From Candidatus Nitrosopumilus koreensis AR1 (GTDB lineage Archaea; Thermoproteota; Nitrososphaeria; Nitrososphaerales; Nitrosopumilaceae), in NCBI RefSeq assembly GCF_000299365.1, contig NC_018655.1, positions 510,001 through 542,000 on the forward strand: DNA of 32,000 nt. Reading direction: 5' to 3'. The notes under the pieces are model-generated. The model saw nothing but the letters and a program-made list of their open reading frames with translations. It did not search any database and was not told the DNA's origin. Both the position numbers and the translations under genes were made by a program. Positions 1-32,000 of this stretch are shown in pieces (positions within the stretch are counted from its first letter, which is position 1; every line of letters starts with the position of its first letter).

Positions 1-655
1 TTTGTGTCATGCTAAGTTTTGATTTTAATGAGCCTACAACAGCACTTGCTGCTTCGATTATTCCTGCTGAACTTTTGTTATTACCTTGAATGAATTCTTT
101 TTCTTTTGGCGTAAGGATACTGGTATCTTGAAATTGATCTTTTTTATCAAGTTCTTCTTTTGCATTGTACAACCGTGAATTTGCTTCGTCTAGTTCTTTT
201 TCTGCATCGATTTGCTGTTTTCTAATTTGCAATAATGTTGATTGTTCTGTTGCAATTTTCACTTTAGTTTCTTCATATTCTTTTGTAATTTTTTCTAACT
301 CTTGTTTTATCTTTGATAGATTCTCTTGTGTTTTTCCAAACTCTTTAAATGATTTTGAATCTTTAATTTCCTCTGATTTTTTTATCTTTTCCTTAATTTC
401 TTTGTGTTCACGAATAACTATGTCTAATTCCATTTTTTTCTGATTGAGTTCTTTTTTTACTAACATCAAACTACTTACTGATGTTTCGTATTCCTCTTTG
501 ACTGATTCTACTTTTTTTTGAATATTGTCTAATTCTTCTTGTTTTGTTCTAAATTCTTTTTGTAGATTTTCTACCTCTGCCTCTAATTCTTCTTTTAGAA
601 CATACTCGTCACTGTTTTCTGATACCGTATCCTCTTTTTTACTAAAAAATTTCAT
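1..655 (-). CDS. Coiled-coil protein, first 218 codons (C-terminus lies beyond the left window edge)
   Basis: Missing from the ORF track because it has no stop inside the window. Hand translation of the reverse strand from ATG 655..653 stays open down to position 2: MKFFSKKEDTVSENSDEYVLKEELEAEVENLQKEFRTKQEELDNIQKKVESVKEEYE...SSAGIIEAASAVVGSLKSKLSMTQ. Composition is E/K/L/Q-rich and heptad-like. The + ORF 165..443 is its low-complexity antisense shadow. Confidence 0.6.
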   Translation of the reverse strand, partial: MKFFSKKEDTVSENSDEYVLKEELEAEVENLQKEFRTKQEELDNIQKKVESVKEEYETSVSSLMLVKKELNQKKMELDIVIREHKEIKEKIKKSEEIKDSKSFKEFGKTQENLSKIKQELEKITKEYEETKVKIATEQSTLLQIRKQQIDAEKELDEANSRLYNAKEELDKKDQFQDTSILTPKEKEFIQGNNKSSAGIIEAASAVVGSLKSKLSMTQ

Positions 656-694
656 TTCATATCTCCACGTTTTCTCTAAAAGATGAATCTTTCT

Positions 695-895
695 TTATTG
701 TTGTTTTGTTCTATGTCTCAAAAATTTGAGGTAAAATCCCAGTCCGCCAATTGCTAGACCTGCTATCCATGTTACTATGCTCAAACTTTTTGGAACTATT
801 GCTTCTTGTGGGCCTATAATTAACAATAATGCACCTAAAATGATCAAAGCAAATCCTCCACTGTTTTTTGATTTGTTGTGCTCAGAATGAACCAT
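695..895 (-). CDS. Small membrane protein with two predicted TM helices (66 aa)
   Basis: Two hydrophobic stretches (GGFALIILGALLLIIG and IVTWIAGLAIGGLGFYL) followed by a basic tail. The start lies 3 nt after the lysK stop and 39 nt before the coiled-coil gene, which suggests an operon. Confidence 0.45.
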   Translation of the reverse strand: MVHSEHNKSKNSGGFALIILGALLLIIGPQEAIVPKSLSIVTWIAGLAIGGLGFYLKFLRHRTKQQ

Positions 896-898
896 TTT

Positions 899-2488
899 CT
901 ATGTGTACTCTGATAGTTTCTTTGCTACTTGCTTTCTTCCTATATCTGAAATGAAAGGTCCAATTTTGGGTCCTCTGGATGTTCCTAGGATAATCTGATA
1001 CAATATTTTAAAGAAATCTTTTGGTTGGACATCATTTGCTTTTGCAATTTGATAAATTGTATTTTGAATATCTTCAGGTTCTTCATCTGCTCCAAGTGTA
1101 TCTGCTAGAATTTTTAATGCTTTTTTTGCAGTTTCATCTAAATCAATTTGAGTTTTTTCTTGCTCATCAAATTCATCTGAATAGTTTCCTGCAAGTTCAA
1201 TGAGTTTCTCGATTTCTGGTTCAGGATTTTTTATTACTCCATAATCAAGTAATTTTTTCATCACTCTTTCATTTCTGTTTTCTTTGAATATTTTTGCTAA
1301 TTCAATTAACAGTCTGTAATTTACATGTGTACTTGCTTGTTTTGGTGGATTTAGAAGATTAACATATTCGTAAAGTCCTTTTGATTTTACAAGTTTTGCT
1401 TTGTTGTCTATTTTGACTCTTCCAAAGTTTATGTCTTCTAGTTCATTGTATTCATTCATTAATGATGGTATGTCTTCTAATCCTAATTCTCGAGCTCCTG
1501 TAATTCTCTTGTAAAGTAATAACAAAATTGATTTTGGGCTTCCAAATTCTAACCATCTTTGTGCAGTCAATACGTTTCCTAATGATTTTGAAATCTTTTT
1601 TCCTCCTTTGTCTAGGAACATTTCATATTTCACGTGATGAGGATGTGGGAAATCTAAAATTTCATCAGCTACCCAATCATTTACTTTAACCGAATCCATG
1701 ATGTCTTTTCCATATGCTTCAAATCTAATATCAAATGCTGCCCATCTTGCAGCAAATTCCACTTTCCATGCTAATTTCCCAAGGTCTTTTGCAATGTCTG
1801 CTTCTCCTTCGTGGCCACAGCCTTTGATCATTTTTGAGCCTATTTCTGCGTCATGACATCTGTACTTGACTTTTTTTTCATCTATGATGTATTCTGTTGC
1901 TTCTGCAGTATAGAGGCGATTACAGTTTGCACATACTGGAAAATATGGCAAGTATTTTTGATATTTTTCTTGTCCTACTAGTTCTGAAATTTTTTCACCA
2001 ATTTTTGTGCTGTTTTGTAAAATGGTGTGGATGTTGTCTTTTAGTACTCCTTGTTTGTATGTGTCAATTGCTCTTCTAAATTCATATTTTATCCCGACTT
2101 TCTCTAGTCCGTCTAAAAGGATACTGCTCATATGCATGCCGTACGAATCATGACATCCGTATGGATCTGGAATAAGTGATACTGGTTTTGCTAAATGTTC
2201 TTCTAAACCGAATTCCTGCATTCCTTCTGGAATTTTTCGTAACCCGTCAAGATCATCTGAATAAGCAATCAACTCTGATTTATAACCTAAATTCTCTAAT
2301 GCTAATTTGACTCCATATGCTCTAACTGCATCTCCTAAACTTCCAATGTGTGGAATTCCTGATGCCCCTAATCCACTTTCTACTTTGAGAAGATCCAAAT
2401 TCCTTCCAAGTGATTTTTCACGTTCAAGTAATTCTGAAGCTAGTTTGTCAATCCAAGTTCCCTTTCCAATAATTTCTTGCTCTGACAT
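899..2488 (-). CDS. lysK: Lysyl-tRNA synthetase, class I (archaeal type)
   Basis: 529 aa. N-terminal HIGH-type motif region SGIPHIGSLGDAVRAY and KMSKS-type motif KISKSLGN. Length and layout are typical of class I LysRS. Confidence 0.93.
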   Translation of the reverse strand: MSEQEIIGKGTWIDKLASELLEREKSLGRNLDLLKVESGLGASGIPHIGSLGDAVRAYGVKLALENLGYKSELIAYSDDLDGLRKIPEGMQEFGLEEHLAKPVSLIPDPYGCHDSYGMHMSSILLDGLEKVGIKYEFRRAIDTYKQGVLKDNIHTILQNSTKIGEKISELVGQEKYQKYLPYFPVCANCNRLYTAEATEYIIDEKKVKYRCHDAEIGSKMIKGCGHEGEADIAKDLGKLAWKVEFAARWAAFDIRFEAYGKDIMDSVKVNDWVADEILDFPHPHHVKYEMFLDKGGKKISKSLGNVLTAQRWLEFGSPKSILLLLYKRITGARELGLEDIPSLMNEYNELEDINFGRVKIDNKAKLVKSKGLYEYVNLLNPPKQASTHVNYRLLIELAKIFKENRNERVMKKLLDYGVIKNPEPEIEKLIELAGNYSDEFDEQEKTQIDLDETAKKALKILADTLGADEEPEDIQNTIYQIAKANDVQPKDFFKILYQIILGTSRGPKIGPFISDIGRKQVAKKLSEYT

Positions 2489-2497
2489 ATCTTCTCA

Positions 2498-4081
2498 CTA
2501 GTTCAATGTTTTGGACATGTATGGCCCATATAACGAATACCCTAATTTTTGATAATACTCTCTTGTGCCAACTGCGCTAATTACAAGTAATTTCTTTACA
2601 TCAAATTCTTCTTTTGAAATTTTTTCTGCTTCTTTCATTAGGTTTTTTCCTAGACCTGAGTGCTGTATCTCACTTTTTTCTTTTTCACCAATCTTTAGTG
2701 ATTTGCCATATACATGAAGTTCTCTGACAATACAAGAGTCTGTCCCAACTTCGTCTCTGTGTGCTTCTTTACTTGGTTTTCTTAATCTCAAAAATCCATA
2801 AATTGATTCATTTTTGTCTTCATAAGATAAGAATACTTCTTTGCCACCTGAAGAGTCATAATCAATTCTGTTTAATTTGATGTCTTTTGGTTCTGATTTT
2901 TTGTTTAATCCTGCCTCTCTACACCTGATACATTTGCATTTTATTCCCTGTTTTGCTAAATTTTGATGTACAATCTGTCTTAGATTACCTGATTTTGGTC
3001 CTGCAATAATCTCATTGGGAGAAATTTCTCTTTGAACCCTCATGATTCTGATCCATTTTGGAACATTTTTCTTAACTTCTGTTAGAACGTTGATCATATC
3101 TTCGTCTGAATATGGCACATATTTTCCATCTTTGTATTCTTTGTACATCGGAGTGTTTTCAATGACTAGTGATGGGTAAATTTTTAGCATGTCTGGACGT
3201 AACTGCGGGTCTGAAAACAATTTCTTAAAATCTTCAATATCTTCTTTTGGGGTAACTGTTGGTAATCCTGGCATCATATGTGCAACAATTTTGTACCCTG
3301 CATCTTTTGAAATTTGAAATGATTCTGTTACGTCGTTATAATTATGTCCTCTGTTAACTATGTCGTAAACTCTTTCTTGTAGGGATTGAACTCCGATCTC
3401 TATTCTTGTTATCCCATAATTTAACATCCAGTCAACATGTTCTTTCTTACAAAAATCTGGTTTTGTTTCAATTGTAAATCCCACATTTCTTATTGATGCG
3501 TGTTCGTTGTTTGATTTTGCTTCTTGCAAATTTTTTGAATCTATTCCATTTAATGCATCATAACATGATTTGATAAAATTTTCTTGATAGTCTTTTGGCA
3601 TGAAAAGAAATGTTCCTCCAACAATTACGATTTCCATTTTTGATGGGTCATGACCAAACGCAATTAATTTATCAATTTTTGTTGTGATTTGTAATTTCGG
3701 GTCATATTCGTTTTCTATTGCGTTTAGTGTAGATGGTTCATTTCCTGTATAGCTGTTTGGAGAATTAAATTCCATTCCTCCAGGACAATATGTGCATCTT
3801 CCATGTGGACATGCATATGGTTTTGGCATTAATGCTACTACTGCAACACCCGATGCAGTTTTTGCAGGTTTTTTAAGTAAAATTTTTCTGAGTTTGTTAA
3901 ATTCTGATTCTTTTGCCATTGAAAGTATCTCGTGATTTCGTGGGATTCTTTCTAGTGAATATTTGGCACATATTTTCTTGATTTCTTCTTTGACTTGTTT
4001 TTTATTGGGATCGTCAATTATTAGCAAATTTTGAGTGATTTCGCTGCATGCCTTAGAAAATATTGAATCTAACTTACTCAT
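2498..4081 (-). CDS. elp3: Elp3-type tRNA uridine(34) modification enzyme (radical SAM plus GNAT acetyltransferase)
   Basis: 527 aa. Radical-SAM cluster region CPHGRCTYCPGG. C-terminal GNAT motif QHSGLGKNLMKEAEKIS. Confidence 0.9.
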   Translation of the reverse strand: MSKLDSIFSKACSEITQNLLIIDDPNKKQVKEEIKKICAKYSLERIPRNHEILSMAKESEFNKLRKILLKKPAKTASGVAVVALMPKPYACPHGRCTYCPGGMEFNSPNSYTGNEPSTLNAIENEYDPKLQITTKIDKLIAFGHDPSKMEIVIVGGTFLFMPKDYQENFIKSCYDALNGIDSKNLQEAKSNNEHASIRNVGFTIETKPDFCKKEHVDWMLNYGITRIEIGVQSLQERVYDIVNRGHNYNDVTESFQISKDAGYKIVAHMMPGLPTVTPKEDIEDFKKLFSDPQLRPDMLKIYPSLVIENTPMYKEYKDGKYVPYSDEDMINVLTEVKKNVPKWIRIMRVQREISPNEIIAGPKSGNLRQIVHQNLAKQGIKCKCIRCREAGLNKKSEPKDIKLNRIDYDSSGGKEVFLSYEDKNESIYGFLRLRKPSKEAHRDEVGTDSCIVRELHVYGKSLKIGEKEKSEIQHSGLGKNLMKEAEKISKEEFDVKKLLVISAVGTREYYQKLGYSLYGPYMSKTLN

Positions 4082-4112
4082 GGATACTCACATTAAATTG
4101 GACATAAATTCG

Positions 4113-4301
4113 TTAAATAATTTGGCAAATTTTGAGGCTATCGTCGTCTAGTGTTTCTTTTTGTTTTTGATATTTTCTCTTCATGGATTTTTTTGTGATT
4201 CTTTTTTTGATGTTTTTTAATTCATTTAGTTCTTCTTGAATTCTTTTGATCTCTGCAATCATATCTTCTTTGAATGATTGACTGTTTGCATCTACTGACA
4301 T
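4113..4301 (-). CDS. Small basic coiled-coil protein (62 aa), hypothetical
   Basis: ORF only. K/E-rich helix IAEIKRIQEELNELKNIKKRITKK. No recognisable family. Confidence 0.3.
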   Translation of the reverse strand: MSVDANSQSFKEDMIAEIKRIQEELNELKNIKKRITKKSMKRKYQKQKETLDDDSLKICQII

Positions 4302-4346
4302 GTGTTGACTACCAAAAATTTTTGTAGGATTTAAGACTTGCTAGAA

Positions 4347-5597
4347 TTATTCAGGTTTTTGTTCTATTCCTTGTTCTGATTCACTGTTTCCACTTTTTTG
4401 CTCTTTCCTGTATTCCATCTTCAACCATATTGGTGTAATTATTGTAGTTACTGCAACCATAATTACAATTGTAGAGTATACCTCTGATGTCAAAACTCCT
4501 GCAGTTACCCCTACTCCTGCAACAATCAATCCTACCTCTCCTCTTGAAATCATTCCAATTCCTACTCGCATTCCTTGAGCTTTACTTTTCAAGAATAACA
4601 TTGCTGGTAATCCACATCCGAACAACTTTGTTACTATTGCAACTGCTATGATCACACCACTCAACATCAAAATATTCAAATCCACTGCACGAAGATCTAC
4701 TTGGGCTCCTATTATTGCAAAGAATAATGGTGCAAAAATCAATCCTATCTTTCCAATATAATTTTCTACTTTTTCAAACACCTTTGTTGTAGATAATGCC
4801 ATGCCTACTGCAAATGCTCCTACAATTGGTGATAACCCAATAGAGCCTGCAAGTGCTGCTGCTCCAAAGAATGATGCTGTTGCAATTCCTTCCACACTTC
4901 CCTTCGCTTTCCATAATCTTGGGGTGATGATTTTTGGTATTATAACAACTGCTACTATGAGCATAATTGCAAAGAACCCTAACACTTGCAAAATTGTTAT
5001 TGTTACTTCTGTAATGTCTATGCTCTCAATTCCAGCATCTGAGCCTGTAATTGATATTACAACTGATAATACTGCAATTGCTAAAATATCATCTACTACT
5101 GCCGCTCCGATGATCAACCTAGCTTCTGGAGCTTTTAGTTTTCCGAATTCACTAAGCACTTGAATGGAAATTGCAATACTTGTAGCTGTAAGTGCCGTCG
5201 CAATTAACATTGATTCTAATGCCTCAAACCCAAACATTTGAAAAATTACAAGTCCTGCAAAAAATGGAACTACCACACCTAACGTTCCTACTGTAAATGA
5301 TGCTTTACCTCCTTTGAGAAACTCTTTAGGTGTCATTTCCAATCCTGCCATAAATAAAATTACAATTGCTCCCATTTCGCCTAGAATTTTTATCTCATCG
5401 TTGATGTGTAACAATTGTCTTCCGTCTAGGATAAAAAATTGGCCTAAAGCAAATGGGCCTACGATCATACCTGCTAATAATTCGCCTAACACAATTGGAA
5501 GTTTTAGTCTCAAAAAAAGTTCTGCCATTAATTTGGCTGCAAAAAGCAGTATTCCAACTCCTATGATTGTTTCAATAAAATGTGCTTCAGCTGCCAT
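4347..5597 (-). CDS. Cation:proton antiporter, CPA2 / Kef-type Na+(K+)/H+ exchanger family
   Basis: 416 aa with about 11-12 hydrophobic segments. The N-terminal region LGELLAGMIVGPFALG is typical of the Na_H_exchanger fold. Confidence 0.85.
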   Translation of the reverse strand: MAAEAHFIETIIGVGILLFAAKLMAELFLRLKLPIVLGELLAGMIVGPFALGQFFILDGRQLLHINDEIKILGEMGAIVILFMAGLEMTPKEFLKGGKASFTVGTLGVVVPFFAGLVIFQMFGFEALESMLIATALTATSIAISIQVLSEFGKLKAPEARLIIGAAVVDDILAIAVLSVVISITGSDAGIESIDITEVTITILQVLGFFAIMLIVAVVIIPKIITPRLWKAKGSVEGIATASFFGAAALAGSIGLSPIVGAFAVGMALSTTKVFEKVENYIGKIGLIFAPLFFAIIGAQVDLRAVDLNILMLSGVIIAVAIVTKLFGCGLPAMLFLKSKAQGMRVGIGMISRGEVGLIVAGVGVTAGVLTSEVYSTIVIMVAVTTIITPIWLKMEYRKEQKSGNSESEQGIEQKPE

Positions 5598-5699
5598 CTT
5601 CCCTAATATTTCTGAAGAAATGTGTAATATAAGGCGATACCGGGTCGAAAATTATTTTGCTATTGTAAAATTAAGCAATTTCAAAAAACATCATAATTT

Positions 5700-6056
5700 C
5701 TATATGTTTTTCAGTCTGTCTAATAAAATATCAAAATTAATTGGTTTTCTCATCCATGCTTTTACTCCGCGTTGCATTAAATTAGTTAATTTTGTACTTG
5801 ACATTTCAGATGCTGTTATGATCAAAACCTTTGTCGTGTTGATCAGACCTTCTTTTTCCAAAGCATCTATTACGTTTAATCCACTAAATTCTGGCATTGC
5901 AATATCTAAAAGCACTACATCAAATGTGCCTGTCTTTATCATTTCTATCCCTTTATGGCCATTATTTGCTGTGATGACTTCATGACCTGCAGCTGTTAGA
6001 TGTACTGAGATCAAATCCAATATGTCTTCAGTGTCGTCAATTACTAGAATTTTCAA
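5700..6056 (-). CDS. Single-domain response regulator (CheY-like receiver)
   Basis: 118 aa. KILVIDDTEDILD acidic pocket, phospho-acceptor context VVLLDIAMPEFSG, and conserved K in RKPINF. TTG start overlaps the kinase TGA stop (TTGA). Confidence 0.85.
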   Translation of the reverse strand: MKILVIDDTEDILDLISVHLTAAGHEVITANNGHKGIEMIKTGTFDVVLLDIAMPEFSGLNVIDALEKEGLINTTKVLIITASEMSSTKLTNLMQRGVKAWMRKPINFDILLDRLKNI

Positions 6057-6958
6057 GATGTCTTATCTCCTGCATCTTTTGGAACTGTGAAGTAAAAAAT
6101 TGTTCCTTTTCCTAGTTCGCTTTCACACCAAATTTGACCGCCCATCTTTTTTATTATTCCTTCACAAATGGATAATCCTAATCCTGTACCTCCATGTTTT
6201 CTAATGTTTGAGGAATCTATTTGATAGAATTTCTTGAATAGGTTTTTTTGGTTTTCTTTTGATATTCCCACTCCGTTATCTTTTACTGAAAACATAACAA
6301 ATTCTCCTGTTTGCTCTGCATCTAGTTCTACAATGCCTGTATCATTTGGAATAAAGTCTAATGCATTGTTGATCATATTGTTGAACACTTGTTCTAATCT
6401 GTGTGCATCCCCATTAATCACAATACGTTGATTACAATTGTTTTGTAATTTCACATTTTTTTTATTAAATTCGTGTTCAAAATTTTGACATATTGTTTCA
6501 ATTAATTCTTTAACATCAAATGGAGTGTTGTTCATTTCCATTCTGTCTATCTCTAATTTTTGAACATCTAACAAGTCTCCAATCAATTTGTTTAATTTTA
6601 CTGCATTTGAATAAATCGCATTTACTGCTTTTTTCTGTTTTTCTGTAATTTCTCCTACAATCTTTGGATTTGTCAATGCTTCAGCCCATCCTGTAATTGG
6701 TGTTAATGGGGTCTTGAGTTCGTGAGCTATTGTGGATAAAAATTCTGTTTTCTGTTTTTCTATTTCTTTTAGTTTGTCAATCTGCTCTTGTTTTGCTGTG
6801 AAATTTGCAAATAATCTGATTACATAAAACAACAGAAAACTCATAGCGACTCCTATGATGGGTATGAGAAATAACGCCAATTGTTCTATTCCTTCATGTG
6901 GAGGCTGCATGCCTTCATATACAAAAATCCAATCTCTGTTGTTTTCTGCAAGTGTCAC
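6053..6958 (-). CDS. Histidine kinase core (TM helix, HisKA, HATPase_c); probably the C-terminal part of a CHASE sensor kinase
   Basis: H-box STIAHELKTPLTPI, N-box NNMINNALDF, G-boxes DNGVGI and GGTGLGLSI. It begins at a GTG only 5 codons after an in-frame stop and directly abuts the CHASE ORF. Confidence 0.85.
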   Translation of the reverse strand: MTLAENNRDWIFVYEGMQPPHEGIEQLALFLIPIIGVAMSFLLFYVIRLFANFTAKQEQIDKLKEIEKQKTEFLSTIAHELKTPLTPITGWAEALTNPKIVGEITEKQKKAVNAIYSNAVKLNKLIGDLLDVQKLEIDRMEMNNTPFDVKELIETICQNFEHEFNKKNVKLQNNCNQRIVINGDAHRLEQVFNNMINNALDFIPNDTGIVELDAEQTGEFVMFSVKDNGVGISKENQKNLFKKFYQIDSSNIRKHGGTGLGLSICEGIIKKMGGQIWCESELGKGTIFYFTVPKDAGDKTS

Positions 6959-7773
6959 TTTTTTAAAAAAACATCATCATGTACATCATGTGGGACCACA
7001 TCATAGGAATCAAAAAACAAACTATCTTCTGATATTATATTGTCATAAATTTCCATGTGTATGTATTCAAATGATTCTAAACCAAAAATACCTTCAACAA
7101 AATCATTCATTCTAAATACTGCATATACCATCCCTTCCAAATTATCTGATGTTTGTGGTTGACCATTAGTATAAACTGGAACTAACATTAAAAATCCATT
7201 TTGAATATCGTCATCGATTTCTTGTACTAGAATAATTTTTCCAGTTACTGTTGTCTCTCCTGTTTCCTTGACTGTATTTACTGCCTCTGCTCTTGTTTCT
7301 TGAAAATAGATATCATATCCCATTGCTTCTTTGTTTCTGATGTCTTGTGGTTCTAGGAATATTATGGGATAATATTCGTCTCTGATTCCGTCAGGATGTA
7401 CTGTAAAATCTGTTACTCCATAATTCTTCATTTCATTAATCAATTCATCACGTTCATCATTAGTGATGTGGTGTATGTATCCGATACCCTGAATTCCTGG
7501 ATATCTTTCATTGATATTTTGTATTTGGACATAATCTGACCATTCGTCATATTCAACTTTTTCTGATGCAGCAAAAAGTCCTTTGGCACCAACCAATACT
7601 TGCTCATATTGTGATAATCTGTCTGAAACAGAATCTGTCATAAATTGAACCTCTGAATCAAATTTTATGTTCTGTATGTTTGATTCTGAATACAAAAATC
7701 CTATCCATATGATTCCTGTCAAAACTAGAGATGTGCCAAGTATTGCCCATGGCAATTTATTCAAATGTTGCAT
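6955..7773 (-). CDS. CHASE extracellular sensor domain with N-terminal TM helix; probably the N-terminal part of the same kinase
   Basis: TM segment LPWAILGTSLVLTGIIWIGFLY. CHASE-like signature ERYPGIQGIGYIHHI...YYPIIFLEPQDIRNKEAMGYDIY...GFLMLVPVY. The ORF stops at TGA 6957..6955, before the second TM helix that CHASE sensors normally have. Confidence 0.75.
   Translation of the reverse strand: MQHLNKLPWAILGTSLVLTGIIWIGFLYSESNIQNIKFDSEVQFMTDSVSDRLSQYEQVLVGAKGLFAASEKVEYDEWSDYVQIQNINERYPGIQGIGYIHHITNDERDELINEMKNYGVTDFTVHPDGIRDEYYPIIFLEPQDIRNKEAMGYDIYFQETRAEAVNTVKETGETTVTGKIILVQEIDDDIQNGFLMLVPVYTNGQPQTSDNLEGMVYAVFRMNDFVEGIFGLESFEYIHMEIYDNIISEDSLFFDSYDVVPHDVHDDVFLKK
6958..6970 (-). other. Tandem in-phase -1 slippery heptamers T_TTT_TTA and A_AAA_AAG, immediately followed by the 0-frame TGA
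   Basis: Reverse strand reads GAT GAT GTT TTT TTA AAA AAG TGA in the CHASE frame. The kinase frame (GTG ACA CTT...) is exactly -1 relative to it. Functional recoding is unproven; a homopolymer miscall is an equal or better explanation. Confidence 0.35.
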
Positions 7774-7861
7774 TGTGTTGAGATTTTTTTTGTAGTATTT
7801 GTGTTTATTATATGAAAATCACTTTTGTATCTAGGTGTGCTGTTTTAGAATTAATTTGTGC

Positions 7862-8884
7862 TCATGCAATTTTTGTAGAGTTTACAAACACACCTTTTTT
7901 AGAAATTATTCTTCCAATCTCTTGGCTTGTTATCTTGTATTTTTTGAATATTGATTTGATTCTTGTGGCTTGCTCTTTTGGTGCGATTACACAAAATCCT
8001 ACTCCCATGTTAAACGTCTTGTACATCTCTTCTGATTTTACCCCTTGTTCTTCTATGAGTCTCATGATTGGTGGGATTTTTGGTAAACTGTCTATTTCAT
8101 AGCCTATTTTTTTAAGGCGTAATAATTTGGTAAATGAACCCCCTGTGATGTGTGCCAAACCATTGATTTTACATTTTTGTACCATTTCTAAAACTGGTTT
8201 TGTATAGATCTCTGTTGGTTTTAGCAATACATCTCCTATGGTTCCAACTCCTTTTATTTTATCTTTGACTGAATATTTTTTTAACAATGCTTTTCTTGCA
8301 AGTGAATATCCGTTTGAATGAATCCCTGTACTGTTTGCACCAATTATAACGTCTCCTGATTTTATTTTGTTTCCAAGAACCATCTCTTTTTTCTCTACTA
8401 ATCCCACGACCATTCCAGCCAAATCAAATGCAAATCCTTTCCCTTCAATAACATCTGGCATAATTGCTGTCTCTCCTCCTACAATTGGCATTGCAGATTT
8501 CTTTGCACCTTTCACTAATCCCTCTACAATTTTTTTGAAAATCATTACATCATTTTTGTTTGCAGCAATATAATCCACAAATGATATTGGTGTTGCACCG
8601 ATACATATTATGTCATTCACATTCATCGCAATACAATCAATTCCTATTGTGTTGTATTTTTTCATCATGTTTGCAATTACCACTTTGGTTCCGACACCGT
8701 CTGTGTGTGTGGCTAAAAGTTTTCCACCTGGGATTTCCACAATTCCCGCATAATGCCCAAAACCATGTGCTATCTTTGCTTTTTTCTGCAGCTTGTGAGT
8801 AGATGAAATTAGTTTTCCAATTGCCAATTGACTTTGTTTAATTTTAGAAATGTCTACACCTGCTTTTTTATAGGTTAGAACCAT
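7862..8884 (-). CDS. purM: Phosphoribosylformylglycinamidine cyclo-ligase (AIR synthetase)
   Basis: 340 aa. N-terminus TYKKAGVDI, then GGFGHYAG-like HGFGHYAG, HTDGVGTKV and GGETA motifs typical of PurM. Confidence 0.92.
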   Translation of the reverse strand: MVLTYKKAGVDISKIKQSQLAIGKLISSTHKLQKKAKIAHGFGHYAGIVEIPGGKLLATHTDGVGTKVVIANMMKKYNTIGIDCIAMNVNDIICIGATPISFVDYIAANKNDVMIFKKIVEGLVKGAKKSAMPIVGGETAIMPDVIEGKGFAFDLAGMVVGLVEKKEMVLGNKIKSGDVIIGANSTGIHSNGYSLARKALLKKYSVKDKIKGVGTIGDVLLKPTEIYTKPVLEMVQKCKINGLAHITGGSFTKLLRLKKIGYEIDSLPKIPPIMRLIEEQGVKSEEMYKTFNMGVGFCVIAPKEQATRIKSIFKKYKITSQEIGRIISKKGVFVNSTKIA

Positions 8885-8932
8885 GATTTGTTGCCCTTTG
8901 GATATGAATAAAAGAATTTGCCTATCATTCGA

Positions 8933-9658
8933 TCACATGTACATGCCAGATGTCTCTTCTCTATGTTCTACGTATTTTTGTGATAACTCACTAAATTCTG
9001 AATGTATTCTATCTTTTTCTTCTTGTAGGTCTTTTGTATCAATATTCATATCGTAAAATCTGTTTAATGCTTCAATTAATGTAGATGCTGCCGCCGAATC
9101 AGGCGCAATTTTATTTGCTTTTGCCAAAAGTGTTATCCCTTGAATTTCTCTTACTAGACATTCGTTTAGAATCCCACCTGGGATTCCTGTGATGAATCCT
9201 TGCGGAATCATACTGATATCTTTGTCTGCCATGGTTCTGACCAAATCTTCTTCTGCCGCACAATATGCTTTATTATCATGTTCGACTCCTGCAACTCCAT
9301 CTAAAATTACAATCTCTTTTGATCCTTTTTCTGCTGCCCAATCTAAAATCGACGATACCAACGAATACAGTCCTTCCATTCTTAATGTGATTTCACAAAT
9401 TATTGCACAAATTGTTCCTTTTTTGTTTGCATAGAATCTAAATGGATGACGTAATCTTCCTCTCATAAACACAGTTGATGGTGGAAGGTATTTTGATCTC
9501 ATTACTCCAATTTCTTCCATTTCTAATTTTTGAATAATATGATTGATTGCAACAGGGCCAACAAGACCTGCTCCAACAAACCCTGCAAATATCACAGGAC
9601 TTTTCAATTCAACCTTTTTTGTCTCAAAGACCTCGGCTTCAGGAAATTCTTTTGGCAC
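8933..9658 (-). CDS. PAC2-family (proteasome assembly chaperone-like) protein
   Basis: 241 aa. The N-terminal PVIFAGFVGAGLVGPVAINHII pattern and overall size match archaeal PAC2/DUF75 proteins. Assigned from memory of the family, not from a search. Confidence 0.6.
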   Translation of the reverse strand: MPKEFPEAEVFETKKVELKSPVIFAGFVGAGLVGPVAINHIIQKLEMEEIGVMRSKYLPPSTVFMRGRLRHPFRFYANKKGTICAIICEITLRMEGLYSLVSSILDWAAEKGSKEIVILDGVAGVEHDNKAYCAAEEDLVRTMADKDISMIPQGFITGIPGGILNECLVREIQGITLLAKANKIAPDSAAASTLIEALNRFYDMNIDTKDLQEEKDRIHSEFSELSQKYVEHREETSGMYM

Positions 9659-9896
9659 TGTTTACGTCGATTTGTTCTGTCTAATTACTTTTGTCAAATT
9701 ATGTTTGAACTTTCATGGCGTCTCAGACACAAAGTTTGGTAATGCCTGATTTAGATTTACCTTGAACATTTATCTTGAATACATAAAAATTGGTTCACAA
9801 TATATGATCCTCATTGATTATTGGTTTATTCCATTTTGGAATACCTAATACTCAATATTTTCCGTAGATTCTATATGAAAAAATTGCTTAATACCA

Positions 9897-10463
9897 TTGA
9901 TGGTATCTCCTCTATTGGTCTTGTTGATGATTGTTGCTTCTGCAATTATAGTTGTGAGTCATTCTACAGAATATGTTATTGCAAGTTCAATTGTTTGTAG
10001 TGGGGATAATACTATTCAATGGAATGAAAATTTACAAACAAAAGTTTGTGTTGTGGGTGATGATCCAACAACATTCACTTTAGATTGTTTCTCCATTTGT
10101 GAAAATGATGCTAGGAAAAATCCTTTCTGGAACAACTGGGTTCCTGCAGAACACTATGAGGTTAAACTAATGCCTGCAATTGATCAGAGGATGGAAAATG
10201 ACAAAATAACATTTCATGGATACACACGTACTCATTATCTATTTGATGATATTATGAAACATGAAGAAAATAGAGCGGATTTGATATATTCAAATTTTAA
10301 TAATCCTGACTTTTCCAAACAAGATAATTATGTATCTATGGAACCTAATTCATATGTATCCAGATCCCAAGATCCATTATTGCAGAAGGAATTAAAGATA
10401 CAAGACGACAAAGCAAAAATTTTACTGGAACATTTACTGTCTCTTAGAAATACAAGATATTGA
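9897..10463 (+). CDS. Membrane-anchored hypothetical protein with an extracytoplasmic Cys-containing domain
   Basis: 188 aa. N-terminal signal anchor VSPLLVLLMIVASAIIVV, with four Cys within residues 34-68. The likely real start is ATG at 9900. No recognisable family. Confidence 0.5.
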   Translation: MMVSPLLVLLMIVASAIIVVSHSTEYVIASSIVCSGDNTIQWNENLQTKVCVVGDDPTTFTLDCFSICENDARKNPFWNNWVPAEHYEVKLMPAIDQRMENDKITFHGYTRTHYLFDDIMKHEENRADLIYSNFNNPDFSKQDNYVSMEPNSYVSRSQDPLLQKELKIQDDKAKILLEHLLSLRNTRY

Positions 10464-10566
10464 ATTTTTCAAACTCTGTATTCCATAATTAACTGTAGGG
10501 TTTGAAATAATTATGAAAATCATACTAACAAAAACTACTTATGTTATGAACCTCCTACTTTCAATT

Positions 10567-10716
10567 ATGGGAACGCGAATTAGCTTAGTTATAGATGACA
10601 TTGTTTATGATAGACTACGGAAAATACAAGCAAGAATGATTCAAAATTCCAATGAATCTATATCCTTTTCTAGAGTTGTAAATGAATGTCTGGCCAAATC
10701 TGTTAAGACCAAATAA
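10567..10716 (+). CDS. Ribbon-helix-helix-like small DNA-binding protein (49 aa from the internal ATG; the ORF is open from 10513)
   Basis: MGTRISLVIDDIVYDRLRKIQARMIQNSNESISFSRVVNECLAKSV fits the RHH pattern of beta-strand, helix A, loop and helix B. The start at 10567 is chosen because RHH strands sit at the extreme N-terminus. Confidence 0.5.
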   Translation: MGTRISLVIDDIVYDRLRKIQARMIQNSNESISFSRVVNECLAKSVKTK

Positions 10717-10757
10717 TCATAATGTGTCTAATCAAAAATAATGCGGAATTCATCTGT

Positions 10758-11105
10758 CTAATTATTTTTCTGCATAAAGAGGCCTAGCATTGTATGTCCT
10801 TTGTCTGTAATTGTGTAGATCATATTTGATCCAACTGCTTCTTTTTTGATAAAGTTGTAGTCTACACACAGGTGAAGATAGTTCAGAAATGACTTCTTCA
10901 TTCTGATCTTTGATTTTGAATACAATTCTGAAAATGTCATTGGATTTCCTCTTAATTGATACAACAATTTCAATAAAGATAATGTACTGTAATCCTTGGT
11001 TCTTGCTTTTACTGCTCCAAGAATTTCTTCATCTCTTTTGATTATGAAATCTTCGAATTGTTCTGCCACTTCTAGTGGTACATATGTTAGTCTTGCTCGC
11101 ATCAT
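10758..11105 (-). CDS. Winged-helix transcription regulator-like protein
   Basis: 115 aa. The C-terminal 70 aa, LLKLLYQLRGNPMTFSELYSKSKIRMKKSFLNYLHLCVDYNFIKKEAVGSNMIYTITDKG, has a helix-turn-helix plus beta-hairpin wing pattern. Confidence 0.55.
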   Translation of the reverse strand: MMRARLTYVPLEVAEQFEDFIIKRDEEILGAVKARTKDYSTLSLLKLLYQLRGNPMTFSELYSKSKIRMKKSFLNYLHLCVDYNFIKKEAVGSNMIYTITDKGHTMLGLFMQKNN

Positions 11106-11123
11106 ACTGTACAGTACGGTACA
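11106..11123. promoter_or_regulatory. Perfect 10-nt palindrome ACTGTACAGT plus a (GTACN)x3 pentamer array abutting the wHTH start codon
   Basis: GTAC occurs at 11109, 11114 and 11119 (5-nt period). The palindrome at 11106..11115 touches ATG 11105..11103. Candidate operator; function is inferred only. Confidence 0.2.
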
Positions 11124-11285
11124 TTACCTTATTAGTCTTTAACTTGAGCTTTATTGATCTTTCTAGCTGATTTTTTTACACTTTTGCTTTGTGCCTACCC
11201 TCTTCCTAGATTATCACATTCCGATCAAATCTTATCTATGATTTTTGCCTAATCTCATAAATATCCCCTTTTTTGAAAATTATTT

Positions 11286-11867
11286 GTGAAAAAAATAGAG
11301 GCTGTAATAAAAAGGAAAAATTTCCCTACAATTAAAACTCATTTGAATACTGTTGGCACTTACATTATTGACAAACGAAATTTAGAAGACAGCAATATCT
11401 ATGATGAATCAAGAGGTTCACGTGTTGGTTCCACTGGCTTAAAATCTATTCCTCTGGCAAAAATTGAAACTGTTGTTCCAGATAAAGATGCAAGAAAAGT
11501 TGTTGAAATGATTTCAAAAAATTCTGGTTTGTCTGCAACTCATGGCGGAAAAATCTTTGTCTCTGAAATGGAAGAAGTGGTTGATATGGAAACTAATGAT
11601 GGTCAAAAAGATCTTGAGATTCCTTTTGAGGAAAATGTGGAAAGAAAATCATTGCCAAAACGAAGTAGATTTGTTCCTTTGCAAAAATTTACTTTACATA
11701 AACTCCAAGTAATATATGAAGAAAACAAAGATACGCTTCGAACTGATTATCGAATCAAATCATTTAGTGATTTTGTAAACCATTGCATCATGAAATATCT
11801 CCCAACATTGGAAAAACAATTGAAAAATCCTACAGTTATTTATGAAAATAATTTTGGGGATTTTTAA
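11286..11867 (+). CDS. PII-like (GlnB fold) domain fused to an RHH-like C-terminal domain
   Basis: 193 aa with a GTG start. Residues 1-106 align by eye to GlnB: MKKIEAVIK / MKKIDAIIK, IPLAKIETVVPDKD / LPKVKIEIVVPDD, HGGKIFVSEMEEVVDMETND / GDGKIFVFDVARVIRIRTGE. The C-terminus SRFVPLQKFTLHKLQVIYEE...KSFSDFVNHCIMKYL has an RHH-like strand-helix-helix pattern. Confidence 0.65.
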   Translation: MKKIEAVIKRKNFPTIKTHLNTVGTYIIDKRNLEDSNIYDESRGSRVGSTGLKSIPLAKIETVVPDKDARKVVEMISKNSGLSATHGGKIFVSEMEEVVDMETNDGQKDLEIPFEENVERKSLPKRSRFVPLQKFTLHKLQVIYEENKDTLRTDYRIKSFSDFVNHCIMKYLPTLEKQLKNPTVIYENNFGDF

Positions 11868-11868
11868 T

Positions 11869-11964
11869 TTAGAAAATGTAATCTGAAAATAACCATAAAC
11901 CTACTAGTGTTAGGCCCACTGCTGCCATTATCAATTTTGCAATCGTGATTTTAGATGTTTTCAT
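11869..11964 (-). CDS. Micro-ORF, 31 aa, single TM helix (unannotated)
   Basis: Hand translation gives MKTSKITIAKLIMAAVGLTLVGLWLFSDYIF. Its ATG overlaps the stop of the upstream micro-ORF (ATGA). Below the size cut-off of the ORF track. Confidence 0.3.
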   Translation of the reverse strand: MKTSKITIAKLIMAAVGLTLVGLWLFSDYIF

Positions 11965-12089
11965 ATGAATAGTAATAATATTGGTGGTATAACAATTATG
12001 CCTACGATTGCAGCTACTTTTGGATAGTCTTTGGGTTTTATGGGCTGCATCTTTTCTCTATGAAATAATTTACTTTTACGAATATTCAT
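11961..12089 (-). CDS. Micro-ORF, 42 aa, basic N-terminus plus C-terminal TM helix (unannotated)
   Basis: Hand translation gives MNIRKSKLFHREKMQPIKPKDYPKVAAIVGIIVIPPILLLFI. The ATG lies 6 nt after the glnK TGA stop on the same strand. Confidence 0.3.
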   Translation of the reverse strand: MNIRKSKLFHREKMQPIKPKDYPKVAAIVGIIVIPPILLLFI

Positions 12090-12095
12090 GTACAC

Positions 12096-12428
12096 TCACA
12101 TTATTGTTGATTCGCCTTCTTCGCCAGTTGCAATATCTACTGCACGTAATACCTGTGAAACGAAAATTTTACCGACTCTGCCATTTTCTTTAATGATGTT
12201 TATCACTTCATCTTCTTTAGATTCTGGTATAATAGCTTCAATCCAATATTTGTCATTGAACTGAGGGACAAAAATCTCGCTTCCTTTTGATGCGTGAATT
12301 TCTGGTCCTGGCTTTTTTCCTCTACCTCTAACTTTGCCTACTGTGAGTCCGCCTATGCCTATTTCTTTTAGTGCCTCACTAATTGCCATGACATCATTTT
12401 CGCCAAGAATGACTTCTATTTTGAGCAT
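12096..12428 (-). CDS. glnK: PII nitrogen regulatory protein (GlnB/GlnK family), divergent from amt
   Basis: 110 aa. MLKIEVIL..., GIGGLTVGKVRGRG (T-loop base), WIEAIIPES, GRVGKIFVSQVLRAVDIATGEEG. The symbol follows the convention for amt-linked PII genes; the GlnB versus GlnK subtype is not resolved. Confidence 0.8.
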   Translation of the reverse strand: MLKIEVILGENDVMAISEALKEIGIGGLTVGKVRGRGKKPGPEIHASKGSEIFVPQFNDKYWIEAIIPESKEDEVINIIKENGRVGKIFVSQVLRAVDIATGEEGESTIM

Positions 12429-12466
12429 TTGATAATTGTAATTTCTACTTGATAAATATAATTTCT
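12429..12466. promoter_or_regulatory. Direct repeat TTGATAA-N3-TAATTTCT x2 (20-nt period) directly upstream of glnK
   Basis: 12429..12446 is ttgataattgtaatttct and 12449..12466 is ttgataaatataatttct; 15 of 18 positions are identical. It starts immediately next to the glnK ATG (12428..12426). Candidate operator or promoter element. Confidence 0.25.
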
Positions 12467-12490
12467 GATTTTGTAGACCAAATGATTATC

Positions 12491-12505
12491 ATTTGACAAT
12501 CAAAT
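12491..12505. promoter_or_regulatory. Inverted repeat ATTTGA-CAA-TCAAAT about 40 nt upstream of the amt ATG
   Basis: Perfect 6-bp arms with a 3-nt spacer. An A/T-rich TATA-like tract, ttattaattaaaaa (12525..12538), follows before ATG 12545. Confidence 0.25.
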
Positions 12506-12544
12506 TAGGATATTGTTATTAATTAAAAACAATTTTTTTTCTCA

Positions 12545-13855
12545 ATGGTACTTGATTCTGGTGATACAGCATGGATGCTAGTAGCTGGAAGTCTTGTATT
12601 GCTTATGATCCCTGCATTGGGTCTTTTTGAATCTGGTTTACTAAGAAAGAAAAATGCGGCTTCAATTTTTATGCAGATATTTTTTGGTTTGGCACTTTTG
12701 AGTGTAATGTGGTTTGTATTTGGATTTAGTTTGTCTTTTGGTCCTTCTGATGAACTTGGTCTTATTGGTGATATGAATTGGGTTTTTCTCAAAGGCGTTC
12801 CATCTGATGCTCCTCTAGACTATGCACCAACAATTCCAGGCGTTCTGTTTGTAAAATTCCAATTGATGTTTGCTTGTATTACTCCATTGTTACTTACAGG
12901 AACAATTGCTGAAAGAATGAAGTTCAGCTCTTTTATCATATTTATTGCAGCATGGTCTACACTGATCTACTATCCTCTTGTACACTGGGTATGGGGTGGC
13001 GGTTGGTTAGCACAACTAGGAGTTGTAGACTTTGCAGGAGGCATTGTAATTCACACTAGTGTTGGTATGGCAGCTCTGGCTGCTGCGTTGGTACTTGGAA
13101 AGAGGAGGAATTATGGTCCTGCTATTATGATTCCTCATAGTATTCCACTTGCAGTTTTAGGTTCATCTTTGTTATGGCTTGGATGGTTTGGCTTTAATGC
13201 AGGCAGTGCACTTGCAGCATCTGGTGGTGTTGCAGGAAACACTGTTATCGTAACTCATATGGCTTCATCTGTTTCAGCCTTGATTTGGGGTGGGCTTTCA
13301 TGGGTAAGAACTGGAAAGCCTTCTGTTGTTGCTACAATTAATGGTGCAATTGCCGGACTTGCTGGAATTACACCTGCATCCGGATTTGTTAGTGCTGAAC
13401 ATGCATTTGTAATTGGTATTGCAATTGGTGTAATATCATACTCTGGCGTGGTGTTATTCAAAGAAAAACTACACATTGATGATGCACTTGATGTTAGTTC
13501 AGTTCACGGTGTTGCTGGTATTGTAGGTTCTCTTGCAATTGGTATCTTTGCAAGTACCATGATCAATCCTGGTGGAGTAGATGGATTGCTATTTGGTAAC
13601 CCTGATCAACTATGGATTCAAGCCGTAGGTGTTGGTGTTGCAGGTGCAATTGGATTTGGTGGAACATGGATACTGATGCAAATAATCAAACATTTGATTG
13701 GCATTAGAGTCACACCTGAAGTTGAAGACGTTGGTCTTGATATTAGTGAGCATGCAGAATCTGCATATTCAGATGAAGAAGAATTCATGTTAGATATGGA
13801 TACATACACAGATGAATTACAGAAAAAAGATGAAATCTTTAGAAAAAAGAAATAA
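12545..13855 (+). CDS. amt: Ammonium transporter (Amt/MEP/Rh family)
   Basis: 436 aa with about 11 TM segments. Signature regions DTAWMLVAGSLVLLMIPALGLFESG, VDFAGGIVIHTSVGMAALAAALVLGKR, GWFGFNAGSA and VHGVAGIVGSLAIGIFA. Acidic cytoplasmic tail. Confidence 0.93.
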   Translation: MVLDSGDTAWMLVAGSLVLLMIPALGLFESGLLRKKNAASIFMQIFFGLALLSVMWFVFGFSLSFGPSDELGLIGDMNWVFLKGVPSDAPLDYAPTIPGVLFVKFQLMFACITPLLLTGTIAERMKFSSFIIFIAAWSTLIYYPLVHWVWGGGWLAQLGVVDFAGGIVIHTSVGMAALAAALVLGKRRNYGPAIMIPHSIPLAVLGSSLLWLGWFGFNAGSALAASGGVAGNTVIVTHMASSVSALIWGGLSWVRTGKPSVVATINGAIAGLAGITPASGFVSAEHAFVIGIAIGVISYSGVVLFKEKLHIDDALDVSSVHGVAGIVGSLAIGIFASTMINPGGVDGLLFGNPDQLWIQAVGVGVAGAIGFGGTWILMQIIKHLIGIRVTPEVEDVGLDISEHAESAYSDEEEFMLDMDTYTDELQKKDEIFRKKK

Positions 13856-13865
13856 ATCTCTCACA

Positions 13866-13886
13866 TTTTTCACTTTAAATTTTTTT
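13866..13886 (+). terminator. Oligo-T tracts (T5 and T7) downstream of amt; candidate archaeal terminator
   Basis: ttttt at 13866..13870 and ttttttt at 13880..13886, within 35 nt of the amt stop. Archaeal RNA polymerase terminates at oligo-T (established knowledge). Confidence 0.3.
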
Positions 13887-13986
13887 AACTTAGAAATATC
13901 TATGTGGTTCCAAAAAAACAATTTGTAGTTTAAAATGAAAACGCTGAAATATTCCCACAAATTTTAGTCATACAGAGATAAACAAT

Positions 13987-14361
13987 TTGACTAACAAATA
14001 TGATGGATTATGTGATGAAATTCTTGCTTTAGATGATAAAGTTCGATTTGCCGGTATTGCAAACAGCAAAGGTGAATTAATTGCAGGTGGTCAAAAAGAT
14101 AATGTTGACAAGTTACTTGTAGGCGACGAAGTTAAAATGTCCATTCATTATGCATTACAAAAAAGAGATTTGTATACTAATTTGGCCTATAAAATAGGAG
14201 ATGAGCATTCATCAATTACTGAGTATGAGAAAGTAACAATGATTAGCATTCCTGTAAATTCTAGTGAGTTGTTTTTGATCAGTACCGAACCTCGAGCAGA
14301 TTATTTGAAAATTATAGATACTGCTCACGCTAAACTTGATTCTCTAAAAGAATCTCAATAA
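13987..14361 (+). CDS. Hypothetical protein, possibly Roadblock/LC7-like fold
   Basis: 124 aa. The only conventional in-frame start after the upstream stop (13945..13947) is TTG 13987. The pattern DDKVRFAGIANSKGELIAGG resembles the N-terminal strand-turn-strand of Roadblock/MglB-like proteins. Weak assignment. Confidence 0.4.
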   Translation: MTNKYDGLCDEILALDDKVRFAGIANSKGELIAGGQKDNVDKLLVGDEVKMSIHYALQKRDLYTNLAYKIGDEHSSITEYEKVTMISIPVNSSELFLISTEPRADYLKIIDTAHAKLDSLKESQ

Positions 14362-14474
14362 CTGTCTCTCTTGTTTTGTGCCTAGATGATAAAGTTAGAA
14401 TTAGCTTGAATTGTTTGAATTGTAAAAATATAGTAAATGATTTACTTTAAACACCTATCTTCTAAACATTTCTT

Positions 14475-15410
14475 GTGGATATAGTACTCAGCACAGCTCT
14501 TACTATTGTAGGGTTGGTGATGCTTTGCTTTGGTGGAAATTGGTTAGTTAGTGGCGGTGTCACCATTGCCAGAAAATTTCGTATCAGTAATCTTGTAATT
14601 GGAATGACTATTGTAGCATATGGTACATCTACTCCGGAACTTGCTGCAAGTGTAGCAGCTGCAGGTGAACATAGTGCAATTATTCTGGGAAATGTTGTTG
14701 GAAGTAATATTGCAAATGTTGGCATGGTGATTGGTATTGCCTCAATTATTGTTCCACTTGCAATTCAAAAATCTGTACTACGAAAAGAAATACCAATTAT
14801 GTTGGGTGTTTCTGTTTTACTTATTTTAATTTCAATTGACGGTGAATTGTCAATATATGATGGAGTATTGTTACTTGTTGGATTAGGTGTATTTGGATAT
14901 TATACTTTCAAAGATGCAATGAAACAACGAGAGGAAACTAAAGACCAAATCCCACAAGGTGGAAACAATATCTATCTAAAATCTATAGGTTTGATTGGAC
15001 TTGGTATTGGCCTTTTGTATGTTGGTGCTATTTTGACTGTAGATAATGCGGTAATACTTGCTAAAGAATTTGGTTTATCTGAAAAAATAATTGGCTTGAC
15101 TGTGATTGCAATTGGAACTTCTCTACCAGAATTAATTACTTCTATCATTGCAATTAGAAAAGGACATGGAGATATTGGTGTTGGTAATATCATAGGAAGC
15201 AACATCTACAATATCTTGATGATTATGGGTGTTGGTGCTGCCCTTGGCGGCGTAATAATTTCTGCGGATGTTTTTGTTGATTATGCAATCATGATCTTGT
15301 TTAGTATTGCATTGTTAATTGGCCTGAAAACAGGCATAATTAATAGAACCATGGGTGTGTGTCTGGCAGTAGGGTATGTACTTTATCTTGTCCTGACTTT
15401 TTTTAAATAA
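14475..15410 (+). CDS. Ca2+/cation antiporter (CaCA family, YrbG-like Na+/Ca2+ exchanger)
   Basis: 311 aa with a GTG start. Two alpha-repeat signatures, GTSTPELAASV and GTSLPELITSI, each followed by GNVVGSNI / GNIIGSNI. Confidence 0.88.
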   Translation: MDIVLSTALTIVGLVMLCFGGNWLVSGGVTIARKFRISNLVIGMTIVAYGTSTPELAASVAAAGEHSAIILGNVVGSNIANVGMVIGIASIIVPLAIQKSVLRKEIPIMLGVSVLLILISIDGELSIYDGVLLLVGLGVFGYYTFKDAMKQREETKDQIPQGGNNIYLKSIGLIGLGIGLLYVGAILTVDNAVILAKEFGLSEKIIGLTVIAIGTSLPELITSIIAIRKGHGDIGVGNIIGSNIYNILMIMGVGAALGGVIISADVFVDYAIMILFSIALLIGLKTGIINRTMGVCLAVGYVLYLVLTFFK

Positions 15411-15421
15411 TATTCCGTCAT

Positions 15422-16780
15422 CTAAATTGAATTAACTTTGATATTTTTTACTTTAATTGATGGTGTTACTGAGGGGAGTGATGCCCATTGGATGACGTTT
15501 TGTTGATTATTCCCAATTTCTAAAATATTTTTTAACATTATTGGAAGATTGTGAATTATTCTTACAGATTTTCCAGGGTTTTTAATTTCTCCATTTTCTA
15601 TAATTCTAACTCCGCTTCGTGCAGTACATGAAAAATCCCCTTTGATGGGATTCACTGCATATGTGTACCACAATCTCCCAATTAGTAACCCGTGTTTTGT
15701 ATCTTTAATCATATCTTCTTGCGAGGATTCTCCTGAATTGATTTTCAAATTATGTGGTGCTGATATTGGAATTGGTTCCGAACTTCGACCCATTGGAGAA
15801 CCTATTCTTGCAGCATTTCCAGTTGATTTTTTATCTTCTTTGTAACTATCAAAAAGATTTGAAAAAGTATTTTTAAAAACTCCATTTTGAATTAAATTAT
15901 TTTTTTGTGTCTTTAATCCTTCATCGTCAACTGATTTTGTTCCAATTCCTTCTGCAATATGGGGATCGTCTGTTAAATTAAAATCTGAAACTGCCACTTC
16001 TTCTTCTAAGTTATTTGAAAAACAGCTTTTCTTTTCTGAAAATGTTTTAAAATTAAAATTTAACGCTACTACAAATGCCAATAATTCTCCAACAGAATAT
16101 GGTTCAAAAATTATGGAATAGACATCTGTATCAATTTTTTTAGGATTTATTGACTCGATACACATTTTCTTTGCATCATTGCCAATCTGTTCTGCTGAAA
16201 ACTTTGATAACGTTCTACCGCTGACATGACCAATTCCTGATACTGGTAATGTTCCGTGTTCTGACTCTGCATTTATGATTCCTGAGATGTATGTTGATTT
16301 ATCTTTGAGATGTAGTCCGTTGGAGTTTTCTAGCTCAAAAAGTTCTGAAACTATGTTTAGTGAGCCTGTAATCGTATCAATTTTATCTGAATTTGTTGAA
16401 TTTATCATAGTTTGTGCGATATCCATTGCATCTGCACCTGTAATTTTTTCTAATTTTTCATCAAAAGTTCCTTTGAGATTTGTGATTGATACAGTTTCAG
16501 GTAGTCCCATCCAAAATTCTTTTGGTTTTAGATTTGATGTGGTTGAAAGTGCTAAATCTATTGCTTTTCCTAACTCTTCTTCCTTGTTGGTCTGAATGGA
16601 TGCAATTTTGTTTCCATGAATTAATCTCACTCCAAAACTCTTATCGAAACTTTGTTTAATTTCTGCAATCTCTGAATCTGTAATTCTTACTGTGATAATC
16701 TTTTTTTTCACAAAACTTATTTCACATTCATCAATTTGCCTTTTTTTTGAATGTTGTAATGCCTTTTCTAAGGCAGACAA
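15422..16780 (-). CDS. TldE/PmbA-family metallopeptidase-like protein (no HExxxH seen)
   Basis: 452 aa. C-terminal family pattern LLIGRLWYTYAVNPIKGDFSCTARSGVRIIENGEI. I found no HExxxH zinc motif, so it resembles the PmbA/TldE partner rather than TldD. The TTG start sits directly after the cofH TAA. Confidence 0.75.
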   Translation of the reverse strand: MSALEKALQHSKKRQIDECEISFVKKKIITVRITDSEIAEIKQSFDKSFGVRLIHGNKIASIQTNKEEELGKAIDLALSTTSNLKPKEFWMGLPETVSITNLKGTFDEKLEKITGADAMDIAQTMINSTNSDKIDTITGSLNIVSELFELENSNGLHLKDKSTYISGIINAESEHGTLPVSGIGHVSGRTLSKFSAEQIGNDAKKMCIESINPKKIDTDVYSIIFEPYSVGELLAFVVALNFNFKTFSEKKSCFSNNLEEEVAVSDFNLTDDPHIAEGIGTKSVDDEGLKTQKNNLIQNGVFKNTFSNLFDSYKEDKKSTGNAARIGSPMGRSSEPIPISAPHNLKINSGESSQEDMIKDTKHGLLIGRLWYTYAVNPIKGDFSCTARSGVRIIENGEIKNPGKSVRIIHNLPIMLKNILEIGNNQQNVIQWASLPSVTPSIKVKNIKVNSI

Positions 16781-18046
16781 TTACTTTCTCCTTGGATTTT
16801 GATAATTGAATTTGTTTATTTTAATCAATTCTACATATGATCCAAACTGTGTTGTGTTTGTAATTTTGTCAAGTTTGTCTTCTGATTCGTCACTGTCTTC
16901 AAACTTTTTTATTATTTTGTATTTTGTATTTCTTTCTGCAGGGACTCTGTTGATTTCTCTTACCATCCTTCTAATTTCTTTTGGTCTCAATAATTGTCCG
17001 TGTTCTGAACCTGCAGAAGTTGAAATACTTTCGTTAATTAAAGTTCCACCAAAATCATTAGCTCCCCACATTAATAATAATTGAGACATTTTTTGTCCTT
17101 CTTTAACCCATGACATCTGTATGTTATCGATGTAATTGTTCAACATTATTCTTGCAATTGCATGGGTGAGTAAAACATCGTTTCCACTTCCTCCCTGTCT
17201 AATTCCTTCATGTAATTGATGTTTGTACATTGGTGCTTCTGTATGAATAAAATTAAGCGGAACAAATTCTGTAAAACCCTTGGTTTCTTTTTGAATTTCC
17301 CTTAATTTTTCAATATGTTTTACTCTATCTTCATGAGATTCCAAGTGCCCAAACATCATAGTTGATGTTGTGTTTATTCCAATTTTGTGGGCGTTTTTGA
17401 TGACTCTTTCCCAATCTTTCACACTAATTCTGCCTGGTGAAATTTTGTCTCTTAATCTTTGATCAAGGATTTCAGCTGAAGTGCCTGGAAGTGTATCTAC
17501 TCCTGCTTCTTTCATTCTTTTGAGAAATTCTTCTATGCTTACACCTGAACGTGTGGCTCCATACAGAATTTCTTCAGGTGAGAATCCATGGATATGAATG
17601 TCTGGAATTTCCTTTTTGATTTCCCTACAAATATTTTCATACACATCTCCTTCCATGTCTGGTGGAAGCCCTGCTTGAATACAAACTTCAGTTGCCCCTA
17701 ACTGATGTGCCTCTTTTGCTCGACGTACGATCTCTTCTGTTGGTAGAAAATATCCTTCCTCTTCTCTAAAATCTCTGCTAAAAGCACAAAATCCACATTG
17801 TTTGATACATACATTTGTAAAATTGATATTTCTATTTACTACATAAGATACGACATTTCCTACTCTTCTCTTTCTTAATTCATCTGCTACCATTCCCACT
17901 AGATGAAACTCAATTCCAGATGTATTGTACAATTCCAAACCTTCTTTTGCAGAAACTTCTTTTTCTGAAAGAGCTTTGTTTAGAATTTCTGAAACAATCG
18001 GATCTGTATCTCTGAAAATAGCATCTATGTTTCTTATCATCTCCAA
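16781..18046 (-). CDS. cofH: 7,8-didemethyl-8-hydroxy-5-deazariboflavin (F0) synthase subunit CofH
   Basis: 421 aa. Radical-SAM motif CIKQCGFCAF preceded by VVNRNINFTNV. Overlaps cofG by 10 nt. Confidence 0.88.
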   Translation of the reverse strand: MEMIRNIDAIFRDTDPIVSEILNKALSEKEVSAKEGLELYNTSGIEFHLVGMVADELRKRRVGNVVSYVVNRNINFTNVCIKQCGFCAFSRDFREEEGYFLPTEEIVRRAKEAHQLGATEVCIQAGLPPDMEGDVYENICREIKKEIPDIHIHGFSPEEILYGATRSGVSIEEFLKRMKEAGVDTLPGTSAEILDQRLRDKISPGRISVKDWERVIKNAHKIGINTTSTMMFGHLESHEDRVKHIEKLREIQKETKGFTEFVPLNFIHTEAPMYKHQLHEGIRQGGSGNDVLLTHAIARIMLNNYIDNIQMSWVKEGQKMSQLLLMWGANDFGGTLINESISTSAGSEHGQLLRPKEIRRMVREINRVPAERNTKYKIIKKFEDSDESEDKLDKITNTTQFGSYVELIKINKFNYQNPRRK

Positions 18047-19205
18047 TACTCCTTCTTTACCAGACCTTCCTCATCTTGAACTTTTTCCATTTTTTCTTGT
18101 AGTTCTTTACTAATAAAAGAAAAGAATTCTGGATATATTGGAAACCTACATTTCAAATCAAATCCTGCCTGTTTAGAATTTTCTTCCACTCTGTTTATCT
18201 CCGGCCAGGAAAATTCTGGATTTACAAAATCGGGAGTTAATGGTGAAATTCCTCCCCAATCATTTATTCCCACTGACAAAAAACTTTGATACGACCTGGG
18301 TGAAAGGTTTGGTGGAATCTGTATGTTCATTTTAGGCATGATTATTCTGGATAATGCCACAATGATCTTGAAATATTTTTCATCAGCTGATGGCTCACCT
18401 CTCATTCTGGTATCTTGTTTTGGTTGGAAATTTTGTAAGATCACTTCTTGAATGTTTCCGTATTTTTGATGTAATTGTTTGATTGCTAATAACGAATCAA
18501 CAATCTCTTCTATGTTTTCCCCAATTCCTACAAGAATTCCTGTTGTCATTGGAATGCCTAACTTTCCAGAGTTTTCTAAAATCTCTAACCTTGCCTTTGG
18601 CCTTTTACTTGCTGCCAAGAAATGAGGCATTCCTTTCTCGGTTAACCTATCACTGATATTTTCAAGCATCAACCCCATTGAAACATTTGTTTTCTTTAAC
18701 TCCTTCATCTCTTCAAAATTCAAGTTTCCTGCATTGGTATGTGGAAATAACCCTTTTTCCAATGCTGTTTCGGATGCATGAATTAGGTATTCTGAAGTGG
18801 TTCTAAATCCATTTTCTCTTAACCAATCCCTTGCCTCTTGGTATCTTTGTTCAGGTTGCTCTCCTGTTACAAATAATGCTTCAACACATCTGTATTTTTT
18901 TGCAAGATCAAGTAATTCTGTAATTTGTTGCTTTGACATTAATGATAGTTTTTCTTCTCCTGGCTCTGCCTTGTATGTACAATATGAACAACTATCTTTG
19001 CAGAGATTAATGATGTTGAAAAATGCTTTTTTTGAAAATGTTACTGTGTTTCCCTTGTGTTTTTTCTTAAGACTTGTGCTGTTGAAAAAAGTTCGTTTGG
19101 ATCTTTTACTGCATGTTGATACACCTCTAAAATACTCTGACGTGAAATTTCCTTGTTGTCTAAAACATTGTTTAAACTCTCAGAATTTAAGACAAGTTTG
19201 TTCAA
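18037..19205 (-). CDS. cofG: F0 synthase subunit CofG, interrupted by a -1 frame change near 19059..19065
   Basis: The track ORF (18037..18939) starts at an internal Met. Its frame is open upstream to 19179 and encodes the radical-SAM motif NTVTFSKKAFFNIINLCKDSCSYCTY, yet has no ATG/GTG/TTG. A 54-codon ORF in the adjacent frame runs from TTG 19205 to a TAA stop at 19043..19041 (MNKLVLNSESLNNVLDNKEISRQSILEVYQHAVKDPNELFSTAQVLRKNTRETQ). It supplies a plausible N-terminus and joins the main frame by a -1 shift. Confidence 0.8.
19059..19065 (-). other. In-phase -1 slippery heptamer A_AAA_AAC at the cofG frame junction
   Basis: The upstream frame reads AGA AAA AAC ACA. After a -1 slip the next codon is CAC, giving ...AQVLRKN-HKGNTVTFSKK.... 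Equally explained by one missing A in an A6 run. Confidence 0.35.
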
Positions 19206-19247
19206 CAGAATGAGTTCTTGATTAAGGGTATTTATGCTTGTATAGAA

Positions 19248-20393
19248 TTAATTTCCGTTTGGTCTTTCTTGAAGAATAATTGAGACATTTGTAGTTCTGC
19301 CATCTCTTAAAACCTCTAAAATCATCTCGTCTCCAACTGCTTTTGCTCTTTGAAGGTGAATCAAAATATCATCAATTTTTCTTACTTCGATTCCATCCAC
19401 TGATAAGATGATGTCTCCTCCCATTGGATAGTTTACACCATCAACATCAATTGTTTTGTCTGATCCAATAAGACCTGCTTTAGATGCTGGACTGTCTTCT
19501 ACTACTGTTACTATTAAAAAGCCAACTGCATCTTGAAGCTCTAATGCTTTAGCCAAATCAGGATCAATATCTCTGCCTGAAATTCCTATCCATGGATGCT
19601 TGTATTCTCCATTTTCAATTAGTGTCGGAATTATTTTTGCAACTGTCTGTGATGGTATCGCAAATCCTACACCTGTAAATTCACCTGTTGCTGATTGAAT
19701 TGCCGTGTTGATTCCAACCACTTCCCCTCTCATGTTTAATAATGGTCCTCCAGAGTTTCCTGGATTAATTGCTGCATCTGTTTGAATGACATCTGGGATG
19801 GAGTATCCTGAAGAAGCTAGTGGGAGCAATCTTCCTAATTGGCTAACAATTCCTGATGTCATGGAACCTGATAATCCAAAGGGATTGCCTATGGCTGCTA
19901 TGGGTTCTCCAACTTTGAGGTTAGAAGAATCTCCTATTAGTAATGGACGTAACAATGCTAAATCTGCATTAACTTTGATTATTGCAAGATCTGTAAATTC
20001 ATCTACTCCTATAATCTCTGCATTATATGATCTTCCGTCAAGAAATGTCACAATAATTTTTTGTGCATTATTAATTACGTGTGCATTTGTAATTACATGT
20101 CCATTTTTGTCAAAAACAAAACCTGAACCCACTCCTCCAACAGAATCTGCATTTTCTCCTCTCTGAACATTGACTCGTACTACTCCTGGTTCTGATTTTT
20201 CAAATATTTCAATTAATGATAATTTTTTTGTATGCGTAGGGGTGATTTCTCCCACAGTGCTTGGATCATGTCCGTTGCTGACTATGATGTTTGGTTTCTC
20301 TACTTCTGGCGGTGAAACAAATAGTACTGCAAAAATTACTATTACGATCGTAGCTCCTATGGCCCCACCTACAAATACGCCTGATTTGTCCAT
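19248..20393 (-). CDS. HtrA/DegP-family serine protease with PDZ domain, membrane anchored
   Basis: 381 aa with an N-terminal TM helix. Catalytic-triad contexts HVITNAHV, TDLAIIKV and TDAAINPGNSGGPLLN. C-terminal PDZ-like region GDIILSVDGIEV. Confidence 0.9.
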   Translation of the reverse strand: MDKSGVFVGGAIGATIVIVIFAVLFVSPPEVEKPNIIVSNGHDPSTVGEITPTHTKKLSLIEIFEKSEPGVVRVNVQRGENADSVGGVGSGFVFDKNGHVITNAHVINNAQKIIVTFLDGRSYNAEIIGVDEFTDLAIIKVNADLALLRPLLIGDSSNLKVGEPIAAIGNPFGLSGSMTSGIVSQLGRLLPLASSGYSIPDVIQTDAAINPGNSGGPLLNMRGEVVGINTAIQSATGEFTGVGFAIPSQTVAKIIPTLIENGEYKHPWIGISGRDIDPDLAKALELQDAVGFLIVTVVEDSPASKAGLIGSDKTIDVDGVNYPMGGDIILSVDGIEVRKIDDILIHLQRAKAVGDEMILEVLRDGRTTNVSIILQERPNGN

Positions 20394-20431
20394 GAGGTTT
20401 TTTGTTTCTTATTTTATATCTAAAAGGCTTG

Positions 20432-21640
20432 CTATACACTAATTGAACTCTGAGAATGATCTTTCATGGAATAACTTCTTCCTCTCCAAGTAACTGATGA
20501 TTCTTTGTTGGCTTGAAGTAATCCACTCAAAAATCCTAAAACCACAACTAGGCTGCCTAATGGAGCAAATAATGCATGAACTAATCTTAACTCTAATCCT
20601 TTTTTTGCTTCAACTATTGCCCCGATGTAAATTAATAATAATGCCATAAACGATGTGACACAAAGAGTGTTTGCAGATATAGTTTCATTAGGTAATGCTA
20701 TGGATGCTGCAAAAATTGGAAATGGTACAAATAGTAAAAACAACACTGCAAAGAAAATTCCCACAGCTATTTTTCCACTTTGTAGATACAAGGGAATCAT
20801 TAATCTTTTTAATGCATTCCAAAGTGTGCTCTTGTCTCTTGCCCATACTGCATCAATGAGGTGTTCTCCTCTTACCATTTTCATTTTATGACCCGATTCT
20901 TTTACTTTCTTTCCTAGTGCGCCATCTTCAATTATTTCGTGTTTGACTCCTTCATGCATGCCAACTTGTTCGTATGTTTTTTTCTTCAAAATGAAGAAAC
21001 TACCAAAAAAATACCCTGTCTTCTTTGAAGGATTGTTGACATTTAATGCAGAAAATCTTGTGTGCAAGAACGTGGAGATCATTGGGAGTGTAATTTTTGT
21101 CCAAAAATCAAATGTTAACATTTTTGGAATAACTGATAATGCATCTAAATCAAATGAAATAAGATGCGCCACTGCAAGAGACACTACATTTTTTTGATGT
21201 GTTGTATCTGCGTCGGTAAATAATAACAAGTCTCCTGTTGCCTTTCGATATCCCTCCATGCATGCCCAGTTTTTCCCCATCCATCCATCTGGTTTTGTTT
21301 TTGCAGATACGTGAATGACTTTGGAATATTTATTAGCATACTCTGAAATTATTTCTCCAGTAGAATCTTCTGATGAATCATCAATTACGATGATCTCATA
21401 GTTTTGATAATCTTGGTTAATCAAAGAGTCTAAACATTTTCCAAGAAATTCTTCTTCATTTCTTGCTGGAAGTATTATTGATACTTTGGGAGATGTTTTT
21501 GCAGTATTTTTGAATCTGTCAAGATATGGTGTTAATCTAAACGAATCTGACATTGATTTTATTAAAAATATCCACGCCCCGCATATTCCAATTAGAATTG
21601 CAGACAACGAATAATTGAAAACATCAAATGCTATGTCCAT
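20432..21640 (-). CDS. Family 2 glycosyltransferase with multiple TM helices
   Basis: VSIILPARNEEEFLGKCLDSLINQDYQNYEIIVIDDSSEDST and the DxD-like LLFTDADT. Hydrophobic C-terminal third. The track starts at GTG 21643; ATG 21640 is more likely. Confidence 0.85.
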   Translation of the reverse strand: MDIAFDVFNYSLSAILIGICGAWIFLIKSMSDSFRLTPYLDRFKNTAKTSPKVSIILPARNEEEFLGKCLDSLINQDYQNYEIIVIDDSSEDSTGEIISEYANKYSKVIHVSAKTKPDGWMGKNWACMEGYRKATGDLLLFTDADTTHQKNVVSLAVAHLISFDLDALSVIPKMLTFDFWTKITLPMISTFLHTRFSALNVNNPSKKTGYFFGSFFILKKKTYEQVGMHEGVKHEIIEDGALGKKVKESGHKMKMVRGEHLIDAVWARDKSTLWNALKRLMIPLYLQSGKIAVGIFFAVLFLLFVPFPIFAASIALPNETISANTLCVTSFMALLLIYIGAIVEAKKGLELRLVHALFAPLGSLVVVLGFLSGLLQANKESSVTWRGRSYSMKDHSQSSISV

Positions 21641-21642
21641 CA

Positions 21643-22083
21643 CTATCTCTCGATTTCTTCTTTGATACTTTGCATAGCCTGCTCAGTGCCACTTTTGATG
21701 TGATTTTTTATCATGCCTGTAAACATGCTCATCATACCTGTTAGTTTGATGTTCCAATCTGTTTGTAGTATGGTATGGTTTCCCTCTGGGATTAATGATA
21801 CAATTTTTTCACCGTTGATTATGCCTTTGGTAAATTTTGCATGAATTCTGTCTTTTGGCTCTATGGTGACTTCTTGCATGCATTTTTGATCTCGAAATGC
21901 TATTGTGATCTCTCTGTTTATTGTATTTTCATTCTTTGAGATGTTTCTTACTTCTTTTGTTCCTTTCCAAAACTTTGGTTCATTATCGATATCTGAGACC
22001 ACATCCCATACTTTTTCAACTGGAGCATTGATTTTGAGTTTGACTTGTATTGTAGCCATGAAGTGCAATTGTTCATTCCGCAT
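21643..22083 (-). CDS. SRPBCC (START/Bet v1-like) superfamily protein
   Basis: 146 aa. ATIQVKLKINAPVEKVWDVVSDIDNEPKFW is the typical N-terminal strand plus helix of SRPBCC proteins. The internal Met at 22059 may be the real start. Confidence 0.65.
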   Translation of the reverse strand: MRNEQLHFMATIQVKLKINAPVEKVWDVVSDIDNEPKFWKGTKEVRNISKNENTINREITIAFRDQKCMQEVTIEPKDRIHAKFTKGIINGEKIVSLIPEGNHTILQTDWNIKLTGMMSMFTGMIKNHIKSGTEQAMQSIKEEIER

Positions 22084-22214
22084 TAAATATATTAGATTCC
22101 CATTCTATTGCAAATAGACTGTGATGGGCAACATGCCTAAAATCCAGAACAGTAACTCCAGTTCTAATGGCGTTTGCCATTCTTCCGTCACAGTCACCCA
22201 ATCTTTGAAAGAAA

Positions 22215-22430
22215 ATGAAACCTTCGAAATATATGCCAAAAATAGGAACCTTTGATGGTGTCGGCTTTTGGAAAAATGCATACGCACATCAACGTGGAAA
22301 ATTATTAAAAAAAGTCAATGTACCTGATGATCAAATTGTTGAACTTGTTAACAAAAAATACATGGAGCTTCCAGCAGCATTAAGATATGAAATTGAAACT
22401 AGCGGCATTGATAAAAAAGATCTGCAGTAA
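22215..22430 (+). CDS. Hypothetical small protein (71 aa)
   Basis: ORF with an ATG start and balanced, non-repetitive composition. Divergent from the SRPBCC gene. No family recognised. Confidence 0.4.
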   Translation: MKPSKYMPKIGTFDGVGFWKNAYAHQRGKLLKKVNVPDDQIVELVNKKYMELPAALRYEIETSGIDKKDLQ

Positions 22431-22468
22431 TTCGAAATTCATTTAATGGGCCATATTGTTGTTTTTTC

Positions 22469-22798
22469 ATGTCAAATGTATCTTATGACGATTTTGCAAA
22501 ATTAGACATTAGGGTAGCAAAAATCATTGCAACAGAACCTATTGAAGGTAAATCAAGAATTATCAAAGGACGAATTGATTTGGGAAATGATGATCACCGT
22601 GATGTAATTATTGGTGGTGCTCAATACTTTCAACCTGAGGACATTGTTGGAAAAACCGTAATCGTCCTTGCAAATCTAGAGCCAAAGAAAATGGCGGGAG
22701 TTGAATCTAATGCAATGCTTTTAGCTGCAGATGTTGATGATAAACCATTTTGGTTAACTGTAGAAGAAGATGTTCCTTTGGGAAGTCCTGTCAAATAA
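22469..22798 (+). CDS. tRNA-binding domain protein (CsaA / Trbp111 / EMAP-like OB fold)
   Basis: 109 aa. DFAKLDIRVAKIIATEPIEG...VANLEPKKMAGVESNAMLLAA is the classic tRNA_bind domain pattern. Confidence 0.85.
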   Translation: MSNVSYDDFAKLDIRVAKIIATEPIEGKSRIIKGRIDLGNDDHRDVIIGGAQYFQPEDIVGKTVIVLANLEPKKMAGVESNAMLLAADVDDKPFWLTVEEDVPLGSPVK

Positions 22799-22940
22799 TC
22801 TATTAAAGATAAAAACTCGAGCCAATTTCATTTTTTTCTATTAATCCTATTTTCTAAATCTTGTATTGTATCTGCAAAATTTAATTGTCTATGTATACTT
22901 GAATTATTAAATAATTAATGAAAATATGTTTGATTTATGA

Positions 22941-23501
22941 CTAGTCATAAATCATTAGATCTTTTTCTTCTAGTAATGCATGTAAATTATTTACAGATCT
23001 GTAAACATCTGGTTCTTTCTTTGCTCCTGTACAGACAAGTTTTCCTGAGGAAAACAACAAAATGACTGTTTTAGGATCTAGCATTCTATGAATAAGTCCT
23101 GGAAATTGCTCTGGTTCGTACATACTTCTTGGTAGTGTTCTTGCAGCTTGTTCTAAGTGAATTTTTCCACCTAGATTAATTGATGCAACAATATTTTGAA
23201 TTTCTACTACTGCATCTTTCTTTACTTTGATTCCTCCTTTTCGAAGTTTTTGTACAACTGTCTTTACTGCTTTTCTTGCCATCTCTTCTGACTTGGAACC
23301 CGTACATACCATTTTACCTGAAGTGAAAATCAATGTTGCAGTTTTTGGACTCTTTAATCTAAAAACTAGCCCTGGAAATTGATCAGGATGATATTCTACA
23401 TCTGGAAATGTTCTGGTAATCTCATTCAAGTCCATCTTTTGATCTACAGATGCCGAAGCTACTACATTTTCCACACTTACGATAGGTTTGGTTTGTGGCA
23501 T
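22941..23501 (-). CDS. tbp: TATA-box binding protein
   Basis: 186 aa. Two direct repeats: IENVVASASV...YHPDQFPGLVFRL...TATLIFTSGKMVCTGSKS and IQNIVASINL...YEPEQFPGLIHRM...VILLFSSGKLVCTGAKK. Confidence 0.95.
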   Translation of the reverse strand: MPQTKPIVSVENVVASASVDQKMDLNEITRTFPDVEYHPDQFPGLVFRLKSPKTATLIFTSGKMVCTGSKSEEMARKAVKTVVQKLRKGGIKVKKDAVVEIQNIVASINLGGKIHLEQAARTLPRSMYEPEQFPGLIHRMLDPKTVILLFSSGKLVCTGAKKEPDVYRSVNNLHALLEEKDLMIYD

Positions 23502-23639
23502 ATTCGATTTTTTTGTATTTTAACTATAATAAAAGCACTCGCCATATTTTTTACCATCTGTAGGCATTTTCCTCATTTTTTTGACTTAATTGTGTATTGG
23601 ACGAATGGTTTAATTGAGATCTGACGATCGTGAAATTTA

Positions 23640-24761
23640 GTGAATTTTACTAATTTTGATTTTGAACAATTATTTGGAATGAAAGATGATACTAACCCTT
23701 TGATGATGTTGGTTTGGATTTTGCCCATTATCATCTTCATTTTTTACGGCCAACGAATTCAGTTGTATGTCACTTCAGGTGAAATCAAAAAAGGAATAAA
23801 AAAACTAGGTGAATTTAGAGATGAATCAAGAAATGAGTTGCTTGACTACATCAATAAACAACTGAATCCGAAAAGTAACCCCGAAAAAAAAATTGATCAA
23901 TTTTTAGATTATTTTACTATCATGCCTGTTGATATGGATCCAAATGGCATTGTTGAGAAAGTTCAGCATACAGTAAGATCAAGAGAAGACTATACACGTG
24001 AACATGTAAAATCACTTTTTTCTGAAATACCTGATGTTGAATTATCCAAAGTCCAAACTTTACTTGAAATTGCATCTTCATTGCAGATGATTCATAAAAT
24101 TATCAATCACATGTTTTTAACTGCAAAAAAACAAAATAACTATCCTTTAATTTTGCCCCTTCAAATGATTCTGCCTTTTATAATGGAGCAGGCAGAAGCC
24201 ATGAAAGAAGCAGTACCTGTATTTAAAACAGGACAACCTGTAGGTGATGGAATTGGACCTATGGTTGTTGGAAAAATGATGTTAAATAGTCCAAAAGAAG
24301 CAATTGCATTTCAAACTGCACTTGTAAAAACTGAATTTGAAAACAGAAAATTATTTTTATTAAAAGCAGAAGGTCCTGGGTCTACTGTAGGACGCCCTGC
24401 GGATGCGTTAGAATCGATAATTTCAGAAAATAAAATTGACGCAATAATCATGATTGATGCTGCATTAAAAATGGAAGGTGAGGACTCTGCATCTGTTGCA
24501 CGTGGTTTTGGTGCAGCTATTGGGGGAATCGGAACTGAAAAATTCCACATAGAGGCAATTGCAGTTGAAAAACAAATTCCAATTTTTTCCATTGTCGTAA
24601 AACAATCTGTTAAAGAAGCAATTACTCTAATGACAAAAGAAATTGCAAACCAAGCAGATGATGTACGTTCACAAGTCTATGAAATGATTAAAGAAAATAC
24701 TCAGGAAGGACAATCTGTGGTAATAATAGGTGTTGGAAATACTGTGGGAGTTCCTCAATAA
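23640..24761 (+). CDS. Archaeal DUF1512-like membrane-anchored protein
   Basis: 373 aa with a GTG start. N-terminal TM helix LMMLVWILPIIIFIFYGQRIQ followed by a soluble domain. Resembles the DUF1512 family as I remember it; not verified. Confidence 0.5.
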   Translation: MNFTNFDFEQLFGMKDDTNPLMMLVWILPIIIFIFYGQRIQLYVTSGEIKKGIKKLGEFRDESRNELLDYINKQLNPKSNPEKKIDQFLDYFTIMPVDMDPNGIVEKVQHTVRSREDYTREHVKSLFSEIPDVELSKVQTLLEIASSLQMIHKIINHMFLTAKKQNNYPLILPLQMILPFIMEQAEAMKEAVPVFKTGQPVGDGIGPMVVGKMMLNSPKEAIAFQTALVKTEFENRKLFLLKAEGPGSTVGRPADALESIISENKIDAIIMIDAALKMEGEDSASVARGFGAAIGGIGTEKFHIEAIAVEKQIPIFSIVVKQSVKEAITLMTKEIANQADDVRSQVYEMIKENTQEGQSVVIIGVGNTVGVPQ

Positions 24762-24940
24762 TGTTTTCAAAAGAAAAAATCACAATTGCATACACCGTTG
24801 AGAAGTGTGGAAAATGTGGGATGCAAAAGAAAAGAAAATTCTCTGCTGGTGACATGTTGTTCTCTGAAGTATCAAAATGTGATTCATGTGATGGTATCGT
24901 GACAATTGAGAAAATATTCGGTGAAACTGTAGAGCAATAA
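24761..24940 (+). CDS. Zinc-ribbon small protein, 59 aa (unannotated)
   Basis: Hand translation gives MFSKEKITIAYTVEKCGKCGMQKKRKFSAGDMLFSEVSKCDSCDGIVTIEKIFGETVEQ, with two CxxC pairs spaced 21 aa apart. Its ATG overlaps the TAA of the DUF1512-like gene (TAATG). It is one residue below the 60-aa track threshold. Confidence 0.5.
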   Translation: MFSKEKITIAYTVEKCGKCGMQKKRKFSAGDMLFSEVSKCDSCDGIVTIEKIFGETVEQ

Positions 24941-24941
24941 T

Positions 24942-25835
24942 TTATGCTTGAGTAGTAACAGTAACTCCGTTTTCTGTTGGAATGAATGTGTGTTCTGCTT
25001 GAGCTACTCTTTGCTCATTTACTTCAATTAACACAGGATATGCTTGCACTGCCTTTTTCTTTATTAGAATATTTAACAAATTCCTTGCTTCTTTTTCATC
25101 TCTTTCTTTTGTAATCCATCTCAATGCAAATGGCAACATGTTGAAACTCTCCCAGATAAAATCAAGCAACTTATCAGCTTCTGGATCCTTTGTTTTCTTT
25201 CTAGAGTTTATTGCAAAAATATTTTTTATCTGTCCATTCCTGACAAATCCTCCCCCGTCACTTGTTGTCACAAATGGCTCACATGCATATGCAGAATTTT
25301 CTGAGAGTGAAAAACCCCCAATTGACCAAATATTTGGAATGGATTTTCCTGCATGTATTGTATACTGTTCTAGTGAATGCCCGCTAAGATTTGCAATTGG
25401 TTTGTATCCCATTTGTTTTATTGTGGTTTCTATGGTTCTTCCAATATCACTTGCTTTTACTCCTGCTTTTATCATTGACATTGCATTTGCTAATCCTTCT
25501 TCTGCTGCTTGAACTAATCCGTCATATTGTGGATCATAACATACCGTTACTGCTGTGTCTGCAATGTAACCATTAATCTGTGCACCAAGATCAATTTTTA
25601 CCAAGTCTGTATCTTTGATGATGATTGGATCATTTGGTTCTGCAGTATAGTGAGCAGCAACTTCATTGATGCTTGTATTAACTGGAAATGCACACTTTGC
25701 CCCACGCTTTCTGATTTCATCTTCTACCAATTCGCAAATTTCGTAGACTGTTTTTCCAATCCAGTCTTTTACTCTGACCATCTCTCTAACTTCAGATGCA
25801 ATTTTTCCTGCTTTGATGTAATCTTCTATTTGCAC
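24942..25835 (-). CDS. map: Methionine aminopeptidase, type 2 (archaeal)
   Basis: 297 aa. Pita-bread fold motifs DLVKIDLGAQINGYIADTA, GHSLEQYTIHAGKSIP and AQAEHT. Length is typical of archaeal MetAP2. Confidence 0.92.
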   Translation of the reverse strand: MQIEDYIKAGKIASEVREMVRVKDWIGKTVYEICELVEDEIRKRGAKCAFPVNTSINEVAAHYTAEPNDPIIIKDTDLVKIDLGAQINGYIADTAVTVCYDPQYDGLVQAAEEGLANAMSMIKAGVKASDIGRTIETTIKQMGYKPIANLSGHSLEQYTIHAGKSIPNIWSIGGFSLSENSAYACEPFVTTSDGGGFVRNGQIKNIFAINSRKKTKDPEADKLLDFIWESFNMLPFALRWITKERDEKEARNLLNILIKKKAVQAYPVLIEVNEQRVAQAEHTFIPTENGVTVTTQA

Positions 25836-25907
25836 ATTTTTGCTCCCCTATGTGCCTTTAAAATGATTATCTGTGAAGCTTAAATTGGGCGACTTTTAGG
25901 ACTTACT

Positions 25908-25984
25908 GGGATCGTGGTCTAGCTTGGTATGATTCTGCGTTTGGGACGCAGAGGTCGCGCGTTCAAATCTCGCCGATCCCACCA
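25908..25984 (+). tRNA. tRNA-Pro (anticodon UGG) with genomically encoded CCA
   Basis: Folded by hand. Acceptor GGGATCG/CGATCCC, anticodon stem CTGCG/CGCAG, loop TTTGGGA (anticodon TGG, G37), T-loop TTCAAAT, discriminator A followed by CCA at 25982..25984. One C-U mismatch in the T stem. A TATA-like TTAAAT sits about 25 nt upstream. Confidence 0.85.
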
Positions 25985-26121
25985 TTATCTTATTATCAAA
26001 TTAGTTGGTAGTAACATTGCCTGAGCAATGAGGAAGAGTTAGAGTAATGACTTTGATATGAAGTAAACTAATGGCTCTGAGCTCCGGCATGTTTTTATCA
26101 ATTCCTTGAGGTTTTGTTTTA

Positions 26122-26367
26122 TTGAAATTTGAGAGACGAGATATTATTTTGATTGCAGGACTTTTGCTTTTCATGATTGGACTGATACCTTTCATGAGTC
26201 CTGCATATGCTGCAATTATAGTGATTGTCATGTATTTTGGAATCAAAATCTATGTTGCAAAGAGACGTCAAATAATTCAAAGAGATGTGGGAGATGGCAT
26301 ATGCCTGGAATGTGGGGCTAAAATAAATGATAAAAAATGCCCAAATTGTGACTATTCTCAGGAATGA
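26122..26367 (+). CDS. Small membrane protein with C-terminal zinc ribbon
   Basis: 81 aa with a TTG start. Two hydrophobic helices (IILIAGLLLFMIGLIPF and AAIIVIVMYFGIKIYV), then CLECGAKINDKKCPNC. Confidence 0.5.
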   Translation: MKFERRDIILIAGLLLFMIGLIPFMSPAYAAIIVIVMYFGIKIYVAKRRQIIQRDVGDGICLECGAKINDKKCPNCDYSQE

Positions 26368-26505
26368 TTGATACGTAGACCTTAAAACTGAAAAATTACT
26401 AACATTGATGATGGTTTTAAGATATATGACTTTAACAACTAGCTCAACTTTTCCTCAATTTCATTCTAAAATGACTCTTCTCGTCAAAAAAGACAGGAAA
26501 CAACA

Positions 26506-29500
26506 ATGAATCTGAATATACCTATAGTCTTTTCCATGTTCTTACTTGTGGGACTAATTGTTCCTGCATATGCTCAAACTGCAGACACTGTTGTAATCAA
26601 TGAAGTTGACATTAATCCTCCAGGAGATGATTCTAAATCTATTTCTGAATGGGTGGAACTTTACAATCCAACTGATTCTGAAATTGATTTGAGTGGATGG
26701 AAGATTGCATCCACCACTGTTCTAAAGAAAACCATGACCATTGGGTCTGGAACAACAATTAAACCTGGACAGTTTTTAACATTCTCTTACCAAAGTGTTT
26801 GGTTTACTGACATCAATGAATCCGTTGAACTACGAGATGAAAATGGAGTTGTAATAGACAAGACTCCTATTTTGTCTGATATAAAAAATGATTTTACATC
26901 TTGGCAACGAATCTATGATGGTTATGACCTTGATGCTTCTGATGATTGGAAATTTGTAACATCTACCTCTGGTTCTACTAACGGTAAATTAATTGAGACG
27001 CAAAGCGCTGAAGAAATCACAGTAACTGTTTCGTCTACAAAGTCTTCCTATTTGTTTGGAGAAACTGCAGTAATTCAAGGAAAGGTCTCAAAAGAAATAT
27101 TTGTTGAGAAACCATTCTTTCAACCTGCAGCAATTGTTGTAACCATATCTGGCCCAAATTTTGATAGAACTTTGACTTTATATCCTGATTTGAATTTAAA
27201 TTACAAAACAACTCTTAGTCTTCATCAAGTTTTAGGAATTAACGAAGGGAATTATGATGTAAATGTTAGTTATGCTGGTGCTGTTGCAAATACCTCATTT
27301 TCTGTTGGATTTGAAATAATCGAACAACAAGAACAACAAGACGGTTCTCTGAGTTTGACTACTGATAAATCTCAATACATTCCAGGTCAAACGGTTTCAA
27401 TTACCGGTACTGTTACTGATATTATCCAATTTCAAGGAATGAAATTCACTGTCACTGATTCTTCTGGTAATGTTGTGTATAATGGAAACTTGTTTCCAGT
27501 AAATGGTAAATTTGCTACTAAGGTTTTCATATCTACTGTAAATCCTGTTTATGGAACTTATGAAATAATTGGAGAGTATTTTGACAAATCTGCAATCACA
27601 ACATTTGAAGTGGTAAAAGATGTCAAAGAATCAGTTCCTATATCTTTGTGGACTGACAAAGATGTCTATGGGTTAGGTGAAGTAGTCACAATTACTGGAC
27701 GATTAAATGATGTTTGGATTGCATCCCTTGATTTGGAAATAACTCAAACAAAGAGCCTGTCATTAGGTACTGGTAGTCAACTTGGTGGTGGCTCTGTTTT
27801 GAAAATTTTGGATGTTGTTAGGACTGATGGTGATGGAAAATTCCAATACTCGTTTACTATTCCTAATTCCGATACTCGATTAGGTGACTACAAAATCAAA
27901 GTTTCAAAGGATATAGGTTCTGTAACAAAAATAGTAAAAGCAGTAGAGGATCCTGAAAACTTTGTCACAATAACTGATCCATTGATTGTTACAACTAACA
28001 AACAAGTCTATGATTTTACTACTGATAAAGAACTTGTAATTCGTGGACAAATCAAAAAAGTTGTTGAACGAACAAGTCTTGAAACACCCGTTGTGTCAAT
28101 TTCATTTAAAACTGAAGATGGAAAACCCCTTTCAATAATAGGTGTTCCTTCTAACATTAATCAAGGTGCATCTGGTGGAACTGGTTCTGTAACTGCCAGT
28201 TATGAATTTACAGCAATTCCTGAACCTGGTGGTGTATTCTCGGTCACTGCTGATCTTAGTAGAGGAATATTCTCTGAAGGCACATATGTGATAACTGCAA
28301 AATATTTGGATCTTTTGGCAACAACCTCTTTTGATATTGCCGATGACTTGGCAAGTGGTACAAAACTTTCTCTTGATAAGGAGGTTTATGGTTTAGGTGA
28401 AAAAGTCAATGTAGGTGGAATATTTACAACTGGTGACAGATCTGTTACAATTTCAGTTACTCGGCCTGATGGAACAACGACTACCTCTGGTGCATCCATT
28501 GACAATCAAAGACTCTCCTGGTCTTGGACTACTCCTATTTCTGAACGATATCAAACAATAAAGTCTGATGGACTACGAGATACCGCAAATTCTAATTTTG
28601 GAATATACAAAATCAAAGTATCTGGAGCTACTTTTAGTACTGACTTATTCTTCAAAGTATCTGCAGATCCTGAAAATGACTCTTTGTCAAAAACACCTCT
28701 ATTTGTAACAACTGACAAATCCCTCTATCAGGCAGGAGATAAACTCAAAGTTGTTGGAAATGTAATTGTTCGTGAACAGGGTGATGAAGGATTGGTTGTT
28801 CCAGAACGTGTGACAATCAAAGTTTTAGATGGAACTTTCCCATACAAACAAATCCATGAGTCATCTGTATATCCAAAACAAGGTGGTGAATTCTCAAGTT
28901 TGTTTGAATTGCCTCCCACTATCTTTAGTGAGGGACTTTATTCAGTAAAAGCCATTTATTCTAACATTCAAACAACTACTTCATTTAGTGTTGCTAATGA
29001 TTATGCTTTTGGTATTGATGCACCTGTATCTTTGTTAGTGTCTACTGATAAAACTGAATATTACCCTGGTGAAACTGTAATTATCTCTGGAAAACCAAAC
29101 AAATTGATTTATCTTGAAGCATATGATGTAAGCATTATCAAAAAATCTGATACAGAAATTACCTGTGGCTCTTTTATTTGTGGAACACATACAGGTGCAG
29201 TTAAATCAATTCGTCCAAGTCCCTCTGGCTCATTTGTTCATGAATTTAAAATTCCTAATAACATTTCTTCTATTGGAAAATATGAAGTGACAATTGATGC
29301 TGACTTTGAAACAAAACACATTCTATTTAATGTGGTTGAAGAGCCTCCTGCACCAAAATTAGATACAGTAATTGAAAAAGAAAATAGAATTCCTGATAAA
29401 ACAATTTCTGTGTCTACACAAGAGAAAACTATTGATGATGTAACCCTTTTACCACGTGTTGTTTCTGGCTCTTTGCTCACTCCTTTAAGAGATGATGTAT

Positions 29501-29796
29501 CTGATGTTAATCTCAAAGTTTCTTCTGAAAGTGGTGTATGCATAATTGGACCTGACGTTGATTGTCTTGTTAGTGAATCTACTAGAAAACCTGGACAAAT
29601 CTATGATGTAGTTGAGGTTGATGGAATGAGTCTAAATGTTAGATACAGTGGTCCTGATGTGCGCTTGGAAAAATTCAGCATTTTGCCTGAATCTTCTGAA
29701 TCATTCTTACCTGATTCTGATTGGAATGTAGAGGTCATCAAGGATGAACAGGTCTCTAGATTCTATTACAAGGTAACCTACAAGACATTAGAGTAA
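26506..29796 (+). CDS. Large secreted protein: signal peptide, lamin-tail domain (LTD), seven Ig-like repeats, and a Cys-containing C-terminal domain
   Basis: 1096 aa. Signal peptide MNLNIPIVFSMFLLVGLIVPAYA/Q. LTD pattern VVINEVDINPPGDDSKSISEWVELYNPTDSEIDLSGWKI. Seven repeats begin with (T/S)(T/L)(D/N)K..Y..G(E/Q/D).V.(I/V).G. No C-terminal TM helix. Confidence 0.8.
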   Translation: MNLNIPIVFSMFLLVGLIVPAYAQTADTVVINEVDINPPGDDSKSISEWVELYNPTDSEIDLSGWKIASTTVLKKTMTIGSGTTIKPGQFLTFSYQSVWFTDINESVELRDENGVVIDKTPILSDIKNDFTSWQRIYDGYDLDASDDWKFVTSTSGSTNGKLIETQSAEEITVTVSSTKSSYLFGETAVIQGKVSKEIFVEKPFFQPAAIVVTISGPNFDRTLTLYPDLNLNYKTTLSLHQVLGINEGNYDVNVSYAGAVANTSFSVGFEIIEQQEQQDGSLSLTTDKSQYIPGQTVSITGTVTDIIQFQGMKFTVTDSSGNVVYNGNLFPVNGKFATKVFISTVNPVYGTYEIIGEYFDKSAITTFEVVKDVKESVPISLWTDKDVYGLGEVVTITGRLNDVWIASLDLEITQTKSLSLGTGSQLGGGSVLKILDVVRTDGDGKFQYSFTIPNSDTRLGDYKIKVSKDIGSVTKIVKAVEDPENFVTITDPLIVTTNKQVYDFTTDKELVIRGQIKKVVERTSLETPVVSISFKTEDGKPLSIIGVPSNINQGASGGTGSVTASYEFTAIPEPGGVFSVTADLSRGIFSEGTYVITAKYLDLLATTSFDIADDLASGTKLSLDKEVYGLGEKVNVGGIFTTGDRSVTISVTRPDGTTTTSGASIDNQRLSWSWTTPISERYQTIKSDGLRDTANSNFGIYKIKVSGATFSTDLFFKVSADPENDSLSKTPLFVTTDKSLYQAGDKLKVVGNVIVREQGDEGLVVPERVTIKVLDGTFPYKQIHESSVYPKQGGEFSSLFELPPTIFSEGLYSVKAIYSNIQTTTSFSVANDYAFGIDAPVSLLVSTDKTEYYPGETVIISGKPNKLIYLEAYDVSIIKKSDTEITCGSFICGTHTGAVKSIRPSPSGSFVHEFKIPNNISSIGKYEVTIDADFETKHILFNVVEEPPAPKLDTVIEKENRIPDKTISVSTQEKTIDDVTLLPRVVSGSLLTPLRDDVSDVNLKVSSESGVCIIGPDVDCLVSESTRKPGQIYDVVEVDGMSLNVRYSGPDVRLEKFSILPESSESFLPDSDWNVEVIKDEQVSRFYYKVTYKTLE
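27016..29337 (+). repeat. Seven tandem protein-level repeats of about 97-126 aa inside the LTD protein
   Basis: Repeat-start K residues fall at aa 179, 288, 385, 499, 625, 738 and 849. Each unit ends with G.Y.(V/I)...Y.....T(S/T)F.V-like strands, for example GNYDVNVSYAGAVANTSFSV, GTYEIIGEYFDKSAITTFEVV and GLYSVKAIYSNIQTTTSFSVA. The units are diverged at the DNA level. Confidence 0.7.
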
Positions 29797-29830
29797 GTTC
29801 AAAATACTCTCTGCTCTAAAACCCTCTGAA

Positions 29831-30322
29831 ATGAAACTCCAAGTTTTGATGTTTTATCAAGATGATCCAAAAAAATGCACTGCTGCAAAAATGGTAAAAT
29901 TTGGTTTGGCTCAAAACATCAAAAAAATTGGTTCCAAGGGGTTGGTCTTGGATCCATTTTCAAAAAACACTTTGATGCCAAAAGACAAATCATTAATCAA
30001 CACAATTGTTGGTGTTGATTGCTCTTGGAATTTGGCAGATCAGGCGTTCTCAAAAAAATTTAATGGTATTAAACGAAAACTTCCTCCATTACTTGCAGGT
30101 AACCCTGTAAATTATGCTAAATTAAATAAACTAACAACAGCTGAAGCTTTGGCTGCATCTTTGTTTATTTTGGGCCAAAAAGATCAAGGGTTGGATTTAC
30201 TTGATAAATTCAAGTGGGGCCATACTTTCTATGAATTGAATCAAAATCTATTAGATGAGTATTCTAAAATAGAAAACGAGGAACAAGTTGAAGTAATTCT
30301 AAAAGATTATGGATTACTGTGA
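29831..30322 (+). CDS. tsr3: 16S rRNA aminocarboxypropyltransferase Tsr3
   Basis: 163 aa. QDDPKKCTAAKMVKFGLA, VGVDCSWN, and LLAGNPVNYAKLNKLTTAEALAASLFILG are typical of Tsr3/DUF367. Confidence 0.85.
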   Translation: MKLQVLMFYQDDPKKCTAAKMVKFGLAQNIKKIGSKGLVLDPFSKNTLMPKDKSLINTIVGVDCSWNLADQAFSKKFNGIKRKLPPLLAGNPVNYAKLNKLTTAEALAASLFILGQKDQGLDLLDKFKWGHTFYELNQNLLDEYSKIENEEQVEVILKDYGLL

Positions 30323-32000
30323 CGTTTTTTTATCAAAACAGCAATCCCTGCAACTATGATTATTGGGATTATCCAAATCTCGTATATTGTTTCATTTTCT
30401 AAAAATTCTATGTTCTCTGAAGAAATACTTGGCAATTCTGTTTTGTCTTCAGTTACAACAAAACTTGATTCGTAGAAATCCGGTTTGAGAACTGAATTTG
30501 AAATTGCAAATATTTTGATGTTACCTGTACCTGTAATTAGTTTCTCTGAGTCTTTTGCATCAATTTTGATGTTTGTTTTGTTCGTATCCATTTCTATAGA
30601 TTTTGATGATATCATATTTCCTTGACTGTTTGTCAGAAAGTATAAGATGGAATCTGTATTTTCAGCCTCTACTTCTATTGAAAATTCTTTTCCTCTTTGA
30701 ATCGCATCTTTTAATTTAATTTCTTTAATGTTTGGAAAATCTGAATTTTCAAATTCAGACCAACTTCCAATTTTAAAAGGATATGAATCATCATCAAAAG
30801 CACTTACTGAAATCGTTCTTGATTCTGGAGAATATGATTCTAAATAAAATGGACCGTTACTAATTACGGCATGGTTATTTTCCTCAATCCATTTTATGGA
30901 CGATTCAAATCTTTCTTGGAAATATTTTGATTCTAAATTATTTTCCTCTAATGACACAGGTTTGTAGTTAGAATTTTTGAATTCCTGTAAATAGTTTTTA
31001 ATCAAATTTGCATTATTTGGAATTATCAATGATAGCCAGCTGATGTTTTTACTGGTTGCACCTGATCTGGAAAATGATACTTTGCCATCCAATACTGCTT
31101 TTTCCATTGCTGCAGAGATTTCCCATGGTACTGAACTCCAAATAACTGCCCAGTCTGCTATCTCCCCCTCATCAAAATGCCAATAATTTACGTAAACTTC
31201 AATGGTATCTTCATCAATTTGATTTACTCCTATAATTGTCTGAATACTCTGTGCTGTCCGAGGGGTAAATTCTGTATCGTATGTCTTATCATTTTCGTCT
31301 GTTTGTGTTCCCCACTCTATTGTAAAATACAAAGAATGCAAAATATCATTCATGTCTATTTTTTGACCATTATGCCAGTTTCCAAAACTAAAATCAAAAA
31401 CAACTTTACTTGTTGCCATTGTATTTGGCTTGACGTTTTCCCATTTTTGAGATACTGGATTCCACATTGTTGCTTTTGTGGGCACCACAAGACTGCCTTC
31501 AGGTCCTGCTGTTTCAACTTGCCAGTTTGTTCTAATTGGAAATGTCTCTCCAGTAAATGGGTGTTTGAATGTTCCAGGATCCGATATTGTGCCCCAAATA
31601 TGTCTACTGTAACTATCAGTTAATCCCATAACTGGATTCCATGCGCCTTGATAGATCTGTTTGACTCCTATGACAAGCTCACCATTGTCGCTTTTTGCAT
31701 TAATTGGAGTGAATCTGCTAGGTATTCCTGCTCCAAAATCATTTACAACACCACTGATTTTTTCATTTACTACATATTGATCAATTTTACTTGCCAAAAA
31801 AATTCTCACAGACTCGTTAATTCCTTCTACAACTGCTTCTTGAATTAAATTTGATCTTTCTTCAGATGTGTCAAAATCTCCTGTGTAAATTTTCTGTGTA
31901 ATCTCATCTAATTTGTCATTTTTGTAATTCCAATATGACGGATCATTAAATCCTGGCATATTTGAAAACCATGGAGAATACATCTGTCCTAATCCTACGG
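30307..32000 (-). CDS. Extracellular solute-binding protein-like (family 5 peptide/nickel type), C-terminally membrane anchored; N-terminus off-window
   Basis: The frame stays open upstream of the track Met (…VGLGQ-MYSPWF) to the right window edge, so the gene is truncated. The central region is SBP_bac_5-like by eye. C-terminal TM helix IWIIPIIIVAGIAVLI plus KKRH. Family assignment is tentative. Confidence 0.5.
   Translation of the reverse strand, partial: VGLGQMYSPWFSNMPGFNDPSYWNYKNDKLDEITQKIYTGDFDTSEERSNLIQEAVVEGINESVRIFLASKIDQYVVNEKISGVVNDFGAGIPSRFTPINAKSDNGELVIGVKQIYQGAWNPVMGLTDSYSRHIWGTISDPGTFKHPFTGETFPIRTNWQVETAGPEGSLVVPTKATMWNPVSQKWENVKPNTMATSKVVFDFSFGNWHNGQKIDMNDILHSLYFTIEWGTQTDENDKTYDTEFTPRTAQSIQTIIGVNQIDEDTIEVYVNYWHFDEGEIADWAVIWSSVPWEISAAMEKAVLDGKVSFSRSGATSKNISWLSLIIPNNANLIKNYLQEFKNSNYKPVSLEENNLESKYFQERFESSIKWIEENNHAVISNGPFYLESYSPESRTISVSAFDDDSYPFKIGSWSEFENSDFPNIKEIKLKDAIQRGKEFSIEVEAENTDSILYFLTNSQGNMISSKSIEMDTNKTNIKIDAKDSEKLITGTGNIKIFAISNSVLKPDFYESSFVVTEDKTELPSISSENIEFLENETIYEIWIIPIIIVAGIAVLIKKRHSNP

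Follow-up and report, generated by a model that had tools for sequence, protein, structure and literature searches.

The sensor histidine kinase gene recorded as two open reading frames (ORFs) on the minus strand of this archaeal genome is very probably an ordinary CHASE sensor kinase gene in which a run of eight T residues was under-called by one base. The gene lies within a window of 32,000 nucleotides, which corresponds to bases 510001 to 542000 of a single-contig genome (1,639,964 bp, 34.18% GC), and window coordinates are used unless otherwise stated. The original prediction favored a programmed -1 ribosomal frameshift at two tandem slippery heptamers, a proposal at odds with the relatives, in which the gene is unsplit and lacks the heptamer, and with a near-identical genome that carries T8 and a single ORF. 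An under-called homopolymer, which had been listed as an alternative, fits the observations best: the assembly holds dozens of such breaks, some of them in essential genes.

Architecture of the locus

The features of the locus are:

6053..7773, minus strand: whole sensor histidine kinase gene (TM1-CHASE-TM2-HisKA-HATPase_c), a single gene in all relatives and two ORFs here
6955..7773, minus strand: upstream ORF fragment of 272 aa, with the N-terminal TM helix and CHASE (Pfam CHASE PF03924), ending ...DDVFLKK-TGA
6053..6958, minus strand: downstream ORF fragment of 301 aa in the -1 frame, with the conserved NNRDWIFVYEG segment, TM2, HisKA and HATPase_c (Pfam, alignment)
6965..6971, minus strand: T7 run of the coding strand, the most likely place of a one-base shortfall (the twin protein has FFKK, the T8 outcome)
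6959..6964, minus strand: A6 run followed by G, which with the T run makes two in-phase X_XXY_YYZ heptamers
6955..6957, minus strand: TGA stop of the upstream frame, overlapping the GTG (6958-6956) that opens the downstream ORF
5700..6056, minus strand: REC-only response regulator of 118 aa (Pfam Response_reg, 3.5e-21)

The Pfam match to CHASE (PF03924, E = 1.1e-51) spans residues 72-253 of the 272-aa ORF, and the 301-aa ORF matches HisKA (1.9e-16) and HATPase_c (1.9e-30). The H-box of HisKA is STIAHELKTP, of which AHELKTP was read directly from the sequence, as were the hydrophobic stretches of the joined kinase, LPWAILGTSLVLTGIIWIGFLY and LALFLIPIIGVAMSFLLFYVIRLF. When the two parts are joined, CHASE falls between two TM helices and is followed by HisKA with its phospho-acceptor histidine and by HATPase_c, the arrangement of a CHASE sensor histidine kinase. 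The start of the REC gene overlaps the kinase stop by 4 nt, so the REC-only regulator is likely the partner of the kinase, encoded in the same operon. In the scheme that we propose, the locus would consist of one two-component sensor gene followed by its REC-only response regulator.

Re-examination of the ORFs, the sequence and the Pfam matches reproduced the predicted split, its coordinates and the phasing of the heptamers on the minus strand. Across the junction, the minus strand reads ...CAT GAT GAT GTT TTT TTA AAA AAG TGA CAC TTG.... Both T_TTT_TTA (6970-6964) and A_AAA_AAG (6964-6958) are phased as X_XXY_YYZ in the upstream frame. The downstream ORF, in the -1 frame, begins with GTG at 6958, upstream of which only 5 further codons are open (two stops, then CFFKK-VTLA). 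For a full-length kinase made from a T7 template, the predicted junction peptides are ...DDVFLKKVTLAENN... and ...DDVFLKKVTLAENNR.... In a translation model, adding one T to the run (T8) yields one contiguous ORF with FFKK in place of FLKK.

The coding-strand run at 6965-6971 is recorded as T7, and the real genome most probably has T8. The missing T would shift the reading frame and bring the TGA at 6955-6957 into phase, and the gene would then appear as two ORFs. This probably stems from an under-called homopolymer in an assembly built from pyrosequencing reads only; neither ribosomal nor transcriptional recoding would be involved.

Homologues are single chains

When the joined protein's junction region was used as query, 67 proteins were recovered, and those of full length (545-585 aa) have CHASE, HisKA and HATPase_c on a single chain. 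The named homologues of the kinase come from Nitrosopumilus. The earlier view that the two ORFs represent one TM-CHASE-TM-HisKA-HATPase gene is borne out: each of the 34 other homologues compared (about 34-67% identity) is a single ORF, and none has an FLKK or FFKK motif. The comparison with orthologues that had been suggested as a check therefore shows neither the split nor the heptamer to be conserved. In place of FLKK or FFKK, the junction residues elsewhere are DFSKTINIS, DFSTTMTTS or DFSETITVN.

The alignment of 35 full-length or nearly full-length homologues places the break inside a juxtamembrane segment (..DFSxT....NNRDWIFVYEG..) that is continuous in all of them, and this position corresponds to the conserved segment between CHASE and TM2. 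The model with one added T aligns without gaps to the 34 homologues. At the DNA level, one species-representative genome (G011) has an unbroken 549-codon frame over query residues 1-553, and in a second (G005) the frame is open from the contig edge. A match covering the CHASE region was found in only 2 of the 24 congeners searched.

Two further readings of the split were considered and rejected. Two independent polypeptides as the natural state, already thought unnatural in the original prediction, are ruled out by a break that interrupts a segment continuous in 35 of 35 homologues. Reading of the TGA as a sense codon under an alternative genetic code is ruled out by the location of the two parts in different frames.

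A near-identical record carries the intact gene

The best database match (P0001, 570 aa) and its cluster mate (P0069, 573 aa) are encoded on a 57,964-bp contig of an NCBI assembly. P0069 equals both window ORFs joined, bar one residue, with ...DDVFFKKVTLAENN... where the window has ...DDVFLKK and then the stop. It is letter for letter the translation of the window with one extra T, so a protein on record bears out the expectation that a single added T or A makes the reading frame contiguous.

Both kinase fragments of the window are on record on two contigs, the longest of 1,639,964 bp. The exact Elp3-like, REC, PurM and PAC2 proteins that flank the kinase (four of the five flanking proteins) are on record on three contigs. 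The third of these contigs probably belongs to the twin assembly; if it does, the twin would be identical around the gene and differ in the length of the T run. Since the twin is a separate record, perhaps from another enrichment culture, the two may truly differ as strains. An exact-pattern scan of metagenome contigs for the tract with T7, T8 or A7 gave no match.

Sequencing background

Run-length errors at long homopolymers are a known weakness of pyrosequencing. Three Nitrosopumilus genomes (AR1, AR2 and SJ) were assembled from enrichment metagenomes for which the only reads were from 454 GS-FLX Titanium, both single and 8-kb mate-pair, at bin coverages of 34x and 42x (Park et al. 2014, PMC4010524). 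AR1 (34.2% GC) and SJ (15 contigs averaging 110 kb) were sequenced independently and share about 99% ANI (PMC4010524). The present genome agrees with AR1 in genus and GC content and is probably this 454-only assembly.

Frame breaks across the genome

Is the kinase break exceptional in this assembly? All ORFs of at least 120 aa from a complete congener (G012; 1,563,356 bp, PurM 91% identical) were compared with this genome by tblastn, and the reverse comparison was made with the ORFs of this genome. At 51 places in this genome, a protein of the congener is split over two neighboring HSPs in different frames, and 40 of the 51 breaks fall at A/T runs of 6 or more (6-9), compared with 15% of random 45-nt windows. 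One base is missing at 34 of the 51 breaks, as at the kinase site, and there is one base too many at the other 17. In the reverse direction only 12 places were found, 4 of them at runs of 6 or more, and these involve mostly short, doubtful ORFs. Stricter filters left 38 breaks in this genome (32 at runs) versus 2 in the congener (none at runs), and further filtering left 25 (20 at runs) versus 1 (none at runs). The congener lacks an orthologue of the kinase, which is thus not counted among the 51, and the break counts are therefore lower bounds.

Break positions in the genome include 106177, 183769, 240879, 1166268, 1407933, 1457362, 1603880 and 1614458. The sole glutamyl-tRNA synthetase (GluRS) is broken, with its catalytic domain parted from the anticodon-binding domain, as is the quinolinate synthase NadA, for which Pfam profile positions 1-178 and 184-295 lie in separate ORFs. 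Genes for TFE-alpha, a Hel308-like helicase and a ThiS-ThiF E1-like protein are also broken. Relatives with 84-98% identity to each half carry intact GluRS and NadA. An enrichment culture that grows could not have this many genuine lesions in single-copy genes that it cannot do without.

A homology-free scan for run-length changes of +/-1 that join two long open frames was also tried. It returned 206 sites at first and, with stricter settings, 56 in this genome versus 45 in the congener; the scan does not discriminate because normal neighboring genes with A-rich ends also score.

The window contains a second break, in a CofG-like radical-SAM gene (FO synthase subunit) at 18037-19205 on the minus strand, with an A6 run at 19060-19065. 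This gene, which encodes 389 aa in the congener, is split after about 54 codons (..VLRKNTRETQ, then a stop), and ..VTFSKKAFFNI..C..C..C continues in the -1 frame. Its CofH-like partner (16781-18046) is intact.

Some breaks are common to this record and the twin, namely those in GluRS (240879-240891), a second DEAD-box helicase (1234123) and E1 (1407933); identical GluRS, helicase and E1 fragments are recorded for contigs of 153,540, 348,922 and 54,992 bp, respectively. By exact look-ups, the kinase, NadA, TFE-alpha and Hel308-like breaks occur in this record only. Partial sharing of this kind would be expected from systematic, context-dependent miscalls on the same platform, which are the more plausible explanation for an essential synthetase; real shared frameshifts are unlikely there.

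Slippery heptamers and the case for recoding

The slippery heptamers lie in the correct phase of the upstream frame, but the base rate of such motifs is high. Long ORFs of this genome contain 276 other in-frame A_AAA_AAG, 82 in-frame T_TTT_TTA and 4498 in-frame X_XXY_YYZ heptamers, and the genome, with 34% GC, has 883 T7 runs and 2167 A6 runs. The heptamers at the junction are no more than chance would give, and such heptamers are neither rare nor avoided in the genome. Any frame break within a T7A6 tract shows a slippery heptamer in at least one of the three phases, so the heptamers are a by-product of the break.

The original prediction had noted no convincing stimulatory structure downstream, and folding agrees: the 98 nt downstream fold at -16.5 kcal/mol versus a shuffle mean of -15.6 (z = -0.32, hairpin folding). 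Slippage of the dnaX type at A_AAA_AAG needs AAG to be decoded by tRNA-Lys(UUU) alone. This genome encodes both tRNA-Lys(ctt) and tRNA-Lys(ttt) (ARAGORN), and the dnaX-type context, AAG without a cognate tRNA-Lys(CUU), is absent. The two-frame layout with its heptamer was found neither in the 34 other homologues nor in the near-identical twin.

Why is the gene split?

Three findings argue for a homopolymer error: the break lies in a T7 run, the run has another length in the twin record, and the assembly has an excess of like breaks that extends to indispensable genes. The main rival is a real, strain-specific deletion of 1 nt, by which this strain would have lost one T from a T8 mutational hot spot and the kinase would be a recent pseudogene or two fragments that are non-functional or partly functional. 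Indels do arise readily at homopolymers in nature, and sensor kinases can be dispensed with and are patchy in distribution, as the detection of the CHASE region in so few congeners illustrates; moreover, the T8 twin may be a separate enrichment culture at about 99% ANI. Against this, the assembly has about 40-50 such breaks, some in essential single-copy genes, and as these cannot all be real, the prior that any one break is technical is roughly 10 to 1. In addition, apart from the break, both fragments match the intact twin protein at 100% identity and show no other decay. We consider a real deletion unlikely, and T7 as a miscall of T8 remains the preferred reading of the locus.

Recoding on a genuine T7 is far less probable still. 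Here, a full-length kinase would be made by a programmed -1 ribosomal frameshift at T_TTT_TTA or A_AAA_AAG, or by RNA polymerase slippage on U7/A6. The phasing of both heptamers and the collinearity of the -1 product with the homologues are as such a process would have them, and dnaX and fucA1 provide precedents. The absence of the layout from the 34 other homologues and the twin speaks against it, as do the encoded tRNA-Lys(CUU), the hundreds of other in-frame A_AAA_AAG and thousands of other X_XXY_YYZ heptamers in long ORFs, and a downstream sequence that folds no better than its shuffles. Runs of 6-7 are, furthermore, short for efficient transcriptional slippage. In a broader form of the argument, T7 would be real and low-level full-length kinase would arise via -1 slippage or polymerase stuttering on U7/A6, and the breaks shared with the twin (GluRS, helicase, E1) would be genuine and tolerated by an AT-rich, streamlined archaeon through polymerase or ribosome infidelity at A/T runs. 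Such infidelity has been described for insect endosymbionts; by analogy it might operate here, although we regard this as very improbable. An under-called T8 in an ordinary sensor gene would account for the locus without it.

Implications for the genome record

The split kinase is without importance as a candidate for recoding, since what the evidence indicates is an ordinary two-component sensor gene with an assembly artefact. The broader message concerns the genome record, which carries roughly 40-50 or more homopolymer frame breaks, and all split genes at slippery runs in it should be presumed technical unless reads show the contrary. Fragments of the kinase (the 272-aa CHASE and 301-aa pieces), GluRS (a 419-aa piece), NadA, TFE and others stand as separate proteins in a public collection (NCBI, mostly UniRef and NCBI nr). 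Deposited in this form, fragment ORFs can give rise to misleading 'split gene' clusters.

Comparison with known systems

A_AAA_AAG is the -1 frameshift site of E. coli dnaX, and the heptamer and its phase are identical here. Unlike dnaX, the present site lacks an SD-like stimulator upstream and a hairpin stimulator downstream, its two-frame arrangement is not conserved, and this archaeon has the cognate tRNA-Lys(CUU). The outcome would also differ: in dnaX the shifted frame stops after one codon and gives a shorter product, whereas here 301 codons would follow.

The alpha-L-fucosidase gene of Saccharolobus solfataricus (fucA1, A_AAA_AAT) uses a -1 frameshift and is likewise archaeal, with two ORFs, an A-rich heptamer and a -1 relation between the frames. 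For fucA1, the split was reportedly confirmed by resequencing and the product shown experimentally. Unlike fucA1, the kinase gene is unsplit in a near-identical genome, and the present assembly has many further breaks.

In common with 454 under-call errors, the break sits in a homopolymer of 7, changing its length by one base gives back a protein that is collinear with all relatives, and a near-identical record has the other run length. The assembly contains dozens of comparable breaks, most of them at A/T runs of 6-9 and most lacking one base. A point of difference is that three other breaks are common to two assemblies, the level at which the comparison was made.

With the T restored, the protein resembles the Nitrosopumilus 'CHASE domain-containing protein' (about 46-49% identity over the junction region searched, residues 150-400). 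Transmembrane sensor histidine kinases with a CHASE domain (PF03924 with HisKA and HATPase_c) are common in Nitrosopumilus, and the present gene has the same TM-CHASE-TM-HisKA-HATPase_c layout with a REC-only regulator adjoining. The frame break in the present record is the sole difference from this family.

Follow-up and report, generated by a model that had tools for sequence, protein, structure and literature searches.

A conserved PII-family fusion protein beside amt in ammonia-oxidising archaea as a candidate DNA-binding regulator

A gene in an ammonium transporter locus of Candidatus Nitrosopumilus koreensis AR1 encodes a divergent PII domain covalently joined to a conserved basic C-terminal module (hereafter the tail), and on balance we lean towards reading it as a one-component transcription regulator of the PII family that is particular to ammonia-oxidising archaea (AOA), with the fold of the tail and the ligand of the PII domain unproven. 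A PII domain in one chain with a DNA-binding module would be a new architecture in a widespread family of signal proteins. If the joint PII and DNA-binding reading is true, the protein would also be the long-sought transcriptional nitrogen regulator of AOA. To our knowledge, the transcriptional control of ammonium uptake and assimilation in these organisms is essentially unknown. In the papers searched (PMC7490402, PMC10432482, PMC4836417), their many PII paralogues are simply presumed to be signal proteins of the classical kind, and literature searches on the topic and with the locus-tag prefixes of N. maritimus returned no description of the extension or of the DNA motif reported below.

The window, by which we mean the whole 32-kb stretch of DNA analysed, carries the fusion gene together with the following neighbours. 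The open reading frame exists as the first-pass annotation had described it, and the glnK and amt genes that it had placed alongside are found in the ORF list and by Pfam.

11286..11867 (including stop codon), plus strand: PII-tail fusion gene, 193 aa, GTG start (ORF list)
11869..11964, minus strand: conserved ORF for a 31-aa single-TM peptide (tblastn: at the syntenic site in 51 loci)
11961..12050, minus strand: conserved ORF for a 29-aa single-TM peptide, downstream of glnK (tblastn: at the syntenic site in 46 loci)
12096..12428, minus strand: stand-alone PII/GlnK-like gene (glnK), 110 aa (Pfam P-II, 55.8 bits)
12545..13855, plus strand: ammonium transporter gene amt, Amt family (Pfam PF00909, E 2.6e-115)

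The glnK gene converges on the fusion gene and diverges from amt, and it is syntenic in essentially all loci; the start of the 31-aa peptide ORF overlaps the stop of the 29-aa peptide ORF (ATGA). A DUF6659 protein also belongs to the fusion/glnK/amt cassette, and near the fusion gene a 115-aa ORF with weak winged-helix matches is detected in about one third of the loci. Besides this ORF, the fusion is the sole cassette protein with a plausible nucleic-acid-binding module. In group 1.1a AOA the low-affinity amt is flanked by PII genes (PMC4836417), and the amt of the window is probably of this low-affinity Amt1 type because PII genes are its neighbours. In N. maritimus, transcription of the low-affinity amt responds to ammonia supply and goes down at low or no ammonia (PMC7490402). 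Taken together with the flanking PII genes (PMC4836417), this response means that a regulator at the amt promoter is to be expected.

The fusion has more than 1400 homologues, the best 120 of which are full-length proteins of 192–197 aa with 82–93% identity, complete genomes included; the closest are Nitrosopumilus proteins within this same range of identity. In a scan using one genome per species the tail was found in at least 130 genomes, and the best 80 of these are, judged by record title, nearly all Nitrosopumilaceae (Nitrosopumilus, Nitrosarchaeum, Nitrosomaritimum, and Nitrosopelagicus), apart from a few bins that bear other labels. From 80 species-level loci we recovered 72 full-length fusion copies (188–201 aa), and a further 222 metagenome loci carry the fusion. 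Wherever the contig is long enough, tblastn finds the gene order fusion(+)/glnK(-)/amt(+). More distant fusions are 177–216 aa long with 33–41% identity, and long metagenome contigs of this clade show a rearranged order, in which amt(-) is transcribed away from a small membrane ORF plus the fusion(+), and another PII gene follows; here identity is about 40% for the fusion and only about 45% for Amt. Even between deeply diverged lineages the fusion stays together with amt and a further PII gene, so that the conservation and synteny proposed for survey at the outset are found in species genomes and metagenomes alike. One could suppose that an error of assembly or annotation joined the PII domain and the tail, or that the join is a functionless, lineage-specific accident. 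We regard this as having negligible probability in view of the full-length copies in complete genomes, their recovery from most of the species-level loci, and the recurrence of the fusion at low identity and in metagenomes; as an assembly artefact it is ruled out by the conserved full-length fusions themselves.

The protein can be divided into the following parts.

11286..11591, plus strand: divergent PII (GlnB/GlnK-fold) domain, residues 1–102 (Pfam, PDB sequence matches, Foldseek, AF2)
11382..11453, plus strand: T-loop-equivalent insertion, about residues 33–56 (alignments to 3ncp and to E. coli GlnB/GlnK)
11592..11660, plus strand: acidic, disordered, length-variable linker, residues 103–125 (AF2, pI, alignment)
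11661..11825, plus strand: conserved basic tail module, residues 126–180 (alignment, AF2, pI, stand-alone homologues)

Residues 1–102 belong to the PII fold family, since the Pfam, PDB sequence, AF2 and Foldseek results all agree with GlnB/GlnK. Residues 1–103 match positions 1–100 of the 102 in the Pfam P-II profile (PF00543) with 42.6 bits and E 8e-11 against a gathering score of 25 bits, and residues 1–107 align to the sequences of solved archaeal and bacterial GlnB/GlnK proteins (3ncp, E 2e-7). With the AF2 model of the full protein, which was built on 17 family members, Foldseek against PDB gave GlnB/GlnK only among the 50 matches listed (probability 1.00, target TM up to 0.74), and the 95–113 aligned columns cover the N-terminal domain only. 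Outside the T-loop the model has a pLDDT of about 90 in the PII core and shows the expected beta-alpha-beta-beta-alpha-beta order (E2-9, H10-23, E27-32, low-confidence loop 38-52, E57-64, H66-79, E90-94). The by-eye alignment of residues 1–106 to the PII fold is thus borne out end to end by the profile and by structure comparison. The T-loop equivalent has canonical length and a non-canonical sequence, with neither the GRQ base nor the Y51 motif, and its residues 38–52 have pLDDT below 50. No Tyr or Ser was seen in the family alignment in a conserved motif equivalent to the T-loop modification site (Y51 uridylylation or S49 phosphorylation), a motif that is also missing from many archaeal PII proteins. 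In one divergent member of 153 aa (P0132) the T-loop appears to be missing altogether and the tail is kept.

In established PII structures, R38, Q39, K58, G87-D88-G89-K90, R101 and R103 hold the nucleotide phosphates and Mg-2-oxoglutarate. These residues (numbered as in E. coli PII) were read in two independent alignments, one by HMMER to 3ncp and the other by MAFFT of 78 members with E. coli GlnB and GlnK, and in both the canonical contact set for ATP/ADP and Mg-2-oxoglutarate (R38, Q39, K58, G87–K90, R101, R103) is mostly lost. In the fusion family the G-R-Q motif containing R38 and Q39 at the base of the T-loop is deleted, K58 has become a Leu within a conserved P-L-x-K, position 87 varies or holds His, position 88 holds Gly or varies, and R101 is replaced by Asp and R103 by Glu or a variable residue; all that is kept is K90, G89 in part, and the G-K-I-F end of the B-loop. 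Because of these losses, classical PII sensing of ATP and 2-oxoglutarate appears unlikely from the sequence, and the sensing of ATP, ADP and 2-oxoglutarate that the first-pass annotation had proposed finds no support. The degenerate site raises the question of which signal the PII domain senses; it may possibly bind some other ligand.

Beyond the PII domain about 87 residues are present, close to the first estimate of about 85. The linker (residues 103–126) has a pI of 4.4 and pLDDT below 50, and its length varies from 20 to about 65 residues among other members. It is followed by the tail module, which consists of a KRSRxVPLQK arm, a helix, a loop, and a [RK]S[FY][SN]DF[VI]N helix, with a pI of 9.8 and pLDDT of 88–97. 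An AF2 model of the tail alone, built with 11 diverse sequences, has a mean pLDDT of 84.8 and shows, in tail numbering, an extended N-terminal arm, a helix at 11–34 that is kinked at 27, a 5-residue loop, and a helix at 40–60; the full-length model shows no docking of the tail onto the PII domain (pTM 0.43). The pattern claimed in the first reading of the sequence is thus recovered in the models as arm or strand, helix, loop and helix, and only its placement needs correction, since the stretch SRFVPLQ...MKYL described as the last 50 residues is in fact residues 127–172, and the 21 residues after 172 are poorly conserved and of low confidence. Conservation peaks in the K-R-S-R-x-V-P-L-Q-K arm (invariant R, V, L and Q) and again where the last helix begins, in [RK]-S-[FY]-[SN]-D-F-[VI]-N, whose [RK]-S-[FY]-[SN]-D-F part is near-invariant; a Tyr is also invariant in the tail alignment. 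Three proteins of 68–85 aa (P0135, P0136 and P0139) are stand-alone homologues of the tail, and the gene for one of them, in a thaumarchaeal bin, is divergent from a portal/capsid/connector provirus module, which is a typical place for a small regulator. A viral origin of the tail is not indicated by our scan of IMG/VR, in which no relative was found, and only this one stand-alone copy adjoins a provirus module. In the models the tail is shown as a separable, well-folded and basic module that is covalently joined to the PII domain, and we consider it a candidate DNA-binding domain.

The tail had initially been read as ribbon-helix-helix-like (RHH). Among 11 diverse tails there was no Pfam match up to E 10, and searches of PDB sequences, NCBIfam and PHROGs, in which individual sequences as well as the alignment of the family served as queries, gave nothing meaningful. 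A phmmer search against 1.8 billion representatives returned 18 matches, which are the family itself and low-complexity or repeat noise, and no named family. For a more sensitive comparison, a composite RHH alignment was made from ten classical members, each validated by a strong Pfam match; hhalign of the tail family against it gave a probability of 0.1%, no better than the reversed-sequence control. Profile similarity to the tail was likewise lacking for RHH_1, Arc, RHH_3/5/8, ParG, Omega, FitA, RelB and other RHH families. Foldseek of the tail against PDB and BFVD gave nothing significant (E at least 5.6), and the sole PDB neighbour, with E 6 and TM 0.43–0.50 and therefore not significant, is the RHH protein ParB (3no7). 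A neighbouring 67-aa ORF at 10513-10716 was considered as a relative of the tail and not accepted; it shares a 16-residue local match only (pairwise BLASTP E 7e-4), and hhalign gave 14.8% to the tail and 3.8% to RHH.

RHH is a pattern-level guess for the tail, because Pfam, PDB, PHROGs, hhalign and Foldseek all failed to give a significant match to it, and no other DNA-binding family matched significantly in the profile and structure searches. Of the initial interpretation, the PII domain, the conserved fusion and its synteny therefore stand, the RHH fold stays hypothetical, and sensing of the canonical effectors is unlikely. In RHH proteins the DNA-contacting elements are the N-terminal arm or strand and the start of the second helix, the counterparts of the two places where the tail is most strongly conserved. 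By eye, the tail is like Arc/Mnt (V-P-LQK compared with W-P-REV; YEEN...KS-F-S-D-F compared with AEEN-G-RS-V-N-S-E) with a nine-residue insertion, and it is by eye only that [RK]-S-[FY]-[SN]-D-F at the last helix resembles the Arc/Mnt R-S-[VM]-N-S-E. Compared with known RHH proteins, the first helix of the tail (helix A) has about 9 extra residues, and before the last helix there is no Gly turn and an extension of about 9 residues. In a blind scan of 309 deletions, removal of DTLRTDYRI, exactly the insertion suspected by eye, was the best and left helix A-helix B aligned, at an hhalign probability of only 1.7%. RHH domains typically need tandem subsites and can wholly lack detectable sequence homology (PMC3074162), and for this reason the failed sequence tests do not exclude an RHH fold.

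A candidate operator lies between glnK and amt, where the 9-bp palindrome TGATWATCA is present in three copies at exact 11-bp phase, and related elements are found upstream of the fusion gene.

11208..11216, plus strand: copy of the motif with 1 mismatch, AGATTATCA, upstream of the fusion gene
11239..11247, plus strand: own-promoter unit position, degenerate in the window (TGATTTTTG, 3 mismatches), just upstream of the TATA-like box
11257..11263, plus strand: ATAAATA, TATA-like box of the fusion gene, about -29 from the start codon (at -30 in 72 of 76 unique regions upstream of the gene)
12454..12464, minus strand: conserved AAATATAATTT box, likely the glnK TATA element (alignment of 76 intergenic regions)
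12472..12502, no strand: operator-like array of three units at 11-bp phase in the glnK-amt intergenic region
12472-12480: array unit A, degenerate in the window (4 mismatches)
12483-12491: array unit B, TGATTATCA, perfect, core of a perfect 17-bp palindrome at 12479-12495
12494-12502: array unit C, TGACAATCA, 1 mismatch
12515..12524, plus strand: conserved GTTATTAATT box, likely the amt TATA element (alignment of 76 intergenic regions)

Within the 32-kb window, unit B is the sole perfect match to TGATWATCA. In the 696 kb of 80 related loci there are 135 exact copies, and 112 of them are located in the glnK-amt intergenic region, which corresponds to 12.6 per kb as compared with 0.033 per kb elsewhere, an approximately 370-fold enrichment; these loci are related, and the counts are not independent events. 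The length of this intergenic region is 114–118 bp in 72 of 76 loci. Exactly three in-phase units are present in 64 of the 73 unique glnK-amt regions and four units in none, and flanking units occur at 11-bp phase only, none being found at 8–10 or 12–14 bp. The array centre is a median of 59 nt away from the glnK and amt start codons alike, and the array is located between the two conserved AT-rich boxes, which from the alignment are likely the divergent TATA elements of the two genes. In one genome (L043) the 11-bp unit is amplified about eleven-fold.

At the fusion gene's own promoter, 59 of 76 unique regions contain a unit with no more than 2 mismatches whose start lies between -75 and -41. 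The centres of these units cluster tightly in the -50 to -41 bin, adjoining the ATAAATA box; the own-promoter units are single or paired, not triple as at glnK-amt. In the rearranged clade, 11-bp-phased pairs are found at the TATA-like boxes of the fusion gene and the small membrane ORF, and near amt, and two short contigs encoding 38–41% identical fusions carry the same 11-bp-phased motif. That motif, phase and link to the fusion gene all outlast a change in gene order argues for a functional role, and we regard the array as a candidate, operator-like element. It favours DNA binding by the fusion and, as an independent finding, strengthens the regulator idea, the motif and the protein being linked by co-location only. 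The 115-aa winged-helix-like neighbour is unlikely to bind the array because it is found in only about one third of the array-bearing loci. An 18-nt direct repeat at 12429-12466 was rejected as part of the core system since it is conserved in the closest relatives only, and a scan for bacterial sigma-70 promoters and terminators was set aside, the host being an archaeon.

On this basis we put forward a working model. The tail would dimerise, most likely in an RHH-like manner, with the basic KRSRxV stretch as arm or strand and the [RK]-S-x-[SN]-D helix cap in contact with phosphates, and one tail dimer would read one 9-bp palindrome. Trimerisation of the PII domain might then, as a speculative step, produce a hexamer with three DNA-reading dimers, a number that matches the three in-phase units, and the single unit at the own TATA-like box would provide autoregulation. 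From its position upstream of the two putative TATA boxes (about -45 to -67) the array would fit activation, and the unit at the fusion gene's own promoter, which abuts the TATA/BRE region, would fit autorepression. The PII domain would modulate DNA binding with nitrogen status; since the canonical ATP/2-oxoglutarate contacts are lost, we propose that the signal would enter via a non-canonical ligand or via contacts with Amt or GlnK, and not via the classical effectors. The complete form of the proposal is a first PII-family protein that itself binds DNA, acting as a dimer of trimers on a three-unit operator and on its own-promoter unit, and serving as an AOA nitrogen regulator that responds to a non-canonical ligand, to capture of its T-loop by Amt, or to mixing with GlnK; this we offer as a tentative scheme. 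The candidate operator (three TGATWATCA units at 11-bp phase) and three promoters (amt1, glnK and the fusion gene itself) make a direct test possible with a 60-bp probe.

The same observations can be read in other ways. As the main alternative, the tail could be a protein-protein or oligomerisation module, for instance a bundling helical hairpin, which tethers or clusters this PII paralogue on Amt, GlnK, the membrane peptides or other partners. In that case some other regulator, encoded elsewhere, would occupy the array, and the fusion gene would simply belong to its regulon. PII proteins are established as acting via protein contacts, the conserved membrane peptides and the DUF6659 protein of the cassette are possible partners, the tail has no DNA-binding family match in any search, and the motif at the own promoter equally fits the fusion as a target rather than as the binder. 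On the other hand, an arginine-rich extended arm on a module of pI 9.8 would be unusual for a pure bundling helix pair, a stand-alone homologue occupies a regulator-like proviral position, and the motif accompanies the fusion gene through gene-order rearrangement, so we hold this explanation to be rather unlikely.

The tail may instead bind DNA via a non-RHH fold with the same biology, such as a tri-helical helix-turn-helix (HTH) with an N-terminal basic arm, laid out as a helix at 131–146, a short helix at 148–154, a turn, and a recognition helix at 160–180. AF2 does split the first helix at tail residue 27, giving helices of 16, 7 and 21 residues with a 5-residue turn, and palindromic 9-bp sites would suit dimeric HTH proteins as well, while no RHH profile matches the tail. 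However, no HTH family matches it either, the one-residue break resembles a kink more than a turn, the invariant residues cluster in the pre-helical arm as they do in RHH strands, and the sole, non-significant PDB neighbour is an RHH protein. We thus consider an HTH tail improbable and keep the RHH-like dimer as the preferred reading.

Regulation by canonical PII proteins proceeds through protein contacts only. The fusion shares with canonical GlnB/GlnK the fold of residues 1–102, an insertion of T-loop length, K90, the GK-IF end of the B-loop and the pairing with amt, whereas it has 87 additional C-terminal residues that form an independent basic domain and is devoid of R38/Q39, K58, G87/D88, R101, R103 and a Y51-type motif. 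In its proposed joining of a small DNA-binding module to a ferredoxin-like sensor or oligomerisation domain it is like the RHH repressors of NikR/MetJ type and the archaeal Lrp/AsnC proteins (HTH with RAM), and short repeated or palindromic sites near core promoters, as read by NikR, MetJ and Lrp/AsnC, would follow the principle proposed here. Unlike in NikR and Lrp, the domain order is reversed and the sensor is a presumably trimeric PII domain, not ACT/RAM, and the tail has no detected sequence or profile similarity to the RHH_1, Arc, NikR and HTH families. ParB of pCXC100 (PDB 3no7), a sequence-orphan RHH protein, binds tandem 9-bp repeats cooperatively (PMC3074162), but its sites are unspaced direct repeats and not 11-bp-phased palindromes, it functions in plasmid partition, and its structural match to the tail is non-significant.

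Coupling of nitrogen status, through PII or 2-oxoglutarate, to the transcription of amt and nitrogen-assimilation genes is known from PII-PipX-NtcA in cyanobacteria, GlnK-TnrA in Bacillus, GlnK-AmtR in Corynebacterium, and NrpR in methanogens. PII and the DNA binder are separate in these systems, whereas in the fusion both would reside in a single chain. C-terminal additions to the PII core that alter signalling are also found in the Q-loop of plant PII and the redox tail of SbtB. These comprise some 10–20 residues that fold back onto the PII body; the fusion, by comparison, continues with a disordered linker of about 23 residues and then an autonomous 55-residue domain that is also found stand-alone.

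Small reading frames and other genes found in the window besides the cassette of the fusion gene (divergent PII domain, acidic linker and basic tail), the glnK-like gene and amt are listed below, together with two features from other loci.

Features of the window, and of other loci where an L-number is given
5700-6056, - strand, stand-alone receiver-domain gene (ordinary gene, context only)
10513-10716, + strand, 67-aa ORF with the RHH-like pattern TRISLVIDD... and the end SFSRVVNECLAKSV
10758-11105, - strand, 115-aa ORF with weak winged-helix/Sso10a-like matches
11869-11964, - strand, pep31, single-TM peptide ORF, MKTSKITIAKLIMAAVGLTLVGLWLFSDYIF
11961-12050, - strand, pep29, single-TM peptide ORF, MQPIKPKDYPKVAAIVGIIVIPPILLLFI
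13987-14361, + strand, DUF6659 protein of 124 aa (Pfam, 37.4 bits)
22941-23501, - strand, TATA-binding protein gene (ordinary gene, context only)
L086:3711-3930, + strand (also L083:133-354), hydrophobic membrane ORF of ~73 aa between amt and the fusion gene
L081:6001-6210, + strand, P0135, stand-alone tail homologue of 69 aa (Thaumarchaeota MAG GCA_021162925.1)

The two peptide ORFs, pep29 and pep31, directly follow glnK and share its strand, their reading frames joined by an ATGA stop/start overlap. Among the 80 related loci (best 80 of 130 species genomes with the tail), a conserved copy of pep29 occupies the syntenic position in 46, and one of pep31 in 51. Nitrosarchaeum-type loci have neither peptide between the fusion gene and glnK, and the stop codons of these two genes are there ~7 nt apart. 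In the divergent clade, characterized by a rearranged gene order, the ~73-aa ORF has its own motif pair and a TATA-like box upstream, so that here too the cassette comes with a small membrane protein. The DUF6659 gene comes after amt in the window, whereas in other genera a member of this family directly precedes the fusion gene; the family therefore travels with the cassette.

The stand-alone GlnK-like neighbour (12096-12428, - strand) is likewise non-canonical, with a B-loop shorter by ~5 residues (GRVGKIF), an insertion ahead of the K58 region and substituted equivalents of R101/R103 (VDIA). Unlike in the usual amtB-glnK operon, its gene is divergent from amt. The intergenic region between them is ~117 bp in the usual case but 203 bp in Nitrosopumilus sp. 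8_1_Jan_SF_Bin66 (L043:5792-5994), lengthened by tandem amplification of the 11-bp candidate operator unit TGATAATCATT to ~11 copies, a natural variant that could affect amt and glnK regulation. An 18-nt direct repeat in the window (12429-12466; copies TTGATAATTGTAATTTCT and TTGATAAATATAATTTCT, spaced by 20 bp) directly adjoins the start of glnK, overlaps its TATA-like box and contains TGATAA half-motifs; this repeat is restricted to the closest relatives of the genome.

The end of the 67-aa ORF, SFSRVVNECLAKSV, is similar to SFSDFVNHCIMKYL of the fusion tail. Profile search of this ORF gave no significant match, and only two of the 80 related loci have weak matches, both at other positions. 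The 115-aa ORF is oriented divergently from the fusion gene and was detected in about one third of these loci.

Stand-alone homologues of the tail number only three among 5.8 billion proteins. The gene of P0135 is divergent from a provirus-like block (an 82-aa ORF, portal, capsid and connector-like genes), with a topoisomerase IB gene nearby. The homologous protein P0132 (153 aa) retains the full tail while its N-terminal domain apparently lacks the whole T-loop, which suggests that the T-loop is dispensable for the role of the tail.

What the first reader, a model, noticed from the sequence alone, without database searches (positions are those of the whole stretch)
19035..19210. cofG (F0 synthase radical-SAM subunit) has its start and first 50 codons in a different frame, joined at an in-phase A_AAA_AAC heptamer
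Seen in the sequence: the annotated ORF starts at Met 18939, downstream of the essential CxxxCxxC cluster motif (CKDSCSYC at about 19002..18979). That frame is open up to 19179 but contains no ATG, GTG or TTG. A 54-codon ORF from TTG 19205, MNKLVLNSESLNNVLDNKEISRQSILEVYQHAVKDPNELFSTAQVLRKNTRETQ*, reads AGA AAA AAC across 19067..19059. A -1 shift there yields ...AQVLRKN-HKGNTVTFSKKAFFNIINLCKDSCSYCTYK.... Without this join the cell would make a CofG lacking its Fe-S cluster ligands. Yet cofH and the rest of the operon are intact. So the gene is either expressed by recoding or the A6 run is mis-called by one base.
Basis: partly seen in the sequence, partly recalled or inferred. Interest (0 to 1): 0.62.

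Follow-up and report, generated by a model that had tools for sequence, protein, structure and literature searches.

The report
cofG split by homopolymer miscall
The F420-cofactor gene cofG of this marine ammonia-oxidising archaeon looks broken only because the assembly has one A too few in a run of A's, almost certainly a 454 sequencing error and not a recoding signal or a dead gene.

Summary
On the minus strand, cofG is split at an A6 run (19065..19060). A 54-codon ORF (TTG 19205 to TAA 19041) carries the conserved N-terminus. The rest, including CxxxCxxC (19002..18979), lies in the -1 frame, whose first start codon is ATG 18939.

The split is very probably an assembly artefact:
- All 19 same-genus genomes examined have one uninterrupted ORF of about 389 codons; 10 of them read AGA AAA AAA (A7) here.
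- An independently sequenced assembly of a near-identical strain (GCA_000328945.1) matches the window over 21,170 bp with 0 mismatches and one gap. That gap is this run, which is A7 there and gives an intact 389-aa CofG.
- The paper on these cultures reports 454 GS-FLX Titanium sequencing only.
- The same genome has at least eight other genes split at A/T runs, in both directions. They include single-copy GluRS and glycerol-1-phosphate dehydrogenase, and FtsY.
- No RNA structure follows the heptamer, and the heptamer is what losing one A from AGA-AAA-AAA-CAC automatically leaves.

Odds: miscall about 0.85, real recent mutation about 0.1, programmed frameshift about 0.03.

The parts
19228..19241 (-). 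Conserved promoter-like box ACAAGCATAAATAC (archaeal BRE/TATA type). Its centre lies about 27 nt upstream of the TTG start, which suggests a leaderless cofGH transcript.
   Evidence: The box is nearly invariant in the alignment of the window with 19 same-genus loci. Reading it as a TATA box is inference from general knowledge of archaeal promoters.
19203..19205 (-). True cofG start codon (TTG).
   Evidence: TTG sits at the aligned position in 17 of 19 relatives and ATG in the other two. Most database homologues, including NCBI-named CofG, are 389 aa, which matches this start.
19041..19205 (-). Upstream 54-codon ORF. This is the genuine N-terminal segment of CofG, followed by 6 out-of-frame codons and TAA.
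   Evidence: It aligns with the N-termini of intact CofG in relatives.
19060..19065 (-). A6 run, one base shorter than in the near-identical sister assembly (A7). It is the site of the apparent frameshift.
   Evidence: It is the only gap, with no mismatches, in 21,170 bp against GCA_000328945.1.
19059..19065 (-). A_AAA_AAC heptamer, in phase with the upstream frame. It is an automatic by-product of losing one A from AGA-AAA-AAA-CAC.
18979..19002 (-). Radical-SAM cluster motif CKDSCSYC (CxxxCxxC).
18037..19179 (-). Main cofG reading frame (380 open codons plus stop). Its first start codon is ATG 18939, downstream of the Cys motif.
   Evidence: NF004884 399.9 bits, TIGR03550 389.2 bits.
16781..18040 (-). 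cofH (419 aa as called on the sister contigs). Its ATG overlaps the cofG stop by 4 nt (ATGA), so the two genes form a cofGH operon.
   Evidence: (TIGR03551 471 bits against a cut-off of 374), and the gene tables.

Best explanation
cofG here is an ordinary, intact, single-copy gene for the CofG radical-SAM subunit of F0 synthase. It is the first gene of a cofGH operon with a conserved promoter box and a conserved TTG start. The frame break is an assembly artefact. The consensus of this genome, which by inference is the finished genome of the AR enrichment of Park et al. 2014 built from 454 pyrosequencing reads, under-calls an A7 homopolymer as A6. In the cell the gene most likely reads ...AQVLRKKHKGNTVTFSKK... 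and yields a 389-aa protein with its Fe-S ligands. No recoding is needed.
For: 1. All 19 same-genus genomes have one uninterrupted ORF through this point. Ten of them read AGA AAA AAA.

2. The exact A7 read-through protein exists in the public collection (P0001, 100% identity). It is encoded on AJVI01000009.1 of GCA_000328945.1. That contig matches the window over 13,170 bp and then 21,170 bp with 0 mismatches and a single gap, which is this A run.

3. The A6 form occurs only in this genome and in a draft that is 100% identical to it over 47 kb (GCA_000328925.1). These are probably the same read set.

4. PMC4010524 states that the AR and SJ enrichments were sequenced on 454 GS-FLX Titanium only, at 34x and 42x. 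It also states that the SJ and AR1 drafts were independently sequenced and assembled yet nearly identical.

5. My scan of the whole genome found 35 same-strand ORF pairs of this kind. For eight of them a Pfam domain or a fixed domain architecture spans a junction at an A5-A8 run: metallo-beta-lactamase, FtsY, glycerol-1-phosphate dehydrogenase, TruD, 2-hydroxyacid dehydrogenase, GluRS, IlvE and NurA. Some need one base more and some one base fewer.

6. GluRS and G1P dehydrogenase are single-copy, and FtsY has only its SRP54 paralogue. A growing culture cannot carry these breaks for real.

7. No second cofG exists in the genome. cofH, cofC and cofD are intact.
Against: The A6 call itself is therefore untested.

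The two assemblies come from two separately maintained enrichment cultures, so a genuine one-base difference between them is possible.

At least one other break (GluRS) is probably shared by both 454 assemblies. Its 419-aa fragment is on two 50-200 kb contigs, and no near-100% intact GluRS was found. So not every break behaves as a random, assembly-specific error, and I have to assume systematic 454 miscalls for those.

That this genome is the AR1 genome of the paper is inferred. It rests on identity to the AJVJ and AJVI records, the single contig and the genome size. No name was shown.
Confidence: 0.85

Rival explanations
1. The deletion is real and recent in the AR culture line. On this reading cofG is a fresh pseudogene in this strain, perhaps polymorphic in the culture. 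F0/F420 synthesis would be lost, or sustained only by low-level spontaneous slippage on the A run.
For: AR and SJ are separate cultures. The only difference in 21 kb is this base, and homopolymers are also natural mutation hot spots. The A6 form is present in both records derived from the AR culture.
Against: There is no other sign of decay. There are 0 mismatches to the intact SJ gene, and cofH, cofC and cofD are intact. cofG is single-copy and uninterrupted in all 19 relatives and in all 120 listed database hits. The same genome shows the same kind of break in genes that cannot be lost. This makes a sequencing cause the common explanation. The two AR records are probably not independent data.
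Confidence: 0.11
2. Programmed recoding. The A6 allele is real, and full-length CofG is made by -1 ribosomal frameshifting on A_AAA_AAC, or by transcriptional slippage that adds an A.
For: A canonical X_XXY_YYZ heptamer lies in phase with the upstream frame. The 0-frame stop follows 6 codons later. A -1 shift gives a full-length product...LRKN-HKGNTVTFSK.... From my own knowledge, an archaeal precedent exists in Saccharolobus solfataricus fucA1, which uses A_AAA_AAT.
Against: The frameshift is not conserved. It is absent from 19 of 19 relatives, from the 0-mismatch sister strain and from all listed homologues. The heptamer is an automatic consequence of deleting one A from the AGA-AAA-AAA-CAC seen in the sister assembly. 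The 84 nt downstream fold no better than shuffles (MFE -3.3 against a mean of -6.9 kcal/mol, z = +1.64). A6 is short for efficient transcriptional slippage (general knowledge). No regulatory rationale exists for a truncated 54-aa product.
Confidence: 0.03

Closest known systems
CofG (7,8-didemethyl-8-hydroxy-5-deazariboflavin synthase subunit 1; NCBIfam NF004884 / TIGR03550) of Nitrosopumilus species
   Same: Full-length match to the family models. It has the CxxxCxxC motif, the 389-aa length once the run is read as A7, 91% identity to the NCBI 'MULTISPECIES CofG [Nitrosopumilus]' protein, and the cofG-cofH ATGA overlap.
   Different: Only the one-base shortfall in the A run in this assembly.
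454 pyrosequencing homopolymer-length errors in consensus assemblies
   Same: The break is a single-base length difference in an A/T run of 5-8 bases. Both under-calls and over-calls are scattered through the genome, including in essential single-copy genes. The data are 454-only.
   Different: No reads were seen here, so this is inferred from the pattern and not from flowgrams.
Programmed -1 ribosomal frameshifting (for example dnaX and IS911 on A_AAA_AAG; archaeal fucA1 of Saccharolobus solfataricus on A_AAA_AAT), recalled from the literature
   Same: An in-phase A-rich X_XXY_YYZ heptamer, with the required shift being -1.
   Different: There is no conservation of the shift, no downstream stimulator and no functional short product. 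An identical strain has the gene in frame.
Rescue of poly(A)-tract frameshifts by transcriptional slippage in endosymbionts (Buchnera, Blochmannia), recalled from the literature
   Same: Genes are interrupted at A runs.
   Different: Those tracts are usually 9 or more A's and are conserved as broken. Here the runs are A5-A8, in a free-living archaeon, and are not conserved.

Membership tests
CofG (NF004884 / TIGR03550) | Whole-protein score above the curated cut-off | tested here: met
   399.9 bits against a cut-off of 209, and 389.2 bits against 213.35, for the downstream frame alone. It is the only locus in the genome over the cut-off.
CofG (NF004884 / TIGR03550) | Radical-SAM CxxxCxxC cluster motif | tested here: met
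   CKDSCSYC at 19002..18979. It is upstream of the first start codon of that frame, so it is only expressed if joined to the TTG-19205 ORF.
CofG (NF004884 / TIGR03550) | Partner CofH encoded alongside | tested here: met
   cofH lies at 18040..16781 and scores 471 bits on TIGR03551 against a cut-off of 374.1. It overlaps the cofG stop by 4 nt.
Programmed -1 ribosomal frameshift site | Slippery heptamer X_XXY_YYZ in the 0 frame | tested here: met
   A_AAA_AAC at 19065..19059 is in phase. It is an automatic result of losing one A from AGA-AAA-AAA-CAC, the reading in the sister assembly.
Programmed -1 ribosomal frameshift site | Stimulatory RNA structure a few nucleotides downstream | tested here: not met
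   The 84 nt downstream have an MFE of -3.3 kcal/mol. All 200 of 200 shuffles fold at least as well, z = +1.64.
Programmed -1 ribosomal frameshift site | Frameshift arrangement conserved among relatives | tested here: not met
   None of 19 same-genus genomes has it. The 0-mismatch sister assembly is in frame, and the 120 best database hits are single proteins of 384-396 aa.
Programmed -1 ribosomal frameshift site | Frameshift product detected | not testable with these tools
   This needs proteomics or a reporter assay.
Sequencing (homopolymer) artefact | Independent sequence of the same DNA lacks the break | tested here: met
   The GCA_000328945.1 contig matches over 21,170 bp with 0 mismatches. 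The one gap is this run, which is A7 there.
Sequencing (homopolymer) artefact | Platform prone to such errors, and similar breaks elsewhere in the assembly | tested here: met
   454 GS-FLX Titanium only. At least 8 further genes are split at A5-A8 runs, including single-copy GluRS and EgsA, and FtsY.
Sequencing (homopolymer) artefact | Reads disagree with, or are ambiguous about, the consensus run length | not testable with these tools

The most novel reading that the evidence does not exclude
The A6 allele is real in the AR culture, and the cell still makes full-length CofG by -1 ribosomal slippage on A_AAA_AAC. This would be a newly arisen, unselected frameshift 'rescued' by a naturally slippery site in a thaumarchaeon.
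Probability: 0.03. Interest if true: 0.45.

Novelty: not a real feature. Interest (0 to 1): 0.06.

Why it matters
The finding matters mainly as a caution. This reference genome represents its species in GTDB-type collections, and it carries many homopolymer frame errors. Automatic annotation consequently reports truncated or missing CofG, FtsY, GluRS, G1P dehydrogenase and other proteins. Pan-genome or pathway-presence analyses of ammonia-oxidising archaea that use it could wrongly score F420 biosynthesis and other core functions as defective. Recoding screens will also keep flagging false 'slippery sites' in it. If, against the odds, A6 were real, this would be a very young loss or a leaky rescue of F0 synthesis in a cultured thaumarchaeon.

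Tried and rejected
- **Whole-record comparison.** The genome search on the record behind L021 failed because the record is not held. The comparison with the SJ assembly was therefore limited to 21 kb reached through the look-up of encoding contigs.
- **Testing whether SJ carries intact copies of other broken genes.**
  - A search with the read-through GluRS found no near-100% intact protein; the best hit was 98% on a short Logan contig.
  - The 419-aa GluRS fragment is on two 50-200 kb contigs, so that break is probably shared by both 454 assemblies.
  - The 106-aa FtsY fragment is only on the AR draft.
  - The IlvE fragment was not on record, probably because of a different called start.
- **Second F0 synthase locus.** Rejected. 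The only other matches are cofH and distant radical-SAM paralogues.
- **Downstream frameshift stimulator.** Rejected.
- **Alternative start in the cofG frame upstream of the Cys motif.** Rejected. There is no ATG, GTG or TTG between 19179 and 18939, and relatives start at the TTG/ATG aligned with 19205.
- **Literature search** for reported frameshifts in this genome returned nothing useful.

Full report
**Observation**

On the minus strand, a TTG at 19205 opens a 54-codon ORF that ends at TAA 19043..19041. It reads AGA AAA AAC across 19067..19059, and the A6 run is 19065..19060.

The frame one base upstream (-1) is open from 19179 to the stop at 18039..18037. It contains CKDSCSYC at 19002..18979, but it has no ATG, GTG or TTG before ATG 18939. 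That frame is unmistakably CofG. It scores 399.9 bits on NF004884 (cut-off 209) and 389.2 bits on TIGR03550 (cut-off 213).

cofH follows directly at 18040..16781, scoring 471 bits on TIGR03551, and overlaps the cofG stop by 4 nt. All coordinates and readings in the finding are therefore correct.

**Is the upstream ORF part of the gene?**

Yes. I fetched the homologous stretch from 19 genomes of the same genus, at 74-80% DNA identity. In every one a single ORF of about 390 codons runs from a codon aligned with TTG 19205 through ...LRKKFKKDSVTFSKKAFFNIVNLCKDTCSYC... to the end of cofG.

The start codon is TTG in 17 of them and ATG in 2. It is preceded at a fixed distance by a nearly invariant box, ACAAGCATAAATAC (window 19241..19228). 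I read this box as the archaeal BRE/TATA element of a leaderless cofGH transcript. That reading is inference from general knowledge of archaeal promoters.

At the break point the window has a one-column gap relative to all 19 relatives. Ten of them read AGA AAA AAA; the window reads AGA AAA AA-.

**A near-identical genome has the gene in frame**

A search with the read-through protein returned a 100% identical 389-aa protein, P0001, among 5.8 billion. It is encoded on AJVI01000009.1 of assembly GCA_000328945.1. That contig matches the window over 13,170 bp, and with longer flanks over 21,170 bp. There are 0 mismatches and exactly one gap, which is the A run; it is A7 there.

The A6 form, with a 300-aa gene call, is found only in a record longer than 1 Mb and on AJVJ01000021.1 of GCA_000328925.1. 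The AJVJ contigs I fetched are 100.000% identical to this genome over 23,291 + 21,260 + 2,426 bp.

**Provenance**

PMC4010524 (Park et al. 2014) describes two enrichment cultures, AR and SJ. Both were sequenced solely on 454 GS-FLX Titanium, with thaumarchaeal coverage of 34x and 42x. [quoted passage not shown]

The genome holding the window is a single contig of 1,639,964 bp. From its identity to the AJVJ and AJVI records I infer that it is the finished AR1 genome. No name was shown to me. Homopolymer length miscalls are the characteristic error of 454 data (general knowledge).

**Is the assembly generally affected?**

I laid the genome in the Python box. I then listed same-strand ORF pairs in which a downstream frame is open across the upstream ORF's stop but has no start codon for at least 15 codons. 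There were 35 such pairs, 17 with an A/T run of 5 or more bases in the overlap zone, and cofG was among them.

I read ten of them through at the run and scanned them against Pfam. In eight, a single domain or a fixed domain architecture spans the junction:
- metallo-beta-lactamase (A5 at genome position 249227)
- FtsY, with N and G domains in different frames (A6 at 344245)
- glycerol-1-phosphate dehydrogenase (A7 at 1534541)
- TruD (A6 at 1140665)
- 2-hydroxyacid dehydrogenase (A6 at 357075)
- glutamyl-tRNA synthetase, with catalytic and anticodon-binding domains in different frames (A6 at 240890 or 240900)
- IlvE (A6 at 188539)
- NurA (A8 at 1170758)

Some need one base more and some one base fewer. 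tblastn shows that GluRS and G1P dehydrogenase are single-copy and that FtsY has only its SRP54 paralogue. A culture that grows cannot truly lack these, so the breaks are errors of the consensus.

The scan's earlier notes list 42 further entries of the same kind in this genome, covering TFB, PGI/PMI, 4-hydroxybutyrate-CoA ligase, XPF and others. I used these as leads only and did not test them.

**Recoding hypothesis**

The heptamer A_AAA_AAC is indeed in phase, and a -1 shift would restore the protein. Three things weigh against recoding:
- The heptamer is exactly what remains when one A is removed from AGA-AAA-AAA-CAC, the reading in the sister assembly. It therefore carries no independent weight.
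- The 84 nt downstream fold worse than shuffled controls. The MFE is -3.3 against a mean of -6.9 kcal/mol, and all 200 of 200 shuffles fold at least as well.
- The arrangement is not conserved in any relative, nor in the 0-mismatch sister strain.

A6 is also short for productive transcriptional slippage (general knowledge). I put recoding at about 3%.

**Real mutation hypothesis**

AR and SJ are separate cultures, so a genuine one-base loss in AR is possible, and reads could not be checked. Against it:
- The gene shows no other change relative to the intact SJ copy.
- The rest of the pathway (cofH, cofC, cofD) is intact.
- cofG is single-copy.
- The same assembly shows the same defect in indispensable genes.

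I put this at about 11%.

**A wrinkle**

Not all breaks are specific to the AR assembly. The 419-aa GluRS fragment occurs on two 50-200 kb contigs, and no near-100% intact GluRS exists in the protein collection. The SJ assembly therefore probably shares that break. The FtsY fragment, by contrast, is only on the AR draft. Shared breaks are expected if 454 miscalls are context-dependent, but this part is inference.

**Verdict**

cofG is an ordinary cofGH operon with an assembly-level homopolymer under-call. It is not a biological feature. Interest is low. The value of the result is in flagging that this reference genome needs polishing.

Noticed in passing
Whole genome G000 (outside the window): genome positions 249227, 344245, 1534541, 1140665, 357075, 240890/240900, 188539, 1170758: At least eight further genes are split at A5-A8 runs, with a Pfam domain or fixed architecture spanning the junction. 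They are a metallo-beta-lactamase, FtsY, G1P dehydrogenase, TruD, a 2-hydroxyacid dehydrogenase, GluRS, IlvE and NurA. Further untested candidates of the same pattern include Rad50 at about 1175586, a GT2 at 86589 and a membrane glycosyltransferase at 76998.
   Followed up: partly
window 8037..29205, compared with L026 (GCA_000328945.1 AJVI01000009.1): The archaeon from the 'SJ' culture (Donghae, Korea) and this genome (inferred to be the AR culture, Svalbard) show 0 substitutions in 21,170 bp. The paper also reports about 99% ANI for the bacterial partners. The two cultures seem to hold the same clone, which raises the possibility of a shared laboratory origin or cross-contamination rather than two geographic isolates.
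   Followed up: partly
G000 242135..240430 (GluRS): The 419-aa GluRS fragment is present on two different 50-200 kb contigs, and no intact near-identical GluRS is on record. The break is therefore probably reproduced in both independent 454 assemblies. It is either a systematic miscall or something that needs a read-level look.
   Followed up: partly
window 19228..19241 (minus strand): The box ACAAGCATAAATAC is nearly invariant across 20 Nitrosopumilus genomes, about 27 nt upstream of the cofG TTG start. It is a good example of a conserved thaumarchaeal promoter that implies a leaderless mRNA with a TTG start.
   Followed up: partly
L025 (AJVJ01000016.1 151115..153540) = G000 342453..344878: The AR draft contig ends about 600 bp after the ftsY frame break.
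   Followed up: no
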